A DNA stretch of 64,000 bases from Phycisphaerae bacterium (GTDB taxonomy: Bacteria > Planctomycetota > Phycisphaerae > UBA1845 > Fen-1342). Shown in pieces: positions 1 through 64,000 of this stretch (within the stretch, counting starts at the first letter, position 1; every line of letters begins with the position of its first letter). The notes below the pieces were generated by a model. That model had not been told where the DNA came from. It searched no databases and saw only the letters and a program-made list of their open reading frames with translations. Location: the NCBI GenBank assembly GCA_963675745.2, contig CAXXWX010000028.1, positions 1 through 64,000 on the forward strand. The letters run 5' to 3'. Both the position numbers and the translations under genes were made by a program.

Positions 1-78
1 GCCTCGTCGGGGGCGCGCAAGTTCGTCTGGCGCAACTCGGTCGTCGTTATCCGTTCGCGCGCCGCCGCAGAAAGCAAG

Positions 79-705
79 CTATGGCGAGTTGCCGCCCAGC
101 GGTTCCTTCTTGGTCGAGGCGCTCACGCCGACCAGCTTGATATCAATGCACTTGTCCGAACTGTCGAACCACAGCAGGCAATACCGGGCCCCCCTCAGGT
201 TGGTGAAGTTGCGCACGTCGTACACAAACACGCGGTCGTTGGTATTCATGGAGCGGAATCTCGCCACCGGCTCCTTCAGGGCCGCTCTCCGCTGACACTC
301 GGCCGCGGTATTGCCGATCACCTTGGACCGCAGATTCACCGAGCGGACCACGTCTTCCACGCCGTCGATGTTCTCCCTGGTCTTGGTCAGGAAAACGATC
401 TTCCCCTCGAGTGATTCCACCACCCAGCGATCCACCGTGAGCCAAATCGGCGTCCGCGGGATACCACAACGCCTGCGTGCTGGAGTTGTCCATATCGACA
501 AACGTATCCGTCCGTCCGCCAAACATCGCGTCGGCGGCGGCCGGAGATTTGCCCAGCAGTTGCTTCTCGCGCTTTTCCACGTCAGCGCCGGCGACCACAT
601 CCCCAGGACCATCATGCCCAGGCTCGCCGGATGCGCCCGACACCCGCAGGCCATGCAACCCAGCCCCAGTAACACCATTGCACGCACACCACAGCCTGCC
701 TTCAT
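79..705 (-). CDS. Hypothetical lipoprotein with two apparent compensating 1-nt frameshifts (likely sequence errors)
   Basis: Lipoprotein-like N-terminus (MKAG...VLLGLGCMACGC). The protein-like path moves to the 143..718 frame near 601-604 (GGGG run) and returns near 441-443 (DADL/LTVDRWVVE). Confidence 0.5.
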   Translation of the reverse strand: MKAGCGVRAMVLLGLGCMACGCRAHPASLGMMVLGMWSPALTWKSARSNCWANLRPPPTRCLADGRIRLSIWTTPARRRCGIPRTPIWLTVDRWVVESLEGKIVFLTKTRENIDGVEDVVRSVNLRSKVIGNTAAECQRRAALKEPVARFRSMNTNDRVFVYDVRNFTNLRGARYCLLWFDSSDKCIDIKLVGVSASTKKEPLGGNSP

Positions 706-992
706 GAGATGCCTCCACTCATCTCGGGTTTCGCCGTTGCCGAACGCTCGGGTGTGATCGTACCGCTTTCGGCCCGCAGGTCCACGAGCCGGCGCGAGAA
801 TGTGGGACAGGCTGGTGACGCGCGCACCTCACACAAATGGCAGATAGTGGATTTCCAGCCGGTGGCGCTGCCGTGCGGTTGCCCCACGCGAACGGTGCTG
901 CCGAGATACTCGGTGCGCGCAGCCGGTGAGAACTGGTCACACGTCCGTGCAATCGTCGCGAGGAAGCCGAATCTCGACAACAAGCCCGCCTT

Positions 993-1472
993 CGGCGCGA
1001 CAACGCCGCCACGCCGCGGACGCTGGGGCAGTTCGTCTACGGCCCGACGTACATCGACGAGCTGCTGGTCTACGACCGCAACACCAGTGTCGCCACCGAC
1101 CCGAACGACGCCGACGCGTGTCTCGACGCGGCGTCGGAGCGGTACTTCTATCACCAGGACGCGAACTTCCGCGTGGTGGCGTTGACGGACGAAGCCGGGG
1201 CGGTCGCCGAGCGGTACCGCTACAGCGCCTACGGCGAGCCGCAGATCTTCGCCGGCGGCCGAGCGGCGGAGTCGGGAAACGCCCTGCTGGTCAGCCGCGT
1301 CGGTAATCCATTTATGCACCAGGGCTTACACTTCGACGCCGACACCCGCACCTACCACAACCGCTACCGCCAATACCACCCCCGCCTCGGCCGCTTCATG
1401 CAACGCGATCCGTTGGGGTATGTGGATGGGATGGGGTTGTTTGAGTATGTGACGATAAGTAGCGATAAGTAG
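993..1472 (+). pseudogene. RHS repeat-associated core remnant lacking N-terminus and C-terminal toxin
   Basis: In-frame translation from ~993: GQFVYGPTYIDELL...RYFYHQDANFRVVALTDEAGAVAERYRYSAYGEP...NPFMHQGLHFD...YHNRYRQYHPRLGRFMQRDPLGYVDGMGLFEYV, then TISSDK-stop. Confidence 0.85.
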
Positions 1473-1855
1473 GATAAGTAGGGACAGCCACCGTTTATTT
1501 ACAGCAACATCGTCATGTGCTAGCCTTCCCGCCATGCCCCGCGTCGCCCGCACGGTCATCCCGCATTGCCCGCATCACATCACGCAACGCGGCAACAATC
1601 GGCAGACGGTCTTCTTCGTCGATGACGACCGCCGGATGTATCTCGACCTGCTCCGCCAGCGGTAGGATAAGTAGGGACAGCCACCGTTTATTTACAGCAA
1701 CATCGTCATGTGCTAGCCTTCCCGCCATGCCCCGCGTCGCCCGCACGGTCATCCCGCATTGCCCGCATCACATCACGCAACGCGGCAACAATCGGCAGAC
1801 GGTCTTCTTCGTCGATGACGACCGCCGGATGTATCTCGACCTGCTCCGCCAGCGG
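1470..1855 (+). repeat. 193-bp direct tandem duplication (1470-1662, 1663-1855) covering the transposase left end and first 43 codons
   Basis: Text TAGGATAAGTAGGGACAGCCACC...CTCCGCCAGCGG read twice. Two minus-strand ORFs with identical N-termini start 193 nt apart (1559, 1752). Confidence 0.95.
1534..1665 (+). pseudogene. Truncated duplicate of the transposase 5' end
   Basis: MPRVARTVIPHCPHHITQRGNNRQ...LDLLRQR then TAG created at the duplication junction. Confidence 0.85.
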
Positions 1856-2410
1856 TGCGAAGCCGCCGGCGTGACAGTCATCGGCTATTGCCTGATGACC
1901 AACCACACGCATCTGATCGCGGTTCCGCGCGACGAAGACGCCCTGGCCCACGCGATCGGCCGCACCCATTACCTGTACACCCAGTACGTCAATCGGCTGC
2001 ACGGTCGCAGCGGCCACCTCTGGCAGAACCGTTTCTTCTCATGCCCGCTCGATGAGCCGCACCTCTGGGCGGCGTTGCGCTACATCGAACGCAACCCGGT
2101 CCGCGCGCGACTCGTACGGCGGGCGTGGCGCTATGGTTGGTCGAGCGCCGCCGCACACGTGAGAGCCGGGCCGGACAGGAGCGATCTGCTCGACCTGGCC
2201 GCTTGGCGCAAGGACTGGTCGCCGGCGAAATGGCGTGAGCAACTCTGCGAGCCGGAAGACGAGGCGCTGACCGGCCGACTGCGTCGTTGCACGCACACCG
2301 GCCGCCCGCTGGCGTCTGACAGCTTCCTGAGTAAACTGGAGCGCCGGCTGGGTTGTCGCCTGCGTCCGCAGCCGATCGGCCGGCCGCGGAAGACAAAGGC
2401 GGCGAGGTGA
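1727..2410 (+). CDS. REP-associated tyrosine transposase (RAYT/TnpA-REP, IS200-like Y1 HUH family)
   Basis: MPRxAR start, HHITQRGNNRQ, YCLMTNHTHL (HUH), GHLWQNRF, YIERNPVRA (catalytic Tyr), WSSAAAH, C-terminal GRPRK. ATG 1727 chosen over the ORF-track start. Confidence 0.9.
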   Translation: MPRVARTVIPHCPHHITQRGNNRQTVFFVDDDRRMYLDLLRQRCEAAGVTVIGYCLMTNHTHLIAVPRDEDALAHAIGRTHYLYTQYVNRLHGRSGHLWQNRFFSCPLDEPHLWAALRYIERNPVRARLVRRAWRYGWSSAAAHVRAGPDRSDLLDLAAWRKDWSPAKWREQLCEPEDEALTGRLRRCTHTGRPLASDSFLSKLERRLGCRLRPQPIGRPRKTKAAR

Positions 2411-2473
2411 GGGCAAAAACAGGTGGCTGTCCCTGTTTGTTAGGGCAAAAACAGGTGGCTGTCCCTGTTTGTT
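2410..2473 (+). repeat. 32-bp tandem repeat x2 at the transposase right end
   Basis: AGGGCAAAAACAGGTGGCTGTCCCTGTTTGTT at 2410-2441 and 2442-2473. Confidence 0.9.
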
Positions 2474-2646
2474 GCTGTTTGTTGGGAGCGCGCAAGATAC
2501 GTCGCCACGGTGCTACCGGCGAGGCCGCGCGTGTCCACGCCGCGCACCTAGCAGGTGTTGTAGCATAATCCGATCCGGCGTGCCCGACATTGGGGGCGCC
2601 TATATTGAGCCCGTACTACGTGCGCTGCCAACGAAGGAGACGTGCG

Positions 2647-3126
2647 ATGTCAGTCGTTTACTCGTCCAGCCGACTGCCGCTGGTAGTCCTGGTGCTTGTC
2701 ACGGTCGTAGGGATCTATGGGACTGGACATAATGCCGGCGCGCAAAGCAGTCAGCCAACCCCGGAGAAGCCCCGGATCTTCACGATCCAGGATGACAAGG
2801 AAAAAGTCGAGGTTATCTGTAAGGTGGTTCGCGGCGATACTCTCGGATCAATGCTCGGCTTCGCGGCTGGCTCGTTTCCGCCGCATGGTGTATTCGCACT
2901 CGGGTTCGTTCGACCGCTCTCCAAGGACACCATCTACGTGGAGGGTCGTTTGGAGGTGGACATGGGGAGTGCTGGCCAGAGGGCACACTCCAGTTTTAGC
3001 GCCGGATGGGCTGGGCCGAAATACGGCGACCCGTTCCTCGTGCGGCTAACGGACCTCCGGCTGGGCCATGAGGAAGACAAACCGACGCGAGTTCGCATTG
3101 AGTTTGAAAGGGTGTCGCGCAAGTAA
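2647..3126 (+). CDS. Hypothetical exported protein
   Basis: RBS AAGGAGA before ATG 2647; signal-like LPLVVLVLVTVVGI...AGA; no recognised domain. Confidence 0.6.
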   Translation: MSVVYSSSRLPLVVLVLVTVVGIYGTGHNAGAQSSQPTPEKPRIFTIQDDKEKVEVICKVVRGDTLGSMLGFAAGSFPPHGVFALGFVRPLSKDTIYVEGRLEVDMGSAGQRAHSSFSAGWAGPKYGDPFLVRLTDLRLGHEEDKPTRVRIEFERVSRK

Positions 3127-3310
3127 GGTCGGCCTTAGGCATCACGACGACCCTCGTGACGCGACCGGCCGACACGGAATGACCCGGGCATCCAATGACG
3201 GGCACGCCGCCGCGTGGTCAGGGCGATGGGCGCGCGTTATGCTGCGGCGTGGCCACTCGAAGGCCCGGAGACCCGCGACGATTGGACCACACCGGCTCAG
3301 GAGGCTGTCA

Positions 3311-4423
3311 GTGAGAAGCTCGAACACTGTTGGACTTGGCGTGGGATTGGCGGTCGTTGCGCTGGTTGCGATTCTCGGCGGGTGCGAAGGGGCGATCTAT
3401 GTGGCCCACGTCGCCGAAGGCCATTTCGGCACTCTGGATGCGGTTGAGCCGATCGACGACGTGCTCGCCTCGGACCGCTTGAGCGCCGACGAGGAAGCCA
3501 AGCTGGAGTTGATCGTCGCCGCGCGCCAGTACGCCGTCGAAACCATCGGGCTCAACGCGGGCAATTCGTACACGACGTTCTTCGACGCGGGCGACGAGGC
3601 GTTGGCCTTCAACCTCTCGGCGGCGCGGAAAGACGCCCTGAAGCCATACATCTGGCGGTTTCCCATCGTCGGGGATGTGCCCTACCTGGCGTTCTTTGAT
3701 GAGGGGTATCGCGACGCCGTGCAGCAGCAGATGGTCGACGACGGCTACGATACGCACACTTACGAGATCGACGCCTATAGCACGCTGGGCGTTTTTGACG
3801 ACCCGGTTCGCTCGCCGATGTTGCAGCGCAGCGAACAATCCCTGGCAGAGACCATCATCCACGAGCTGCTGCACAACACCATCTGGCGCCCGAACCACAC
3901 GACCTTTAACGAGTCGCTGGCGAATTTTGTGGGGCGCAAGGGGGCCTCAGAGTTTTTGAACGTGGAGTTCGGCGAAGACTCGCCCTATGTCCAGGCCAAC
4001 GAGGAGTACCAGGCCGATCTGAGCGTGGTCAACACCTTCCTGATCTCGCTGCAGCGTGATCTGGAGGCGTATTACGCGCAGCCGCTGAGTTCGGCGGAGA
4101 AGATCGCCGGCCGCGAGGCGGTCTACCAGGCGGCCCGCGACCGCTTCGTGAGCGAGGTCCAGCCCCAGCTCAACAACCCCGGCAGTTTCGGGTGGTATGC
4201 CAATCTGCCGACCAACAACGCCTGGCTGCTGGCGAACTACCGCTACAACTACGAGCCGCCGACAACCGATCCCACCGACGAAGACCCGAAGGTCTTCGAG
4301 TCGGTCTTCGACGCGGTCGCCGGCGACTGGGCGGCGGCCCTGAATGTCTACCGCGCCGCGGCCGAAGCCCCCGGCGACCCGTTCGAATACCTGCAAAACT
4401 GGCTGGCCGAGCAGGACAACTGA
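3311..4423 (+). CDS. Putative Zn aminopeptidase lipoprotein
   Basis: AGGAGG then GTG 3311; lipobox ILGGC; WRFPIVGDVPY, AYSTLG.FDDP, HELLH (HExxH), FNESLANFVG. Confidence 0.85.
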   Translation: MRSSNTVGLGVGLAVVALVAILGGCEGAIYVAHVAEGHFGTLDAVEPIDDVLASDRLSADEEAKLELIVAARQYAVETIGLNAGNSYTTFFDAGDEALAFNLSAARKDALKPYIWRFPIVGDVPYLAFFDEGYRDAVQQQMVDDGYDTHTYEIDAYSTLGVFDDPVRSPMLQRSEQSLAETIIHELLHNTIWRPNHTTFNESLANFVGRKGASEFLNVEFGEDSPYVQANEEYQADLSVVNTFLISLQRDLEAYYAQPLSSAEKIAGREAVYQAARDRFVSEVQPQLNNPGSFGWYANLPTNNAWLLANYRYNYEPPTTDPTDEDPKVFESVFDAVAGDWAAALNVYRAAAEAPGDPFEYLQNWLAEQDN

Positions 4424-4477
4424 GCGGCAGCCGCCCCGCTGGCAGTGCACCACGCCTCAGAGCAAGCCACGTTTAGG

Positions 4478-4548
4478 GTAGCGTCCGACCCCCGTGGCGG
4501 ACGTTGTTGAAAGGCCGTAGCGTCCGCCCCCCGTGGCGGACGTTGTTG
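4478..4548 (+). repeat. Two direct GTAG-type REP-like palindromes
   Basis: GTAGCGTCCG(A/C)CCCCCGTGGCGGACGTTGTTG at 4478-4509 and 4517-4548; GTAG followed by CGTCCG/CGGACG stem. Confidence 0.8.
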
Positions 4549-4793
4549 CGCGCCGAGCAATCCGCTACGCCGGAACGACAAGTAGGTGTCGCCGATCACT
4601 GTCGAACGGCTGCGACGCTGGCGGTGTGATTTGCACGCTTGTCCCGCCGTACTAACTCTCGACGTCAAATGTCCGCTAACTCCGCGACTCTTCATCCGCC
4701 TGCCCTCTCAAATTAACCACCCGGATCGCGCTCCGCTGTGTTATGATAAACGTACTCACTTCTCCTGCTGGCGATCAAAAAGGGAGGTCTGCC

Positions 4794-5945
4794 ATGTCCG
4801 CGACACGTATCGCCTGGGGGCTCATGCTCGGCCTGCTGATCTCGTTCGGCACAAGCCCCGCGCTCGCCGTGGATTCCGACGGCGACGGCGTCGATGACTT
4901 GCTCGATGTCTGTCCGAACACGCCGCCCGGGATTGTCGTTGATCCGGAAGGTCGGCCGTACGGCGACCTCGACCTCGACTGCGACGTCGATATCGACGAC
5001 TTCATCCTGTTTCAGTCAAACTTCACCGGGCCGATCGGCGAACCCGAAATCTGTGACGACGGCATCGACAACGATCTGGACAGCCTGATTGACTGCGAAG
5101 ACCCCGATTGCGACGGGCAGACTTGCGGCGTCAACGGTCTGATCTGCATCGAAGAAACATGCCAGTGTCCGGGGGACACCGAGATTTGTGATGACGGCGT
5201 GGACAATGACTGCGACGGCATGACCGACTGCGCAGACCTGGCCGACTGTCCGCAAGACACCGCCTGCGGCCCATTCGGCTATGCCTGCGATCCAAACGCC
5301 ATATGCTCCTGCACGCCGCCGTGGGCCGATTGTGACGGCAACTACGCCAACGGCTGTGAAACCGATCTTGATACCGATCCAGACCACTGCGGTGCCTGCT
5401 GGGATGCTTGCGACATCCCAAACGCCACCTCGCAGTGTGTCGGAGGCGAATGCCAGATGGTGGCCTGCCATACCGGCTGGTGTGATGATGACGGCCTGAT
5501 CGGTAACGGCTGTGAGAAGCAGCTTGATCTCGACCTGCCCTGTTCGTCATCCATCTACATCGGCTCCGTCGCCGGCGATGACTCCTCGAACTGGATCAGT
5601 CACAACCACGTTGGCGAGCAGTGGTTCTACGTTCTCGCGCGTGAAGACGACACCTCGCCGTTCTCCCCCGAAGACCTTGGAGTTACCGTGTACCTGATGC
5701 CGGCCGGCGGTACCGACTATGACCTTTACGTCTATTGCAGCGGCTGCGTCGCACTGGCCGGGTCGTCGACGAATGGTGGTTCCACGCCGGAGATGGTCAT
5801 AGTCGGCTGGGAAGATTCGTTGTTCGAGGATGATGACCGCGAAATTTACATCAAGGTGGACTACGTCCACGCCAACACGTGCGCCGAGTACACGCTGCAA
5901 GTGGAGCCGAACACGCCGGGCCCCGACAACTGCGCTGGGCCGTAA
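4794..5945 (+). CDS. Secreted Cys/Asp-rich protein with Ca-binding/dockerin-like and Cys-rich repeats
   Basis: GGGAGG RBS; signal peptide ending PALA; DSDGDGVDD..DVCP, GDLDLDCDVDIDDF, EICDDG.DND x2, DCDGN..NGCE, DYDLYVY. Confidence 0.75.
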   Translation: MSATRIAWGLMLGLLISFGTSPALAVDSDGDGVDDLLDVCPNTPPGIVVDPEGRPYGDLDLDCDVDIDDFILFQSNFTGPIGEPEICDDGIDNDLDSLIDCEDPDCDGQTCGVNGLICIEETCQCPGDTEICDDGVDNDCDGMTDCADLADCPQDTACGPFGYACDPNAICSCTPPWADCDGNYANGCETDLDTDPDHCGACWDACDIPNATSQCVGGECQMVACHTGWCDDDGLIGNGCEKQLDLDLPCSSSIYIGSVAGDDSSNWISHNHVGEQWFYVLAREDDTSPFSPEDLGVTVYLMPAGGTDYDLYVYCSGCVALAGSSTNGGSTPEMVIVGWEDSLFEDDDREIYIKVDYVHANTCAEYTLQVEPNTPGPDNCAGP

Positions 5946-6256
5946 CGCAGCGGTGGGTATCGTGAATACAATCACGACGCGCACCGATGGGGTCGCTGTC
6001 TTCAGGCGGCCTGGCTAGGCCCAAAGTCACGCAACCCGGTCGTTCGTAACACTGGTATTCAAACCGGCGCCGCCACATCGGCGCCGAATCGTCACCAGTG
6101 TGGACACCCTAACCCCTTACATATTAATATGTTACTAACCGCGTCGCCCCGCCCGTGCCGGCCACAACCACTGACGCCCACTCCCAACATCGCAATTTTC
6201 GCCAGCGTTTATCGGCATGTCCCCTTGGCGCGGCAGCTATGGGTGATTACACTGGA

Positions 6257-6274
6257 TTGTGAATGATTTCACGA
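6257..6274. promoter_or_regulatory. Palindromic operator, Rex-like (same spacing as CRP-family sites)
   Basis: TTGTGAATGATTTCACGA versus Rex consensus TTGTGAAnnnnTTCACAA (one mismatch), 56 nt before the operon's first ATG. Confidence 0.7.
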
Positions 6275-6330
6275 GCGGGCTGAGTTAATTAGTTATCGGT
6301 CGTATTTCGTTCGGCACGCGGGGACCGGTC

Positions 6331-6945
6331 ATGGCTGTCCTTATCTGGACGCCCGGTGACGAAACTGTTCGCAAGTCGGCCCATGAGCCGGACGGGGGGA
6401 AAACAACCACACAAACGCCGACCTCCCAACGCATCGTAGTGGTCGGTCTGGGCAACGAGTTGCTCGGCGATGATGGTGTAGGGATTCTCGCCGCTCGACA
6501 CATACAGCGGGAACTGTCGCCGCAACACCAGGTGCAGATTCGCGAGCTACCCTGGGCCGGGCTCGGGCTGCTTGACGTTTTGCGCGGCTTTGATCGCGCG
6601 ATTCTGATAGACGCGTTATCCAGCGACGGACGTTATCCACCCGGGACGGTACTACGGCTCACTGAGGACGATTTCGCGGGGTCGGTGCGGCTCAATTCAT
6701 TTCATGACATCAACTACCCCACCGCGCTGGCGCTGGGCCGTGCCTTCGGCTGGCCGCTGCCGCGCGCGATCGACATTTTCGCCGTCGAAGGTGGGTCGCT
6801 TTACGAATTCAAGACGCAGTTGTCGGCCCCGGTCGCGGCGGCGTTGAAGACGGTTGTACTCCTGGTCACGCAGATCGTGCGGGGCCACTGTGATGAGGTT
6901 GGCACGAGCGGGTTATACAAATTGGCCGCGGCCGACGTGGCTTGA
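6331..6945 (+). CDS. [NiFe]-hydrogenase maturation protease (HybD/HycI family)
   Basis: VVGLGNELLGDDGVG, AILIDA, SFHD motifs; the MvhA in the same operon has a cleavable C-terminal extension. Confidence 0.92.
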   Translation: MAVLIWTPGDETVRKSAHEPDGGKTTTQTPTSQRIVVVGLGNELLGDDGVGILAARHIQRELSPQHQVQIRELPWAGLGLLDVLRGFDRAILIDALSSDGRYPPGTVLRLTEDDFAGSVRLNSFHDINYPTALALGRAFGWPLPRAIDIFAVEGGSLYEFKTQLSAPVAAALKTVVLLVTQIVRGHCDEVGTSGLYKLAAADVA

Positions 6946-6985
6946 CGCAACCTCTCTTGCCAGCGCAAGAAACGAGAGGTGAGGC

Positions 6986-7657
6986 GTGCCCTCAGCAACT
7001 GGTATGGCCGCATTGCCGGCGGAGCCCGGCGTATTCGGCAAGACAGAACGGGAGTTGCACGAGGCATTTCTGGCGGAGGTCGACCGGATCCCCGGCGGCG
7101 AACGATTGAGGAGGTGCATCCAGTGCGGCACCTGCACCGGGTCATGCCCGGTGAGCTACGCAATGGACCTCACGCCGCGCGAGGTGGTCGCGTATTTCCG
7201 GGCCGGGGCTATTGATCCCATCCTGCGCAGCCGGACCATCTGGGTCTGCGCCTCATGCTACCAATGCACAACGCGTTGCCCGGCGAAGATCAAGATCACG
7301 GAACTGCTGTATGCGCTCAAGCGCGTGGCGTACGACAAGCGCGTCTTTCCCCAGCGTTTTCCCGTGTACGTGCTTTCCGAGACGTTCGTGCAGCAGATCA
7401 GGAAGTATGGCCGCAACCACGAAGCCGAACTGCTGCGCAAGTACTTCCTGCGCACGGGCATCCGGCGTCTGATCAAGCAAGCCCCGCTGGCGGCGAAACT
7501 GTGGCGCAAGGGATGCATTCGGCTTCGCCCGCAGAAAATCAAAGGCCTTGAGGGCCTGCGCCGCATCATCGCGCGGGCCGAGCAATTCGACCGACCGCCC
7601 ATGCACGAAAAGGAAGCCGGGCGGACACGCGAAGTTGGGTACGAAGCAATCGGCTGA
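6986..7657 (+). CDS. hdrC: Heterodisulfide reductase subunit C
   Basis: CIQCGTCTGSCP and IWVCASCYQCTTRCP; adjacent to hdrB. Confidence 0.93.
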   Translation: MPSATGMAALPAEPGVFGKTERELHEAFLAEVDRIPGGERLRRCIQCGTCTGSCPVSYAMDLTPREVVAYFRAGAIDPILRSRTIWVCASCYQCTTRCPAKIKITELLYALKRVAYDKRVFPQRFPVYVLSETFVQQIRKYGRNHEAELLRKYFLRTGIRRLIKQAPLAAKLWRKGCIRLRPQKIKGLEGLRRIIARAEQFDRPPMHEKEAGRTREVGYEAIG

Positions 7658-7714
7658 TATTACCAAGGGCGCCGGGGCCGCGCTGCGCGCACCCGGCCGC
7701 GCGGAGGGTGCTTC

Positions 7715-8608
7715 ATGGACTATTCCTACTATCCGGGCTGCAGCCTGCACTCCACCGGCGTGGCGTATGACGACTCGATGCGCGCCACGTTCGCCGCGCT
7801 GGGTGCCGGACTCATCGAGCTGGACGACTGGAACTGCTGCGGCGCAACGGCGTACATGTCGGTCAAGGAGACGGTCGCCTGCTCGGTGTCGGCGCGCAAC
7901 CTCGCGCTGGTCGAGCAGACCGGACTGGACCTGATCGCACCGTGCAGCGCCTGCTGGTGCGTGCTCAACAAGACGCGCAAGTTCATGCACGAACTGCCAG
8001 AGCTGCGCCAAAACGTCGAGACGGCGCTGAGGGAGGCGGGGCTGTCGTGCAAGTTCGAGTCGGCGGTCCGGCATCCACTGGAGGTCATTGTCAACGACTT
8101 CGGCGTGGACCAGCTCGTCGCCCGGCAGAAGCGCAGCCTCAACGGCCTGCGGGTGGCGTGCTATTACGGCTGCCAGATCGTGCGGCCGGCGCTGGCCATC
8201 GACGATGACGCCGAGGTGCCCATGGTGCTGGACGACCTGTTGGCGGGTCTCGGCGCGCAGCCGGTTCCGTATCCGCCCAAAGCACGCTGCTGCGGCGGCA
8301 TGCTGGTGGCCACGTTCGAGGATGTGGCCGCCAAGCTGTGCGATGAGCTGGCGAGCTGGGCGCGCGTCGAAAACGCGGATTGCATTGTCACCACCTGCCC
8401 GCTCTGCCACGCCAATCTGGAGCTGCTGCAGGAGAAAGCCAAAGCCGGCAACGGCACCGAGCGCGCGCCGCTGCCCGTCCTGTATTTCACACAGCTCATC
8501 GGCGTGGCCCTCGGTTGCAGCCCCGAGCAGGTTGGCCTGGACCACAACTTCACCGCCCTGCAACACGAATTCCCGAGACTCACGGAGGCGCCCAGCCATG
8601 TCGGATAG
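7715..8608 (+). CDS. hdrB: Heterodisulfide reductase subunit B
   Basis: YYPGCS, DWNCCGA, PCSAC, YYGC, CCGG, TCPLC (two CCG domains), PVLYFTQLIG. Confidence 0.95.
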   Translation: MDYSYYPGCSLHSTGVAYDDSMRATFAALGAGLIELDDWNCCGATAYMSVKETVACSVSARNLALVEQTGLDLIAPCSACWCVLNKTRKFMHELPELRQNVETALREAGLSCKFESAVRHPLEVIVNDFGVDQLVARQKRSLNGLRVACYYGCQIVRPALAIDDDAEVPMVLDDLLAGLGAQPVPYPPKARCCGGMLVATFEDVAAKLCDELASWARVENADCIVTTCPLCHANLELLQEKAKAGNGTERAPLPVLYFTQLIGVALGCSPEQVGLDHNFTALQHEFPRLTEAPSHVG

Positions 8609-9509
8609 TCGGGGCAACAACTCGAAGATCGGCGTGTACATCTGCCACTGCGGCGTCAATATCTCGCACACCGTCGACGTGGATGAGTGTCGTGAGTTCG
8701 CGCGGACATGCCCAAACGTGTCCGTCGCGCGCGACTACAAGTTCATGTGCTCAAACACCGGGCAGGAACTGATCCAGAGCGACATCGAAGAGCTGGGGCT
8801 CGACCGCGTCGTGGTCGCCGCCTGCTCGCCGTTGATGCACGAGACGACGTTTCGCGGCGCGTGCCAGGAGGCCGGGCTTAATCCATACCTCTTCCAGATG
8901 GCCAACATCCGCGAGCAGTGCGCGTGGGTACACGACGATCGCAAAATGGCGACGAAGAAAGCCCAGGCGTTGCTCAACGCCGCGATTCACCGCGTCGCGC
9001 TGCACGAGCCGTTGGAGCCGATGCGGGCCAAGATCAATCCGGCGACACTGGTCGTCGGCGCCGGCATCGCCGGTATCCAGGCCTCGCTGGAGTTGGCCGA
9101 GAGTGGCAACCCAGTGTACCTGGTCGAACGCGAGCCGTCGATCGGCGGGAAAATGGCGATGTTTGACAAGACTTTCCCGACCCTCGATTGCGCCGCGTGC
9201 ATCCTCACGCCCAAGATGGTGTCGATCAGCCATCGCAAGAACATCAAGCTCATGACCTATCACGAGGTGGTGAGCGTCAGCGGGTATATCGGTAATTACA
9301 AGGTCCGGTTGCGACGCAAGGCGCGCTATGTCGACCCTGAGAAGTGCACCGGGTGCGGCCAGTGCTGGAGCCACTGCCCCGCCGTGCGCATCCCCACGCG
9401 GCGGACGATTCGCCTGCCGGACAAAATCGTGGGCGAGAAAACGACAGCGCGCCAGCCGGGCACGAATGGACAGCCACAGCACAGCGGCAACGGAAACGGG
9501 AAACCATGA
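8598..9509 (+). CDS. hdrA: Heterodisulfide reductase subunit A, N-terminal half (split gene)
   Basis: KIGVYICHCG, VVAACSP, NIREQCAWVH, GAGIAG (FAD), DKTFPTLDCAACIL, RYVDPEKCTGCGQCWSHCP then a low-complexity tail; 303 aa. Confidence 0.93.
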   Translation: MSDSRGNNSKIGVYICHCGVNISHTVDVDECREFARTCPNVSVARDYKFMCSNTGQELIQSDIEELGLDRVVVAACSPLMHETTFRGACQEAGLNPYLFQMANIREQCAWVHDDRKMATKKAQALLNAAIHRVALHEPLEPMRAKINPATLVVGAGIAGIQASLELAESGNPVYLVEREPSIGGKMAMFDKTFPTLDCAACILTPKMVSISHRKNIKLMTYHEVVSVSGYIGNYKVRLRRKARYVDPEKCTGCGQCWSHCPAVRIPTRRTIRLPDKIVGEKTTARQPGTNGQPQHSGNGNGKP

Positions 9510-9919
9510 CCAAGGCGTCGGCAATCACGCTCGCGGACGCCGTCCAGGCGATCGATGCCCAGGCGCTCGGTGACTCCGGCGCCTGGGACAGGGTCCAGAT
9601 CACGTCGGGCGCGGGGGCCGATCTCATGAGCGACGTGCTGGCGTTTATCAACCCCGGCGCGCTACTGCTCACCGGCCTGACAAACGTGCAGTGCGTGCGG
9701 ACCGCGTTGATCGCCGACGTGAAGGCCCTGGTGTACGTGCGTGGGAAGCGCCCCGACGCGGCCAGCGTCGCGCTCGCACGCGAGCACAACCTGCCTTTGC
9801 TGTGTACGCCATTGACGATGTTTGAAGCGTGCGGCCGGCTTTACCAGGTCGGCCTGCCACCCTGTGTTCTGCCAGCACGCGGTGTGGATGACGATGACGC
9901 TTGTAAAGCGGCAGTTTGA
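9506..9919 (+). CDS. DRTGG-domain protein
   Basis: GADLMSDVL, LLLTGLTN.Q.VRTA, VRGKRP, MFEACGRLY; ATGA overlap with hdrA N-half. Confidence 0.85.
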   Translation: MTKASAITLADAVQAIDAQALGDSGAWDRVQITSGAGADLMSDVLAFINPGALLLTGLTNVQCVRTALIADVKALVYVRGKRPDAASVALAREHNLPLLCTPLTMFEACGRLYQVGLPPCVLPARGVDDDDACKAAV

Positions 9920-10331
9920 GATTCTCGGCGACGATTTCGCAAACGCCGGGAGCGTGTCAACTGAGATCAAGGCCCTGCTCAAGACCGTGGGCTACCCTGA
10001 GCAGGCCGTGCGCCGCGTCGCGATCGCGGTGTACGAAGCGGAGATGAACGTGGTGATGTACGCCCGGCGTGCCAGCGTGGTTGTCGATCTGGACGCCGAG
10101 TGCGTGCGAATCGTCATTGATGATGACGGTCCGGGCATCGCCGACGTAGAGGTTGCCATGCGGGAAGGCTATTCAACGGCCACGGATCGCATGCGGCAGT
10201 TGGGTTTCGGCGCCGGAATGGGGCTGCCCAACATGCGGCGGAATGCCGACGAACTGGCCATTGAATCAGAGGTTGGGCAAGGAACGCGCGTCCATCTCAT
10301 GGTGCGCGCAGGTGAGGCGAATCCGGGATAA
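9888..10331 (+). CDS. Anti-sigma-factor-type Ser/Thr kinase (HATPase_c)
   Basis: GDDFANAG, YEAEMNVV, DDGPGI, GYSTA, GFGAGMGLPN, SEVGQGT. Confidence 0.88.
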   Translation: MTMTLVKRQFEILGDDFANAGSVSTEIKALLKTVGYPEQAVRRVAIAVYEAEMNVVMYARRASVVVDLDAECVRIVIDDDGPGIADVEVAMREGYSTATDRMRQLGFGAGMGLPNMRRNADELAIESEVGQGTRVHLMVRAGEANPG

Positions 10332-10335
10332 GCAC

Positions 10336-11670
10336 ATGACGCTCCACTCGCGATCAGTGCGAATCGATCCCACCCGCTGCCGCGGGCACATGGCGTGTCT
10401 GCGAATCTGTCCGACCGAGGCCATCCGCGTACGCCAGGACGGCGCGCGGCTTCTACCGGGCTTGTGCATCGACTGCGGCATGTGCTTGAGCGTCTGCCCG
10501 ACCGGCGCCTTCTCGCCCCAGGTTGACGCATTCACCGCCTTCGATCGTTTCCGGCACACGATCGCGATCGCTTGCCCGGCGTTGTACGGGCAGTTTGATC
10601 GAGATGTGGAGCCGGAGACCATTCTCGCGTTGCTCCAGAAGCTGGGCTTCAGCGAGGCTGTCGATATGAGCGCCGCAACCGAAGCGGTGCTGCTCGAGTT
10701 GCAACGGATCCTGTCGGAGCGCAGCGGACCCGATCCGCTGATATCACCATTCTGCCCGGCGGTCGTGCGCCTGACACAGGTTCGCTACCCGTCACTGGTA
10801 AATCTGATCACGCCGCTGGAGTCGCCACAGGAATTGCTGGCGGCGGCGTTGCGTGAAAACCGGGCGCGCGTGCTGGGCCTGCGACCCGATCAGATCGGCA
10901 TCGTGTACATCACACCCTGCACGGCAAAGACCGCGGCCCTGAAACTGCACACGCAATTCGAGCCATCGCATCTCGATGGCGCTGTTGCCATCAGCCACGT
11001 GTACGGCCGTCTGCGCGCCGCGCTGGAGGACGCCGATCCGGCGCCCCGGTCGGCGAATAACGGCGTGTGCGGCCCCGGCTTGAATTGGGCGCTGGTGGGT
11101 GGCCAGGGACTCGCGCTGGAACCGGATGACGCGCTGGCGGTCAGCGGGCTCGAAAACGTCGTGCGCGCACTCGACGATATCGAGCGCGGGCAAATCCGCG
11201 ACGTGGCCTATCTCGAGTGCTGGGCCTGCCGCGACGGCTGCGTCGGCGGCTGCCTCACAGTGGGCAATCCCTATCAGGCGCGGCGCCGACTAATGCGACT
11301 CGCCCGGCAACGCGGCCTGGACTTCAACGTCGAGCGCGCCGCCGTGCGCAATCTGTCAGGACATTCGGCGCTGCGCGCGACGCCTGTTGTGCCGCGTCAA
11401 GGAAACCCGCTCGACTCTGATCTGCTGACATCGCTGGAGAAGATGCGTCAGGCGGATGAGCTGCGCGCCAGGTTGCCGCAAAACAACTGCGGTGCATGTG
11501 GCTCGCCGAGCTGCCGCGCCTTCGCCGAGGATGTTGTGCAGGGTCGCGTGGATGAAACGGACTGCGTGTTCCTGCTGCGCGGGCGTCTGCACGCCGCGAA
11601 ACATGAGTTGGACTCCATCGTCAACCGGTTACCCACCGCGCGGCTGGGCGCGACGGAGGACGCCGAATGA
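10336..11670 (+). CDS. Putative sensory [FeFe]-hydrogenase-like protein (group D-like architecture)
   Basis: N-terminal ferredoxin motifs (CRGHMACLRICP, CIDCGMCLSVCP); divergent H-cluster motifs SPFCP, TPCTAK, ECWACRDGCVGG; C-terminal FeS domain LPQNNCGACGSPSC. Confidence 0.85.
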   Translation: MTLHSRSVRIDPTRCRGHMACLRICPTEAIRVRQDGARLLPGLCIDCGMCLSVCPTGAFSPQVDAFTAFDRFRHTIAIACPALYGQFDRDVEPETILALLQKLGFSEAVDMSAATEAVLLELQRILSERSGPDPLISPFCPAVVRLTQVRYPSLVNLITPLESPQELLAAALRENRARVLGLRPDQIGIVYITPCTAKTAALKLHTQFEPSHLDGAVAISHVYGRLRAALEDADPAPRSANNGVCGPGLNWALVGGQGLALEPDDALAVSGLENVVRALDDIERGQIRDVAYLECWACRDGCVGGCLTVGNPYQARRRLMRLARQRGLDFNVERAAVRNLSGHSALRATPVVPRQGNPLDSDLLTSLEKMRQADELRARLPQNNCGACGSPSCRAFAEDVVQGRVDETDCVFLLRGRLHAAKHELDSIVNRLPTARLGATEDAE

Positions 11671-12014
11671 AGCTGCGCGCACTGATTGATGCACTAGGGC
11701 TAAAGCTGTGCTGCGGAGAGGCGCACCTGGAACGTGAGGTGACGGGTGGCTACGTCGGCGACCTGCTGAGCGACGTGGTGGCCAACAGTCACGCCGGCGA
11801 CATTTGGGTCACGCTTCAGGCGCACGAGAACTCTGTCGCCGTGGCGAGCCTGCGCGATCTGGCCGGCATCGTTTTTGTGGGTGGTCGCGAGCCGAACGAG
11901 GAGACCGCGCGGCAAGCCGAGCAGCGCGGCGTACCTCTGCTGAGCAGTTCCGAACGGGCTTTTGAGGTGGTTGCGCGCCTGGTCGAGGCCGGCGTGCCGA
12001 CGAGACGAGCGTGA
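11667..12014 (+). CDS. DRTGG-domain protein
   Basis: VTGGYVGDLLSDV, IWVTLQAHENSVAVASL. Confidence 0.85.
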   Translation: MKLRALIDALGLKLCCGEAHLEREVTGGYVGDLLSDVVANSHAGDIWVTLQAHENSVAVASLRDLAGIVFVGGREPNEETARQAEQRGVPLLSSSERAFEVVARLVEAGVPTRRA

Positions 12015-12015
12015 G

Positions 12016-12750
12016 ATGCGGACTTTTCGCGCCGATTTGCATGTCCACACGTGTTTGTCGCCCTGCGGCGAGCTCGAAATGACGCCGCGCGCCATCCTTG
12101 ATGTCGCCCAGCGGCGGCGCCTGGATATCGTCGGCATCTGCGATCACAACGCGGCGGCAAATGTGCCCGCCGCCGTGCGCGCCGCACACCCTGGGGCAAC
12201 GGTTGTCATCGCCGGACTCGAGGTCACGTCGCGTGAAGAGGTACACGTGCTGGCGCTCTTCGACACTCCCGCGGCGGCGCTCGATATGCAGGCGTACGTG
12301 CTCGCCCATCTCGCCGGTGAGAACGACGCCGACGTGTTTGGCCCACAGGTGATCGTAGACGACGCCGGCGACCCGGCCGAGTTGTGCCCGCACCTGCTGA
12401 TCGGAGCGACCGACCTCAGCCTGTCCGAGGTTGTTGAAGCGATACACGCCCGCGCGGGTTGTGCGATCGCGGCCCATGTCGATCGTGAGCGTTTCGGGGT
12501 CATTGGGCAGCTTGGTTTCGTGCCGCTGGCGCTGCCGCTGGACGGGCTGGAGTTCTCGCCGCGCGTCTCGCGCGCCGACGCCCGGCTGCGCTACGCCGAC
12601 AACGACCGATGGGAGCTCGTCTGTGGCTCGGATGCGCACCGCCTGGATGAAATCGGCCGCGGCTGGACTGATTTTGAATTGGAACGACCTGAGGTCGCGG
12701 AAATCCGCATGGCACTGCATCGCACCGGAGGACGACGCGTCGTCGCGTGA
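12016..12750 (+). CDS. PHP-domain metal-dependent phosphoesterase
   Basis: DLHVHTCLSPC, ICDHN, EEVH, AHVDR, SDAH. Confidence 0.9.
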   Translation: MRTFRADLHVHTCLSPCGELEMTPRAILDVAQRRRLDIVGICDHNAAANVPAAVRAAHPGATVVIAGLEVTSREEVHVLALFDTPAAALDMQAYVLAHLAGENDADVFGPQVIVDDAGDPAELCPHLLIGATDLSLSEVVEAIHARAGCAIAAHVDRERFGVIGQLGFVPLALPLDGLEFSPRVSRADARLRYADNDRWELVCGSDAHRLDEIGRGWTDFELERPEVAEIRMALHRTGGRRVVA

Positions 12751-12760
12751 AGATACGCCA

Positions 12761-13330
12761 ATGGAAGACCTCTCGCTGCACATGCTGGACATCGCCGAAA
12801 ACTCGATCCGCGCCGGTGCGCGCCTCGTTGAGCTGCGCGTGCGCGAAGACGATTCAAGCGGCCTGCTGGAGATTGAGATCAGCGATGACGGTTGCGGCAT
12901 GGATGAGCAGGCGCGCCGCGCGGCGCTGAGTCCGTTCAGCACCTCGCGCACCGAACGCGACATCGGTCTGGGCTTGCCGCTATTGGCCCAGGCGGCGCGC
13001 GCAACCGGCGGTGACTTTGAGATTCGTTCCGAACCCGGACACGGCACGCGCGTGCGGGCGACATTCATGGCCGATCACATTGACTGCAAGCCGTGGGGCG
13101 ATCTGCTGGGCAGCTTTCGCACGCTCGCCGTGGGCAACCCGCAGGTGCGCTTCGTGCTGGAAGTGATCGGGCGTGATGGAGTCGAGCGGCTCGACTCCCG
13201 CCAATTGCGCGACACGACGGAGACCAAACCCGGCCGCGCGGCGCCGAAACACGTCGCCGCACCGGCCAATCGTCTGACACAAGATCCAGACTCGAATTGC
13301 GCGGAGCATGATGATGTCGACAGTCGCTGA
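12761..13330 (+). CDS. Histidine-kinase-like ATPase (HATPase_c)
   Basis: MEDLSLHMLDIAENS, DDGCGM, PFSTSRT, GLGLPL, SEPGHGT. Confidence 0.88.
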   Translation: MEDLSLHMLDIAENSIRAGARLVELRVREDDSSGLLEIEISDDGCGMDEQARRAALSPFSTSRTERDIGLGLPLLAQAARATGGDFEIRSEPGHGTRVRATFMADHIDCKPWGDLLGSFRTLAVGNPQVRFVLEVIGRDGVERLDSRQLRDTTETKPGRAAPKHVAAPANRLTQDPDSNCAEHDDVDSR

Positions 13331-13817
13331 GTACACCGAAACGCAGACACGCGAGATCATCGATCGCTGGGGCGGCCATCCGTCCTTCGTGATCGAGATG
13401 TTGCAGGACGTGCAGCAGAGCGCGCGGTATCTGCCCAAGGACGCCCTGAGCGAAATATCCAGCGCCACCGGCGTACCGATGGCGCAGCTCTACCACCTGG
13501 CAACTTTCTACAAGGCCTTCAGTCTCGAGCCGCGCGGGCAATTCGTGGTTCGCGTGTGCCAGGGCACCGCTTGTCACGTGCAAGGAGGTGTGCGCGTGAT
13601 GGAGTCCTGCTGCCGGCATCTCGATGTCGAGCCGGGTGAGACCACGCCGGACGGGATGTTCAGCGTGGAGCCCGTCCAGTGCCTGGGCTGCTGCGGGCTC
13701 GCGGCGGTCATGACCGTGGAAGACGATCTCTACGGGCACGTGAAATCCGTGCGCGTGCCGAAAATCCTCGACAAGTACAAGAAGCTGGCGGCCAAGTCGG
13801 AGGAGTCGACGTCATGA
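13308..13817 (+). CDS. NuoE/HydC-like [2Fe-2S] subunit
   Basis: ATFYKAFSL.PRG, VCQGTACHVQG, CLGCCGLA. Confidence 0.92.
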   Translation: MMMSTVAEYTETQTREIIDRWGGHPSFVIEMLQDVQQSARYLPKDALSEISSATGVPMAQLYHLATFYKAFSLEPRGQFVVRVCQGTACHVQGGVRVMESCCRHLDVEPGETTPDGMFSVEPVQCLGCCGLAAVMTVEDDLYGHVKSVRVPKILDKYKKLAAKSEESTS

Positions 13818-14194
13818 AACTCACCGCTGATAAGCTCACGCAACTGCGTGATGAAATCCGGGCGCAGCAGTCCGCGCGCGAGAGCGAGTCGCGCGCGACG
13901 GTCACAGTCCACATGGGCACCTGCGGCATCTCGGCCGGGGCGCGCGAGGTGATGACGGCCTTGCTGGACGCCCTGCGCGAGCGAGCCGTGAATGACGTTC
14001 GCGTGACCACGTCGGGCTGCGCCGGTCTGTGCAGCCGCGAGCCGATGGCCACAGTCCAGATTCATGAACAGGCCCCGGTCAAATACGTCGAACTGAACGC
14101 CGGCAAAATCGCCCGCATTCTGGATGACCACATCCTCGGCGGCGAGATTGTCAAGGAATACGCGCTGGCCATTGGCAGTGAGAGGACCGCCTGA
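13814..14194 (+). CDS. Thioredoxin-like [2Fe-2S] ferredoxin subunit (HydD/HndB-like)
   Basis: VHMGTCGISAGAR, SGCAGLCSREP, HILGG. Confidence 0.88.
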   Translation: MKLTADKLTQLRDEIRAQQSARESESRATVTVHMGTCGISAGAREVMTALLDALRERAVNDVRVTTSGCAGLCSREPMATVQIHEQAPVKYVELNAGKIARILDDHILGGEIVKEYALAIGSERTA

Positions 14195-16080
14195 TGTTGG
14201 AGCCCACGAAACCCCAAAACGGGAACGGCAACGGCGCGGCCCCGACCGGCCAGCGCCTGCACCTGATGGTCTGTGCCGGTACCGGGTGCGTCAGTAACAA
14301 CTCGATGAAGGTCAAGGAGGCGCTGGACGCCGAAATCGAGCAGCGCGGGCTCGCGAGCGAGGTCCAGGTGATCGCGACGGGCTGCAACGGCTTCTGCGGA
14401 GTCGGGCCGCTGTTGCTGGTCCAGCCTGACGGCATCCTGTACCAGAAACTGCAGCCGAGTCATATCCCGCACCTCGTCGAAGAGCATCTGCTGAAAGGAC
14501 GGCCGGTCGAGAAGCACATGTATCAACCACCCGAGGGCGGCCATCCGATTCCGCTGATGCACGACATCCCCTTCTTCAGAAAGCAGGTGTTGATCACGCT
14601 GCGAAACCGCGGACTGATCGATCCAGAGAAGATCGACGACTATATCGCGCGCGACGGCTATCAAGCGCTCGCCAAGGCCCTCACGCAGATGACTCCCCAG
14701 CAGGTGGTCGACGAGGTCAAGGCCTCGGCGCTGCGTGGTCGCGGCGGCGGCGGTTTCCCGACCGGCGTGAAGTGGGAGACCTGCCGCAACGCACACTCGG
14801 AAGACGGTGCCAAGTACGTGATCTGCAACGCCGACGAGGGTGATCCCGGCGCCTTCATGGACCGCAGCATCATCGAGGGCAACCCCCACTCCGTGATCGA
14901 AGGCATGCTCATCGGCGCCTATGCCATCGGCGCCACCAAGGGGTTCATCTACGTCCGGCTCGAATATCCGTTGGCGCTGAAGCGCTTTCTGATCGCGCTC
15001 GGACAGGCGCGCGAGTACGGGCTGCTGGGCGAGAACATCCTCGGCACCGATTTCAGCCTCGACATCGAAGTTCACCGGGGCGCCGGCGCGTTTGTCTGCG
15101 GCGAGGCCACCGCCTTGATGGCTTCGATTGAGGGACGCGTCGGCGAGCCGCGCGCCAAATACGTCCACACCGTTGAGCGCGGACTCTGGGATCGTCCCTC
15201 CTGCCTCAACAACGTCGAGACCTGGGCCAACGTGCCATTGATCATCCGCGACGGCGCGAGCTGGTTCACGCAGCTCGGCACCGGCGATACCAGCGAGAGC
15301 CCGTGGGGCGGGTCGAAGGGCACAAAGGTGTTTTCGCTCGCCGGCAAGGTGAACAACACCGGCCTGGTCGAAGTTCCCATGGGTATCACCCTGCGCGAAA
15401 TCATCTACGACATCGGCGGTGGCATCCAGGACGGCAAGAAATTCAAGGCGGTGCAGACCGGCGGGCCATCGGGCGGGTGTCTGCCCGAGCGTTTGCTCGA
15501 CACGGACATTCTCGATCTTGAGGTCGACTTCGACACGCTGGTCCAGGCCGGCTCGATGATGGGTTCGGGCGGCATGGTCGTCATGGCCGAAGACGATTGC
15601 ATGATCGATGTGGCCCGCTACTTCATCGAGTTCCTCATGGGCGAGTCGTGCGGCAAGTGTACACCCTGCCGCGAGGGGCTCCGCAACATGGCCGCGATTC
15701 TCAAGCGCATCTGCGACGGCCAGGGGCGCGAAGGCGACATCGAGCTGCTCGAGGAATTGGGCCACGCCATGATGGATGGATCGTTGTGCGGGCTGGGCAC
15801 ATCGGCCCCCAATCCGATCATGAGCACGATTCGCTATTTCCGCGAAGAGTTCGAGGCGCACATCCGCGACAAGAAATGCCCGGCGGGCGTGTGCCGCGAG
15901 CTGGTGACGTTTTCGATCGACCCCGAGCGCTGCAACGGCTGCACGCTGTGCGCCCAGGCCTGCCCGGCGCGGGCGATCGTCGGTGAGAAGAAGAAGGTGC
16001 ACGCGATCGAGCCGACCAACTGCACAAAGTGCGGCGCGTGCTATGACGCGTGCAACTTCCACGCGGTGATTCGCAACTGA
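14194..16080 (+). CDS. NuoF/HydB-like NADH/FMN subunit with extra Fe-S domains
   Basis: N-terminal VCAGTGC..GCNGFC; LRGRGGGGFPTG, CNADEGDPGAFMDR, GAGAFVCGE, GGPSGG, ESCGKCTPCR, CPAGVC; C-terminal 2x[4Fe-4S]. Confidence 0.95.
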   Translation: MLEPTKPQNGNGNGAAPTGQRLHLMVCAGTGCVSNNSMKVKEALDAEIEQRGLASEVQVIATGCNGFCGVGPLLLVQPDGILYQKLQPSHIPHLVEEHLLKGRPVEKHMYQPPEGGHPIPLMHDIPFFRKQVLITLRNRGLIDPEKIDDYIARDGYQALAKALTQMTPQQVVDEVKASALRGRGGGGFPTGVKWETCRNAHSEDGAKYVICNADEGDPGAFMDRSIIEGNPHSVIEGMLIGAYAIGATKGFIYVRLEYPLALKRFLIALGQAREYGLLGENILGTDFSLDIEVHRGAGAFVCGEATALMASIEGRVGEPRAKYVHTVERGLWDRPSCLNNVETWANVPLIIRDGASWFTQLGTGDTSESPWGGSKGTKVFSLAGKVNNTGLVEVPMGITLREIIYDIGGGIQDGKKFKAVQTGGPSGGCLPERLLDTDILDLEVDFDTLVQAGSMMGSGGMVVMAEDDCMIDVARYFIEFLMGESCGKCTPCREGLRNMAAILKRICDGQGREGDIELLEELGHAMMDGSLCGLGTSAPNPIMSTIRYFREEFEAHIRDKKCPAGVCRELVTFSIDPERCNGCTLCAQACPARAIVGEKKKVHAIEPTNCTKCGACYDACNFHAVIRN

Positions 16081-16092
16081 TGGAGCGCGACG

Positions 16093-17853
16093 ATGGTTAC
16101 CATCGAGATTGACGGACAGAAGGTGCAGCTCGAAGAGGGCGAGCCGATTCTGCGCGGCGCCGAAAAGCTCGGCATACGCATCCCCACCCTGTGCAGCAGC
16201 CCCTGGCTCGAGCCGAGCGGCGCCTGTCGCGTCTGCTCGGTCGAGGTGGTGCGCCGCAACAAGGGACGCATTGTCACCGCCTGCAACTACCCGGCCTCCG
16301 AGGGCCTGGTCGTGAAGACGGATTCAGAGCGGGCGCTCGCGGTGCGACGGATGGTGCTGGAGACACAGCTCGCGCGCTGTTCGCACGTGCCGGCCATCCA
16401 GGAGCTGGCGCGCGAATTCGGTATCGAGAAATCACGCTTCGGCGAAGGCACCGAGACGTGCATTCTCTGCGGACTTTGCGTGCGCACCTGCGCCGAGCTG
16501 GTCCAGGCCAACGCGCTGTGTTTCGGTGATCGTGGCGTCGACCGCGTCGTTACGACACCGTTCGAGGTCTCGGCCGAGGCCAACACCTGCATTGCCTGCG
16601 GCGCCTGCGTGAGCGCCTGCCCGACCGACCACATTTCGCTGGAAGATCACGCGCTGCGGCGTGGCGCCACGCAGGACTTCTACCTTGGCCCGAAGACCGC
16701 CATCAACCTGCCCTTCCAGCAAGCTGTGCCAAAAGTCCCCTGGATCGACGCCGACGCCTGCATCAAGCTCCAGACCGGCGGGTGCGGCATCTGCGCCCAG
16801 GTCTGCGAGCCCGGCGCCATCAACTATGAACAAAAGGACGAGGAATTCGAGATTGAAGTCGGCCAGATCCTCCTGACGACCGGCTATCAGCCGTTCGCGA
16901 TGGAGCAGATGGCCCAATATGGCTATGGTCGGCTGGACAACGTCTACACGGCGCTTGATTTCGAGCAGATGTTGAACTCGACCGGGCCGACCGGAGGAAA
17001 GGTCCTCTGCAAGGACGGCAAAACCCCGCACGCCATCGGAATCATTCACTGCGTCGGCTCGCGCGATGAGACCCAGCACCGCTACTGCTCGCGCGTCTGC
17101 TGCATGTACGCGCTCAAATTCGCCCACCTGGTGACCGAGCGCACGGACGCCGAGGTTTACCAGTTCTACATCGACATGCGCGCTTTTGGCAAAGGTTACG
17201 AGGAGTTCTATTCGCGCGTCTTGAACGAGGGCGCGACGGTGATCCGCGGCAAGGTCGCCGAGATCGCGCCGGCGCTGGGGCGCGGCAACGGGACGCGTGA
17301 AGGTCACCTGCTCGTGCGCTGCGAGGACACGCTGGTCGGCAAGTTCCGCGAAATCCCGGTGGACATGGTCGTGTTGTGCAATGCCCTCGAGCCACATGCG
17401 GACGTTGCCGACGTCGCCAAGACCTTCTCGCTTTCGCGCAGCCCGGATGGTTTCTACCTCGAACGACACCCGAAGCTCGATCCGGTCGGCACGATGACCG
17501 ACGGCGTCTACATCGCCGGCACCTGTCAGGGACCAAAGGACATTCCCGACACGGTCGCGCAGGCGCAGGCGGCGGCGGCCCGCATCCTGGCGCTGATCGG
17601 CAAGGGTGAAGTGCTCATCGATCCCATTCGGGCCGCCATCAACGCCGACAACTGCTCGGGTTGCCGAATGTGCAACGCCCTGTGTCCCTACCAGGCTATC
17701 TCGTTCAACGAGGAGCTGACGGTGTCCGAGGTGAACGAAACGCTGTGCAAGGGTTGCGGCACGTGTGTGGCCGCGTGTCCCACCGGCGCCATCACCGGCT
17801 CGGGCTTTACAGACGAGCAGATCATGACCGAACTCGAAGCCATTCTGGTTTAG
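16093..17853 (+). CDS. Fusion of HydA/NuoG-like N-terminal Fe-S module and HdrA C-terminal half
   Basis: aa 1-185: IPTLC, GACRVC, TAC, CILCGLCVRTC, CIACGACVSACP. From aa ~195: KTAINLPFQQAVP, CVGSRD, YCSRVCCMYALK, FYIDMRAFGKGYEEFY, HPKL.PV, CQGPKDIPD, C-terminal 2x[4Fe-4S]. Confidence 0.92.
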   Translation: MVTIEIDGQKVQLEEGEPILRGAEKLGIRIPTLCSSPWLEPSGACRVCSVEVVRRNKGRIVTACNYPASEGLVVKTDSERALAVRRMVLETQLARCSHVPAIQELAREFGIEKSRFGEGTETCILCGLCVRTCAELVQANALCFGDRGVDRVVTTPFEVSAEANTCIACGACVSACPTDHISLEDHALRRGATQDFYLGPKTAINLPFQQAVPKVPWIDADACIKLQTGGCGICAQVCEPGAINYEQKDEEFEIEVGQILLTTGYQPFAMEQMAQYGYGRLDNVYTALDFEQMLNSTGPTGGKVLCKDGKTPHAIGIIHCVGSRDETQHRYCSRVCCMYALKFAHLVTERTDAEVYQFYIDMRAFGKGYEEFYSRVLNEGATVIRGKVAEIAPALGRGNGTREGHLLVRCEDTLVGKFREIPVDMVVLCNALEPHADVADVAKTFSLSRSPDGFYLERHPKLDPVGTMTDGVYIAGTCQGPKDIPDTVAQAQAAAARILALIGKGEVLIDPIRAAINADNCSGCRMCNALCPYQAISFNEELTVSEVNETLCKGCGTCVAACPTGAITGSGFTDEQIMTELEAILV

Positions 17854-17894
17854 CGGAATCGCCCAATGCCCTGGGAAGTTAGCGAGTGAGAGCA

Positions 17895-18362
17895 ATGAAC
17901 ACGGATCTGGCGCCTGCGGGCGCGAAAACCGAACGAGCGACGCCGGCCGACAGCGACAACTGGCAGCCCAAGATCGTCGCCTTCCTGTGCAACTGGTGCA
18001 GCTACACCGGCGCCGATCTGGCCGGCGTCTCGCGCATGAAGTGGTCGGCGTGCGTGCGCAATGTGCGCATCATGTGTACCGGACGCATGGACCCCACCTT
18101 TGTCGTCGAGGCCTTTCGCAAGGGCGCCGACGGCGTGCTCATCTCCGGTTGTCACCCCGGCGACTGTCACTACATCCAGGGGAATTACAAAACCCTACGA
18201 CGTGTACATCTGCTGAAACGCCTGCTGGCGGACTTCGGGGTTGAGCCTGAGCGACTAAAGCTCACCTGGGTCTCGGCCAGCGAGGGCGATCGCTGGGCGG
18301 AAGTCACCAACGAAATCACGGAAACCATCCGGTCACTTGGACCTTTGAGGTTGGAACTATGA
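17895..18362 (+). CDS. mvhD: Methyl-viologen-reducing hydrogenase delta subunit
   Basis: FLCNWCSYTGADLAG, MCTGR, GCHPGDCHY..GN, WVSASEG; alternative start GTG 17886. Confidence 0.95.
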   Translation: MNTDLAPAGAKTERATPADSDNWQPKIVAFLCNWCSYTGADLAGVSRMKWSACVRNVRIMCTGRMDPTFVVEAFRKGADGVLISGCHPGDCHYIQGNYKTLRRVHLLKRLLADFGVEPERLKLTWVSASEGDRWAEVTNEITETIRSLGPLRLEL

Positions 18363-19429
18363 ATGAGGGAGCTGCTGCATCCTCGGATTCTAAGCCGGAA
18401 GCGACGGCAAAGCCCAAACTGGCGCTTTACTGGGCGGCCTCCTGCGGCGGGTGCGAAATCGCCGTGCTCGACATAAAGGAGAAGATCCTCGATGTCGACG
18501 CCAATTTCGAGATCGTCTTCTGGCCGGTCGCCGTGGATTTCAAGACCAAGGATGTCGAGGCTTTGGCCGACGGCGCGATCACGCTCTGCCTGTTCAACGG
18601 CGCGATCCGCACCGACGACAACGAATACATGGCCAAACTGCTGCGCCGCAAGTCACAGGTGCTGGTGGCCTTCGGCTCGTGCGCCATGGAGGGCTGCATC
18701 CCCGCGCTGAGCAACTCAACATCGCGCGCGGCCACGCTCGATTGGGTCTACCGCGACTCCCCATCAACCGACAACGACGCGGACGTCCGACCACAGACCA
18801 CGAGCAAGGTCAACGGCTTCGACATCGAGCTGCCGGCATTCTGGGAGACCGTACGGGCGCTCGATCAGGTGGTGGATGTGGACTATTACGTGCCCGGCTG
18901 TCCGCCGCAGGCACATCAAATCTGGGCCGTGCTCGAGACGGTCATCGACATTCTCAAGACCGGCAAGCCGCTGCCACCGAAGGGCACCGTGCTGGGCGCG
19001 GGCAACAAGAGCTGTTGTGACGAATGCCCGCGCACGCGCGAAGAGAAGAAGATCAGCAAGTTCGTGCGGATCGTTGACGTCATTCCGGACCCCGACAAGT
19101 GCCTGCTGGACCAGGGCATTCTGTGCATGGGACCCGCGACACGTGACGGCTGCGGGGCCAAATGCGTGTCCGTGGGCATGGCCTGCCGCGGCTGCTACGG
19201 ACCGCCGCCCAACTCAAAGGATCAGGGGGCCAAGATGATTTCGGCGCTGGCATCCGTGATTGACTCGGAGGATCCCGAGGAAATCGAGCGCATCCTGGAT
19301 GGCGTCCTTGATCCGATCGGCAGCTTCTATCGCTTCTCACTCGCAACCGCCAGGCTCGGGCGACGACGCATGCCGGGCCAACCGGCGGGCGCCGGCGCAA
19401 CGCGGCACGTAACGGAGGATACACCGTGA
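18359..19429 (+). CDS. mvhG: Group 3c [NiFe]-hydrogenase small subunit
   Basis: WAASCGGCE, FGSCA.EGCIP, PGCPP, CDECP, CLLDQG.LCMGPATR.GC, CRGCYGP. Confidence 0.92.
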   Translation: MNEGAAASSDSKPEATAKPKLALYWAASCGGCEIAVLDIKEKILDVDANFEIVFWPVAVDFKTKDVEALADGAITLCLFNGAIRTDDNEYMAKLLRRKSQVLVAFGSCAMEGCIPALSNSTSRAATLDWVYRDSPSTDNDADVRPQTTSKVNGFDIELPAFWETVRALDQVVDVDYYVPGCPPQAHQIWAVLETVIDILKTGKPLPPKGTVLGAGNKSCCDECPRTREEKKISKFVRIVDVIPDPDKCLLDQGILCMGPATRDGCGAKCVSVGMACRGCYGPPPNSKDQGAKMISALASVIDSEDPEEIERILDGVLDPIGSFYRFSLATARLGRRRMPGQPAGAGATRHVTEDTP

Positions 19430-20904
19430 AGACGATCAAAATCGATCCGGTCACGAGACTGGAAGGACACGGGCGTATCGACATCTTCGTCAACGACGAC
19501 GGGGATGTGGCCGATTGCTTCTTCGTCGTCCCGGAGCTGCGCGGTTTCGAGCAGTTCTGTGTCGGCCGGCCCGTCGAGGAGATGCCCCGCATCACGTCGC
19601 GCATTTGCGGCGTGTGCAGCGAGGCCCACCACATCGCCGCCGCAAAGGCCTGTGACGCTGTCTATCACGTCGAGCCGCCGCCCGCGGGCCGCAAACTGCG
19701 CGAGTTGCTCTATTCGGCGTTTTTCACGGGCGACCATGCGACGCACTTTTATATCCTGGCCGCACCGGATTTCGTGTTGGGCCCCGACGCCCCGCCGGCC
19801 GAGCGCAATATTCTGGGTTTGATCAAGAAGGTTGGCCTGGAGGCGGGCAAGCGCGTGATCGATGCGCGGGCCGCCGCTCATGAGATTGTCGAGCTCATCG
19901 GCGGCAAGACCGTACACATGGTCAGCGCGATTCCCGGCGGCGTATCGAAGGGGGTGACGAGCGAGCAGCGCGATCGTATGGTCGAACTTGCCGGGCAGTT
20001 GGTCGAATTCGGCAAGTTCACGCTGGACATTCTGCAATCGGTCGTGCTGGATAACAAAGGCTACGTCGATCTGATCCTGTCCGACACGTACACCCATCGA
20101 ACGCACTACATGGGCCTCGTGGACGAACACAACCACCCCAACTTCTATGATGGGCAGATCCGCGTTGTCGATCCCGACGGAGCCCAGGTCGCAAAGTACG
20201 CCGCGCGCGACTATCTCCAACACGTCGCGGAGCACGTGGAGACGTGGTCTTACCTGAAATTCCCTTACCTCAAGGCGCGCGGGTGGCACGGGCTGGTTGA
20301 TGGCAACGACAGCGGTGTGTATCGCGCTACCCCCCTTTCACGTCTCAACGCCGCCGACGGCATGGCGACGCCGCTCGCACAAGCCGAATATGAACGTTTC
20401 TACGAGACGCTCACCGGCGATCGCAGCGGTCACAAGCCGGTGCACCAGACGCTCGCGACGCATTGGGCGCGCGTGGTTGAGCTGGTTTACGCCGCCGAAC
20501 ACACCCTGGAGCTCGCGCGCGACGAGGAGATTCTGGACCCGTGCGTGCGTGTCGTCCCAACGGCCACGCCGGACGAGGGCGTGGCAACTGTCGAGGCGCC
20601 GCGTGGCACGCTCACACATCATTACGTCACCGATGAGCGCGGCGTGCTGACCAGCGTCAACCTGATCGTCGGCACGACCAACAACAACGCGGCGATCTGC
20701 ATGTCGATCAAGAAGGCCGCACAAGCGCTGATTCAAAAGGGCGTCGAGGTCACAGAGGGTTTGCTGAATCGCATCGAGATGGCGTTTCGCGCCTACGATC
20801 CGTGCTTCGGCTGCGCCACGCACACGCTGCCCGGAAAGATGCCAATGGCCGTGCGCATTTTGAATGCAAATGGCGAAGTCCTCGCCCACGGACAGCGCGA
20901 CTGA
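19426..20904 (+). CDS. mvhA: Group 3c [NiFe]-hydrogenase large subunit
   Basis: DPVTRLEGH, L1 RICGVC, EAPRGTL.HHY, L2 RAYDPCFGCATH followed by a 25-aa extension. Confidence 0.95.
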   Translation: MKTIKIDPVTRLEGHGRIDIFVNDDGDVADCFFVVPELRGFEQFCVGRPVEEMPRITSRICGVCSEAHHIAAAKACDAVYHVEPPPAGRKLRELLYSAFFTGDHATHFYILAAPDFVLGPDAPPAERNILGLIKKVGLEAGKRVIDARAAAHEIVELIGGKTVHMVSAIPGGVSKGVTSEQRDRMVELAGQLVEFGKFTLDILQSVVLDNKGYVDLILSDTYTHRTHYMGLVDEHNHPNFYDGQIRVVDPDGAQVAKYAARDYLQHVAEHVETWSYLKFPYLKARGWHGLVDGNDSGVYRATPLSRLNAADGMATPLAQAEYERFYETLTGDRSGHKPVHQTLATHWARVVELVYAAEHTLELARDEEILDPCVRVVPTATPDEGVATVEAPRGTLTHHYVTDERGVLTSVNLIVGTTNNNAAICMSIKKAAQALIQKGVEVTEGLLNRIEMAFRAYDPCFGCATHTLPGKMPMAVRILNANGEVLAHGQRD

Positions 20905-21173
20905 CAAAAAACGCAGACCGAGCCGGCCCAGCGCCCCGATGCGGTTCAAGTCATAGCCGTCGCTGCGGCGGCATCCGCGGCGTAACATCCGCCTGCCATT
21001 ATGGGCGCCGTCACTGCTACGCGCCGCGCCTCCGAGACTCCCCCCCCCCCCCGCCGTCTCCACCAGAACGGCGCACGGCCCTTGCTTTTGCGGAACGCAC
21101 TCGGCAAACTGGAAGGCCTGACGCGGCGTTGCGGTCAATCCCAGCGCCGCCATGCTCTGGGGAGTGGGAAACA

Positions 21174-23456
21174 ATGAACAGATTCTACCTGACCATCGGC
21201 GTGGCCGTGCTGCTGTGTGGCTCTGCGCGTGCCATGCCCCGCGATGTCTCTGCCCAACCAATCGAAGCCGGCATGAGCACGGCCGGCAACGACAAGCTGC
21301 GCCCCGCGCGGCACGTGTCTTACAGCGTTCGCACGCGGTGCTGTACCGCGAGCCGCGAAGCCGGCTTCGGCGCGGCGGCGATCAGCGAGGTTTACCGCAA
21401 CATCGATACACAGATCGGCTGGTATGCGATGGCACCGGGTGACCTGGTGGGTGACGTGCTCGTCCCCGTCGCGCACGCCGGCAAACTCGACTCACTCACC
21501 TGCACGATGGTGAACGTGGCGCGCCCCGACCCGAACGACCCGAATGGCACCAACGCCGCGGATCTGCTGTCCGCCGACTTCACGCTAACGCTCTTCAACA
21601 CCCCGACGGAACACGCAGACCCGAACCTCGCGTTGGCCACGTACACGGGCTCGTTCGACTTCACCGACCCCAACACCGGCGACGGGTTGGCGCCCGGCAC
21701 GTTCGCCTGCATTACATTCGCGGATCTTGCCTCGGATCCGAATCTCGTGATCCTGCCCGATTGTGAATTTCTAGCGATCCAGTCGTATGAAGACGCGGTG
21801 TGGGGCCCGGGAATCGCCGGCTATCTCGGAGCCGCGATCATGCATCCACCTGGTATCGGCTCGAGTGAAGATACCTTCTTCGTGGACAATCATCTCGACC
21901 CACCGGGTTTCTACATACTGCCCAGTAAGCCGGCCAACCCGGGCTGGGTCGTCACGGAAAGCGATGCGATCGACTGCCCGGTGCCGGCTGTCGTGTACTC
22001 AAACACCAACGGCAGCCCGCGGGCCGCCTACGTACAAGCGGTCGGCACGGAAGTCGGCGACGACGTAGCGCTGATTGGCGGCGGCATACTGAAAGAGCTC
22101 CAGTTCACCTGCTACAACCCGGATCAGCTTGATCCCAATGAGCCGAACTCCTGCGACAAATCCGCAATCGAGGGGCTCGACGTCACAATCGTCATCCGCC
22201 GCGCGGATAGCGGTGTCGAGCTGGGGCGCCTTACGCGTCAGTTGATATACGGCTCGGGTCTCGAGGCGCTGCACCCGGGGCATTTCGTGCACTGTACGCT
22301 GACCGAGCTTGACGCCGATCCCAATTCGACCATTCACCTGACAACGCCTGACATCATAGTCGCGGCGATATTCGACAACGTCGTCTGGTCAGACCCCGGC
22401 TGCACGGGGCCTGTCGGACAGGTCACCTACTTCGACCCGAACGGCTGCGCCACGGACACTTGGGCTCCCACGCCAAACCCGACCGGCACCAGTGGCGATG
22501 TCTTCGCAATCGATGGTGCGCTGGGCTTCTCGCTGGGTGGCTGCCCGACGGTCGCCAACTTCTACTGGGAGATAACGGTTGCCGACCTCGAGCCGTTCGG
22601 CACGACCGTTGATCGGCTGCCGGCCTTTCCAGCGCCCGCGGCCCGATACTGGTTCGACCCACCGATCGCCGGCTTTGGTGGCGGGTCGGGCAACTGGCGC
22701 GGCGAGTTGCCCGAGATCGTACCCTTCCTGGAGAGCTCGCATTACCTGCTGCGCACCGACCCGAACGCTATCTCCGACCACGCCTGCCTGGGCTGGGTTT
22801 TTCGCGAACTGGATGGCACCTCGGCGCGCGAGGCTCTTCCTGAAACACCGATACCCGGCATCCTGGCCGGCGACTATGTAACCCTGCTCATGCTGCATGA
22901 AACGCGTACCGATATCAGCGCCACCGACGGGGAAGCAGGCCCCCTCAACCGCGAAATCACCATTGGGAATCTCGATCCGAACGACCCCGGCGGCCCGTTG
23001 ATCCCGCTGCTCGATCGGCAGGGCCTCGGCAACGGCACGACTCCGCTCACGCGCAGGTACAGCCCGGTGGTCGAGTCAGGCAACTTCGACCTTCAAGCTG
23101 TCGTATTCGACGTGGAAGCCGACCCCAACACCGAGACCGTCACCTCGCTATGGACACGTTGGGACGACAGCACGCTCGAACTGGCCGGCAGCCGCACCGA
23201 CGAGCTGGTCATCCACCGCTTCAAAGCCGGCGTGTTCACCATCAGCGGCGCCCAGACACTGCCGGGCGACTCGAGTTGTGACGGCTACGTGAACAACGGC
23301 GACATCGACCCATTCGTCATCGCGGTCGGCAGCCAGGCGGCGTGGGAGGCATTGCCCGGTTCGACCTGCGGTTTCCTGGCGGCGAACGACATGAACAACG
23401 ACGGGTTCGTAAACAACGGCGATATCGACCCGTTTGTCGATGCGCTTACGAAGTAA
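21174..23456 (+). CDS. Secreted protein with C-terminal dockerin-like domain, rich in DPN motifs
   Basis: Signal peptide MNRFYLTIGVAVLLCGSARA; C-terminal GDSSCDGYVNNGDIDPFV...DMNNDGFVNNGDIDPFV; two internally similar regions (VYxN...GD..L..L.xT). Confidence 0.8.
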   Translation: MNRFYLTIGVAVLLCGSARAMPRDVSAQPIEAGMSTAGNDKLRPARHVSYSVRTRCCTASREAGFGAAAISEVYRNIDTQIGWYAMAPGDLVGDVLVPVAHAGKLDSLTCTMVNVARPDPNDPNGTNAADLLSADFTLTLFNTPTEHADPNLALATYTGSFDFTDPNTGDGLAPGTFACITFADLASDPNLVILPDCEFLAIQSYEDAVWGPGIAGYLGAAIMHPPGIGSSEDTFFVDNHLDPPGFYILPSKPANPGWVVTESDAIDCPVPAVVYSNTNGSPRAAYVQAVGTEVGDDVALIGGGILKELQFTCYNPDQLDPNEPNSCDKSAIEGLDVTIVIRRADSGVELGRLTRQLIYGSGLEALHPGHFVHCTLTELDADPNSTIHLTTPDIIVAAIFDNVVWSDPGCTGPVGQVTYFDPNGCATDTWAPTPNPTGTSGDVFAIDGALGFSLGGCPTVANFYWEITVADLEPFGTTVDRLPAFPAPAARYWFDPPIAGFGGGSGNWRGELPEIVPFLESSHYLLRTDPNAISDHACLGWVFRELDGTSAREALPETPIPGILAGDYVTLLMLHETRTDISATDGEAGPLNREITIGNLDPNDPGGPLIPLLDRQGLGNGTTPLTRRYSPVVESGNFDLQAVVFDVEADPNTETVTSLWTRWDDSTLELAGSRTDELVIHRFKAGVFTISGAQTLPGDSSCDGYVNNGDIDPFVIAVGSQAAWEALPGSTCGFLAANDMNNDGFVNNGDIDPFVDALTK

Positions 23457-23553
23457 GGCTGTTTACCGCACAACGCGCAAGACCGGGTATGTCGCGCCGC
23501 CCGGATTTTCGCGTATTGCCGAATACAATCGGCGTAGAAAGGCGCGTGGATTG

Positions 23554-24621
23554 ATGAGCGCATGGCGGACACCCATCGTATTACTTACGGCGCTGGCGCT
23601 GGTCGGCTGCCGCCCGACAACGCAGGCAACGCCCCCGCCCCCTACCCCTGCTCGCCACCAAGAGAAGACGACCGACATGAGACCAAAGTACTCAGACTCC
23701 CTGTACGACATCACGCCCCTGACCAGCGACCAGGTCGAAGAGCTGGCCGCCAAGCTCGATCCCGAGTCATACCGGATCACGCAGAAATCCGGCACCGAGC
23801 CGGCCTTCTGCGGCACCCTGCTGGATGACAAGCAGGACGGCGTGTACTACTGCATAGTCTGCGGGCTGCCGCTGTTTGCCAGCGAGCACAAGTTCCATTC
23901 GGGAACCGGGTGGCCCAGCTTCTACCGTGAGTTCGACGCGCAACATGTCACGCGCCAGCCCGACCACAGCGGTGGCCGCACGCGCACCGAGATCAACTGC
24001 GCCCGTTGCGGCGCCCACCTGGGCCACGTCTTTGACGATGGACCACCGCCCACCGGCCAGCGTCACTGCCTGAACTCCGCGTCACTCACGTTCCACGCCA
24101 AGGGCGCCGAGCTTCCCCCCGAAAGCCGCCCGATCAAGACCGAGACCGCCTATTTTGCCGGCGGATGTTTCTGGGGGCTGGAGCATTACTTCCAGCAGGG
24201 GCCGGGTGTGCTCAACGCCGTCAGCGGCTACATGCAGGGCGATCTCGAGCACGCCACATACAAACAGGTATGCGCCGGCACGAGCGGACACGCCGAGACG
24301 GTCAAGGTCGTGTTCGACCCGCAGCGCATCTCGTATGAGCGTTTGCTCGAGGCCTTTTTCGACATGCACGACCCCACGCAGCTCAACCGCCAGGGACCTG
24401 ATGTCGGCGAGCAATACCGCTCCGGCATCTGGTACACCTCCGACGAGCAGAAACGTGCCGCCGAGGATTTCGTCCAGAAGCTCGTTTCCGAAAAGCGCTT
24501 CGGCGACGACAAGATCGTCACGCAAGTCGAGCCCGCCAGGAAGTTCTGGCCCGCCGAGGATTACCACCAGGACTACGTCGACAAGACCGGCCGCACCTGC
24601 CACGTGAAAAACCCCTGGTAG
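23554..24621 (+). CDS. msrAB: Bifunctional methionine sulfoxide reductase, MsrB-MsrA order, lipoprotein signal
   Basis: Lipobox LALVGC; MsrB GTEPAF, KFHSGTGWPSF, HLGHVFDDGP, RHCLNS; MsrA AGGCFWG, GHAE, NRQGPDVGEQYRS, AEDYHQDY. Confidence 0.95.
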   Translation: MSAWRTPIVLLTALALVGCRPTTQATPPPPTPARHQEKTTDMRPKYSDSLYDITPLTSDQVEELAAKLDPESYRITQKSGTEPAFCGTLLDDKQDGVYYCIVCGLPLFASEHKFHSGTGWPSFYREFDAQHVTRQPDHSGGRTRTEINCARCGAHLGHVFDDGPPPTGQRHCLNSASLTFHAKGAELPPESRPIKTETAYFAGGCFWGLEHYFQQGPGVLNAVSGYMQGDLEHATYKQVCAGTSGHAETVKVVFDPQRISYERLLEAFFDMHDPTQLNRQGPDVGEQYRSGIWYTSDEQKRAAEDFVQKLVSEKRFGDDKIVTQVEPARKFWPAEDYHQDYVDKTGRTCHVKNPW

Positions 24622-24772
24622 CAGGAGCGCTGTCGGCGGCGACGCCCCCTCCTGAATGCTCTCCCGCCCGCGGCACCGCCTCGGCGAGATCAAGATTACG
24701 TCGCGCACGCGACACGTCCGGCACGCGACATGCTAAACTGGTACGCCGTTTCACCTGTGGCGTCACCGCCGG

Positions 24773-25114
24773 ATGGGAGAGCAAATGGTCGATGTTGCGC
24801 TGGCCGCCGCCTTGCTTGACAGCCTGAAAGACCCGCTGTTGTTCGCTGACACGGACCACATCATCCGCTACATGAACAAAGCCGCGATCGCCCACTATGA
24901 CGAAGGGGCGGCCCTGCTGGGACGATCTCTGCTCGACTGCCACAACGAGGAGTCTTGCCGGCAGATGGTCGAGATACTGGCCGAGATGCTCGACGGGTTG
25001 GAGGAACGTCTGATCACCGACAATGAGAAGCACCGCATTTTCATGCGTGCCGTACGCGACGAAAACGGCCGCGTGCTGGGCTATTATGAGCGCTACGAAC
25101 CGCCGACGAAGTGA
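24773..25114 (+). CDS. Stand-alone PAS-fold protein
   Basis: FADTDHIIRYMNKAA, LLGRSLLDCH, AVRDENGRVLGY. Confidence 0.75.
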   Translation: MGEQMVDVALAAALLDSLKDPLLFADTDHIIRYMNKAAIAHYDEGAALLGRSLLDCHNEESCRQMVEILAEMLDGLEERLITDNEKHRIFMRAVRDENGRVLGYYERYEPPTK

Positions 25115-25152
25115 GCCCGGCCCAGCGCGACCCGAACAGGAGCAGACCCACG

Positions 25153-27339
25153 ATGCTTACTCGCCTGATACTGCTATTGACGCTCATAGTTATTGGTTCG
25201 GCGGGCGCCGCCGAGCCTCAGGGCGCGGACCGCACTGACTTCGCCTTTGTGCAAATCAGTGACATGCACATTTCACCGCACCTGGCACGCACGCCGGCCC
25301 CCGGGGCGCCGCGCGGAGCCGAGGCAATCGCCTGGATCTGTGAGCAGGTTGCCCGGGAGCAAACCTTGACGCCGTTTGGCATAACCACCCCCGCGCCGGC
25401 TTTCGGGCTGGCCACCGGCGATCTGACCGAATACGGCGTCATCGACGACACCTGGGAAGTGTTCGAGCAGGTGTTCTCCGCCGTGCCGTTTCCCCTTTAC
25501 GTACTGGCCGGCAACCATGACAACACATGGGTGGCGATGTATCACGTGTTGCGCAAGCGTCACGGCGGCGAAAACTACTCATTCGATAAACACGGCATCC
25601 ACTTCGCGTGCATTTGCTCAGCCTCTCCCCAGGAGCCCGTGCCGACCATTGACGCCAAAACGCGTGCCTGGCTCAAGCGTGACCTGGCGGCCATCGCGCC
25701 CGGCACGCCCGTGATTCTCGCCCTGCATCACCCGCTCTACAGCAACGAGTTCGCCAACCCGGTCGAGCGCGACACGCTCATGGACATGCTGCGCGATTAC
25801 AACGTGGTGCTGATGCTCTACGGCCACGGACACTCGGTTGATCATCGCCGAATCGACGGCATCGACGGCATGATGGGGGGATCGACCTTCGGCAAGAACG
25901 CCGGCTACGCGGTGATCAGCATCCAGGACGATAAGCTGCGCGCGGCGTACCACTATCACAAGATGCCCACCGGTGATGACCAGGCTCCAACCGATCCCGG
26001 CTGGCGCGCCGTCCTCGAGAAACCCATCCGCCGATCCGCGCCCAAACGCAAGTTTGCCATCACCGAACCCGCGGAAGGGGCAATCGTCACTGCGGAACAT
26101 CTGCGCGTCGTCGTTGAGCCGGTGGCCGAACGCGGCAAGATCGCATGGGACAACCTGGAGGTCAGTGTCGACGGCAACAAGGTGGACATTGAACTTGAAC
26201 ATAGGCCGACGGGCGTCACCTTTGAAATCCCGTGCGCAAAGCTGACGCGCGGCTGGCACCTGTTGACGCTGCGCCTGAAAGCCGGTGACAAGCTCCGCGA
26301 TCTGCGCACGCTGACGTTTGCCGCCGTGGACAACCCGCAACCGTGGGTCTGGAGAGAACAGTTCCCGGCCGCCATCAAAGCCGGACCGCGGATAGTCGAC
26401 GACAAGATCATCGTCGCGCGCACCGACGGACTGGTGTGTGCCCTCGACCACCGCACCGGCGACACGCTGTGGTCATTCGAAACCAGCGGCGAGATCCTGG
26501 GTACGCCCGCCTGGTCCGGTGAGGTGCTGGTTTTCGGTTCAGGCGACGGGCACATCACGGCGCTCAACGACGCCGGCGAACAAGTGTGGACACATGACGC
26601 CGGCCTCCCGGTTTACGGTGTGCCATTGATCGCTGGCGAGACCGTCTACATCGGCGACAACGGCGGCCGACTCCACGCGCTCGATCTGCACGACGGCAGC
26701 CCCCGCTGGACATTCGAACGCGCCGATTACGCGATCGAGTTGCAGCCCTGCGTATGGGGCGAGCTCGTGGTCTTCGGCGCCTGGGATGGATACGTATATG
26801 CGGTGTCGCGTGAATCCGGTGAGTTGGCCTGGAAGTCGCTTGGCCCCAAATCGAGCGCCGGGCGCGCTGTGACCTACTACGCCCCGGCTGATTGCGGCCC
26901 GGTCGCGATCGACGACAAGCTGTTTGTCTGTGACCGCGGCTATATGCTCGCCGCATTCGATCCAGACGGTAAGCGCAGTGACCTGCCGGAAACCAATATC
27001 GCCGCCATCACAACCGATGCGAACGCATCTTGCGTCTATGCGCGCGCAACGGATGACCATGTGTGCAGGTTGTCCCGCGGCGGCGAAGTCATCTGGAAGC
27101 GGGAAGTCCCCGCGGGGCGTTTTCCCATACCGCCGACCTGCGCCAAAGACGCCGTCTATGTGTGCTCAAACCGCGGCGTCCTGAGCGCGCTGGACGCCGA
27201 GAACGGCAACGTGCGCTACAGTTTCCAGGTGACGCCCGGGTTTTATGTCATGGCGCCGGTTGCGGTCGATGACGACGGGATGTGCTACGTAGCGGGCATG
27301 GACGGATCGGTCACGGCGTTGCGCGCGGCTGGTCGTTGA
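25153..27339 (+). CDS. Secreted calcineurin-like metallophosphoesterase with PQQ-like beta-propeller
   Basis: Signal peptide; SDMH, GDLTE, GNHD, HHP, GHGH; repeated ALD..G...W.F propeller blades. Confidence 0.88.
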   Translation: MLTRLILLLTLIVIGSAGAAEPQGADRTDFAFVQISDMHISPHLARTPAPGAPRGAEAIAWICEQVAREQTLTPFGITTPAPAFGLATGDLTEYGVIDDTWEVFEQVFSAVPFPLYVLAGNHDNTWVAMYHVLRKRHGGENYSFDKHGIHFACICSASPQEPVPTIDAKTRAWLKRDLAAIAPGTPVILALHHPLYSNEFANPVERDTLMDMLRDYNVVLMLYGHGHSVDHRRIDGIDGMMGGSTFGKNAGYAVISIQDDKLRAAYHYHKMPTGDDQAPTDPGWRAVLEKPIRRSAPKRKFAITEPAEGAIVTAEHLRVVVEPVAERGKIAWDNLEVSVDGNKVDIELEHRPTGVTFEIPCAKLTRGWHLLTLRLKAGDKLRDLRTLTFAAVDNPQPWVWREQFPAAIKAGPRIVDDKIIVARTDGLVCALDHRTGDTLWSFETSGEILGTPAWSGEVLVFGSGDGHITALNDAGEQVWTHDAGLPVYGVPLIAGETVYIGDNGGRLHALDLHDGSPRWTFERADYAIELQPCVWGELVVFGAWDGYVYAVSRESGELAWKSLGPKSSAGRAVTYYAPADCGPVAIDDKLFVCDRGYMLAAFDPDGKRSDLPETNIAAITTDANASCVYARATDDHVCRLSRGGEVIWKREVPAGRFPIPPTCAKDAVYVCSNRGVLSALDAENGNVRYSFQVTPGFYVMAPVAVDDDGMCYVAGMDGSVTALRAAGR

Positions 27340-27362
27340 TTCTGCGATGCGAAAATCAACAA

Positions 27363-27393
27363 GGCCCCGAGGGAGTTTCCTCCGCTCGGAGCC
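27363..27393. terminator. Hairpin between convergent genes (possible terminator)
   Basis: CCGAG-GGAG...CTCC-G-CTCGG stem; no strong U-tract. Confidence 0.35.
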
Positions 27394-27480
27394 CTGCCGC
27401 CACTCCCCTCCAGGATCTTGCACCGTCAAACAGCAACGTGCGACTCGCGCGTCAGCCGCGATAGGCCAGCGCGACTCGCT

Positions 27481-28242
27481 CTAAAGAAAACGTCTCCGAA
27501 TCCAACCCAGCGTACCCAGGCCGACCATGCCGAGCAGCCCGGCGCCCGGCACGGGAACCTGGATCATGGCGAGCTGGTCCTGCTGGAATTTCGTGCGATC
27601 AACGTCACCCCACATGTTCAGGATGCGTACTCGCCCCAAGCCAACCCACTCGGCGGCGCCGTCGGTCGCCGAGCCGTCGTACAGAGTCCCGATCTCGGTC
27701 GCCTCAACGGCCTCATCGTAAAAGTCGACGGCCTTTCCCGACAGACTCGATATCTCACCTTCGATGTACCAGATCGCCTCCTGGAGCGCGCCGGCATCCG
27801 TGGGACGACCCTGGCCGTAGTCATATGACGTACCCAGCGTGCCGAGACGGAAGTGCTGGAAGAGATACGCGGTTCGCGAGTCGAGCGAGTCCGAGGTTGC
27901 GCCGCCGGGCCCCTCGTTGCCGTCTTGTCCGCCAGCGCCGCCGGCGGCCGAGAAGGTGTTGATGTCGGCGAAGTAGTCCGCGGGCGGGTTGACGTGTTCG
28001 GTTCTCTCCACGCAGAAGGTCTGCCACGACCCGTCCGTGATGTCCGCGTACGCGCCGGTTTCACCGATGCTCGCCGCCACGTTCAGGGGCGTAATCGTGA
28101 ACTCACCGCCGTCACCCGAGTAGTGGCCGCTGACACGCGTTAGGTGCACGGCCGTTGGCGTCCCGGAGAAATCGGCTAGCGCCGGCGCGGCCAGCAAGCC
28201 CACGGCGACCAGAATCGTCAAACCTCTCACGCAATATCCCAT
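27481..28242 (-). CDS. PEP-CTERM-like exosortase substrate
   Basis: AGGAAGGA RBS; signal peptide ending PALA; GGEF, TFCVE, ALQEAIW; C-terminal VPVPGAGLLGMVGLGTLGWIRRRFL. Confidence 0.88.
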   Translation of the reverse strand: MGYCVRGLTILVAVGLLAAPALADFSGTPTAVHLTRVSGHYSGDGGEFTITPLNVAASIGETGAYADITDGSWQTFCVERTEHVNPPADYFADINTFSAAGGAGGQDGNEGPGGATSDSLDSRTAYLFQHFRLGTLGTSYDYGQGRPTDAGALQEAIWYIEGEISSLSGKAVDFYDEAVEATEIGTLYDGSATDGAAEWVGLGRVRILNMWGDVDRTKFQQDQLAMIQVPVPGAGLLGMVGLGTLGWIRRRFL

Positions 28243-28658
28243 ATCGTCCTTCCTCTCCCGCGTGCGCTACACCGGGCTCCCAGCGCCCAGATGGCACGCC
28301 CGCTCGTCGTGTGCGTTCTCTATTAGCGAATCCCAAACCGGGTTCGTAACCGGTTCCAACGTCATTGCCGAGTGTATACGCGAGAGTCTGCGATATTCAA
28401 CTGCTATTCTCGTAACTACCCCTCTTTGCGAGACTTACGGGTGATACTCGGACCCTCTAACTGTTATGGGGCCCGTGACGCGTGCCTCGCCCGGACCAAG
28501 TCGCGGATTGGGTTGCCGTGGAACCTCCCGAGCTGCGGGCCAGTCGGGGTAACGGCATCGGTCTATGCCGGCATGATCGGAGGGCAGGCACAGACAACCG
28601 GTCAGGCGGCCGCGGACACCAACGCCGGCCGCGACTGTCCATCGCGCATAATCCCAAC

Positions 28659-28688
28659 TTGAGTAGTGGCCGTTGACGGGTGTATAAT
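28659..28688 (+). promoter_or_regulatory. Sigma70-like promoter upstream of the polysaccharide cluster
   Basis: TTGAGT-N18-TATAAT. Confidence 0.55.
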
Positions 28689-28871
28689 GGCTTAGGAGCA
28701 TTCCCCTGAGCGAGGGAACGGAATCCCGCCGGCAACGACGGAACCGGTGCTTTTACGGGCAGACATTAATCACCTGGCGCGCGTGCGTTAATGTGGTTCC
28801 GGTGCATCAAGCGTGGGCCGCCACTCCCCGCGCTCGTTGCCCAGGTGTACATCAGAGGATTGAGGTTATCC

Positions 28872-29390
28872 GTGAGCGATACGCCGCACATGTGCGAGCA
28901 GTGTTCGCAGCCCGCGAAGACATGCATCCTGCGCGGATACGATGCCGGCAGGCCGGTCTTCGAGCGTCTCTGCTTCGATTGCGCCGACCGGGCCGTCGAC
29001 GCGCCGTTGGCCTTCCGCCGCGACCGCCCCACCGGCGGCACGCTGCTGCTGACCACCGGATTGCTGCTGGCTCTTCTGGTGGGTTCCGTGGACTTTCTCG
29101 GGCCGACGGGAACCGGTGGCTTGGGATGGCTTCAGATTTCCGGGTTGATCCTCGCCCTGGCAACGCTGATCTGCGGCGCCTTGCTCAGTATCGGCCCACT
29201 GATCATCATTGGCGCGGTCGCGCTTTTGCTGGCCGCCGGCGCGGATCTGCTGTCCCTGGGTGGCTCCGAGGGCATCGGCTGGAAACAACAATCCGGCTTG
29301 CTGCTCGCGGCGATCCTGTGTTACTGGGGGCTCCGTCAGCATCGCATCGGACGCGCCCAGCAATTGGCCGCCGAACAAGTCCAACACTGA
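28872..29390 (+). CDS. Membrane protein with N-terminal Cys-rich (Zn-finger-like) domain
   Basis: GAGG then GTG 28872; CEQC..CFDC; about four hydrophobic segments with repeated G.GW.Q..GL.L. Confidence 0.6.
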   Translation: MSDTPHMCEQCSQPAKTCILRGYDAGRPVFERLCFDCADRAVDAPLAFRRDRPTGGTLLLTTGLLLALLVGSVDFLGPTGTGGLGWLQISGLILALATLICGALLSIGPLIIIGAVALLLAAGADLLSLGGSEGIGWKQQSGLLLAAILCYWGLRQHRIGRAQQLAAEQVQH

Positions 29391-29453
29391 CAATCGTAAA
29401 CTTCATCCAGCAAACTCCGCGCTCGGCGCGGCTGATGAAACAAAGCAGGCTCA

Positions 29454-31475
29454 ATGCAATCATTGGCGTGGTACATCCGTCGTTTGAGTGCGATGCCCGC
29501 TGCGGAAATCGCCTGGCGCATCCGCTCCTCAATGCGCGATCGCGTCGATCGTCTACTTGTCAACGCGCGCGGTCGTCAGCGGCGGCCCGAAGAATTTCTC
29601 GACAATAACCGGCCGGACGAACCCGGATTTCGAGCTACCAGCGTGCCGGTCGGCGCCTGGACAGATGGCGCGGCACCGCACCCCGATTGGCTCTCAGCGC
29701 TCACGAGCCGGGCCGACCGGATCGCCGAGCATCGCCTGAGCTTCTTTGACCTCGATGATCACCACCTCGGGGATCCGATTGACTGGAACCGCGATCACAA
29801 GCGCCAGCAACCAACACCGACTTCTTACGCCGCCAACATCGACTATCGCGATGTGCGCGAAGCCGGCGACTGCAAGTTCGTTTGGGAACCCAACCGCCAT
29901 CACCACCTGGTTGTGCTTGCACAGGCGTATCGCGCCACCCGCGAGAAGCGTTACGCGGCCGCGGTCGCCGAGCAGCTCGAAAGCTGGCTCGACCAGTGCC
30001 CGTTTGGAACGGGGATGAACTGGCGCAGCCCGCTTGAACTCGGCATCAGGTTGATCAACTGGGTCTGGGCGCTTGATATGACGCGCGAGGCGGATGCCCT
30101 TTCGAGCGACCTGCGCGCGCGCCTGTTGTACTCGGTTTACCTGCACACCTGGGAGATCGCGCGCAAGTATTCGCAAGCCTCGTCGGCCAACAACCACCTG
30201 ATCGGCGAAGCGGCGGGTGTATTTGTCGCCGCCTGCTACTTTCGCAACCTCAAGCACGCCGACCGCTGGCGCGACGAGGCGCTTACGATCCTGACCGAAC
30301 AGGCGCTGGCCCAGTCATACGCTGACGGGGGCACGCGCGAGCAGGCGCTCGGCTATCAGCTCTTCGTCCTCCAGTTCTTCCTGGTCGCGCTCATCGTTGC
30401 CCGGCGCGCCAACGTCAGCGTCTCGGCGAGTTTTGAGCAGCGCGTCGCCAAGATGCTGGCGTTCATCGGCACACTCAGCGAAGCCGGCCACCTGCCTCTC
30501 TTCGGCGACGATGACAGCGGCTATGTGCTGGACCTCGGCGGACAGCGCAACGATCCGCGCTGGCTGCTCGTGACCGGCGCCGCCCTCGTCGAGCTGCCTC
30601 CTTTTGAGAGCGTCTCAGACACCAGCTACCCCGCGCCGGCGTATTGGCTCCTGGGGCCCGACCAGCGAAAGCACGACGTGATCGCCGGTGACAGCGTTAC
30701 TCCGGGGATTGGCCCGCACGCCTTTCCAGAGTCCGGCTATTACCTGCTGCAGTCGGGCGCAGACTCGTGGGCCGACAGTCGCATCAGCGTTGTGTTTGAC
30801 TGCGGCGAACTGGGTTTCGGCGCCCTTGCGGCGCACGGCCACGCCGACGCGCTCAGCTTCACAATGCGCGCGTTTGGCGATGACGTTTTCGTGGACCCCG
30901 GCACGTACGACTACTTCAGCTATCCCGAGTGGCGCGAGTACTTCCGCTCAACCCGGGCGCACAACACCGTCGTAATCGACGGCCTGGACCAGTCCGAGAT
31001 GCTTGGGCCATTCCTCTGGGGTCGCCGGGCCACGGCCAGTTGCGAATTATGGGCCCCGACCTGCAATGGCGGCCGCGTACGCGGTCAACACACCGGTTAT
31101 CACCGCCTTACGCCACCAGTCATGCACCGCCGCACGCTGGAGTTGGACGGCGCGTCGGGGCGTTTGGTTATCACCGACGAGCTGGCCGGCTGCGCCAACC
31201 GCCGCGTGCAGGTTGTATTTCACCTGGCCGAGACCTGCCACGTTGTGGAAACGGACGGTCAGCGTGTCCGCATCGACACGGGACACGGGCGTGTCACGCT
31301 GGAGTTCGACGAGCGGCTTTCGGTGGACAGGCTATCTGGCAGCACGCAGCCGATCGCGGGTTGGGTCAGCCGCGGGTATCACCAAAAAACACCCAGCACC
31401 ACGCTTATAGGAGAAATTCTGCCCAACGAGACGGAGGTCGAATTGGTCTGCCGAGTGGAGATCGATCGAGCATAG
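29454..31475 (+). CDS. Heparinase II/III-like (alginate lyase family) protein
   Basis: KFVWEPNRHHHL, SANNHLIGE, AHGHADALSF, VDPGTYDY, FRSTRAHNTV, GWVSRGY. Confidence 0.9.
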   Translation: MQSLAWYIRRLSAMPAAEIAWRIRSSMRDRVDRLLVNARGRQRRPEEFLDNNRPDEPGFRATSVPVGAWTDGAAPHPDWLSALTSRADRIAEHRLSFFDLDDHHLGDPIDWNRDHKRQQPTPTSYAANIDYRDVREAGDCKFVWEPNRHHHLVVLAQAYRATREKRYAAAVAEQLESWLDQCPFGTGMNWRSPLELGIRLINWVWALDMTREADALSSDLRARLLYSVYLHTWEIARKYSQASSANNHLIGEAAGVFVAACYFRNLKHADRWRDEALTILTEQALAQSYADGGTREQALGYQLFVLQFFLVALIVARRANVSVSASFEQRVAKMLAFIGTLSEAGHLPLFGDDDSGYVLDLGGQRNDPRWLLVTGAALVELPPFESVSDTSYPAPAYWLLGPDQRKHDVIAGDSVTPGIGPHAFPESGYYLLQSGADSWADSRISVVFDCGELGFGALAAHGHADALSFTMRAFGDDVFVDPGTYDYFSYPEWREYFRSTRAHNTVVIDGLDQSEMLGPFLWGRRATASCELWAPTCNGGRVRGQHTGYHRLTPPVMHRRTLELDGASGRLVITDELAGCANRRVQVVFHLAETCHVVETDGQRVRIDTGHGRVTLEFDERLSVDRLSGSTQPIAGWVSRGYHQKTPSTTLIGEILPNETEVELVCRVEIDRA

Positions 31476-31707
31476 TGGCGCCTCGTGGGCTTTGTATCAG
31501 ACGGCGCGGGTTGGGCCGGTTTGGGCCCCGGCACAGATCGTGTGCTAATTAGCTTGTCCAATTGGGCATAGTGGCCTAAGATTACAAGAGTTCGGGTATA
31601 GATTTACCGCACGGATGCACCTGTTTTAGTGGAAACGGACGCCATGGCCGTCGGCGGCGCACTCTGTGCGCGGGAAGGGGGTACGAGGTCAAGTGGGAGA
31701 CAACTGC

Positions 31708-32865
31708 ATGGGGTCTGCCGTACCCGGTGCGCGAGGTGTAATTCTTGCAGGGGTGCATCGCTGGGGCGAATCGTCCTTCGAGCGCATCCTGCCGCGCCCA
31801 CTCATCCCGGTTGCCGATTCCCCGGTGATCTCGTTTGCGCTGCGCTGGCTTCGCGACGCAAGCGTGAGCTCTTCGACGATATGCGCGAACAGCGAATCAC
31901 GACTTATGAGGCGTTTGCTTGGTGATGGCCGCCACCTGGGCCTGGATCTCAACTATTATGAGGATATGACGCCGCGCGGCCCGGCCGGCTGCGTGCGTGA
32001 CGCGGGTCAGGAGTGGTCCGCCGACGACCTGATAGTGGTTGAAGGAAGCGTGATTCCGTCGCTTGACTTGAACGACATCCTGAATGCACACCGCCAGTCG
32101 GGCGCCGGTCTGACCGTTGTCGTGGAGCAGGCCGCCGCCAAGCGCGTTGACACGGCCGTGGGTTTGCGCCCGGTCGGGATCTATCTGCTGGCGCGGCGGG
32201 TGCTGGATCTAATCCCGGAGACCGGCTATCAGGACATCAAGGAGGGCCTGATCCCGTTGTTGTACCGGGCTGACGAGCCCATCCTGCCGTATCGCACCGA
32301 CGCGCCCTGCCCGCGCATCACAAACGTTGACACATATCTTGCGGCAAACGAGTGGGCGATTCATCAGATCGTCGCGGATGAGGCAAGCAACGCATGGGGC
32401 CCCCGCCGGGGCAACACACGCATCCACGCGACCGCCGAGGTGGCTGCGGACGCCAGGTTCATCGGCCCGGTGCTGATCGGACCCGGGGCGAGGATTGGGG
32501 CGGCGACAACCATTGTGGGCCCCACAGTGGTCGGACGCGGCTGTGAAGTTGGCAGCGACGTGTTGATTTGCCGTTCGGCGTTATGGGATCAATGCAAGGT
32601 CGGCGCGGGGGCGACTGTTGACCACTGCATTCTGCCGTTTGGCGCAACGGTGAAACCGAACACAGGCATCATGAATCGCCTGTGCACTCCGGGGCCCATA
32701 ACCACGTACGGGTCCGAATCCGTAGCCGACCGGGAAGCACGCCCCGGCGACATCAAGCATGCTAAACATGACGGCCGGGACAGCCGATCAGCGAGGTATC
32801 CGCGAACTAAGCTGCCGATTCTTGATGCCGTTGCGCGGTGGATGAGCGTAGGCGATGCCCGATAG
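31708..32865 (+). CDS. NDP-sugar synthase-like protein (nucleotidyltransferase + left-handed beta-helix), degenerate signature
   Basis: GVILAG..PRPLIPVA, PRGPAGCVRDA, GIY, GYQDIKEGLIP; hexapeptide repeats GPVLIGPGARIG. Confidence 0.8.
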   Translation: MGSAVPGARGVILAGVHRWGESSFERILPRPLIPVADSPVISFALRWLRDASVSSSTICANSESRLMRRLLGDGRHLGLDLNYYEDMTPRGPAGCVRDAGQEWSADDLIVVEGSVIPSLDLNDILNAHRQSGAGLTVVVEQAAAKRVDTAVGLRPVGIYLLARRVLDLIPETGYQDIKEGLIPLLYRADEPILPYRTDAPCPRITNVDTYLAANEWAIHQIVADEASNAWGPRRGNTRIHATAEVAADARFIGPVLIGPGARIGAATTIVGPTVVGRGCEVGSDVLICRSALWDQCKVGAGATVDHCILPFGATVKPNTGIMNRLCTPGPITTYGSESVADREARPGDIKHAKHDGRDSRSARYPRTKLPILDAVARWMSVGDAR

Positions 32866-35119
32866 CATGAAACCGGATTCAGTGTCCGACGAGTGGTCTG
32901 ATGCGCTGGTGCCGAGTGGCCCCGCGCCCGCGCCCGCCGTCCTGGCCGGCCATTCTGAACATCACCACACAATGCCTCACGGCATGTCAACCGCGCGGCT
33001 GCTTCAACACAAGTGGTTGGGACTCGCCGTGTTTCTGGTGGTGGCCGTCCCGGTCATTGGCGTAGTCATCTTCACGCACGTCCCGGTATATGAAGCGCGC
33101 GCAACGATCGAAGTCTCTCCGACCGTCGAGAACATCGTCAGTGATCCGACCTCTGTGCCGCGCTATCGCCAGTACCTGAACGACCAGGCCGCCCTGATCC
33201 AGAGCGACCGCATCCTTCAGCGCGTACTCGATCAGGCCCCGGTGCGCGAGACCGAGTGGTTCAAAAGCGCCGCGGCGTTGAACGGCTCGCGATTGCATGG
33301 AATGCGCAGCGCGCTGAGTGTGAGTCCCCGAAGCAACACGTCACTGATCGACATCAGCATGTCGGCTGAATCCCCATCCGAGGCGACGTTGATTGCCAAC
33401 GCCGTGATGGATGAGTACCTGTCCGAGGTGTATGGCCGCGCGAATGAGACCGGGAACATCCGTCTCAGTCGCATTGAGGATGAGCTCAAGACCTTGCGCG
33501 GGAATATCGACGATCTGCGGGCCGGGATAACCGCGCAGCGCGCCGACGCCGGCCACTGGTCTCCCGAACAGCTACTGGCGCAACAACGCATGCGTCTTGA
33601 CCAGCGTCAGGTCGAGCGCGAGGCCATTCGCAACCGGATCACGATCGCCACGTGGCGCCTGGACCAGCTCAAGGCGCGGCAAGAGCGCCTGGCCAATCCG
33701 GAGGATGCGTCGACCACGCAACCATCCGAGTTGGAGGACATTCTGCCGCCGCCCCCCTACGAAGCAGATCCGGAGTGGCGCCGCTTGAATCTGGCCTGTC
33801 AGTCGGCCAAGGACGCAATAGAGCTGGAAACTCATCTGGGTGACGAGCACCCGCGCATGGTCAAGCTGCGTACGGCGGAACAGCAGGCGGAAGCCAAGCT
33901 CAGAACGCACGAGCAGCAGTTGGACGTCGCCTGGAGCGTCGCCCCGCCGACGAGCGGCGATGCGACCGTTGCCGGCGGGGTACCCCAGCCTACCGAACAT
34001 GATCTCCGCGAGCTGATCGCACTTACGCAGGAGGAGCTGAAGCTGCAGGAGGCGGCGATCCGCGACGAGGAAGAGCGGGTTCAACGCAGCGCCAAAATCG
34101 CAGCGCGCCTGCAGGAACGGCTGAACGAACTCGCACACTTCGAGCAGCGCTACGAGGAGCTGCGCGATCGCAAGGTCACGATGGTCATGGAGAGTCGGGC
34201 GCCCGCTTCCATTCGCGCGTTTGATCGCGCGATGGTGCGTCCCGAGCCGGTCAACACGCGCACGCGCCTGATGATGATCGCCGCGGCCCTGTTTGGCAGC
34301 CTGTTTCTTGGCGTGGGCGCCGCGTATGTGCGGGCACGCGCCGCCACGGCGATTCAGGACTTCGATGAGATGGCCTTTACCAAGGCCCCGTTCCTGGGCT
34401 TCATTCCCATCGTACGCAGTCCCGAGTTAGCTGAATCGGCCGTGCGTGCCGAGCACATTCGCATGGTACGTACCGCCTTGCTCCAGCGCCTTGCCACCGG
34501 ACATGGCAAGACCATTCAGATCACCAGCGCCGGCCCCGGGGCCGGAAAGTCCACGCTTGCCGTGCTGCTGGCCGACAGTCTGGCGCGTTGCGGCAAGAAG
34601 GTGCTGCTGGTTGACGGCGATCTGCGCAACCCCAGTCTGCACGAGCGCTGCCAGATCAAAGCCGAACCCGGTCTCATAGACGTGCTCCGCGCGCGGGCTT
34701 CCGACGCCGAGGCAATCACGGCAATGACCGGCTCCGGCATCGCCATTCTGCCCGCGGGCCACATGCAGGGCGCCGCGGATGCCGAACTGCTGGCGAACGG
34801 GGTGCTGTCCCGCGTCGTCCAGCGCTGGTCGGACCAGTTTGACATCATCCTGTTCGACAGCGCCCCGCTGCTGCCGGTCGCCGACGCGCGCATTCTCGCG
34901 ACGCAGGTAAGCGGGACGTTGATGGTTGTGCGCCAGAAACACTGTCACCGCGCGGACGTTTCGGATGCCATGCGGCAGCTCACCATGTCAGGCGCGACCG
35001 TGATGGGCATGGTGTTTGTCGGCGAACGACGCTACGGCACCTACCGCAACGCCTATTACGCCGAAGGGTATTACGGAACTGGAACCGACCATCTGGCGCT
35101 CGATGCCCGGGAGGTCTAG
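32855..35119 (+). CDS. wzc: Wzc-type polysaccharide co-polymerase / BY tyrosine kinase
   Basis: Two TM segments around a coiled-coil; Walker A GPGAGKS, DGDLR, DSAP; Tyr-rich tail YGTYRNAYYAEGYY. Confidence 0.9.
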   Translation: MPDSMKPDSVSDEWSDALVPSGPAPAPAVLAGHSEHHHTMPHGMSTARLLQHKWLGLAVFLVVAVPVIGVVIFTHVPVYEARATIEVSPTVENIVSDPTSVPRYRQYLNDQAALIQSDRILQRVLDQAPVRETEWFKSAAALNGSRLHGMRSALSVSPRSNTSLIDISMSAESPSEATLIANAVMDEYLSEVYGRANETGNIRLSRIEDELKTLRGNIDDLRAGITAQRADAGHWSPEQLLAQQRMRLDQRQVEREAIRNRITIATWRLDQLKARQERLANPEDASTTQPSELEDILPPPPYEADPEWRRLNLACQSAKDAIELETHLGDEHPRMVKLRTAEQQAEAKLRTHEQQLDVAWSVAPPTSGDATVAGGVPQPTEHDLRELIALTQEELKLQEAAIRDEEERVQRSAKIAARLQERLNELAHFEQRYEELRDRKVTMVMESRAPASIRAFDRAMVRPEPVNTRTRLMMIAAALFGSLFLGVGAAYVRARAATAIQDFDEMAFTKAPFLGFIPIVRSPELAESAVRAEHIRMVRTALLQRLATGHGKTIQITSAGPGAGKSTLAVLLADSLARCGKKVLLVDGDLRNPSLHERCQIKAEPGLIDVLRARASDAEAITAMTGSGIAILPAGHMQGAADAELLANGVLSRVVQRWSDQFDIILFDSAPLLPVADARILATQVSGTLMVVRQKHCHRADVSDAMRQLTMSGATVMGMVFVGERRYGTYRNAYYAEGYYGTGTDHLALDAREV

Positions 35120-35125
35120 CGCGCC

Positions 35126-36895
35126 ATGTCCGTATTTCCGGTATTCGTTGATTCGCGGCCGACATACTTCGGTGAGGTCGAGACCTCGCTACTGCAGATG
35201 CCCTATGGGCACGGCACAATCCTGACCTATTTGCGCGATCACGTTTCTCCGCCCGATGCGGGCGCGCCGCACGTATTGGCCGCCTTCAATCCTCCGCCCG
35301 GCTACGAAGAGGCTATCCGACGGAGTCTGCCGCACGTCGGCTCCATTGTTGGCTCGGGGCGCTTCGGGCGGCTCCTGGATGAGTTTGAACCCTCGGACTG
35401 GCTGCTGTTGATCGACCCGGCGCAGTTCCCACGTGACGGCTACGTGCGTCGCGACCTGTTGCACCTGATCGCGGACACCCATCCGGTCAGGCACATGGTG
35501 TCCACCGACCGCGGCAGCGATTGTGCGCAGGAACGTGTGCTGCTGGACGAACGCGGCGCCGTGCGGCGTATTCAGCGTTACTACGCGGGTGTCACCTGGG
35601 TCGATAGCTGCGCCGTATCCTACTCGCTGGTCTCCGCCTCTGCCGCTCGCGTCGTCGGCGATCACTCGGTGTCGAGTTTGGGCGACCTACGGCATATCCT
35701 CATGACACGCGGCATCTCCACGCGGGACTGGTTTCTGAGTAACGGCACGATCGATCTACGTCAGGAATACGGGCTGCTGCATCTCAGCGATCTGAACCTC
35801 CAGCAAGCCGAGTCGCGCGGCCAGCGCGTCACGCCACGCGAAAACGGATGTACCGTCGACAAAACAGCACGCTTGCGCGGGCCGTGCACGCTGCAAAACG
35901 GCGTGGTGGTGGAAGCTAATGCGCTGATCATCGGGCCGACCGTTATCGGGGCGCGTGCGCGAATCGGGCGTGACGCCGTGGTCGCCCAGTGCGTCGTGGC
36001 CGAAGACACTGTCGTACCACCGGGGGCGCAGTTGCGACATCACGTGTTGCTGCCCAACCACACGAATCATGAGGCGCGCGTTTGCGCCCAGCGCGAGCCG
36101 GCGGCCGCGCTCAGAGATGACTTTGTCAGCGATGGTCACACGACGCGCGGCGCCGCACGTTCGCGGCTCGGTACGCGGGCATTCCTCGCGACCAAGCGCT
36201 GCGTCGACACGTTGCTGGCCCTGGTCGGCCTGATCCTGCTGTCCCCGCTGATGTTGCTGACGGCGGTCGCGATCAAGCTGACCTCCCCCGGGCCGATACT
36301 CTTTGGCCACGAGCGCGAGAGCGGCGGTGGTCGCGGGTTCAAGTGCTGGAAATTCCGCACGATGGTCTCCGACGCCCACGCCATGCAGCGTGAGCTCTAC
36401 CGGCAAAACAAGCTTGACGGCCCCCAGTTCAAAATGACCTCGGACCCGCGCATCACCCCATTGGGACGCATCTTGCGCAACAGCAACGTTGACGAGCTAC
36501 CGCAGCTCTTGAACGTACTCAAAGGCGACATGAGCCTCATCGGGCCGCGGCCATCTCCGTTTCGCGAGAACCAGATCTGCGTGCCCTGGCGTCAGGCCCG
36601 GCTCTCGGTGCGCCCCGGTATCACCGGACTCTGGCAGGTTTGCCGCAGCGATCGTGCCACGGGCGACTTCCACCAGTGGATCTACTTCGACACGCTTTAC
36701 GTGCGCCACATGTCCGTGGCACTTGATCTCAAGATTCTCCTCGCGACAATCCTCACTCTTGGTGGGCGCTGGAGTATGCCGCTCGAGTGGCTGATCTCCG
36801 CGCGCCGTTTAAACGCCGATGCGTCGGCCACCTTGCCATCCCGCGTCCCCATGTTGGCTGACGGCGATATGCCCGTAGCGCCTGCCGCCGACTGA
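35126..36895 (+). CDS. Priming polyprenyl-phosphate sugar transferase with N-terminal nucleotidyltransferase-like/LbH region
   Basis: [54 protein letters not shown]. Confidence 0.9.
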
Positions 36896-36934
36896 TCAGC
36901 GGTACGGGTACACTAATGATGTCGTGAGGCTCCC

Positions 36935-38053
36935 ATGACAACCAGCGCTGCTGTTGACTGCAACCGCATAACACGCCTGCGAGAGATCGCGCTGCGCGCC
37001 TTGCCGCGCATGTACCTGCCTGAGCAGCGGCGCTTCGTCTTCCGCGTGCGCCGATCCGCCGACGGCGTTGTCCCGCAGGGTGTGAGCCTGCGTTACACGG
37101 CGATAACGCTGATCGGATTGGCTGGTGAGCAGGAACATGTGGCCGCGGACGTGCTCGGCGCGGGGTCTGTCGGCAGCGTCTGCCAGGATCTACTGGCCGC
37201 CGCACCAACTCTGACCAACGCCGGTGACGTCGCGCTGTCGATCTGGGCGGCGCATCGCGCCGGACAGCACGACACCGACCGCGCACTCGCGCACCTGCGA
37301 AGCCTGCTCCACCAACCAGGGCTGCCCACGGTAGAAGTCGCCTGGGCGCTTACAGCCTTGTCGCTGGCCCCCAATCACGCGGCGGTCGAGTCGTTGCGCG
37401 CCGAGGTCGCGCAGCGGCTGCGATCGGCGTTTGTGGCGACTACGGGGTTATTCAGACATCATGTAGACAATCCCAGCGGGCTGCGCGCACACGTCGGCTG
37501 TTTTGCCGACCTCGTTTACCCGATCCAGGCGTATGCGCACTATGCACGCGTCGCGCCGGATTCCGACGCGCTGGTGCTGGCCGGGCAGTGCGCCCAGGCC
37601 ACCTGCGACCGGCTCGGCGCCGCCGGGCAATGGTGGTGGCACTACGACGTCCGGAGCGGCCAGGTGCTGGAGGGCTATCCGGTGTACTCTGTCCACCAGG
37701 ATGCGATGGCCCCCATGGCCTTGCTGGATCTGGCGGACGCCGGCGGCACGTTGCATCGTGAGGCCATTGATCGGGGCCTGGCCTGGCTGGCCGCATCCCC
37801 CGAGCTCAATGGGGCATCGCTGGTGGACGATAAGATAGGGATAATCTGGCGCAAAGTGGCACGCCGCGAGCCGCGCAAGCTGGTCCGCCGCTCCCAGGCA
37901 CTGGCGGCGCGCGTGCACTCGGCGTTGCGCGTTCCCGGCGTGAACACGTTATTTCCACCCGGCGCCATCGACGACGAATGCCGGCCCTATCATCTCGGTT
38001 GGCTACTGTACGCCTGGCCGCAGCAGCGTGCCACGGATTGGTGTGCCGCGTAA
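36935..38053 (+). CDS. Conserved-looking hypothetical protein of the polysaccharide cluster
   Basis: Good coding frame in operon; CFADLVYP, GQWWWHYD, YPVYSVHQDAMAPM, ECRPYHLGW. Confidence 0.7.
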   Translation: MTTSAAVDCNRITRLREIALRALPRMYLPEQRRFVFRVRRSADGVVPQGVSLRYTAITLIGLAGEQEHVAADVLGAGSVGSVCQDLLAAAPTLTNAGDVALSIWAAHRAGQHDTDRALAHLRSLLHQPGLPTVEVAWALTALSLAPNHAAVESLRAEVAQRLRSAFVATTGLFRHHVDNPSGLRAHVGCFADLVYPIQAYAHYARVAPDSDALVLAGQCAQATCDRLGAAGQWWWHYDVRSGQVLEGYPVYSVHQDAMAPMALLDLADAGGTLHREAIDRGLAWLAASPELNGASLVDDKIGIIWRKVARREPRKLVRRSQALAARVHSALRVPGVNTLFPPGAIDDECRPYHLGWLLYAWPQQRATDWCAA

Positions 38054-38065
38054 GAGACTCGATAG

Positions 38066-38839
38066 ATGGGCCCTGAAGCAAACACCAAGGTCGTCGTGCT
38101 GGGAGTGCCGATCGATGCGCTGACCATGGACCAGATGGTCGCGCATGCCGCGCGCGTGATCGAACAGCGCGAGCATATGCTCGTCGGCGTGGTCAACGCC
38201 GCCAAGCTGGTGAACATGCATCGCCAGCCGAAGCTGCGGGCCGCCGTCACCGCCGCTGACGTGATTCTGGCTGACGGTATGGGAGTCGTGTGGGCCGCCC
38301 GTTTTCTGCGGCTGCCGTTGCCGGAACGCGTGCCGGGCATTGACTTGATGATGCGTCTGTTGGCGCTGGCGCACGAGCGGCGTCACCGAGTCTTCTGTCT
38401 TGGCGCAACGCAAGAGGTGCTGGACGAGGTACTCGCGCAGATTCGGCGCGACTATCCCGGTGTGCAAATCGCCGGCGCGCACCACGGATACTTCGACGAG
38501 GCCAACGATCAGGATGTCGCCGAACAGATCATGTCGGCCAAGCCGGATATGCTCTTCGCGGCCATGAGCTCACCGAAAAAGGAGGAGTTTCTGGCGCGCT
38601 GGAGCAAGCAGATGAACGTGCCGGTGTGTCACGGGGTGGGCGGCGCGTTCGATGTGATGGCGGGCAAGGTCCGCCGCGCTCCGCACATTTGGCAGCGTCT
38701 GGGTATGGAGTGGCTCTATCGCACGCTGCAGGAGCCGAGGCGGCTGTGGCGACGATATCTGGTAACGAATACACTGTTCGGGTGGATGGTGTTGCGGCAG
38801 TGGCTGGGGGCGCGACACCATGCGGAGGCGCTTCATTGA
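38066..38839 (+). CDS. WecB/TagA/CpsF family glycosyltransferase
   Basis: NAAK, ADGMGVVWA, ERVPGIDL, HHGYF, SPKKE, GVGGAFD, RAP, GMEWLYR.LQEPRRL. Confidence 0.95.
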   Translation: MGPEANTKVVVLGVPIDALTMDQMVAHAARVIEQREHMLVGVVNAAKLVNMHRQPKLRAAVTAADVILADGMGVVWAARFLRLPLPERVPGIDLMMRLLALAHERRHRVFCLGATQEVLDEVLAQIRRDYPGVQIAGAHHGYFDEANDQDVAEQIMSAKPDMLFAAMSSPKKEEFLARWSKQMNVPVCHGVGGAFDVMAGKVRRAPHIWQRLGMEWLYRTLQEPRRLWRRYLVTNTLFGWMVLRQWLGARHHAEALH

Positions 38840-38900
38840 CGGGTGCCATGACGCCGGACACAACCGCGTCCGCGCGACCGGTAGGGCGCCACGAGAGACC

Positions 38901-40187
38901 ATGGCCCAGGAAGTGAATCCAGTGGAGTCCTGCGCGACGCAGCGCGCCGAGCCGGATGCACCGCTGTGCGGGGTGACGCCGGCCGGTGGCGCATCTCCCG
39001 CTGCCCCCATCCGCCTGATGTATCTGATCAGCAGTCTCGAGCATGGCGGTGCCGAGCGCCAGGTGGTACTGCTCGCCAATCGACTGGATCCCGCACGTTT
39101 TGATGTGACAGTGTGCTCGCTGGCGCCGTATGTCCCGCTGGCGGCCACCTTGCGCGACCGCGAACGAAGGCTGCACATCGTCGAGAAACGTTGGAAGGCT
39201 GACGTCGGCCTCGTACGACGCGTCGCCCGACTGATGCGCGCACAGCGCACGCAGGCTGTGCATTGCTTCCTGTTCGATGCCGAGATGGTCGGTAGACTGG
39301 CGGCGTTACTGGCCGGCCGGCCGGTAGTCTTCGCTTCCGAACGCAACACCGACTATGTCATGCCCAAGTCGCACTGGATCGGGCGACGGCTGACACGCTC
39401 GTGCTTTGACCTGATGATCGCCAATTCGGAGGCCGGAAAGCGCTTTAACATGCGTACGCTCGGCATTGCTGAAGACCGTATCCACGTTATCCGCAACGGC
39501 GTTGATCTGGAGCGGTTTCAACCTGTCGACAGGCTGGTGGCGCGGGCATCACTCGAACTGCCGGCCGACGTGCCCGTAATCGGGATGATCGCAACGTTCA
39601 AGCGGCAGAAAAACCACGGCGACTTCCTGCGCGCGGCCGAGCGCCTGCACAAACGCTTCCCCGAGGCGCTGTTCGTATGCGTCGGTGAGCCAATGCGGGC
39701 CAACCAACAGGGCGCCGCAACCTATCACGGCGAGATCCTCACGTTGCTCGAAACACTGTCCGTGAAGAAACAGTGTCGATTCCTGGGCACACGCGACGAC
39801 ATGCCCGCTGTCTACAGCGCTCTGGACATCCTCGTGCTGCCCTCCGAGCGCGAAGGAACACCTAATGTGCTGCTCGAAGCGATGGCCTGCGGTACGCCGG
39901 TAGTGGCCACCGATGTGGCAGACAACGCGGCTGTCGCACCGGACGGCCAAGTCGGTTACATCGTGCCCTTTGGAGATGTTGACGCTCTGACCAACCGGCT
40001 GGAACGACTGTTGTTGGACGTGGAAACCCGTCACGCATTCGGGCGCGCCGCGCGCGCCTGGGTCAGTTGCGAATTCTCCACCGACCGTCTGGTCGAGCAA
40101 ATGAGCGCTGCTTATGACAACACCGTGCGACGCGTGCGCTCGAGTGGCGCGCGGCGCCCAGCGGTATCGACCGCCCAGGCGGATTGA
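38901..40187 (+). CDS. Glycosyltransferase family 4
   Basis: GGAERQ, NGVD, KNH, EGTPNVLLEAMACG.PVVATDV; start uncertain. Confidence 0.9.
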   Translation: MAQEVNPVESCATQRAEPDAPLCGVTPAGGASPAAPIRLMYLISSLEHGGAERQVVLLANRLDPARFDVTVCSLAPYVPLAATLRDRERRLHIVEKRWKADVGLVRRVARLMRAQRTQAVHCFLFDAEMVGRLAALLAGRPVVFASERNTDYVMPKSHWIGRRLTRSCFDLMIANSEAGKRFNMRTLGIAEDRIHVIRNGVDLERFQPVDRLVARASLELPADVPVIGMIATFKRQKNHGDFLRAAERLHKRFPEALFVCVGEPMRANQQGAATYHGEILTLLETLSVKKQCRFLGTRDDMPAVYSALDILVLPSEREGTPNVLLEAMACGTPVVATDVADNAAVAPDGQVGYIVPFGDVDALTNRLERLLLDVETRHAFGRAARAWVSCEFSTDRLVEQMSAAYDNTVRRVRSSGARRPAVSTAQAD

Positions 40188-40358
40188 CCAACAAGGGAAA
40201 CGAATCACGAGCGTGTATGACTGGCTCAAAGCGACACTCGCCCACTCGATGCTCATGATGATTCTCATGACCGTGGCGAGCACACCGCGCCGTGTTTCAC
40301 AGACAACGCAGGGACGCGTTCCCTATGTTCCATTCGAGCAGTTGACCTTTCCGACCCC

Positions 40359-41741
40359 ATGACGATTGCACACGCGACAACCCAGGATGAAAGCCCGGCG
40401 ACGTCCGTGCCACCATGCTGCACGCGTTCCACCCCCCCACCCAATCCACTGGTCTCCTGGGTGGCCCGCATCATCGTGACCGGCATCTACACCGCCGTCG
40501 CGCTGGTTGTACACACCGGCACGTGCATCCGGCGGCTTCTGCGCCTGGGCGTGCGCGGTCAACGGGCCAACCAGCGATGCCTGTTGCTGACGGGTACGTT
40601 TTACAACCGTGGGTGGTTTTGCTCACACGTGTTGCCATTCACGCGCGTGGCCGAGCTCGATGAGGTCATCGTCGTGGGTGACGAGCCGCTGTTTCAACTG
40701 GACAAAGTTACCTACGCGTATCCTCCGGCGTGGCTCAAGCGTGTTCTCGGGCGCGGCGGTGCCCGCCTGCTGCTGATTCTGTACACGGCCTGGCGACGGC
40801 GCCCGGCGACGCTGATGGGCTATCACGTCATGCCCAACGGCCTGTTCTGCCTGATCGCCGCCAAAATCCTGGGTTTGCGCGCCATTTACCAGATGACCGG
40901 CGGCCCGATTCAAGTCTGGGGTGGCGGACACGGCAGCGAGAATATTCTCCTGCGACAACTCGGGCGGCCCTCCTCGCTGCGGCAAGCGTTGCTGTATCAC
41001 ATCGTGCGGCAGTTTGACGCCGTCGTTGTCCGCGGCCGCCGCGCGCGGGAGTTTGTGCGCTCGAATCGGCTCGCGATGCGCTGCCTGATCGTCCCTGGCA
41101 GCGTGGACTGCGAGCGTTTCGCTCCAGGCAGCGGCAAAAAGACGTACGACCTGGTCTGCGTCGGACGGCTGGTTTCAGTGAAGCGCTATGACCGGGTGGT
41201 ACGGCTGGTTGCCGCATTGAATGAGCACGGAACCGCGGTGCGCGTGGCCATCATTGGAGACGGCCCGTTGCTGGCTGAGACTCAGGCGCTCGCAAGCGAG
41301 CTCGGCGTCAGCGAACAGCTCGAGTTCCTCGGCAAGCGTCAGGATGTGGACGAGTGCCTGAAGCAGGCGCGCGCCTTTCTGATAACATCTGAGAATGAAG
41401 GGCTTTCTATTGCGATGATCGAAGCGATGGCCGCCGGTTTGCCGGCCCTCGCCCCCGATGTCGGCGACCTGAGCGATCTGTTGATTGACGGCGAAACCGG
41501 CCTGTTCTTTGATCCGGAGAACCTGGAATCAGAGGCCGCCGGCATCGCCGCGCTGCTGGCGGACAGCGGGCGCCTGGCCCGAATGTCCGCGGCGGCGCGG
41601 CGCGCCGCGGTCGACCATGCCAGCATAGAAGCGGTCGCGGCGCGCTGGTCGCACCACCTGACATCCGCCATGTCAGACGTTACAACGATCGCCGAGTCCG
41701 GCGCGACGCACGCGCACGGCGCAAGCTCGAAGTCCACCTGA
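40359..41741 (+). CDS. Glycosyltransferase family 4
   Basis: VGRLVSVKR, GDGPL, SENEGLSIAMIEAMAAG. Confidence 0.88.
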   Translation: MTIAHATTQDESPATSVPPCCTRSTPPPNPLVSWVARIIVTGIYTAVALVVHTGTCIRRLLRLGVRGQRANQRCLLLTGTFYNRGWFCSHVLPFTRVAELDEVIVVGDEPLFQLDKVTYAYPPAWLKRVLGRGGARLLLILYTAWRRRPATLMGYHVMPNGLFCLIAAKILGLRAIYQMTGGPIQVWGGGHGSENILLRQLGRPSSLRQALLYHIVRQFDAVVVRGRRAREFVRSNRLAMRCLIVPGSVDCERFAPGSGKKTYDLVCVGRLVSVKRYDRVVRLVAALNEHGTAVRVAIIGDGPLLAETQALASELGVSEQLEFLGKRQDVDECLKQARAFLITSENEGLSIAMIEAMAAGLPALAPDVGDLSDLLIDGETGLFFDPENLESEAAGIAALLADSGRLARMSAAARRAAVDHASIEAVAARWSHHLTSAMSDVTTIAESGATHAHGASSKST

Positions 41742-41757
41742 TCCTGCTGAGTCACAG

Positions 41758-43182
41758 ATGGCCGCGCTGTCAAAGAAGAACATCTGGGAAGCAACGCCGG
41801 TATGTGTCAAGCAGACCGTGGGGCGCGTTGTGGGTCTGCTCCCACCGCGGTTGCTGCTCGGGCGGCGTTTCCGTGAGATGCAGCGCCTGGTCGAGTCCTC
41901 GCACTCGTGGTCGGCGGAACAGGCGCGCGAGTTTCAGCTCTCGCATCTTCGTCAGGCCCTCAGCCTGGCCTATGACAAGACCAGTCACTACCGCCGCTCC
42001 TTCGACGCGGTCGGGTTTGACCCGCGCGACCTCAAATCACCCGAGCAACTCGCGCTCTTACCGACCATCGACAAACAGACAGTCCGCGACCACCTCAACG
42101 AGTTGGCCACAATGCCGCTGACCTCGCGCGGCATCGATCGGGTATCCACCGGCGGAAGCAGCGGCCAGCCGTTGCGTTTCTACATCGATGCGAATCGTTC
42201 CGCCGCCGAATACGCCCACCTTGTGGCCGGCTGGCAGCGCATCGGGTATCGCCTTGATATCCCGCAGGTCGTCATTCGCGGACAGGTCGTTCCGCCGGAC
42301 CGGCGCGGCCTGCGCCACATGTACGACCCGGTGCTAAGACGCCATTATTACAGCAACTTCCACATGTCGGATGAGAACATGGGGCGGTACGTCGAGCACC
42401 TGCGCACGGTGGGCCCCTGCTTTCTGCACGTGTACCCGTCGTCGATAACGATGTTGACGTGTTTCATCATGCGCGCGGGGCTCGAACCGCCGCGCAACGT
42501 CAAGGGTGTGCTGGCCGGCTCGGAGAATGTCTACGCCGAGGATCGGGCCACGGTCGAACGGGTCTGGGGCGTCCCGTACCACTCCTGGTACGGTCACTCT
42601 GAAAAACTGGTGCTGGCGGCCGAGTGTGAGCACACGCGTAACTACCACGTCTGGCCGACGTATGGTTACTTCGAATTGCTGGACGACGATGGCAAGCCGA
42701 TCACGACGCCCGGTGTGCGTGGTGAGATCGTGGGAACGGGGTTCATCAACACCGTGATGCCGTTCATACGCTACCGCACGGGGGACTACGCGACGTTTGT
42801 TGGCGATCGATGTGTAGAATGTGGCCGGGAACACCCGATAATATCTGATATAGAAGGACGCTGGCCGTCAGGGGCCCTGGTCGCCGCTGACGGCGCGCTG
42901 GTCACTACGACAGCGCTGAACGTGCATGACGACACATTCGAGCGCGTGCGGCAGTATCAGTTTTACCAGGATACGATCGGTGAGGTCACCGTCCGCGTCG
43001 TGCCCACGGAGGATTACTCCGATGATGATCATGACAGAATCCTGCGCACGCTCGAACGTCGCCTGGGTCGGCGCATGCTGCTGAAGATCGAGGTTCGGGA
43101 GACGCTCCCACTGACGCAGCGCGGCAAGGCGGTCTGGGTCGTGCAGAAACTCGACGTCGGTAAACTGTCCCGCCAGGAGTAG
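41758..43182 (+). CDS. Phenylacetate-CoA ligase-like / CapK-like adenylate-forming enzyme
   Basis: STGGSSGQP, YGHSE, MPFIRYRTGD, IEGR, T.RGK. Confidence 0.88.
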   Translation: MAALSKKNIWEATPVCVKQTVGRVVGLLPPRLLLGRRFREMQRLVESSHSWSAEQAREFQLSHLRQALSLAYDKTSHYRRSFDAVGFDPRDLKSPEQLALLPTIDKQTVRDHLNELATMPLTSRGIDRVSTGGSSGQPLRFYIDANRSAAEYAHLVAGWQRIGYRLDIPQVVIRGQVVPPDRRGLRHMYDPVLRRHYYSNFHMSDENMGRYVEHLRTVGPCFLHVYPSSITMLTCFIMRAGLEPPRNVKGVLAGSENVYAEDRATVERVWGVPYHSWYGHSEKLVLAAECEHTRNYHVWPTYGYFELLDDDGKPITTPGVRGEIVGTGFINTVMPFIRYRTGDYATFVGDRCVECGREHPIISDIEGRWPSGALVAADGALVTTTALNVHDDTFERVRQYQFYQDTIGEVTVRVVPTEDYSDDDHDRILRTLERRLGRRMLLKIEVRETLPLTQRGKAVWVVQKLDVGKLSRQE

Positions 43183-43188
43183 ACCATC

Positions 43189-45369
43189 GTGAAACAGGTT
43201 GTCCAGAACTACAACAGCGGCGAGCTGTGGATCGAAGATGTACCCACGCCGCTCTGCAAATCGGGCGGTGTGCTGGTACGTTCGGCGTATTCACTGGTCA
43301 GCATCGGCACCGAGCGCATGAAGGTCACGCAGGCCCGCATGAGCAAGCTGCAAATGGCCCGCGCGCGACCCGACAAGGTCAAACAGGTCATCGAGACCGT
43401 CCGGCAGACCGGCGTGATTGAGACCTACAAAAAGGTGCGCGAGCGGCTCGATGCGCTCACGCCGCTGGGCTACAGCCTGGCCGGCGTTGTCGAGGAAGTC
43501 GGCGCCGGGTTGGATGAATTCCGGGTCGGCGACCGCGTCGCCTGCGCGGGCGAGAAGATCGCCTGCCACGCCGACTTCGTCTCCGTGCCGCGCAATCTAT
43601 GTGTGCATGTGCCGGACGCCGTCGACCTGAAGGACGCGGCCTTTGCCACAGTCGGCGCAATCGCCATGCAGGGCGTGCGGCAATCGGGAGTGATGCTGGG
43701 CGATACCGTGCTGGTGGTCGGGCTGGGCCTGGTCGGGCTCCTGGGAGTGCAGATTCTCAAGGCGGCCGGCTGTCAAGTGATCGGCGTGGATCTCGACCCA
43801 AAGAAGGTCGAGTTGGCCCGCAGATGCGGCGCCGACCTGGCCGTCACGCGCGACAACACCGGGCTGAACGACGACCTGGCGCGCTTCACCGGCGGACGTG
43901 GTCCCGACGTCGGCTACATCGCCGCAAGCGCCAACACCGCCGACCCGATGGCGCTGGCCGGCGAGGTGGTGCGCGACCGCGGCAGGGTCGTCATCGTCGG
44001 AATGGTCAAGGTCGAAGCCGACTGGCAGGTCTACTACGAGAAGGAACTGTCGGTCGTCATGTCGCGCTCGTACGGCCCCGGTCGTTACGATCCCAACTTC
44101 GAGCAGAAGGGCATCGACTATCCGGTGGGCTACGTGCCCTGGACCCAGCGACGCAACATGGAGGAGTTTCTGCGGCTGATCGGCGCCGGACATGTCGATC
44201 CACAGGTTATGACGCCACAGGTCTATGACTTCGCCAACGCGCCGGAGGCGTATGACCGCGTAAGCGGCAAGTCGGGCGCGGCGGCGCCGATAGCGATCCT
44301 GTTCGAGTATCCGCCCGACGCACCAAAGTCGTTGAGTGTGACATTGCCAGCCACCGCGGCGCGGCGTCCACCGACCGCCGGCCAGGTGAACGTCAGCCTG
44401 GTCGGGGCGGGCAACTTCGCCACGGGCACATTGATACCCGCGCTGAAGAGCATCCCCGAGGCACGCCTGAGAACGATCTGTTCGGCACGCGGGCTTTCAG
44501 CGGCGAGCGCGGCCCGGCGTCATGGCTTTGCGCACGCGGCCAGCGATCTTCAGGAACTGCTCACCGACGTCGATACGCACGCCGTCGTGATCGCCACGCG
44601 CCATGACACGCATGCGCATTTCACCGGCGACGCGCTGCGCGCGGGCAAGCACGTGTTCGTTGAGAAGCCACTGGCCCTGACACGTGAACAGCTCGACAAC
44701 GTGATTGCCGCACAGGCGCAAAGCGATCGGATTGTGCTGCCGGGCTTCAACAGGCGCTTCAGCCCGCTCAGTGAAGCCGTCCAGACGTTCTTCTCCGGTC
44801 GCACGAGCCCCATCGAAGTGGTGTGCCGCGTCAACGCCGGCGCTTTGGGGTCCAGTTCGTGGTATCAGGATGCGGATGAGGGCGGCTGGCGCATCATCAG
44901 CGAGGGCTGCCACTTCGTCGACCTGATTCAATACCTCTGCCAGTCCCCGCCCGTGTGGGTAAGCGCGACTATGATCGGCGGAGCGGCGCGCGGTCAGCAG
45001 AACGACAACTGTGCCGTCACGCTGCGCATGGCGGATGGGTCGCTGGCCGTGTTGATCTACATCGCCAATGGCGACTCCTCGTTCGAAAAGGAGCGTATTG
45101 AGGTTTTCGGCCAGGGTCGCGTCGCGGTCATCGAGAATTGGCACGTCGCGCGCCTGGTCGCCAATGGACATACAGAAAAGGTCAGACCCCACGGTTCGGG
45201 CAAGGGCCACGGCCATGAAATGGCCGCATTCATCAACGCCATCCAAACCGGCCATCCGTCGCCACTACCATTCGATCAGGCGGTGGCGACCACACTGGCA
45301 ACCTTTGCCGCCGCCGAATCGTTGACCAGCGGCCAGCCGGTGGAGTTGCCCGCACTGATGGGGACGTGA
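43189..45369 (+). CDS. Bi-domain oxidoreductase (MDR-type dehydrogenase + Gfo/Idh/MocA)
   Basis: PLGYS, GLGLVG, SRSYGPGRYD, WTQRRN, GAGNF, EKPLA, GFNRRFSP, EGCHFVD, KGH. Confidence 0.92.
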   Translation: MKQVVQNYNSGELWIEDVPTPLCKSGGVLVRSAYSLVSIGTERMKVTQARMSKLQMARARPDKVKQVIETVRQTGVIETYKKVRERLDALTPLGYSLAGVVEEVGAGLDEFRVGDRVACAGEKIACHADFVSVPRNLCVHVPDAVDLKDAAFATVGAIAMQGVRQSGVMLGDTVLVVGLGLVGLLGVQILKAAGCQVIGVDLDPKKVELARRCGADLAVTRDNTGLNDDLARFTGGRGPDVGYIAASANTADPMALAGEVVRDRGRVVIVGMVKVEADWQVYYEKELSVVMSRSYGPGRYDPNFEQKGIDYPVGYVPWTQRRNMEEFLRLIGAGHVDPQVMTPQVYDFANAPEAYDRVSGKSGAAAPIAILFEYPPDAPKSLSVTLPATAARRPPTAGQVNVSLVGAGNFATGTLIPALKSIPEARLRTICSARGLSAASAARRHGFAHAASDLQELLTDVDTHAVVIATRHDTHAHFTGDALRAGKHVFVEKPLALTREQLDNVIAAQAQSDRIVLPGFNRRFSPLSEAVQTFFSGRTSPIEVVCRVNAGALGSSSWYQDADEGGWRIISEGCHFVDLIQYLCQSPPVWVSATMIGGAARGQQNDNCAVTLRMADGSLAVLIYIANGDSSFEKERIEVFGQGRVAVIENWHVARLVANGHTEKVRPHGSGKGHGHEMAAFINAIQTGHPSPLPFDQAVATTLATFAAAESLTSGQPVELPALMGT

Positions 45370-46154
45370 ATGTGGAGAGAGACGCCACGATGCCGACCAC
45401 GCAGCAGAAATGCAAGGCAATCCGCAATCGGCTTTATCCGGAGTCGGAGTGGCCAAGTGTGCGGCATCGGGGGAACATCCTGAATCATGCCTCTCCCGAG
45501 CTGGTCTACCTGGAGATCGGCGCCGGGCGGATGGGTAGGCTGCTGCGTCAGGTGGCTCCGCGATTCAAATTTGCATGGGGAATGGACTATGAAGCGGAGG
45601 GCGATGCTGACGCGAATGGCCGCTGGAAGCTGATTCAGGGCGATGCCCACAAGCTGCCGTTCGAAGCGAACGAGATCGACGTAATCGCCATGCAGGATGT
45701 GGTTGAGCACCTGGCCGACCCGCACCTGGTGTTCCGCGAGTGCGCCCGGGTGCTGCGGCCGGGCGGGAGTGTGTTGATCGCCACGGTCAATCAGTGGTTT
45801 CCGCCGATCGTGCTGGGCCGGGTGATGCCGCATTGGCTGCGACAAAAACTCAACAAGATCGCCACCGGCACGGCGGAAGAAGACACGTTTCCCGTCTATT
45901 ATCGCGCGAACAGCGCCCGCAGTCTGGTGCGCGCCGCCCAGGCCGCCGGCTTCGAGACGGTCCGCATGGAATATGTGAGTACCCACCCGCAGTACCTGAT
46001 GTTCTCGGTGCTGGTTTATCGCGCCGGAATCGTGATCGAGCGACTCGTTCGACGGTATGAGTGCCTTCGGGGCCTGCGACATTTCCTGCATTGTGAATTC
46101 AGGCTGAAGGACAACCAACCGGCTGGCCGGGTGAGCGACGGAGCTGCACGATGA
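45366..46154 (+). CDS. Class I SAM-dependent methyltransferase
   Basis: LEIGAG, GDAHKLPF, VVEHL.DP, RVLRPGG, EDTFPVYYRAN. Confidence 0.88.
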   Translation: MNVERDATMPTTQQKCKAIRNRLYPESEWPSVRHRGNILNHASPELVYLEIGAGRMGRLLRQVAPRFKFAWGMDYEAEGDADANGRWKLIQGDAHKLPFEANEIDVIAMQDVVEHLADPHLVFRECARVLRPGGSVLIATVNQWFPPIVLGRVMPHWLRQKLNKIATGTAEEDTFPVYYRANSARSLVRAAQAAGFETVRMEYVSTHPQYLMFSVLVYRAGIVIERLVRRYECLRGLRHFLHCEFRLKDNQPAGRVSDGAAR

Positions 46155-46245
46155 GCGATCGGCTGAAGCAGGCGACAGCGCGAGCATACGCCACGCAACC
46201 GGCAATAAGCGGCGGCGTAGCGCCAGCGGCGCGGGAGACACATTC

Positions 46246-47103
46246 GTGAGCAATCCGCCGCCACAGGCCGGCCAGCGCGAGATCGTGCGCGAACACTTCG
46301 ATACCGCCAGCACAGAGTGGGGCCAGCGCTACGAGCGCCAGCCTCGGCGGATGTCCGATCTGGACCTGCAAATGCGGCGTGAGACTGCGCTGGCGATGTT
46401 GGAGGACATCCTGGCCGATGCGCGGACATACCCGCTGGCCGCGTTGGACCTGGGCTGCGGCCCGGGCGGTCTGCTTGCTGGGATCGACGCAAGCCGCCTG
46501 ACGGTGCATGGCGTCGATCTCTCACCCGAGATGATCGAGACGGCCCGGCGCACGTATCGCGATCACGACTACCGGGTCGCCGACGCGACCGATCTTCCAT
46601 ACGCCGACAGCAGCATGGATGTGGTTTTCTCGACAGGTGTGCTCGAGTACATTCCCGAGCCGGAGCGCGTGCTGGCGGAGGTACTACGGATCTTGCGGCC
46701 GGGCGGAAGCTTCGTGGTATCGTTTCCGAATCTCCAGAGCATCATGCGCAGCTTGTCGCGGATGGAGGTGGGCGTCGAACGTTTCACCTGGCGCGCGCTG
46801 CGCCGGCTGCGCGGCCGGTCACTCGAGGGGGATCCCGCGCCGCACTATCGACATAAACAATGGCGGCCACAACATGTGCGACACCTGCTGGAGCGTGCCG
46901 GTTTTACGATTCAGCGACGGGTGTTTCATACGATTGGGCTGTACGGAATGCTCGGTCGACTGTCCGCGAGTCTCTGGCTCTCTCGCGCGCTCTCACGCCG
47001 CCTGCGCGACAAGCCGGCCATTGCCGCGTGGCTTGGGACGACGATGGTGGTTCACGCGCGTGTTGTGAAAGCGTCGGCGCCGGATGGGGGACAGGCGCCA
47101 TGA
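46246..47103 (+). CDS. Class I SAM-dependent methyltransferase
   Basis: LDLGCGPG, GVDLSPEM, ADATDLPY, GVLEY, RILRPGG. Confidence 0.9.
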   Translation: MSNPPPQAGQREIVREHFDTASTEWGQRYERQPRRMSDLDLQMRRETALAMLEDILADARTYPLAALDLGCGPGGLLAGIDASRLTVHGVDLSPEMIETARRTYRDHDYRVADATDLPYADSSMDVVFSTGVLEYIPEPERVLAEVLRILRPGGSFVVSFPNLQSIMRSLSRMEVGVERFTWRALRRLRGRSLEGDPAPHYRHKQWRPQHVRHLLERAGFTIQRRVFHTIGLYGMLGRLSASLWLSRALSRRLRDKPAIAAWLGTTMVVHARVVKASAPDGGQAP

Positions 47104-48494
47104 TCAGACTTAGCGCGCTGGCGATCCTGCTGGTGGTGCTGCTCGTGCTGTCCATGCGGCGCTGGTATTGGGGACTGTGTGGTCTGGTCATGCTGACCGT
47201 GTTGAATCAGCATCCGGACTTTCCCACGAACATCGCGGGAATTCAGGGCGCGAACCCGTGGAATCTCATGCTCGTGATCGTCGTGCTCGCGTGGTTGGCG
47301 CAACACCGCCGCGAACCACCTCGGGCCCGCATGTCGTTCTGGATCGTTGGATTGCTGATCGCGTACATCCTGGTGGTGGCGGGGACGGCGTTGGTGGCCG
47401 TGTTGGACGCGAACGCGTTTGTGCATGGTCCGCGGTCGCCGATCGAGGTTGCCGTTGATGCGTTCGTCAATCCGATCAAGTACCTTGTGGTCGGCATCCT
47501 GTTTTTCGACGGAACGTGTACGCGCGGCCGAGCGCGCCTGGCATTGTTCACGGCCATCGGCAGCGGACTCACCTACGCGTTCCTCGTCTTCAAAAGCATC
47601 CATATGCGCGTATTCACGATCGACTACGCCGATGCGCGACGCCTGACCGACAAGCTGGTCGGCCTGTACGCGAACGACATGGCCGAGTTACTGGCGTTTA
47701 CGATCTGGGCCGGCCTGTTCGTGGTCATTCTGCTCAACCGCAACTGGCAGCGCGCGGTGTGGCTCGGCGCCGTCGCCGTGGCCGTGCCCCCGTTTCTTAT
47801 GCTGAAATCCAGAGCCGGCTACCTCGCGGCGATAATGGTCGGGCTCGTGTTGGGAGTCATGCGTCATCGCTGGCTGCTGATCGCCTTTCCAGTGGCGATC
47901 GTGCTGACCGTCGTCTTCGTACCGAGCGCGCAAGAGCGTTTCATGTCCGGCCTTGGTCAGGGGGACGCTACGGATTGGGATCAAGTTTCGGCGGGGCGGA
48001 CTACATATCTCTGGCCGGCGGCGATCGAACAGATCCGGCGCGCCCCGCTGCTGGGCGATGGGCGCTATGCGATCCAGCGCAATCCAGACGTCTATTTGCG
48101 CATCATGGATTTGGGCGGCCGCAGTATTCCCGCGCATCCACACAACTCATACCTGGAGATCCTGCTCGACGCGGGCATTGTCGGCCTCGCGGTGTGTCTG
48201 GCGTGCGTGATAGGGCTGTTCGTGGCTTCGGCGCGACTTATGTTCATCTCGGAAGATCCGCTCATCCGCACGGCCGGCAAGGTCGCGATAATTGCGCTCG
48301 TCGCCGAATTGGCCGCCGGCGTGGCCGGATCGAGTTTCTACTTCTCGCAAAGCGCCGTCCCCTGTCTCTGCGTTTGGGGCGTAGCACTTCGATCGCACGT
48401 TGAGTTGGCCGCGGCGCGCGCGCGACACCCGGCGATGTTCACGCGGGCCGCTCATGTGACCACCACCAGCACCGCGCGGATGGCAACGAGATGA
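47100..48494 (+). CDS. O-antigen ligase/Wzy-like polymerase family membrane protein
   Basis: Many TM segments; SRAG, SAGRT..W, HPHNSYLE.LLDAGIVG. Confidence 0.85.
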   Translation: MIRLSALAILLVVLLVLSMRRWYWGLCGLVMLTVLNQHPDFPTNIAGIQGANPWNLMLVIVVLAWLAQHRREPPRARMSFWIVGLLIAYILVVAGTALVAVLDANAFVHGPRSPIEVAVDAFVNPIKYLVVGILFFDGTCTRGRARLALFTAIGSGLTYAFLVFKSIHMRVFTIDYADARRLTDKLVGLYANDMAELLAFTIWAGLFVVILLNRNWQRAVWLGAVAVAVPPFLMLKSRAGYLAAIMVGLVLGVMRHRWLLIAFPVAIVLTVVFVPSAQERFMSGLGQGDATDWDQVSAGRTTYLWPAAIEQIRRAPLLGDGRYAIQRNPDVYLRIMDLGGRSIPAHPHNSYLEILLDAGIVGLAVCLACVIGLFVASARLMFISEDPLIRTAGKVAIIALVAELAAGVAGSSFYFSQSAVPCLCVWGVALRSHVELAAARARHPAMFTRAAHVTTTSTARMATR

Positions 48495-49396
48495 TTCCAC
48501 TGCTCTATATCGCTTCGCCGAGCTACTCGGGCTCGACACTGCTGACGATGCTGCTGAACCCCCATCCGGACCTGGGAACGGTGGGCGAACTGAAGTGGGG
48601 CGACATCGATCTGGCCACGTACCAGTGCTCGTGCGGCACCCTGCTCAGCGAGTGCGCATTCTGGCGCGAAGTCGGGGAACGCGTGCGGGCGCGGGGGTTG
48701 CCGTTCAACCTCAACCGACCGGCGACCAGCTTTCGCTTTCCCGGCAATCCCTTCGCGAACCGTGTCGCACAGGCGCGGCTACGAGGACGCCTCTTCGAGT
48801 TGCTGCGCTCCGCCGCACTGGCAGTCCACCCTGTCAGCGCCCGCGAGTGGCCGGTGGTACAGGCAGTCAATCGCGCGGTCATCGAAACCACGCTCGAGAT
48901 CCAGCATGCGCGAATCTTCGCCGACGCCTCTAAAGATCCCGTTCGAGCGCGGCACATGTTCAAGACAGGCGACTACGACGTGCGCCTGATTCAACTGCTC
49001 CGCGACGGCCGCGCGGTAATGAACTCAGCGATAAAGAACGCCAGTGAGTCTCCAGAGATTGCGGTGCGCGAGTGGGTACGGACCCACCGACAAATCGAAC
49101 GACTCCGCGGAGAACTGGGCGACGAGCGCGTACTCCGGGTGCGCTACGAGGATTTGTGCGCGAGCCCGCGCGAGACACTCGCCGCGATCTTCACCTTTGT
49201 CGGCCTGGAGCCGCAAGACACAACTGCGCATTTTCGTTCAACTGAACACCATGTTCTGGGCAACCGCATGCGTTTGCGCAGCGAAACCGCGATCACGCTC
49301 GATGAGAAGTGGCGTGGCACGCTCACGGCAGACCAACTCCGGTTGTTCGAGCGCGGCGGACTGGCGGCCAACGCCGCCTATGGATACCGAGATTGA
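48491..49396 (+). CDS. Sulfotransferase
   Basis: 5'-PSB SPSYSGSTLL, DASK, 3'-PB RDGRAVMNS, VRYEDL. Confidence 0.9.
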   Translation: MIPLLYIASPSYSGSTLLTMLLNPHPDLGTVGELKWGDIDLATYQCSCGTLLSECAFWREVGERVRARGLPFNLNRPATSFRFPGNPFANRVAQARLRGRLFELLRSAALAVHPVSAREWPVVQAVNRAVIETTLEIQHARIFADASKDPVRARHMFKTGDYDVRLIQLLRDGRAVMNSAIKNASESPEIAVREWVRTHRQIERLRGELGDERVLRVRYEDLCASPRETLAAIFTFVGLEPQDTTAHFRSTEHHVLGNRMRLRSETAITLDEKWRGTLTADQLRLFERGGLAANAAYGYRD

Positions 49397-50967
49397 TGAT
49401 GGCCGAGCCGTCCCCATCCACAGCGCGCACCCCATCGCTGGTCCGCAGCGTCGTAACAAACTGGATCTGGTATGGCTTTGTGATGATCAGCGGGTTTCTG
49501 CTCCCGCGTTTCATTGACCGCGCGCACGGGCAGGAGTTGCTTGGTGTCTGGGACTTCGGCTGGTCGCTCGTGATATACGTGAGCATGCTGGCGCTCGGCG
49601 TGCAGTCCGCCGTGAATCCGGCCGTCGCGCGCTGTCGCGCAACCGCCGACTGGAAACAACTCAACGTGGCAGTGTGCGCCTGCCTCGGACTGTTGACGTT
49701 CAGCCTTGCCGGCGGGTTGCTGATGACCGCCGGTTTGTGTGTGGCGCTGCCAATGGTGTTGATGGATGCGTCACCGGAGCAGGTCGCGATCGGGCGATGG
49801 GTCATGGCGCTGCTGGGCCTCAGCGCCTGCTTGAGATTTCCCGGCAATGTTTTCAATGGCATAATCACCGGTTATCAGCGCTTCGACCTGCTGAACGTGA
49901 TCCGTGTAGCGCGCGATGTTGGTGTGCTGGGCGGCTGCCTTGCGCTCATCTACGCTGGATATGGCCTGGTGGCGCTCGCAACGCTGGTGCTGATTGGCGA
50001 CTTTCTGGCCGGCTTTGCCAAGTTGCTGCTCGCCCAGCGCCTCTGTCCGCAACTCGAAATCAGCCCCCGCCACATCGAATTGCGCGCGATGCGCAACATG
50101 GTCGGTTTCGGCGGGAAGACGATCCTGCAATCGTTGGCCGCCAGCGCTCACTATCAGCTCAGCAGCATTTTCGTCGGCATATTTCTGGGACCGGCAGTCC
50201 TGGCGGTGTTCGCTCGCCAAAGAGCACTCGTGATGCACTTGCTCCGCTTCACCCGTCAATACGCCCAGGTGTTGATTCCCTCCGGAAGCGATCTCGCGGC
50301 CCGAGGGCGCGATGAAGAACTCCGCCAGTTGCTGGTCAAGACTTCGCGCTATGGCTTCTATCTCGTGACTCCAATCGTCGCCATCTTTGTCATCATGGGA
50401 GGCCCCCTGCTCAATCTGTGGATGGGACCGGACTATGAGGCGCCGCTGACTCTCGCGATTCTGGCACTCGGTCACCTTGCGTCGGCCTCGCAGCATGGGG
50501 CCTACAGCCTACTGATGGGCGTTGACAAACATGGCTATCCGGCCCTATTCGAATTGCTTGCCGCGATCGGCGGCGCATTGATCGGACTGCTATTGCTCAT
50601 CGGAACCGATCTCGGTATGTGCGGCGTGGCAATCGGCGTTACCGTCGGCGTTGCCGCTGCCGCCGGAATTCTGACACCATATTACGCCTGCCGGCGATTC
50701 GGGCTCTCGTACACTTACTATCTTCGCGGGGTACTCGCGGGGCCGGCAATCGCGGCGCTGCCGATGATTGCCTGCCTGCTGGCCGCCCGAATGTACTGGG
50801 CCGATGCACCGCAAATGGCGTTGTTAATCGGCGTTCTCGCCGGCGGGCTCGGCGCCGCCCCGTTTTACTGGCGCTGGGGCATGCCTGATTCGATTCGCGC
50901 CAAAGTGCTGGCGTTAATCGGTCACGGTCGACCCCGCCATCCATCGGCCGGCGCTAACGCGCCATAA
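49396..50967 (+). CDS. Wzx-type oligosaccharide flippase
   Basis: More than 10 hydrophobic segments; G.E..GVW, LLNLWMGPDY; position in cluster. Confidence 0.85.
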   Translation: MMAEPSPSTARTPSLVRSVVTNWIWYGFVMISGFLLPRFIDRAHGQELLGVWDFGWSLVIYVSMLALGVQSAVNPAVARCRATADWKQLNVAVCACLGLLTFSLAGGLLMTAGLCVALPMVLMDASPEQVAIGRWVMALLGLSACLRFPGNVFNGIITGYQRFDLLNVIRVARDVGVLGGCLALIYAGYGLVALATLVLIGDFLAGFAKLLLAQRLCPQLEISPRHIELRAMRNMVGFGGKTILQSLAASAHYQLSSIFVGIFLGPAVLAVFARQRALVMHLLRFTRQYAQVLIPSGSDLAARGRDEELRQLLVKTSRYGFYLVTPIVAIFVIMGGPLLNLWMGPDYEAPLTLAILALGHLASASQHGAYSLLMGVDKHGYPALFELLAAIGGALIGLLLLIGTDLGMCGVAIGVTVGVAAAAGILTPYYACRRFGLSYTYYLRGVLAGPAIAALPMIACLLAARMYWADAPQMALLIGVLAGGLGAAPFYWRWGMPDSIRAKVLALIGHGRPRHPSAGANAP

Positions 50968-51092
50968 CGCGAGGTGCCGATTGTGAGAAACCCGTCTGCC
51001 GAACACCCGACCGTAACCCACCGCGCCATACGCCGCCCGCGCCCTGATGCTGCGTGCTCGGCGCACCAGAGCGACTGGAGAAGATTCACCGG

Positions 51093-52232
51093 ATGACCGC
51101 GAGCGCCCGAGAAGAACCGAGCATCTGCTTCGTGGCCCCCAAGGCATACCCGCTGTTGTCGCAACGGACCGACTTGCGACACATCGGCGGCGCCGAGGTT
51201 CAGCAGCTCTTGATCGCGCGCGAGCTGGTGGCACGCGGCTGGCGCGTGACGTTCGTGACACTCGATCACGGTCAACCCGACGGCGTCCGCCACGACGGGA
51301 TTCAGGTGTTTAAGACCTACCGTCCACACGCCGGCCTCCCAGGCTTGCGGTTCTTCCATCCACGCTGGTCGTGTTTGCTGGGCGCGATGCGCCGCGCGCG
51401 GGCCACGGTGTATTATCAACGCAACAATGGCGCGGAAACCGGCCAGGCAGCGTACTGGTGTCGTCGCCAGCGCCGTCGTTTTGTCTTCGCCGTGTCATCG
51501 ATGACGAACTGCCTACCACAACTCCCGGGGCTGCCCACTTTGCGCGAACGCTGGCTCTATCGCTACGGACTCCGCCGCGCGGACAGCGTCGTGGTGCAGA
51601 CGGAACAACAAGCAGCGCTGATGGCAAGTAACTTTCGGGTCACGGCGGTCGTCATCAACAGTTGCTGCCCAACGCCGGCCGCCGCAAACCTGCCGGAGTC
51701 AGCGGCACCACCGCCCCGCCGCATCGTCTGGGTTGGACGCAACATCCCCGAGAAACGCCTTGACTGGTTTGTCGAAATGGCCCGTGCGCTGCCGTCGGTT
51801 CAGTGTGACGTCGTCGGTGTCAACCAGGAGGCGCTTGGCAGCATCGCCGTCCCACCCAACCTCGATTGCCTTGGCCCGCTGCCCTACCACGTTGCGGCGC
51901 GTAGCTATGCGAATGCCCGATTGCTTGTCAGCACATCCAGCATCGAGGGCTTCCCAAACACGTTTCTGGAGGCTTGGTCGCACGGCGTGCCGGTCGTGTC
52001 GACTGTCGACCCGGGCGGCATCATCTCGTCGCAGGGGTTGGGAGCCGTCGGCGACTCGATTCCCGAATTGACTCGGGCGGCCGCGCGCTTGATCGAGGAT
52101 GGGGAGTACTGGCGCGCCGCGAGCATGCGTTCACGCGACTATTGCCGCGCGCATCATAGTATCGCCAGCGTGTGTGATGCGTACGAGACACTCCTCTCCA
52201 ACTTGGGTGTTACGCGAGTACATGCGACGTGA
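51093..52232 (+). CDS. Glycosyltransferase family 4
   Basis: GGAEVQ, WVGR..PEKR, EGFPNTFLEAWSHG.PVVS. Confidence 0.9.
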   Translation: MTASAREEPSICFVAPKAYPLLSQRTDLRHIGGAEVQQLLIARELVARGWRVTFVTLDHGQPDGVRHDGIQVFKTYRPHAGLPGLRFFHPRWSCLLGAMRRARATVYYQRNNGAETGQAAYWCRRQRRRFVFAVSSMTNCLPQLPGLPTLRERWLYRYGLRRADSVVVQTEQQAALMASNFRVTAVVINSCCPTPAAANLPESAAPPPRRIVWVGRNIPEKRLDWFVEMARALPSVQCDVVGVNQEALGSIAVPPNLDCLGPLPYHVAARSYANARLLVSTSSIEGFPNTFLEAWSHGVPVVSTVDPGGIISSQGLGAVGDSIPELTRAAARLIEDGEYWRAASMRSRDYCRAHHSIASVCDAYETLLSNLGVTRVHAT

Positions 52233-53221
52233 TGCCGCTGCCAAATACGCCGCAGGAGACCATCGTGAACAAGCGCAGCTTAGTGGGCATCGGAATCGAC
52301 ACTGCCGGCTGGTGGCAACGATTCCGCGATTATTGCGTCGAACGGGATATCCCCCACAAAGTGGTCGAGTTCGAGCGTTCGGACTGGCGTTCGCAATTGG
52401 AGGCGTGCGACGCCGTCATCTGGCGCCCCAATCTGGATCCACCGTATCTGGAAGAGGGACGTGAAAAGCTCTATCACCTCGAACACATTGAAGGCAAGCG
52501 CGTGCTGCCGAATTGGCACAGCTTCTGGCACTACGACAACAAGCGCGCCCAGAGCTATCTGTTTCGCGCCCACGATATCCGGTGTGCCGATACGTTTGTG
52601 TCGTATTCCGCCGAGGAGGCGCGCGAGTACTCCGAGCACGCGACATACCCGCTGGTGTCGAAAAACAGCAGTGGCGCGGCCTCCGCGGACGTGCGGCTCC
52701 TGCGCTGCCCGGCGGATGCCTTGCGTGAGGTGCGCTTGACTTTTGCACGCGGGTGGACTGAGCGCGCGCTGAAGCGCGCCGGCATTACGCTACGACTGTC
52801 GCGACGCGAAAAACGCGGCTACGTTCTCTGGCAGGAGTTCGTTCCCGGAAACGACTCGGACATCCGCATCACCGTCATTGACCGGCGTTACGCCTTCGCG
52901 TTTCGCCGCTTCAATCGCCCGGGTGATTTTCGGGCCAGCGGCAGCGGTCGCATCTCCTATCCCGATAGCGGCTTCGAGGCGGAGTGCGCCTACTGTGCCG
53001 ACATCTGTCGGCGCCTCGACTTCGACGTTATGTGCTTCGATTTGCTGTATCGCGATGGCGAGTTCATCATTGTTGAGATGTCTTACACGTTCATGGCACA
53101 GGCGGTCCATAACGCCGCTTGGCACTATGAGATCGACACCCAGGGACAACTCGTGCGCCACGACGGACACGTTTGGCCCCAGGATCTGCTGATGGCTGCG
53201 CTACTCGGCCACCGCGCCTGA
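52229..53221 (+). CDS. RimK-like ATP-grasp protein
   Basis: WHYDNK, YPLVSK...GA.S..V, QEFVPGNDSDIRITVI, DFRASGSG, FD, E.SY.F. Confidence 0.85.
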   Translation: MMPLPNTPQETIVNKRSLVGIGIDTAGWWQRFRDYCVERDIPHKVVEFERSDWRSQLEACDAVIWRPNLDPPYLEEGREKLYHLEHIEGKRVLPNWHSFWHYDNKRAQSYLFRAHDIRCADTFVSYSAEEAREYSEHATYPLVSKNSSGAASADVRLLRCPADALREVRLTFARGWTERALKRAGITLRLSRREKRGYVLWQEFVPGNDSDIRITVIDRRYAFAFRRFNRPGDFRASGSGRISYPDSGFEAECAYCADICRRLDFDVMCFDLLYRDGEFIIVEMSYTFMAQAVHNAAWHYEIDTQGQLVRHDGHVWPQDLLMAALLGHRA

Positions 53222-53287
53222 CGGGAGAACGCGCCCGCGGCCCGGGCGCAACGCGCACCCGGGCCGCGGATCGTCATCACTCGCGCC

Positions 53288-56200
53288 TCAATCCGCCGAG
53301 GACTCAAATGCACCAATATCCGGCGCTGCGCCCTCGAATGGCAATCCAACATCGACACCGGCGTCGACCAGCGGCGCGCCGCTCGGCGTCAGTGCCTGTT
53401 CAACCTGCTCGAAAAGCTGATCCAACGTAATCGTCCGTTGCTCAAACTCATCCGCCGCGGTCAAGGCCGCCGACTTGTTTAGCCCCGGGTCGCCGTAGAT
53501 GGACGCCGCGCCTTCATTGGGCGGCATATCACGCAGCACACCGTCGGAGTCCTTCCAGAGATTGTGGTTGGAGGAATCGAACGTGTGCGTGCTGCGCCAG
53601 TCGTAGCTGAACAAGCCGTCAATCTCGTGATGGTTGTCGAAGACACAGTTGTTTAGGTAGGTGCCCTCATCCATCTGGATTCCGCAGCCACTACCAGCGC
53701 CGCCACAGTCGAAGATAGTGTTGTTCACGACTTGCACGCCCGGCGAATTCGAGATGCGAATCCCCATCATATCCGCCGCAAACGCCACTGACTTTTCGAG
53801 TTTGTTTCCACTGCCATAACCATGCAGGCCGATCTTGTAGCCGTTGCCGTCCGTGCCGGGCAGGTTGCCCCACACGATACACTCGCTGATCGTACTGTCC
53901 TTGCAGTCCTGCATGCCGATGTTCATGCCGTTGTCGTAAGCGACGCACTTCCGGATCGTGATCCGCTCGGTATGTCCTGCCGTGGAGTTCGTCTTCCACG
54001 AGGCCACGATTCCCTGCGCCCAAGCCAGGTGCGCCCAACCGTTTCGATACGAGACGCACCGCTCGACCAGCACGTCCTGGGCAAAGTCGTCCGATCCGCC
54101 GAGGAAGATGCCCGAGAACCCGTTGTCGTGAGACTCGCAATCGCGGATCGTGGAGAACGTCGTACCGCCTGATCCGCCCATCAGGATTCCGTGTCCCCCA
54201 CCATTGCGCGTGACGCAACGTTCGATGTCGATGTGCGTGGAATTGGCGACCTTGATGATGTAACTCTCGGCGAACTCGCAGGTCAGACCCTGCAACGTTA
54301 CGTACTCCGCGTCTACGAGCTCGAAACAGGCGCGCCGCTGGCCACCGCCGTCCTCCGCCCCGGTCACGATGACCGCTCCCGGATTTCCGCTCTCGCTTCG
54401 GATCGTCAATCCGGCGGCTTCCGTCGCATGAATGTCGACACTCACCAGTTCCGCGTAGGTTCCAGCGAAAATGACAATCGTGTCACCCGCACCGGCAGCG
54501 TTCACCGCGCTCTGGATCGTGTCGAACGGGTTGTTGTAACTGCCCAGCGGCTGGCCCGAGTCGTACCCGGGCTGGCTCGCCCCATCATCATCCACGTAGA
54601 AAATATCTTCGCACTCGTCCAGCAATCCGTCGCCGTCCGCGTCCGTGCTGGTTCCGTTAGCTATGTCACACTCGTCGGGAATGCCGTTGCCATTGCAGTC
54701 TGAACTCGTCCCGGCGGCCAGATCGCACTCGTCTGGCACACCGTTACCATTGCAATCCTCAGCCGTGCCCTGGGAGATTTCCATACTGTCGGGCACCTGG
54801 TTGGCGTTGCAGTCGGTCTGGCAATCGTCAGGGACTCCGTCGCCGTCAGCGTCGCTGCTCGTCCCATCCGCCAAGTCGCAATCGTCGGGCACTCCGTTGC
54901 CGTTGCAGTCCTGAGCCATCCCCTGGGCGATCTCCCAGGCATCCGGCATGTTGTTCCCGTTGCAGTCAAGCTGGCACTCATCCGGCTGGCCATCACCGTT
55001 CAGATCCGCGCTCGTGCCGGAAGTGATGTCACACTCATCTGGAATACCGTTCTCGTTGCAGTCCTGACTCGTGCCGGCGGCCAGATCACATTCGTCCGGC
55101 ACGCCGTTCTCGTTGCAGTCCTGGCTGGTACCGGCGCCGATCTCGCATTCATCGGGCACGCCGTTACCGTTGCAATCCTGGGCCATCCCCTGGGCAATCT
55201 CCCAGGCGTCGGGCATATTGTTCCCGTTACAGTCAAGCTGGCACTCGTCCGGCTGTCCGTCGCCGTTGAGATCAGTGCTCGTGCCGGACGCGATATCACA
55301 TCCATCCGGAATGCCGTTCGCATTGCAGTCCTGACTCGTGCCGGCGGCGATGTCGCAATCGTCTGGAACACCGTTGCCGTTGCAGTCGGGGGTCATCCCC
55401 TCTGCAATCTCATACGCGTCGGGGACTGAATTGCCGTTGCAGTCGAGTTCGCATTCGTCAGGGATGCGATTGCCGTTGACGTCGGAACTGTCGCCTGACT
55501 GAATATCACACTCATCGGGCGTCCCATTGCCGTTGCAGTCCTGGCTGGTGCCCAGTTCGATATCAGCGTCATCCGCCACACCGTTGCCATTGCAGTCGGG
55601 GGTATCCACTTCAGACGTTTGTTCATCCCTGGGCTGCATGGGCAAGCTGTTCGGATCGGATTCGCAACTGTCGATGATGCCGTTGCCGTTATCATCGATC
55701 GCGGTGCCGGCCGAGATGTCGCAATCATCGGGCACGCCGTTACCGTTGCAGTCACGGTCCGGGTTGTCCGCGATTTCCTGAAGGTCGGCGATGCCGTTTC
55801 GGTTGCAGTCGACTGGGGCCGGCGTGTCTTCGCTGCTCGGCAGGTGAATCGGCTGCGCGTCGTTCAGAGAGATTTGGAGTTGCTTATCGCTCGACGTGTC
55901 CGTCGTGCAGCTTATCTCGCCGGCCATGCCGAACAGAAGCACCGAGAGAGTCACGGTGTGAACCCCGGCGCGCGCGAACGTATAGTAACGCTTACCGTGC
56001 GTTGACACGGGGCCGGACTCCTCCACTCCGTCAAACGTCCAACTGTAGGTACCATCGGGTAGGGACGCGCCGGTCACTGTAGAGGCCTCGGCATAGACGG
56101 TCAAGTCGCCGGGTTCGCCGACCTGCGCCGCGCCGAATTGGATCTCCGGGTACACCAGAATCGAGACAGTACCTACGTTGGATTCGTGCCGTCCATCAGA

Positions 56201-56694
56201 GGCGATGTACGTGAGTTCCGTCCACCCGGTAAACTGCGGTTCGGGCGTGAACACCACGCTGGTGTAACCGAATTCCTCCTCGACGATTTGCAATTCACCG
56301 TGGTCAGGCTGCGAGATAATCGAACCGTCACACGAGAACCGCTATCAGTAGCCAACACCGCTTCAAGCGGGAGTGCCTGCATGGTGGCAAGGCTCAGATC
56401 GGGCACAGTGAGTTCGCCGCCCGCCCCCGCCAGGTCACCCGCCGTAGTCGCACCGTTGGTGAGATCGCCCGGTCGGCCATCGAACAGGATGCTGTCGTCC
56501 AATAACCCGAGATCGCCGCCGATGACGTCAGCACCCGGGCAGCCACCCATGGTCAGTGTGGCAAGTCCGATAGTGATAATGACGCCCAGCAGGGCAACCG
56601 GGTGCGAATGGCGGGTACCGCAATCGCGCACGTTCCTCCAGCAGAGCTGATGTTGCATTCTCCCGGTCCTCCAGGTTAGGTCGTGCACCCGCAT
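53288..56694 (-). CDS. Large lipoprotein: Ig/cadherin-like + PKD-like + Cys-rich Ca-binding repeats + right-handed beta-helix; one apparent frameshift
   Basis: 56173..56694 frame gives signal LLGVIITIGLATLTMGGCP. The 53288..56293 frame is open back to ~56342 (IISQPDHGEL..FTPEPQFTG...YIASDG) and carries PF.TIQSAV, beta-helix coils and APDIGAFE. Start uncertain. Confidence 0.8.
54610..55812 (-). repeat. 22 DxNxNGxPDxC-type peptide repeats in six higher-order modules
   Basis: Counted from the translation; DLNGDGQPDECQLDCNGNNMPDAWEIAQGMAQDCNGNGVPD occurs twice. Confidence 0.9.
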
Positions 56695-57048
56695 ATAGAG
56701 TTCAAACTGTCCGACGCCTTAGCAAACCGCTGCCGGGCTGTGGCCGATCAGTACGGGGTCATTGCCGCGCCGACCGCCTGACCTGACAAGAAACTCGGAC
56801 CTCGCGTGGATATGAATCTCGAATCGCGCGCTGCGACCGTGCGGTGCGAGAGGCACGATCTATCGGGCGGGGCTGCAAAAGCGGGCCCCACACAAAAACA
56901 GGGCAACCGTGCGCCCCCCGACTGGCGACGTCGCGAAAAATGCCGGATATTTCCTCACTGAGACCCGAAGACGCGGCGACCGGGCAATCCGGCTATAATG
57001 CCACACCCACCCAGATGGTCGGTTGTCGGAACAGAAAGGCGGCGAGGC

Positions 57049-57819
57049 ATGCCGAAGCCGGATCACGACAGAATGAGAGAGGCGGTCTCCCCCGCACATC
57101 TTTGGCCAGCGACCATCGCGGCTGTCGTGTTGCTCGCGGCAACGGGCTTTGGCAGCCGTGCGTTAAACCAGGCGCTCAACGCCCGGCCGGCGCACGCTGG
57201 ACAGGTAAACGCCGCGCTTGGCCGGGTTCCACTGGTCATTGGCGACTGGCACGGACGCGACATCAATGTGGAGCAGTCGGTGCGTGCCGCCACCGATACG
57301 GATGATCTTCTGAACCGAGAGTACATCCGCGGCAACGGTCTCGACACAGTCGGGCTTTACGTAGCTTACGGCGTACGCGTACGCGATATGATGCCACACA
57401 GGCCCGAGGTGTGTTATGTTGGCGGCGGCTGGACCCGCGAACGCGTGGAACAGATGGAATTGCCGTTATCAGACGGCAGGACACTTCCATGCCGCCTGCT
57501 GCACTTCTCTCGCGGCGGGTTCGATTCCCGCCTGCTGGTCGTGCTCAATTACTACATAGCCGACGGCGTCTTCTACACCGACGTTGATTCACTGCGCCTC
57601 CGAGCCTGGCGCGGATCGCGGAGCTTTAGATATCTACTCCAGGTTCAGATCGTGTCCAGCACAAGTGAGTTTCGCGATGCGGACGACGCCGTACAACTCG
57701 TGCGGACGTTCGCCGCCAAGAGCGTCGAGCATCTGAGGGCGATTCTCCCAAGTTTGAAGCCAGCAGAGACGGCACCCGGCACATCGGCTGCCGGGGCGAC
57801 CGATGGAGAGCAGCCATGA
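57049..57819 (+). CDS. epsI: Exosortase-associated EpsI family protein
   Basis: N-terminal TM; P..IGDW.G.D, REY, HRPEVCYVGGGW, NYYI.DG. Confidence 0.88.
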   Translation: MPKPDHDRMREAVSPAHLWPATIAAVVLLAATGFGSRALNQALNARPAHAGQVNAALGRVPLVIGDWHGRDINVEQSVRAATDTDDLLNREYIRGNGLDTVGLYVAYGVRVRDMMPHRPEVCYVGGGWTRERVEQMELPLSDGRTLPCRLLHFSRGGFDSRLLVVLNYYIADGVFYTDVDSLRLRAWRGSRSFRYLLQVQIVSSTSEFRDADDAVQLVRTFAAKSVEHLRAILPSLKPAETAPGTSAAGATDGEQP

Positions 57820-58718
57820 AGCGAAGCCCCGCTGCCTCCGCCCCCCCCGCGGCCCCCCGCCGTGTAACACGCCTTTACGCGGGCTCGTTCGCGGTGGTGG
57901 TAGCTGCCCTGGTTCTGAGCTATTGGCGAGTAGTGGTCCAGTTGTTCAGTGATTGGCAAAACGATGCCAACTACTCAGTAGGCAAGCTCGTGCCGCTCGC
58001 TGCGTTGTATCTACTCTGGCACGATCGCGAGCGGCTCAGGGGCGTAACGGTGGGGCCGTGCTGGTGGGGGCTGGTCCTCATTGTCGGTGGCCAGGCACTC
58101 CGCTTCGCCGGACTGCTGTTGCTCATTGAGTCCGCCGAGCGGTATTCGCTCGTAGTGACGCTCTGCGGGCTGGTGCATTTGATATTCGGCCCGGCAGTGC
58201 TGTGGAAGACGCGCTGGATCCTGGTCTTCCTGCTGCTCATGGTGCCGCTGCCGGGTCGGGTGCACAATGCGATCTCGGGGCCGCTACAGGGCTGCGCCAC
58301 GGCGGGGACGGCGTATCTGCTGGAAATCGCCGGCGTGACGGTCGCGCGTGAGGGCAACGTGCTGGTGCTGAATGACACGACGCAAGTGGCAGTAGCCGAA
58401 GCCTGTAGCGGCCTGAGAATGCTAAGTGCCTTTTTAGTAGTGTCTTATGTACTCGCGTATATCGTCGGTCGCCCCAGGTGGCAGAAGGTGACGGTGTTTT
58501 TGTCGAGCATTCCGGTGGCGATCATCTGCAATCTGGCGCGCCTGATGATCACGGCGGTGCTGTACATGGTGACGTCATCCGAGCTGGCAGAGCGTTTCTT
58601 CCACGATTTCGCCGGCGTGACGATGATGCCCTTGGCTGTTCTGCTGTTGGTTGGCGAATTGTGGCTATTGGCAAAACTGGAGGTTGCTGAGCAGCCGAGC
58701 GCGTCCGATAATACATAG
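57816..58718 (+). CDS. Exosortase (EpsH/Xrt family)
   Basis: Multi-TM; VAEACSGLR (Cys), NLAR (Arg), FFHD (His); REGN. Confidence 0.95.
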   Translation: MKRSPAASAPPAAPRRVTRLYAGSFAVVVAALVLSYWRVVVQLFSDWQNDANYSVGKLVPLAALYLLWHDRERLRGVTVGPCWWGLVLIVGGQALRFAGLLLLIESAERYSLVVTLCGLVHLIFGPAVLWKTRWILVFLLLMVPLPGRVHNAISGPLQGCATAGTAYLLEIAGVTVAREGNVLVLNDTTQVAVAEACSGLRMLSAFLVVSYVLAYIVGRPRWQKVTVFLSSIPVAIICNLARLMITAVLYMVTSSELAERFFHDFAGVTMMPLAVLLLVGELWLLAKLEVAEQPSASDNT

Positions 58719-58919
58719 AGGCCATCAGTCCGTTAAACGCCGCCCGCAATGCCCGTCAGGCCGGTACGGCAATCGCCGCAACATCAGATTATTTCAGGAT
58801 CTGCGTTCTCAAGCACCTCTCTCAGATCCGCCTTGACTTTCGCCCCGTTATGGAATTGAATAGACAGTGGAAAGGCCGATGTCTTTGTCTGCGCAAATGC
58901 GCGGCGATGAGGGTGTAGG

Positions 58920-59498
58920 GTGCGCAAACCGTTGTTGTTGGTGGTGGTTGGCTTCGTGTTGGTCGGCGTGACGACCGCACAGGCTGGCTTTGCGCCGACG
59001 CCGCACTTCACGCCGAAAGACAACGGCAACACGCCGGCCAACAAGCTAACCCCGACCTTGCTCGGCCAACCGCTTGGCGAGGGTTCTGGTCTTGGCGCCT
59101 ATCAGCCCGTTGCGGACGGCTCGGCATACGCCGCTCGCGATGAAGGTTCCAGCCAGATTCGGGTACTTCCGCCCGCACCAGAGAGCGCCGCGCTGTGTCT
59201 GTGGGCGCTGAGCGGTCTGGGCGCATGGCGTCTCGGTCGCAACGCGCGGCAGATGCACCTGAACGCCGTTCCTGAGTGGTATGCACGGCACGCGCCACAG
59301 GTCGGCTCGACGAAGCCGTTTGATTTTGTGACCGGCTTTGAGTTGCTGGTCTTGCCGGAGTGCCTGGCAGCAAGCGTCACGATTGACAGCGAGCCCGCGC
59401 CGCCCGTTCGGTGGCGGGATCGTTTGCCTCAAGATCGCATTCACACCCGAGATTTCCTCGTGGACAAAGATCCACGAGGCCCCCCCATCGTTCACTGA
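58920..59498 (+). CDS. Exported protein with internal PEP-CTERM-like segment and C-terminal RGPP motif
   Basis: Signal peptide ending AQA; LPPAPESAALCLWALSGLGAWRLGR at aa 83-107; ends DPRGPPIVH. Confidence 0.7.
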   Translation: MRKPLLLVVVGFVLVGVTTAQAGFAPTPHFTPKDNGNTPANKLTPTLLGQPLGEGSGLGAYQPVADGSAYAARDEGSSQIRVLPPAPESAALCLWALSGLGAWRLGRNARQMHLNAVPEWYARHAPQVGSTKPFDFVTGFELLVLPECLAASVTIDSEPAPPVRWRDRLPQDRIHTRDFLVDKDPRGPPIVH

Positions 59499-59640
59499 GT
59501 ACACGTGGTTCGCAGTTGCGGGCCATGTTGGGTCGCGAAGCGCTGCTGTCAGGCGTTTTGCGGATCTTAGTGAACCAGCGCCACGGCCGCAGTTTTTTGC
59601 CTTGAAAGGTCGGGCGCGATGCTAGTGAGAATTATTAGTC

Positions 59641-60144
59641 ATGCGTAACGTGTATGCGGCATTAATGGCCATCAGTGTCGTCGCAGTCGCGTCGGGCGAA
59701 ATGAGCGATATTCGCCTGCGTGTCGCGCCGGACGCCGGCCTGGTCGCGGTTCGGGTTGAAGCGTCAGTGACGCCGACCCCCATCCTTTATGCCGGTAAGC
59801 TGGACGCGCCGTTGGCGTCTGACCGGTATGATTGGCGAACCGGCGGCACAGATCGGAATACCGGCTTCGGCACCGCGACCGGCGACCAAGCCGGGCGTTT
59901 CGCGAGGGATAGAAGCAGGTGGCTACCTGCGAATCTGACGGCGGCTTCCAGCAGCGCAATCGACGGCGCATCAGACGGTGCCAATTCGGCAGCGGGGTAT
60001 GCGTTTGGAAACACAGTGGGTAGTCAGATGCGACCGGCGAGCGGAATCGCTTTGCCGGTGCGATCAGTGCCGGTGCCGGGCGCATCCCTACTCGGTGTGA
60101 TTGGTCTCGGTTTGGTTTTGCGTTTGCGACGCCCAATCGGATGA
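59641..60144 (+). CDS. PEP-CTERM-like exosortase substrate
   Basis: Signal peptide; C-terminal VPVPGASLLGVIGLGLVLRLRR. Confidence 0.8.
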   Translation: MRNVYAALMAISVVAVASGEMSDIRLRVAPDAGLVAVRVEASVTPTPILYAGKLDAPLASDRYDWRTGGTDRNTGFGTATGDQAGRFARDRSRWLPANLTAASSSAIDGASDGANSAAGYAFGNTVGSQMRPASGIALPVRSVPVPGASLLGVIGLGLVLRLRRPIG

Positions 60145-60209
60145 TCTGGAGCAATCTGAAGCAATTTTCCCCGCCGCGATAGTCGGCGGGTTTCAAGGAG
60201 TTAACGACG

Positions 60210-60902
60210 ATGAGAACTTTCGGAATAGCAGCGGTCGTGATCGCAGCGGCGATGTTCGGTTCGACGGCGATGGGCGATCTTGCGTCAATTACCTTCGACC
60301 TCATGGATGCCGATTACAATGGCGCCGGCGCTTTCACGCTCAATGCTGAGCAAGATACGTACGGCGAAGTATCGCGCATCGTGCCTGTGGCCGGACAGGC
60401 GAAGTACGACAACGACGTAGCCAACGGCTATGTCGGCAGTTGGTTCAACCTTGGCACGTCGGCCGGCGTGGCGGTGAGCATGAGCATCTCCAACATCACG
60501 GCAGCCACTGCGGATGGCAGTGGCTCGTTCACCGTGATTGACGCCGACGGAGACACGATCACCGGTAATTTCAGCGGTACGTGGCTGAACCTCGGCGGAG
60601 CCGCAGCATTTGCCGGCAACGCCAGCAGCGTGTTCTTCAACGACATTACCGCGGCGGATACGACGTTTGACGGCCCCAGCGGCGGCAATTTCAGCACGAA
60701 TTTCGCGGCCGCTCAGCCGTTTGGCGGTTGGGTCATCGACCTCACCACCAGCGGTTGGTTCGTTGATGCCGGCGGTGCCGCGCGGCCGTATTCCAATATG
60801 AATACGCACTTTGACGTACGGGTCATCCCGCTGCCGGGTGCGGCACTGCTGGGCATGATCGGTTTTGGCGCTGTATCGTGGGTGCGTCGTCGGTTGGCGT
60901 AG
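60210..60902 (+). CDS. PEP-CTERM-like exosortase substrate
   Basis: AAGGAG RBS; signal peptide; C-terminal IPLPGAALLGMIGFGAVSWVRRRLA. Confidence 0.9.
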   Translation: MRTFGIAAVVIAAAMFGSTAMGDLASITFDLMDADYNGAGAFTLNAEQDTYGEVSRIVPVAGQAKYDNDVANGYVGSWFNLGTSAGVAVSMSISNITAATADGSGSFTVIDADGDTITGNFSGTWLNLGGAAAFAGNASSVFFNDITAADTTFDGPSGGNFSTNFAAAQPFGGWVIDLTTSGWFVDAGGAARPYSNMNTHFDVRVIPLPGAALLGMIGFGAVSWVRRRLA

Positions 60903-60938
60903 CTGACTGACACCCTCGTATTGCTGTACTGCCTTTTA

Positions 60939-60983
60939 AACCCGCCGTCGGGCAAACATGATTCCCGGCGGCGGGTTCTTTGT
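60939..60983 (+). terminator. Intrinsic terminator after the PEP-CTERM genes
   Basis: AACCCGCCGTCGGG / CCCGGCGGCGGGTT 14-bp stem followed by CTTTGT. Confidence 0.7.
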
Positions 60984-61255
60984 GCGCCTGCCGCCGTGCC
61001 GCGGCACGGCGGAATCCGAAAGCCACGCACCTGGCACGCCGGACCTTTGGCCGGCAATTCGCGCTTCCTGACCAATCGGATCTGACATTACCGCAATAGA
61101 GGAATAACCCAACGGGCGCGCCCACGCGGCCGGAGCATCCGGTTGCCAAGGTCAGACATCGCCGGATAACATGACACGTTGTTGTTTCTTTCGCGCACGT
61201 CGGGTGAACACACGCAGGCGGCCGAGCTGCCTCGGTACCAGATAGGGATCAACTC

Positions 61256-64000
61256 ATGAACACGGCGATTCGATCCGGCCGGGTGAATATCAGGCTGGTT
61301 GTCATTCTCGTGGGCATCCTCGCGGTGATAGGCGTGGCCGGCTTCATCGCACACCGGGTTCGCAAGCAGGCAATTGCAAGTGACGCCCTGACCAACGGGC
61401 GCGCGGCGATTGCGGCCGAAGACTGGGCGCTGGCCACCAAGGAACTCCTCAGGTACTTGTCGAAGTTTCCCGACGACGAAAGCCACAATGGCGCGGTCTT
61501 GAAGGAGTATGCCGAAGCACATATGGCGGTACGCCCGCTGGATCCGACCAATGTCGGTGCCGCGATTGGTGCATATCGGCGGATTATCCGGGTGTACCCG
61601 GATCCTGAACATGTTACTCCGTCATTGCGTGAGCTGACGCGGCTGTATGAGTACATCGGAGACATGGCGGAGCTGGCGTACACGGCGCGCCGGTGGAAGC
61701 AGTTGGACGAGAGCAGTGCGGCGGCACGCCTGGTGCTCTGCCAGGCACTGGTCGCGCAACGGAAGTACGACGATGCTCTCCCCGAACTTCATGAGCTGAT
61801 CTCCATGCTCGAGGACGACCCGCAGCATCCGACGGAGTACGTGGACGCCTGTTTGCTCGTCGCCGCGATAGCGGCCGAGGCCGACCTCGATATATCGCGT
61901 GCCGACACGCTGGTCTGGATCAACCGCGCGCTCGACTATGCGCCGAGCTCGGCACGTGCGCTAATGACTCGGGCACGCTATTGGCTGGCACCGGTGGATG
62001 GCGTGGAGCCGTCGTTGATCGCGGCACGTGCTGATCTGGAGAGCGCCAGTGAGCTGGAGTCGCTGGAGCCGGCGGCACTGGTTGCGCTATGCCAGCTCTG
62101 GACCGATCTCGGTGAGTTTGAGCGTGCCGACGCGATTCTGGCGCGGATCCGCGCAGTGTCACCGGAGACGGTCGCAGCGAGTTTCATTGATCCGGACGTG
62201 TGGGCGCCAACGTGTTTTAATGTGGCGGCGCGTCTGGCCAGATCGCGCGGGGACACGGCAGCCGCGCTCCAGTTGGCCGACAGCGCACTAGCGCCAACCG
62301 AGCCGGACGCCGCGAAAATAGTCCATGCGCGATACCGTTTGATGGCACTGCCGCGCGCGACCGAGGTATATACGACTGCGGGCGATCTGGAAAAGGGCCG
62401 CCTGTGTCTGAATGAATATCTTGCATTAACCGCCGGCCGTGATCTCACGCCGGCCACCGAAGACGCCCTAGCGGTCTTGCAGGCGCGCGTTGCGCGCGCG
62501 GAAGGTGACTGGCGCGCGGTGATTGAGCTGCTGCGTCCGGTCGCCACGCGCGCTCCCGACAACGTCGATGCCTGGTTGCTGCTATCGGAGGCGTATGCGA
62601 GCACGAACCAGCATGGACGCGCGATTGAGGCGTTGCGCACCTATCTGGATGCGCGTCCGACCGACCGCAACATGACGTACAACCTGGCCGAGTCGTTTTT
62701 CAGGCAACGGTTGTTCGCCGAAGCTGAGCTCAACGCGCGGCGTGCCGAGGCGCTGGGAATCGCCGACAAGATAGCCACGCAGCTTGGCATGTGGGGGGCG
62801 CCGCCGCGGCTGCGAATAACGGCGAGCCTGTTGGATCATGATGATCCGGCCGTGGCGCTGACGGACGCCGGCGTCGCATCGTCACCTGAGGAAGGCGCCG
62901 ACCTGTTGCGGATTGTGCCGCCAATCGACATTGATTGCCGCCTGCTGCAACTCGAGTCGCGGTTGGAGTTGGCGCTGCAGCGCAACGACGTTGAGGCCAT
63001 CGCCGCGCTCAGGGGTGAATTGCGTGACCTGCGCGACCAATACCCGGAGCAGGTCGACATCAGCTTGATGCTGGCGCGTCTGCTGACGCGTGACCTGAGA
63101 CAGCAGCCGGATCAGACCGAACTGGTTGCGACCATTGAGCGGAATCTCCAGCAGGCGATCGCCACCGCGGATGACGACTTGCCGGCGCGGCTTGCCCTGG
63201 CGCGTTTCTATTCCGAACCGCGTTCGGGCGAATCCGAGCAAGATGCACAGGCGCGCCGTGAGAAAGCGCTGGCCACGATGAACGACGCGTGCGCGGCGCA
63301 CCCGGAAAGCACCAACGCCTGGCTGGTGTTGGCTCAGCTCGAGGCTGACATGGTCGACGATGATGCGGCCAAACTCGCCGCCGTCAGGCGTGTTTTGCAG
63401 CCGAGGGTGGAAGCCACTCAATCAGCGACGGACAAGAGTCGCCTGGAAATCGAGCTGGCGGCATTCGAGATCGGTTTTGGTGACACGGAGGCGGGCATTC
63501 TCAGGCTAAAACAGCTTGCCGATGCCGACCCGCTCGAACTGACGGCCCGCTCGCTGCTACTGGAGATCGAGGCGGTCCGCTCGGCAGCCGTAGCAGCGCT
63601 GCCCGAGGGCTATGCCCAGCGCCTGGTCGACGAAATCCAAGCGATAGAAGGCGATAGCGGAGTTCTCTGGCGTTATCACCAGGTCGCGGTTTGGATGGCC
63701 AACGAGGGGTGGTCTGAACATTCACACGATATCGAGAGTCTGCTGTCTTACTGCATGCAGGTCGACGGAGCCTGGGAGGCACCGGTTGTTTTGCTCGGCG
63801 AATACTACGAGCGCAGCAACGAGGAGGACCGGGCCATCGACCTGTACCGCCGCGCGCTACGCAAAAACCCGGGGGCGGCAGTGCTGGCGGATCGTCTGCT
63901 GGTGCTGCTGGAGCGCCTGGGGCGTTATCCCGAAGCTCAGGAGATTCTCGAGCAGATTCGGCTGCGCGCCGGCGCCGCTGACGCGGCTGAGATCCTCGAT
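61256..64000 (+). CDS. Large membrane-anchored TPR protein, partial (continues beyond window)
   Basis: Not in the ORF track because no stop falls in the window. MNTAIRSGRVNIRLVVILVGILAVIGVAGFIAHRVRK then TPR-like helices (YLSKFPDD, APDNVDAWLLLSEAY, AIDLYRRALRKNPG); frame spot-checked to the end. Confidence 0.85.
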   Translation, partial: MNTAIRSGRVNIRLVVILVGILAVIGVAGFIAHRVRKQAIASDALTNGRAAIAAEDWALATKELLRYLSKFPDDESHNGAVLKEYAEAHMAVRPLDPTNVGAAIGAYRRIIRVYPDPEHVTPSLRELTRLYEYIGDMAELAYTARRWKQLDESSAAARLVLCQALVAQRKYDDALPELHELISMLEDDPQHPTEYVDACLLVAAIAAEADLDISRADTLVWINRALDYAPSSARALMTRARYWLAPVDGVEPSLIAARADLESASELESLEPAALVALCQLWTDLGEFERADAILARIRAVSPETVAASFIDPDVWAPTCFNVAARLARSRGDTAAALQLADSALAPTEPDAAKIVHARYRLMALPRATEVYTTAGDLEKGRLCLNEYLALTAGRDLTPATEDALAVLQARVARAEGDWRAVIELLRPVATRAPDNVDAWLLLSEAYASTNQHGRAIEALRTYLDARPTDRNMTYNLAESFFRQRLFAEAELNARRAEALGIADKIATQLGMWGAPPRLRITASLLDHDDPAVALTDAGVASSPEEGADLLRIVPPIDIDCRLLQLESRLELALQRNDVEAIAALRGELRDLRDQYPEQVDISLMLARLLTRDLRQQPDQTELVATIERNLQQAIATADDDLPARLALARFYSEPRSGESEQDAQARREKALATMNDACAAHPESTNAWLVLAQLEADMVDDDAAKLAAVRRVLQPRVEATQSATDKSRLEIELAAFEIGFGDTEAGILRLKQLADADPLELTARSLLLEIEAVRSAAVAALPEGYAQRLVDEIQAIEGDSGVLWRYHQVAVWMANEGWSEHSHDIESLLSYCMQVDGAWEAPVVLLGEYYERSNEEDRAIDLYRRALRKNPGAAVLADRLLVLLERLGRYPEAQEILEQIRLRAGAADAAEILD

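Follow-up and report, generated by a model that had tools for sequence, protein, structure and literature searches.

A candidate serial double-bifurcation complex built on a split HdrA in a Phycisphaerae bacterium

Introduction

Two bifurcating modules have already been described within a single complex, the class II benzoyl-CoA reductase Bam[(BC)2DEFGHI]2 of Geobacter metallireducens, which couples HydBC/Bfu and HdrA modules serially (bioRxiv 10.64898/2026.04.10.717634; for Bam-Bfu, PMC9304861). The initial annotation of the locus studied here, which held that Hdr and HydABC are normally separate, therefore does not hold on this point. In the Bam complex, Bfu supplies the HdrA input: BamI passes electrons on to BamF and to the C-terminal ferredoxin, and BamBC receives its electrons from the inserted ferredoxin. 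In both HdrA and BamE, it is through this inserted ferredoxin that low-potential electrons leave (bioRxiv 10.64898/2026.04.10.717634).

Three further systems share parts with our locus. The MvhAGD-HdrABC complex of hydrogenotrophic methanogens (5ODC, 8RVU, and 7BKB) has the same six subunit types, and its K409/E356 equivalents, cluster ligands, and MvhG length are also the same. Type III HdrA/HdrL with GltD (PMC12054007) places an NAD(P) module at the same ferredoxin domain in an hdrCB-hdrA-mvhDGA context; it consists of one chain, with a single additional flavin and a single substrate, whereas our locus has a split gene and a three- or four-subunit module for NAD and ferredoxin. Finally, NiFe-HydABCSL (NiFe-Bfu) of Acetomicrobium mobile (7T2R) and WorABCSL (9MQX) have the BfuBC core in common with it.

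Results

Gene content and related loci. The window, i.e., the whole stretch of DNA that was analyzed, comprises positions 1 to 64,000 (64,000 nucleotides) of contig CAXXWX010000028.1 from Phycisphaerae bacterium assembly GCA_963675745.2. Between positions 6331 and 20904 it holds 17 open reading frames, all on the + strand and separated by gaps of -32 to +58 nt (Table 1), which bears out the initial annotation's 17 co-oriented genes with overlaps or short gaps. Gene identities are Pfam and NCBIfam profile matches, and these agree with the combination of HdrABC, MvhDGA, and a NuoE/thioredoxin-type ferredoxin/NuoF set originally proposed. We take the thioredoxin-like ferredoxin to be HydD/HndB-like. 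The synteny search that had been called for recovered the complete 17-gene set in 33 of 80 related loci. HdrA is split identically in 50 of the 80 loci, which come from 11 named phyla, and is unsplit in 12; in the remaining 18, the contig ends before the N-half.

Table 1. Features of the operon and its upstream region
Feature	Coordinates	Strand	Basis or remark
Rex-type operator TTGTGAA-N4-TTCACGA	6257..6274	.	1 mismatch; 57 nt upstream of first ATG
[NiFe] hydrogenase maturation protease	6331..6945	+	PF01750, TIGR00072
HdrC, 2x[4Fe-4S]	7004..7657	+	TIGR03290; 8 Cys in 60/60 homologues
HdrB, two CCG domains	7715..8608	+	All ten Cys retained; Gln at His ligand position
HdrA N-half	8598..9509	+	HdrA2 profile; 5ODC_A 4-261; Cys motif 45/45
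DRTGG protein, accessory cassette	9506..9919	+	PF07085
SpoIIAB-like ATPase/kinase, accessory cassette	9888..10331	+	PF13581, TIGR01925
Fe-S protein, [FeFe]-hydrogenase fold (Fe_hyd_lg_C)	10336..11670	+	Pfam; four cluster Cys retained
Second DRTGG protein, accessory cassette	11667..12014	+	Pfam
PHP phosphoesterase, accessory cassette	12016..12750	+	Pfam
HATPase_c protein (ATPase/kinase), accessory cassette	12761..13330	+	Pfam
BfuC/HydC (NuoE-like), [2Fe-2S]	13308..13817	+	Pfam; C84, C89, C125, C129 in 54/54
Thioredoxin-like ferredoxin	13814..14194	+	NF041612 weak match; 3 Cys in 46/46
BfuB/HydB (NuoF-like), FMN/NAD site, clusters B1-B5	14194..16080	+	Ligands; AFM, F300, GGPSG motifs
Fusion of BfuA (residues 1-185) and HdrA C-half	16093..17853	+	Profiles, ligands, structure comparison
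MvhD adaptor, [2Fe-2S]	17895..18362	+	PF02662; 5 Cys in 64/64 homologues
MvhG, full-length three-cluster small subunit	18359..19429	+	5ODC_E 204 bits
MvhA [NiFe] large subunit, C-terminal extension	19426..20904	+	RICGVC ... DPCFGCATH

The accessory cassette had been labeled a sensory module, but a role in sensing H2 is not supported: no HydG was found in the genome, which is 91% complete, and the cassette is missing from 5 of 40 core loci. Its Fe-S protein retains four cluster Cys and F139 in 39/39 homologues, the latter presumably at the position expected for the proton-transfer Cys of [FeFe] hydrogenases; the Met position, a label that we take from the H-cluster motifs, is variable. The complete H-cluster motifs and HydEFG maturases that define a sensory or catalytic [FeFe] hydrogenase are thus not found together here, HydG being the maturase searched for. 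No description of a DRTGG/PHP cassette was found in the literature.

HdrA is split within its inserted ferredoxin. In a profile search, the gene at 8598-9509 matched positions 1-258 of the HdrA2 profile and the fusion matched positions 261-640. Given that these spans are complementary, the two genes encode two halves of one HdrA, with the cut inside the inserted ferredoxin domain, between its two Cys motifs. The N-half contains the N-terminal cluster domain, the FAD GxGxxG motif, the first inserted-ferredoxin motif (C250/253/256/260, in 45/45 homologues), and a conserved tail. The C-half contains the second motif (C223/231/234/238), E291, K342, and the C-terminal ferredoxin. E291 and K342 correspond to E356 and K409 at the FAD, whose importance for bifurcating HdrA has been reported (PMC12054007), and they are conserved, like the second motif, in 59/59 homologues. 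Combining the genes yields all five HdrA domains and every cluster ligand, and no further hdrA, hdrB, or hdrC was found elsewhere in the genome by tblastn (E 1e-8). The protein departs from type I HdrA, a single chain with a free inserted ferredoxin, in being split and in having BfuA fused at that ferredoxin; it also departs from type III, as the window genes carry no Fer4_20 or GltD block.

The BfuA part of the fusion carries clusters A1, A2, and A4 but not the His-ligated A3. An AlphaFold model of the fusion alone (pTM 0.38) left the HdrA portion poorly ordered and was used for the BfuA fold match only; its N-terminal domain superposes on 9MQX_A with an rmsd of 2.3 Å over 188 columns. The multimer prediction proposed in the initial annotation was run on fusion residues 1-258 and N-half residues 238-284. 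It scored 0.82, against 0.00 for the best control, with runs sharing at least 95% of contacts and a partner pLDDT of at least 86; the score mark, a rough guide for our own alignments with ligands, is reached by 116 of 157 solved pairs and 2 of 215 mismatched ones. The ferredoxin was reassembled from the two chains beside BfuA, with contacts C234-C260, C238-C256, C169-262, and C166-278. The two chains are thus predicted to rebuild the inserted ferredoxin with two [4Fe-4S] clusters common to both, and the N-half tail is predicted to pack against the BfuA cluster domain. Resemblance to solved HdrA may account for the ferredoxin part of this result.

These observations refine the proposal that the fusion wires two modules together: Bfu/HydABC is covalently tied to HdrA with the bifurcation hallmarks retained, but the separately annotated "hdrA" and "fusion" are one cut HdrA. 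Since Bfu sits on the inserted-ferredoxin, low-potential arm, the order of the wiring is fixed as Hdr and then Bfu.

The Bfu module retains the features of bifurcating enzymes. BfuB and BfuC together carry the cofactors that define the Bfu family, namely, the FMN site and clusters B1-B5, with C1 in BfuC. The Cys of B1, B3, and B4 and the B2 ligands C469, H556, C562, and C567 are found in 53/53 BfuB homologues, and the N-terminal C27/C32 pair is found in 49/53. Bifurcation features of BfuB have been defined (PMC8880783) as the B2 ligands C438, C476 or T, H525, C531, and C536, an AFM loop, F282, and GGPSG (Schut 2022). The window BfuB has C469, C507, H556, C562, and C567, together with AFM (45/53 homologues), F300 (52/53), and GGPSG, and is nearest to HydB of bifurcating enzymes. 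The FMN loop DEGDPGA is deleted in 4 of the 53 homologues, implying that some lineages can do without the second bifurcation. Among Bfu types 1 to 4 of Schut 2022, the module resembles type 2 in its clusters (A1, A2, and A4 without A3) and type 1 in the fusion of its partner (the Bam complex has the same BfuA cluster set and likewise an MvhD-type adaptor); the accessible part of that classification names no Hdr-Mvh type.

The hydrogenase is group 3c-like, and HdrB is atypical. The small hydrogenase subunit is, by its sequence, of the MvhG type, matching 5ODC_E with 204 bits over residues 20-332 and 7T2R_E with only 75 bits. The best NCBIfam match of the large subunit is VhuA, under the cut-off of that profile. 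The Ni-binding L1/L2 motifs, the three-cluster MvhG, and the adjoining MvhD and Hdr genes are those of group 3c, to which the hydrogenase probably belongs. At some split loci, adjacent mvhDGA genes are missing; MvhD is encoded elsewhere in 5/5 such genomes checked.

Of the ligands expected for its non-cubane clusters, HdrB retains ten Cys in 59/59 homologues, all of which have Gln (Q154) at the position of the His ligand, and it matches an SdhE-type anchor family with equal score. DsrC/TusE was not found in a search of the genome for an HdrB acceptor. The acceptor may be a disulfide or persulfide. Additional CCG proteins are encoded on contigs C3, C6, and C19. Relative to the methanogen complex, whose acceptor is CoM-S-S-CoB, the locus differs in its two-chain HdrA, BfuA at the ferredoxin exit, the Gln replacing the HdrB His, and its bacterial host.

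The same HdrA site accepts different modules. Ten of the 12 unsplit relatives carry a GltD (NADPH-type) module at the same inserted-ferredoxin site, and GGGNxA and YRR are present in 10/10 of these GltD-type sister HdrAs. The Bfu-type and GltD-type forms intermingle on an HdrA tree built by a quick method with a midpoint root, after a motif filter had dropped 13 of 62 loci. This pattern suggests that NADPH and Bfu modules have been exchanged several times in one HdrA socket.

A serial wiring would lower the H2 threshold. Taken together, the data make it somewhat probable, in our judgment, that a single HdrA made of two chains and fused to BfuA forms an MvhAGD-HdrABC-BfuABC(D) complex with two bifurcating sites in series. 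H2 would be oxidized at MvhA, and electrons would reach the HdrA FAD from MvhG by way of the HdrA C-terminal ferredoxin and MvhD. One arm would lead through HdrC and HdrB to a disulfide or persulfide, and the other would lead through the rebuilt ferredoxin and BfuA (A4, A2, A1) to BfuB, which would split electrons again between NAD+ and ferredoxin. The net reaction would be 4 H2 + 2 RSSR' + NAD+ + 2 Fd(ox) <=> 4 thiol + NADH + 2 Fd(red). It would be reversible, and we think H2 uptake the more likely direction because it is downhill to about 1-70 Pa H2.

With potentials taken from the literature for other organisms and a -140 mV acceptor, the equilibrium H2 pressure is 0.9 Pa for the modules in series, 66 Pa for Mvh-Hdr reducing ferredoxin, and 15,000 Pa for Bfu alone. 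The potential of NADP(H), -380 mV, lies near the Bfu mean of -390 mV. We counted this match and the GltD module at the same site in favor of the serial arrangement. Weighing against it are the FMN-loop deletions, the Gln in HdrB and its equal match to the SdhE-type anchor family, the absence of a DsrC hit, the split loci lacking adjacent mvhDGA genes, and the Rex-type box.

Alternative readings. The same complex could instead serve as an electron dump, in which Bfu confurcates NADH and reduced ferredoxin, electrons of about -390 mV enter HdrA via the inserted ferredoxin, and the electrons end as H2. Variants would couple H2 formation to thiol oxidation (double confurcation, at low H2 only) or, following a proposal for type III HdrA, divide electrons between a disulfide and protons; for GltD-type HdrA, too, this site has been proposed to take in NADH (PMC12054007). 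The Rex-type box may point this way. Rex represses NADH-oxidizing genes until NADH rises, and the box ahead of the operon differs from its consensus at one position (PMC5317091). Shuffled sequence contained 0.07 boxes on average, with at least one box in 7 of 100 shuffles. The genome encodes rex and has a second box upstream of the hypC-hox operon, these two being among six distinct genome sites with at most 2 mismatches, and boxes in promoter-like positions occur at the related loci L005, L015, L069, L071, L077, L029, and L039. The box thus seems to fit NADH consumption better than H2 uptake. On the other hand, no box was found in the nearest relative (L002), and in the 450 nt ahead of the first mapped gene a box with at most 2 mismatches occurs in just 1 of the 43 split loci and 2 of the 12 unsplit loci that have at least 250 nt of upstream DNA. 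The box presumably also fits CRP/FNR spacing, and Rex may merely mark anoxia. A scan for sigma-70 promoters and terminators was at chance (1 versus 2.7 promoters and 12 versus 9.9 terminators). Strict reversal would also require a thiol source and H2 under about 1-66 Pa. We consider an electron dump unlikely, albeit the strongest of the alternatives.

It is less likely still that only HdrA bifurcates and that Bfu is a plain wire or diaphorase passing the low-potential electron to NAD+ alone, in the manner of the GltD plug, or to ferredoxin alone. The exchange of Bfu for a single-substrate NADPH module, the FMN-loop deletions, and two single-chain HdrAs (L004 and L006) that retain the tail and A2/A4 domain with no adjoining BfuBC are consistent with this possibility. 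However, the window BfuB has every feature that separates bifurcating from non-bifurcating enzymes (Schut 2022/Feng 2022), and its affinity to bifurcating HydB also argues against it.

That the operon encodes two co-transcribed, separate enzymes sharing genes, Mvh-Hdr and an Acetomicrobium-type NiFe-Bfu hydrogenase, appears very improbable. The large subunit does score slightly higher against 7T2R_D (NiFe-HydL, 376 bits) than against 5ODC_F (MvhA, 366 bits), a near tie, but BfuA and the HdrA C-half are a single polypeptide in 59/59 fusions aligned, the small subunit is MvhG-type, and MvhD is intact. A3, the entry cluster of NiFe-Bfu, is absent from the window fusion and 59/59 homologues; unlike NiFe-HydABCSL, the complex would thus have no HydS docking route, and the hydrogenase would connect via MvhD and HdrA.

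A faulty assembly or a recent insertion wrecking hdrA, for which one could cite a full-length fusion in just 2 of 60 relatives among its kin and 0 of 3 same-genus genomes and 6% contamination of the MAG, can be regarded as already refuted by the cross-phylum conservation of the split, with both halves at 56-89% identity, by even GC along the whole operon, and by a Logan contig that crosses the split. This contig covers 8828-14839 and another covers 15207-17770, although both possibly derive from the source sample itself and hence are not independent. Misassembly, named in the initial annotation as grounds for rejecting the locus, is ruled out in this way.

Discussion

The presence of Bfu and HdrA in one complex is already known, with the opposite wiring; what appears new in these sequences is the split HdrA and the placement of Bfu on the low-potential arm. 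In contrast to the Bam complex, the [NiFe] hydrogenase would sit at the HdrA input, and Bfu joins the protein by fusion at the inserted ferredoxin; HdrA is cut in two where Bam has it doubled (tandem BamE), HdrB keeps ten Cys, and no tungsten AOR (BamBC) is found among the 17 proteins. No description of the split layout was found in the literature, though the Bfu-type table of PMC9304861 and the Appel 2021 review of HdrA could mention it. More tentatively, at slightly less than even confidence, we propose a widespread bacterial hydrogenase with HdrA-first serial double bifurcation, opposite in order to the one two-module complex solved so far, that combines two clusters shared between chains, a swappable socket, and a bacterial disulfide and that would yield Fd(red) and NADH at ~70-fold lower H2 than Mvh-Hdr.

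If the serial arrangement is correct, it would represent a second mode of linking bifurcation modules, one that lowers the donor threshold, so that trace H2 could reduce ferredoxin, where the Bam complex instead lowers the output potential. It would also provide a defined complex in which to seek the bacterial Hdr acceptor, and the split point would be a natural splice site for engineering. The split gene and its exchangeable Bfu and GltD plugs may illustrate how evolution re-wires the low-potential arm of HdrA, and many annotations that now read "group 3c Mvh-Hdr" would have to be reassigned in Ignavibacteria, Acidobacteria, and further bacteria of sediments and peat.

Operon content and distribution

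The 17 plus-strand genes of the operon are separated by gaps of -32 to +58 nt and have an even GC content (0.62 to 0.65); profile searches agreed with the names that the initial annotation had given them. The synteny for which that annotation had proposed a search was found: all 17 genes recur in 33 of the best 80 of 416 related loci, a sample biased to close matches. In 50 of these 80 loci hdrA is split, 12 are unsplit, and 18 stop short of the N-terminal half. Misassembly, which the initial annotation had named as a finding that would refute its reading, is excluded by this conservation and by a contig covering positions 8828 to 14839, possibly from the source sample itself.

Coordinates of features in the window and elsewhere (L, related locus; G000, the window's genome; G001, a relative's genome; C, contig)
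Feature	Location	Remark
Operon	6331-20904	
Rex-type box	6257-6274	57 nt before operon
HdrA N-half	8598-9509	
BfuC	13308-13817	
BfuB	14194-16080	
BfuA-HdrA fusion	16093-17853	
MvhD	17895-18362	
MvhG	18359-19429	
MvhA	19426-20904	
Secreted-looking proteins	4743-5945; 20802-23456	flank operon
Ordinary polysaccharide biosynthesis cluster	29454-58715	Wzz/kinase, sugar transferases, Wzy, flippase, sulfotransferase, heparinase-like; plus exosortase
rex	G000:C1:11845	
Second Rex-type box	G000:C16:194703	ahead of hypC-hox operon
hox genes and upstream box	G000:C2:36-7953; G000:C16:186444-194703	equal scores; probably assembly duplicate
rnfC match	G000:C1:184517-185840	two open frames, possibly frameshift
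Single-chain HdrA with split-form tail	L004:8828-11452; L006:8900-11413	
Small gene, ferritin-like by eye	L069:5548; L071:5367; L077:5363	first in GltD-type operons behind Rex-type box
Directly adjacent hdrA halves	L046; G001:C1:714347-715771	

Forty split loci, belonging to Ignavibacteriota, Acidobacteriota, Bacteroidota, Planctomycetota, Sumerlaeota, Calditrichota, and Chlorobiota, contain a ten-gene core (40/50), and 35 of these also carry the accessory cassette. Where split loci lack adjacent mvh genes, MvhD is encoded elsewhere (5 of 5 genomes checked). Among kin the distribution is patchy: 2 of 60 related genomes encode the fusion at full length, and none of 3 same-genus genomes does. 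Since the closest relative of the fusion among the best 80 of 416 is a Phycisphaerae record (85% identity), the host probably belongs to that class.

In the cassette, the Fe-S protein retains four cluster Cys, but its motif 1 contains a Phe that is invariant; given this Phe and that HydG was not found in the window's genome (91% complete), H2 sensing by the cassette is at most conjectural. One locus (L094, on G063:C83) is reordered, with the DRTGG/PHP cassette between nuoF and the fusion and no match to the Fe-S protein. Where the hdrA halves are adjacent, a bfuB 61 to 64% identical lies ~780 kb away, partly N-masked, and is a possible partner in trans. Of the two secreted-looking proteins, one is Cys-rich with a weak metal-binding repeat match and the other has no Pfam match.

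Subunit hallmarks

Conservation was counted per gene, excluding homologues with frameshifts or <75% coverage. Measured against bifurcation hallmarks set out in sections of PMC8880783, every B1, B3, and B4 Cys and the B2 ligands of BfuB are present in 53/53 homologues, F300 in 52/53, and the AFM loop in 45/53; the closest solved structures to the window's BfuB are bifurcating HydB subunits. The FMN loop DEGDPGA is deleted in 4/53 (the nuoF genes of L003, L036, L052, and L063), and in these loci neither the DRTGG/PHP cassette nor the thioredoxin-type ferredoxin is present. The BfuA domain, which superposes on BfuA of WorABCSL, carries A1, A2, and A4, with a His-ligated A3 in 0/59 homologues. MvhG is full length and nearest to methanogen MvhG, NiFe-HydL and MvhA are almost tied as best match for the large subunit, and HdrB keeps ten Cys with Gln at the His ligand position.

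A single HdrA encoded in two genes

The N-half aligns to HdrA profile positions 1 to 258 and to 5ODC_A residues 4 to 261, and fusion residues 194 to 584 align to positions 261 to 640. The initial annotation had described an "hdrA" and a HydA/NuoG-N::HdrA fusion; the joining of HydA/BfuA-N to HdrA held, whereas the two genes, judged by these alignments, are complementary halves of a single HdrA. Beyond these genes, the window's genome yielded no match to hdrA, hdrB, or hdrC. The split separates the two Cys motifs from which the inserted ferredoxin is built: the first (C250/253/256/260) closes the N-half and is kept in 45/45 homologues, and the second (C223/231/234/238) comes after BfuA in the fusion and is kept in 59/59. 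Since each cluster of a two-cluster ferredoxin is ligated by three Cys of one motif and one of the other, the inserted ferredoxin can form only across both chains. Equivalents of HdrA E356 and K409, a hallmark criterion in sections of PMC12054007, are E291 and K342 of the fusion (59/59).

When fusion residues 1 to 258 and N-half residues 238 to 284 were predicted with four [4Fe-4S] clusters, the median run scored 0.82 and the best control 0.00, with at least 95% of contacts shared among runs and partner pLDDT of at least 86. This passes a mark met by 116/157 solved and 2/215 mismatched pairs, counts that apply only roughly here, and the ferredoxin portion of the pass may be owed to likeness to solved HdrA. 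The lowest-error contacts, C234-C260 and C238-C256, match the ligation rule. The conserved N-half tail (261-282) is predicted to pack on BfuA residues 166 to 188, beside C166 and C169, whose cluster we take to be A4 by analogy with CpI. Sections of PMC9304861 give A4 as the entry point in Bfu enzymes of types 1 and 2. No solved structure among the matches to the fusion covers both BfuA and HdrA; the prediction supports binding of the N-half to the fusion, short of demonstration.

Exchange of Bfu and GltD modules

In ten unsplit relatives this HdrA site is occupied by a GltD-type module, all ten with GGGNxA and YRR motifs of the NADPH type. Sections of PMC12054007 describe the GltD insertion and a GxGxxA rule for its nucleotide motif. 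One genome of the window's family has a frameshifted GltD form in the same gene order, its Hdr and Mvh genes 70 to 80% identical. In a quick tree built from the HdrA core that the forms have in common (50 rows, with 13 of 62 loci left out), starred branches enforce 4 changes of the split label and 3 of GltD, so the plug appears to have been swapped several times, whichever module came first. L004 and L006, which neighbor the window on this tree, have a single-chain HdrA that keeps the split-form tail and encloses an A2/A4 ferredoxin, and BfuBC is not encoded next to it; tail, domain, and tree position suggest a re-fused split HdrA. Both main plugs present about equal potential (NADP(H), -380 mV; NAD/ferredoxin mean, -390 mV, from sections of PMC9304861).

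Relation to described complexes

PMC9304861 proposes that Bfu supplies HdrA with electrons in the Bam complex, and its examined sections name no Hdr-Mvh-Bfu type. A 2026 preprint (bioRxiv 10.64898/2026.04.10.717634) reports the solved Bam complex and states that no earlier report exists of a supercomplex combining two distinct modules. Bacterial clusters that join group 3c to Hdr genes, without the split, are mentioned in parts of PMC5317091, which calls their function unknown, and PMC7509429. In keeping with the initial annotation, which had not recognized this exact architecture as characterized, no description of the split layout was found in the literature searched, which was mostly open access. 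The operon is genuine and conserved, a variant made of known modules that has apparently not been described.

Proposed mechanism and direction

In HdrA and BamE, according to sections of the same preprint, electrons enter through the C-terminal ferredoxin and MvhD, and the low-potential output is through the inserted ferredoxin. Mvh would accordingly sit at the HdrA input, with BfuA fused at the output; that the operon encodes one complex, with Bfu on the low-potential arm of HdrA, we consider likely. Electrons from H2 would reach the HdrA FAD, from which one would pass through HdrCB to a disulfide and the other to Bfu, to be split again between NAD+ and ferredoxin. For a -140 mV acceptor, the calculated equilibrium H2 is 0.9 Pa in this two-step scheme, compared with 66 Pa where Mvh-Hdr delivers to ferredoxin and 15,000 Pa where a Bfu hydrogenase works by itself; a -250 mV acceptor brings the two-step value to 66 Pa. 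Complex I-like NuoEFG, Rnf, HypF, a Hox-type hydrogenase, and a further [NiFe] hydrogenase, all encoded in the window's genome, could be users of the products. We lean slightly toward bifurcation at both sites with net H2 uptake; the loss of the FMN loop in four BfuB homologues counts against this.

The complex might instead run in reverse in the cell. Given that Rex frees NADH-oxidizing genes at high NADH (sections of PMC5317091), the predicted Rex-type box before the operon (matched in 7/100 shuffles) favors this direction, although no such box was found in the nearest relative and most loci lack one. The window's genome encodes Rex, and with the second box, Rex-type boxes precede both of its cytoplasmic NAD-linked hydrogenase operons; they also occur at promoter-like places in seven relatives.

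Follow-up and report, generated by a model that had tools for sequence, protein, structure and literature searches.

A split HdrA fused to a Bfu-type module in a Phycisphaerae bacterium and in related loci of about ten phyla

Results

The window analysed here, a 64,000-nucleotide stretch of contig CAXXWX010000028.1 from a Phycisphaerae bacterium, carries the following genes, all on the forward strand.

6331..6945, +, [NiFe]-hydrogenase maturation protease (PF01750, TIGR00072); start codon uncertain
6986..7657, +, hdrC, 2x[4Fe-4S] (Fer4_8; TIGR03290 under its equivalog cut-off)
7715..8608, +, hdrB, two CCG domains; cluster Cys align with methanogen HdrB
8598..9509, +, HdrA front half, 303 aa; N-terminal cluster domain, FAD-binding GxGxxG, C198/C201 pair, C250/C253/C256/C260
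9506..9919, +, DRTGG-domain protein 1, putative regulator (PF07085)
9894..10331, +, anti-sigma-factor-like ATPase/kinase (PF13581; TIGR01925 under cut-off); start uncertain
10336..11670, +, Fe-S protein of [FeFe]-hydrogenase-like fold, putative sensor (PF02906 and PF04060; degenerate H-cluster motifs)
11667..12014, +, DRTGG-domain protein 2 (PF07085)
12016..12750, +, PHP-family phosphoesterase (PF13263)
12761..13330, +, stand-alone HATPase_c (histidine-kinase-like) protein (PF02518)
13308..13817, +, BfuC/NuoE-like [2Fe-2S] subunit (PF01257, NF005722)
13814..14194, +, small subunit with Cys residues, placed like BfuD/HydD; similar to the N-terminal domain of BfuB, position conserved
14194..16080, +, BfuB/HydB-like FMN-NAD(P) subunit with B1-B5 ligands (best PDB matches 7q4v_B, 7t2r_B, 9mqx_B)
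16093..16668, +, BfuA head, aa ~1-192; [2Fe-2S] and 2x[4Fe-4S]; continues in frame into the HdrA back half
16669..17853, +, HdrA back half, aa ~193-586; second inserted-domain motif C223/C231/C234/C238, E291, K342
17895..18362, +, mvhD, adaptor [2Fe-2S] (PF02662)
18359..19429, +, mvhG, [NiFe]-hydrogenase small subunit (best match NF045875, under cut-off)
19426..20904, +, mvhA, [NiFe]-hydrogenase large subunit with group-3c-type L1/L2 motifs

In the second domain of HdrB, Gln replaces the His that follows the first Cys in methanogen HdrB; the cluster Cys ligands are kept. The small subunit at 13814..14194 had no match in Pfam or NCBIfam at the thresholds used. By its L1/L2 motifs (PMC6085437), the adjacent MvhG and MvhD, and the presence of hyp genes, the [NiFe] hydrogenase is probably of group 3c (Mvh); its MvhA-like subunit is about equally close to 7t2r_D of a NiFe-Bfu enzyme (E 2.9e-111) and to MvhA 5odc_F (E 2.2e-108).

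Instead of one polypeptide of ~650 aa, HdrA is encoded as two intact pieces, the ORF at 8598..9509 and the last ~394 aa of the ORF at 16093..17853. The front-half ORF ends at a real stop that overlaps the ATG of the next gene, and its product aligns to residues 4-261 of 5ODC HdrA, with C250-C253-C256-C260 as its final Cys motif, a conserved tail of ~20 aa and then a variable tail. The back half is not a free gene: in the 586-aa product the HdrA-like part begins near aa 193, behind a NuoG/HydA-type Fe-S head of ~190 aa. On the HdrA profile NF040770 the halves occupy positions 1-258 and 261-640 with zero overlap, which bears out the claim of an earlier note on this DNA that hdrA is split inside its inserted ferredoxin domain into complementary parts. 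The breakpoint falls between the two cluster motifs of that domain; against an unsplit HdrA of the same class (~657 aa), it lies a few residues past the last Cys of the first motif. All five domains of a type I, bifurcating HdrA are present across both chains (the N-terminal cluster, the thioredoxin-reductase-like FAD core, the inserted 2x[4Fe-4S], the core cluster and the C-terminal 2x[4Fe-4S]), the back half also carrying the second FAD motif and the core cluster Cys 320/332/336/337. A tblastn search of the genome (a bin that is 91% complete) found no second hdrA.

The same split is present in 50 of 80 related loci, from about ten phyla. Mis-assembly or chance is excluded because in these 50 loci a single contig carries each piece as an ORF of its own. 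In every one of 47 front/back pairs the four ferredoxin motifs flanking the breakpoint keep their 16 Cys; equally invariant are the C198/C201 pair and the back-chain residues E291 and K342, the equivalents of the FAD-site Glu356 and Lys409 (numbering after the text available from PMC12054007; equivalents placed by position within aligned motifs); the FAD and Cys motifs that the earlier note had listed for both halves are thus retained well beyond this genome. Where dS was measurable, dN/dS of the halves was 0.02-0.12. Across 36 loci, distances between front halves correlated with those between back halves at 0.79, compared with 0.44 for front half and hdrB, 0.61 for front half and BfuB, and 0.61 for back half and its own BfuA head. 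Both HdrA halves are therefore intact, under purifying selection and co-varying. Lack of overlap, breakpoint conservation and dN/dS had been proposed in the earlier note as checks on a single split gene, and each came out in its favour.

The genes in the gap are of a different kind from those first supposed. The HdrA segments lie 7,273 bases apart, in line with the ~7.3 kb first noted, while the content, described there as hyd-type genes and read as a whole hydrogenase cassette, is a Bfu module with regulators. As judged from its sequence, the insert is six putative regulatory genes plus a BfuCDB core, not a hydrogenase. The BfuA head has neither the His-ligated A3 cluster nor an H-cluster domain (no PF02906). 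Its [2Fe-2S] ligands C34/45/48/64 and both ferredoxin motifs are invariant, giving the Type 2 BfuA pattern of A1, A2 and A4 without A3, and the A3 motif is found in 0 of 60 BfuA::HdrA fusions. Embedded BfuB retains the B1-B4 ligands in 55 of 55 sequences and aligned B5 ligands in 51 of 55; the marks of a bifurcating BfuB given in the accessible part of PMC7311640, a Phe equivalent to residue 367 of T. maritima and the GGPSG motif, are kept too (Phe in 54 of 55, the GGPSG Pro in 53 of 55). With the FMN/NAD site and B1-B5 of BfuB and the [2Fe-2S] of BfuC, the module has the features of the Bfu family.

The only PF02906 match in the genome is a separate 444-aa protein. In this 91%-complete bin a search for hydG came up empty and no hydF candidate passed the cut-off; hydG is present in one of five related genomes. 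H-cluster motifs of HydA are absent from all 32 neighbour loci inspected (those of the closest homologues of BfuB or the regulators within this phylum, several of them cut short), which speaks against a whole hydrogenase cassette. On the same count we rejected a truncated A3 hydrogenase operon as the origin of the cassette.

Eleven further loci of the 80 have a BfuA::HdrA fusion with the upstream part cut off, and two have a re-fused single HdrA chain (one is L004). In L111-L114 an HdrA-front::BfuC fusion accompanies BfuA::HdrA-back, and the best 120 matches to one such fusion all contain the BfuC domain PF01257. HdrL-type loci (10 of 80) are scattered among split forms in both the front-half and the back-half tree. 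The earlier note had envisaged one insertion event. As far as these sequences tell, one insertion followed by vertical descent is too simple a history, because Bfu-bearing HdrA was rejected as one clade by the AU test (for the back half, with HdrL rows left out and a simpler model) and BfuB of the same loci is not one group either. The front half is interrupted in four split loci (L013, L021, L052, L059) and the fusion in L001; these five were excluded from the alignments, and the interruptions may be sequencing errors or decay. A ferredoxin-like signal in six short loci is mostly the BfuB N-terminal domain, with a separate gene in L022. A possible single-crossover insertion, which would make the conserved front-half tail the hairpin found after the last motif of stand-alone short BfuA, gained no significant support (best p = 0.05; 23 tails scored of 27 extracted).

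We modelled the inserted domain from front residues 230-290, back residues 112-260 and four [4Fe-4S] clusters. The complex scored 0.69, the best control 0.03; among solved complexes 116 of 157 reach that mark, among mismatched pairs 2 of 215. One of the three runs scored just 0.41; the runs share at least 83% of contacts, with partner pLDDT of at least 63. The residue pairs of lowest error, in a model that yields contacts and not distances, include C234-C260 and C238-C256. Each cluster is thus predicted to be ligated by both chains, one by C250/253/256 with C238 and the other by C223/231/234 with C260, one of the two outcomes that the earlier note had foreseen; the model's pass may derive from resemblance to solved HdrA.

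Discussion

In solved Hdr complexes the inserted domain is the low-potential exit (PMC13518236; PMC13580544; bioRxiv 10.64898/2026.04.10.717634). We lean towards a reading in which the two HdrA chains reassemble as one flavoprotein and BfuA places Bfu on that exit, because the BfuA head is fused at the ferredoxin domain predicted to be rebuilt from both chains. By analogy with methanogen Hdr and Bfu structures, MvhAG would oxidise H2, and MvhD would hand the electrons on to the FAD of HdrA, where they would be split. The high-potential arm would run from HdrA through HdrCB to some disulfide or carrier; DsrC, a candidate acceptor, was looked for and not found. The low-potential arm would run through the shared ferredoxin domain and BfuA (A4-A2-A1) to BfuBC, where its electrons would be split again between NAD(P)+ and ferredoxin. 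The position of the fusion suggests this path without amounting to proof. It also fits this reading that Bfu is retained while the input genes change, from MvhDGA in this operon to MvhD with an AsrB/FlxA-like gene in L113. The split itself may be the cost of fusion with BfuA, which could not be nested in frame like GltD in HdrL because it has its own N-terminal [2Fe-2S] and separate BfuB and BfuC partners. Firmicutes Group A3 operons are adjoined by similar regulatory genes; the six upstream genes here would regulate the complex and appear dispensable in some lineages.

More tentatively, and with somewhat less than even confidence, we propose a widespread H2-oxidising supercomplex with two unrelated bifurcation sites in series, the reverse of the order in Bam, and a cross-chain-ligated ferredoxin domain, whose loop would have taken up Bfu more than once.

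The layout resembles several known systems. The MvhAGD-HdrABC complex of hydrogenotrophic methanogens (PDB 5ODC, 8RVU, 9SFI) shares all six subunit types and the order of the HdrA domains, and has the same exit domain for low-potential electrons and the same Glu and Lys at the FAD site; here, by contrast, HdrA is two-chain and the host bacterial, and the exit domain, which in the methanogen complex docks ferredoxin, MvhB or FwdF, is fused to BfuA. Class II benzoyl-CoA reductase, Bam[(BC)2DEFGHI]2, likewise has HdrA-type and Bfu-type flavin modules, an MvhD-type adaptor and a short BfuA (BamI, with three clusters). In Bam, however, Bfu feeds the input side through BamI, which connects to the C-terminal ferredoxin domain and to BamF, and BamBC occupies the inserted domain, where Bfu is fused here, and BamE is a fused HdrA dimer rather than a split HdrA (bioRxiv 10.64898/2026.04.10.717634). 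The present operon encodes a [NiFe] hydrogenase with MvhD and separate hdrB and hdrC, and holds no BamBC tungsten module, fused BamD or double-core BamE. HdrL, or type III HdrA, has an NAD(P)-linked module at the inserted ferredoxin domain and an hdrCB-hdrA-mvhDGA context, according to the available text of PMC12054007. It is one chain, with a single FAD domain (GltD, in frame) inserted some 25 residues farther on, immediately ahead of the second motif, and no FMN/Bfu core, whereas the insert here is a gene cassette ending in BfuA. Type 2 Bfu enzymes such as WorABCSL (PDB 9MQX; PMC9304861, PMC12318220) share the BfuBC core with B1-B5 and the short BfuA with its partner attached after A4; here the partner is covalently fused and, on sequence grounds, would itself be a bifurcating flavoprotein. 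Group A3 [FeFe] hydrogenases HydABC(D) have the same C-D-B-A gene order and HydA Fe-S head; the A subunit here differs in having no H-cluster domain. Our literature search, incomplete for reviews, found no description of the split-HdrA/Bfu layout. The split is absent from the available portions of PMC7325909, PMC11237513 and bioRxiv 2024.09.26.615249, PMC3362086 does not mention 'hdr', and no BfuA-HdrA fusion appears in section 5 of PMC9304861.

A less probable alternative, to which we would give perhaps half the weight of our preferred reading, is that the same two-chain complex runs in reverse, as a fermenter's electron sink: NAD(P)H and reduced ferredoxin would supply Bfu with electrons, which it would merge and feed into the inserted domain; HdrA would then split the flow, one share going to HdrCB and the other to H2 evolution at MvhAG. 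Type III HdrA carrying GltD at the inserted domain has been suggested to work in this direction (in the text available from PMC12054007), BamGHI is a confurcating input in Bam (bioRxiv 10.64898/2026.04.10.717634), and an RnfC gene is present. Six split loci also have no mvhD within the locus (L014, L018, L022, L023, L027, L046); such copies may use Bfu as input. An mvhD lies elsewhere in all five genomes tested from this group; three of these carry it roughly 15 kb away or closer, where it belongs to or adjoins a second operon or an mvhDGA block. Against the reversal, the HdrA input and low-potential ports would have to swap relative to solved complexes, and the usual input side (the C-terminal ferredoxin domain and MvhD) is kept intact.

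It is improbable that just one flavin site bifurcates, with Bfu a plain, possibly NADP-preferring, NAD(P)+ reductase on the low arm or HdrA a wire. The second Glu of the BfuB CGEET motif, which we take to favour NAD over NADP (our literature search found no paper on this role), is Ala here and Ser, Ala or Gly in 50 of 55 embedded BfuB. However, 9mqx_B, a chain of the bifurcating Wor-Bfu entry, also has Ser at this site, BfuB retains its bifurcation marks and B1-B5 ligands, and the HdrA FAD-site Glu and Lys are invariant. Even less probable is a rewired domain, in which the back-half motif is partnered in cis by the final BfuA motif, leaving the front motif to pair elsewhere or to hold no cluster. 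A sequence search does align the second BfuA motif (C166-C176) to the first HdrA motif, mimicking a whole inserted domain on the back chain; but both BfuA motifs align as a single unit with 9mqx_A and 8a6t_A, the front motif never varies, and the model pairs it with C223-C238. That hdrA was broken by a mobile insertion or mis-assembly, leaving halves with no joint function, as the few interrupted halves might suggest, has a negligible chance and is already refuted by conservation, the break being identical in about ten phyla and under purifying selection; GC is flat across the region, and a search for terminal repeats or mobile-element ends found only ferredoxin-motif similarity. Promoter and terminator scans gave signal no higher than in shuffles.

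So far Bam alone has been shown to combine two unrelated bifurcation modules in a single complex, and its description states that their coexistence had not been reported before (bioRxiv 10.64898/2026.04.10.717634). If the serial arrangement that we propose is correct, this operon would add another such complex, its modules in the opposite order and locked together by gene fusion, among anaerobes from about ten phyla, and with assumed potentials the H2 pressure still permitting ferredoxin reduction would drop ~70-fold. It offers a direct test of the substrate of bacterial HdrABC, of the energy on the HdrA low arm and of the assembly of a 2x[4Fe-4S] domain from two chains. Annotation is affected as well, because the pieces do not read as HdrA. 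An Ignavibacteriae bacterium genome paper names only MvhADG/HdrABC (that genome may not be among the loci here), and HdrA-front::BfuC fusions bear source names such as NuoE or PreA.

An hdrA gene interrupted within its inserted domain

The earlier note had hdrA split in two, and the two pieces indeed meet without overlap: the front half covers positions 1-258 of profile NF040770 and the back half positions 261-640, with 7,273 bases between the HdrA segments. Compared with methanogen HdrA 5ODC, the front half was matched over residues 4-261. The back half follows ~190 residues that match the Fe-S heads of BfuA, HydA and NuoG (8a6t_A, 9mqx_A). When undivided HdrA proteins (~657 aa) of the window's class are used for comparison, the break falls inside the inserted ferredoxin domain, as had been claimed, a few residues past its first motif.

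Principal ORFs of the split locus (window coordinates)
8598-9509: HdrA front half, 303 aa; its stop overlaps the next start
10336-11670: [FeFe]-hydrogenase-like-fold Fe-S protein
14194-16080: NuoF-like protein (BfuB)
16093-17853: BfuA head fused to the HdrA back half (BfuA::back), 586 aa

A tblastn search found no second hdrA in the genome (bin 91% complete, 6% contaminated). GC is flat across the region, no mobile-element ends were seen in a repeat search, and the closest named relatives are MAGs of Phycisphaerae and other Planctomycetota.

The gap encodes a Bfu module

Between the halves the gene order is DRTGG, anti-sigma-type ATPase, [FeFe]-hydrogenase-like-fold Fe-S protein, DRTGG, PHP, HATPase, NuoE-like protein, small subunit (no family match in family profile scans) and NuoF-like protein, followed by the fused head. 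The nearest matches of the NuoF-like protein are bifurcating HydB/BfuB chains; ligands of clusters B1-B4 are invariant in complete embedded BfuB (n=55), and those of B5 are aligned in 51/55. The head carries a [2Fe-2S] and two [4Fe-4S] motifs, a domain scan found no H-cluster domain in the 16093-17853 product, and a motif search found the A3 motif in 0/60 BfuA::HdrA fusions. With these three motifs, and without A3 or an H-cluster domain, the window's head agrees with the definition of Type 2 BfuA in PMC9304861. A genome search did not find hydG, and nothing for hydF scored above the cut-off (bin 91% complete); hypD is present. Together, the BfuB-like ligands, the head without an H-cluster domain and the hydG/hydF result indicate that the insert is a Bfu module with putative regulators, not the hydrogenase cassette proposed earlier; hydrogenase function falls to the [NiFe] MvhDGA encoded further downstream.

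The Fe-S protein at 10336-11670 keeps its cluster cysteines, and in matched relatives Phe precedes the Cys of the first motif. This protein may serve in H-cluster-free sensing, since hydG was found in only 1/5 related genomes tested and not in the window's own. In two non-Hdr Bfu operons (L123, L124), DRTGG, anti-sigma ATPase and Fe-S genes lie downstream of a long BfuA, and this order, read circularly, is that of the window's cassette. Residue 305 of BfuB, the second Glu of CGEET, is Ala here; the 55 embedded BfuB have Ser (34), Ala (15), Glu (5) or Gly (1) at this position, which may influence NAD versus NADP use.

The halves are conserved together

We aligned 47 pairs (the window and 46 loci with both ORFs intact), excluding L001 and the split loci L013, L021, L052 and L059, whose front halves are interrupted. 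Invariant in 47/47 pairs are the Cys of the core cluster, every Cys of the four motifs on either side of the break, C198/C201, E291 and K342. For four of six pairs, dN/dS of both halves ranges over 0.02-0.12; for the remaining two pairs, most comparisons had saturated dS. The claim that both halves are kept with intact Cys motifs is borne out. Across 36 loci, among which kin are not independent, distances between front halves track those between back halves with a correlation of 0.79 (Mantel p 0.001), above front/hdrB (0.44) and back/own BfuA head (0.61).

A complex model of front residues 230-290, back residues 112-260 and four clusters scored 0.69 (best control 0.03), a mark reached by 116/157 solved pairs and 2/215 mismatched pairs, counts that apply only roughly here. 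Runs agreed in at least 83% of contacts, with partner pLDDT of at least 63, and in the best run the front fragment also contacts BfuA residues 122-187. The lowest-error residue pairs include C234-C260 and C238-C256, which in the model is the cross-ligation typical of a 2x[4Fe-4S] domain, consistent with the suggestion that the inserted-domain clusters draw ligands from both chains. Because solved HdrA resembles the modelled region, the model's pass reflects likeness rather than binding.

Distribution and history

The homologue set comprised the best 80 of 416 relatives of the BfuA::HdrA fusion in species-level genomes, and is biased towards that fusion.

Architectures of the 80 loci
39: split, long cassette (in the window, six putative regulatory genes and the BfuCDB core)
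10: split, short cassette (BfuC and BfuB; BfuD too in one)
1 (L046): split, no gene between the halves
11: BfuA::HdrA fusion, upstream part cut off
2 (L004, L006): one chain, BfuA ferredoxin domain inside
10: one chain, GltD inside
7: fragments

Named source taxa of split loci are Planctomycetota, Sumerlaeota, Ignavibacteriota, Bacteroidota, Chlorobiota, Calditrichota, Zixiibacteriota, Acidobacteriota, Aminicenantes, Fischerbacteria, Fidelibacterota and Bacillota. In the class to which the window belongs, 70/301 genomes have an HdrA front match; 29 other loci of this class comprise 20 complete ordinary HdrA, one split like the window, one re-fused, one GltD-type, three with the front half fused to BfuC (front::BfuC) and three cut or frameshifted. 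Larger regions of L111-L114 hold front::BfuC, BfuB and BfuA::back together. In-frame front::BfuC also occurs in L128, L129, L145 and L146, and BfuA::back in L111-L114, L129 and L145; where both fusions occur (L111-L114, L129, L145), the module is therefore tied to HdrA at both ends. PF01257 is present in all of the best 120 database matches of one front::BfuC fusion; one match, P0088, carries an archaeal name.

L004:8945-11452 and L006:8906-11413 encode 836-aa chains in which HdrA front, with a split-type tail, and HdrA back enclose the ferredoxin domain of BfuA but no other part of it, with no BfuBC genes within either locus; these chains are likely re-fusions following cassette loss. Re-fused chains retain the split-type tail.

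Separate trees of the two halves recover largely the same groups, the congruence expected of one split gene. GltD-type chains fall among split ones, and one (L050) lies within the window's own group. A single clade of Bfu-bearing HdrA versus ordinary HdrA was rejected (p-AU 0.0013 front, 0.0007 back) in a test of 35/57 rows, with GltD rows and 12 near-duplicates removed, a simple model and a hypothesis set after the tree was seen; with all 57 rows the front half gave p 4e-9. Embedded BfuB also do not form one group (58 rows, FastTree only). On these two results, either NAD(P) modules were acquired or swapped at the HdrA loop on more than one occasion, or reversion took place in some lineages.

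The architecture is real, conserved and under selection. Full-text searches, mainly of openly available papers, gave no account of an HdrA broken at this point or joined to either BfuA or BfuC; the locus combines known modules, HdrA and Bfu, in an apparently new way.

Possible electron path

In solved Hdr complexes, low-potential electrons leave through the inserted domain (PMC13518236, PMC13580544); the partner in Wor-Bfu joins at A4 (PMC12318220), and Bam has Bfu on the input side and its catalytic module on the inserted domain (bioRxiv 10.64898/2026.04.10.717634). In the window, BfuA's last cluster motif lies within ~17 residues before the inserted domain, and MvhD and the hydrogenase are kept. 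We regard the split-HdrA/Bfu architecture itself as highly probable. In H2 uptake, electrons from oxidised H2 would pass to the HdrA FAD, the high-potential electrons then going to HdrCB and the low-potential ones through Bfu to NAD(P)+ and ferredoxin. The computed equilibrium H2 pressure would be lowered, with 0.9-214 Pa in place of 67-15,459 Pa, an illustrative result at assumed potentials of -414 (H2), -280 (NAD), -500 (ferredoxin) and -140 to -280 mV (acceptor). Alternatively, NADH could enter at the inserted domain, as PMC12054007 proposes for type III HdrA; this proposal counts against H2 uptake, as do the existence of split copies without local mvhD and a genome search that did not find DsrC as an acceptor candidate. 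Uptake and the opposite direction seem about evenly matched.

Neighbouring observations

One split operon (L113:9880-13124) carries different Fe-S genes after mvhD, together with an AsrB/FlxA-like gene, in place of mvhGA. An mvhD-less split copy lies ~15 kb or less from a BfuA::HdrA fusion, long cassette and mvhDGA (L023 with L157, genome G681), from a fusion remnant and mvhDGA (L046 with L158, G682), and from mvhDGA at a contig end (L014 with L156, G678). A group 3b-type hydrogenase is near L014, L018 and L023. In genome G000, Hox-like and hypD matches on contigs C2 and C16 score identically, making bin duplication likely, and an rnfC match at C1:184517-185840 is in two pieces in different frames, possibly through a frameshift or sequencing error. 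By eye, the ORF at window 23434-24621 resembles a fused MsrB-MsrA methionine sulfoxide reductase, and the operon flanks (4743-5945 and 20802-23456) encode proteins that look secreted and whose repeats are Cys/Asp-rich or dockerin-like.
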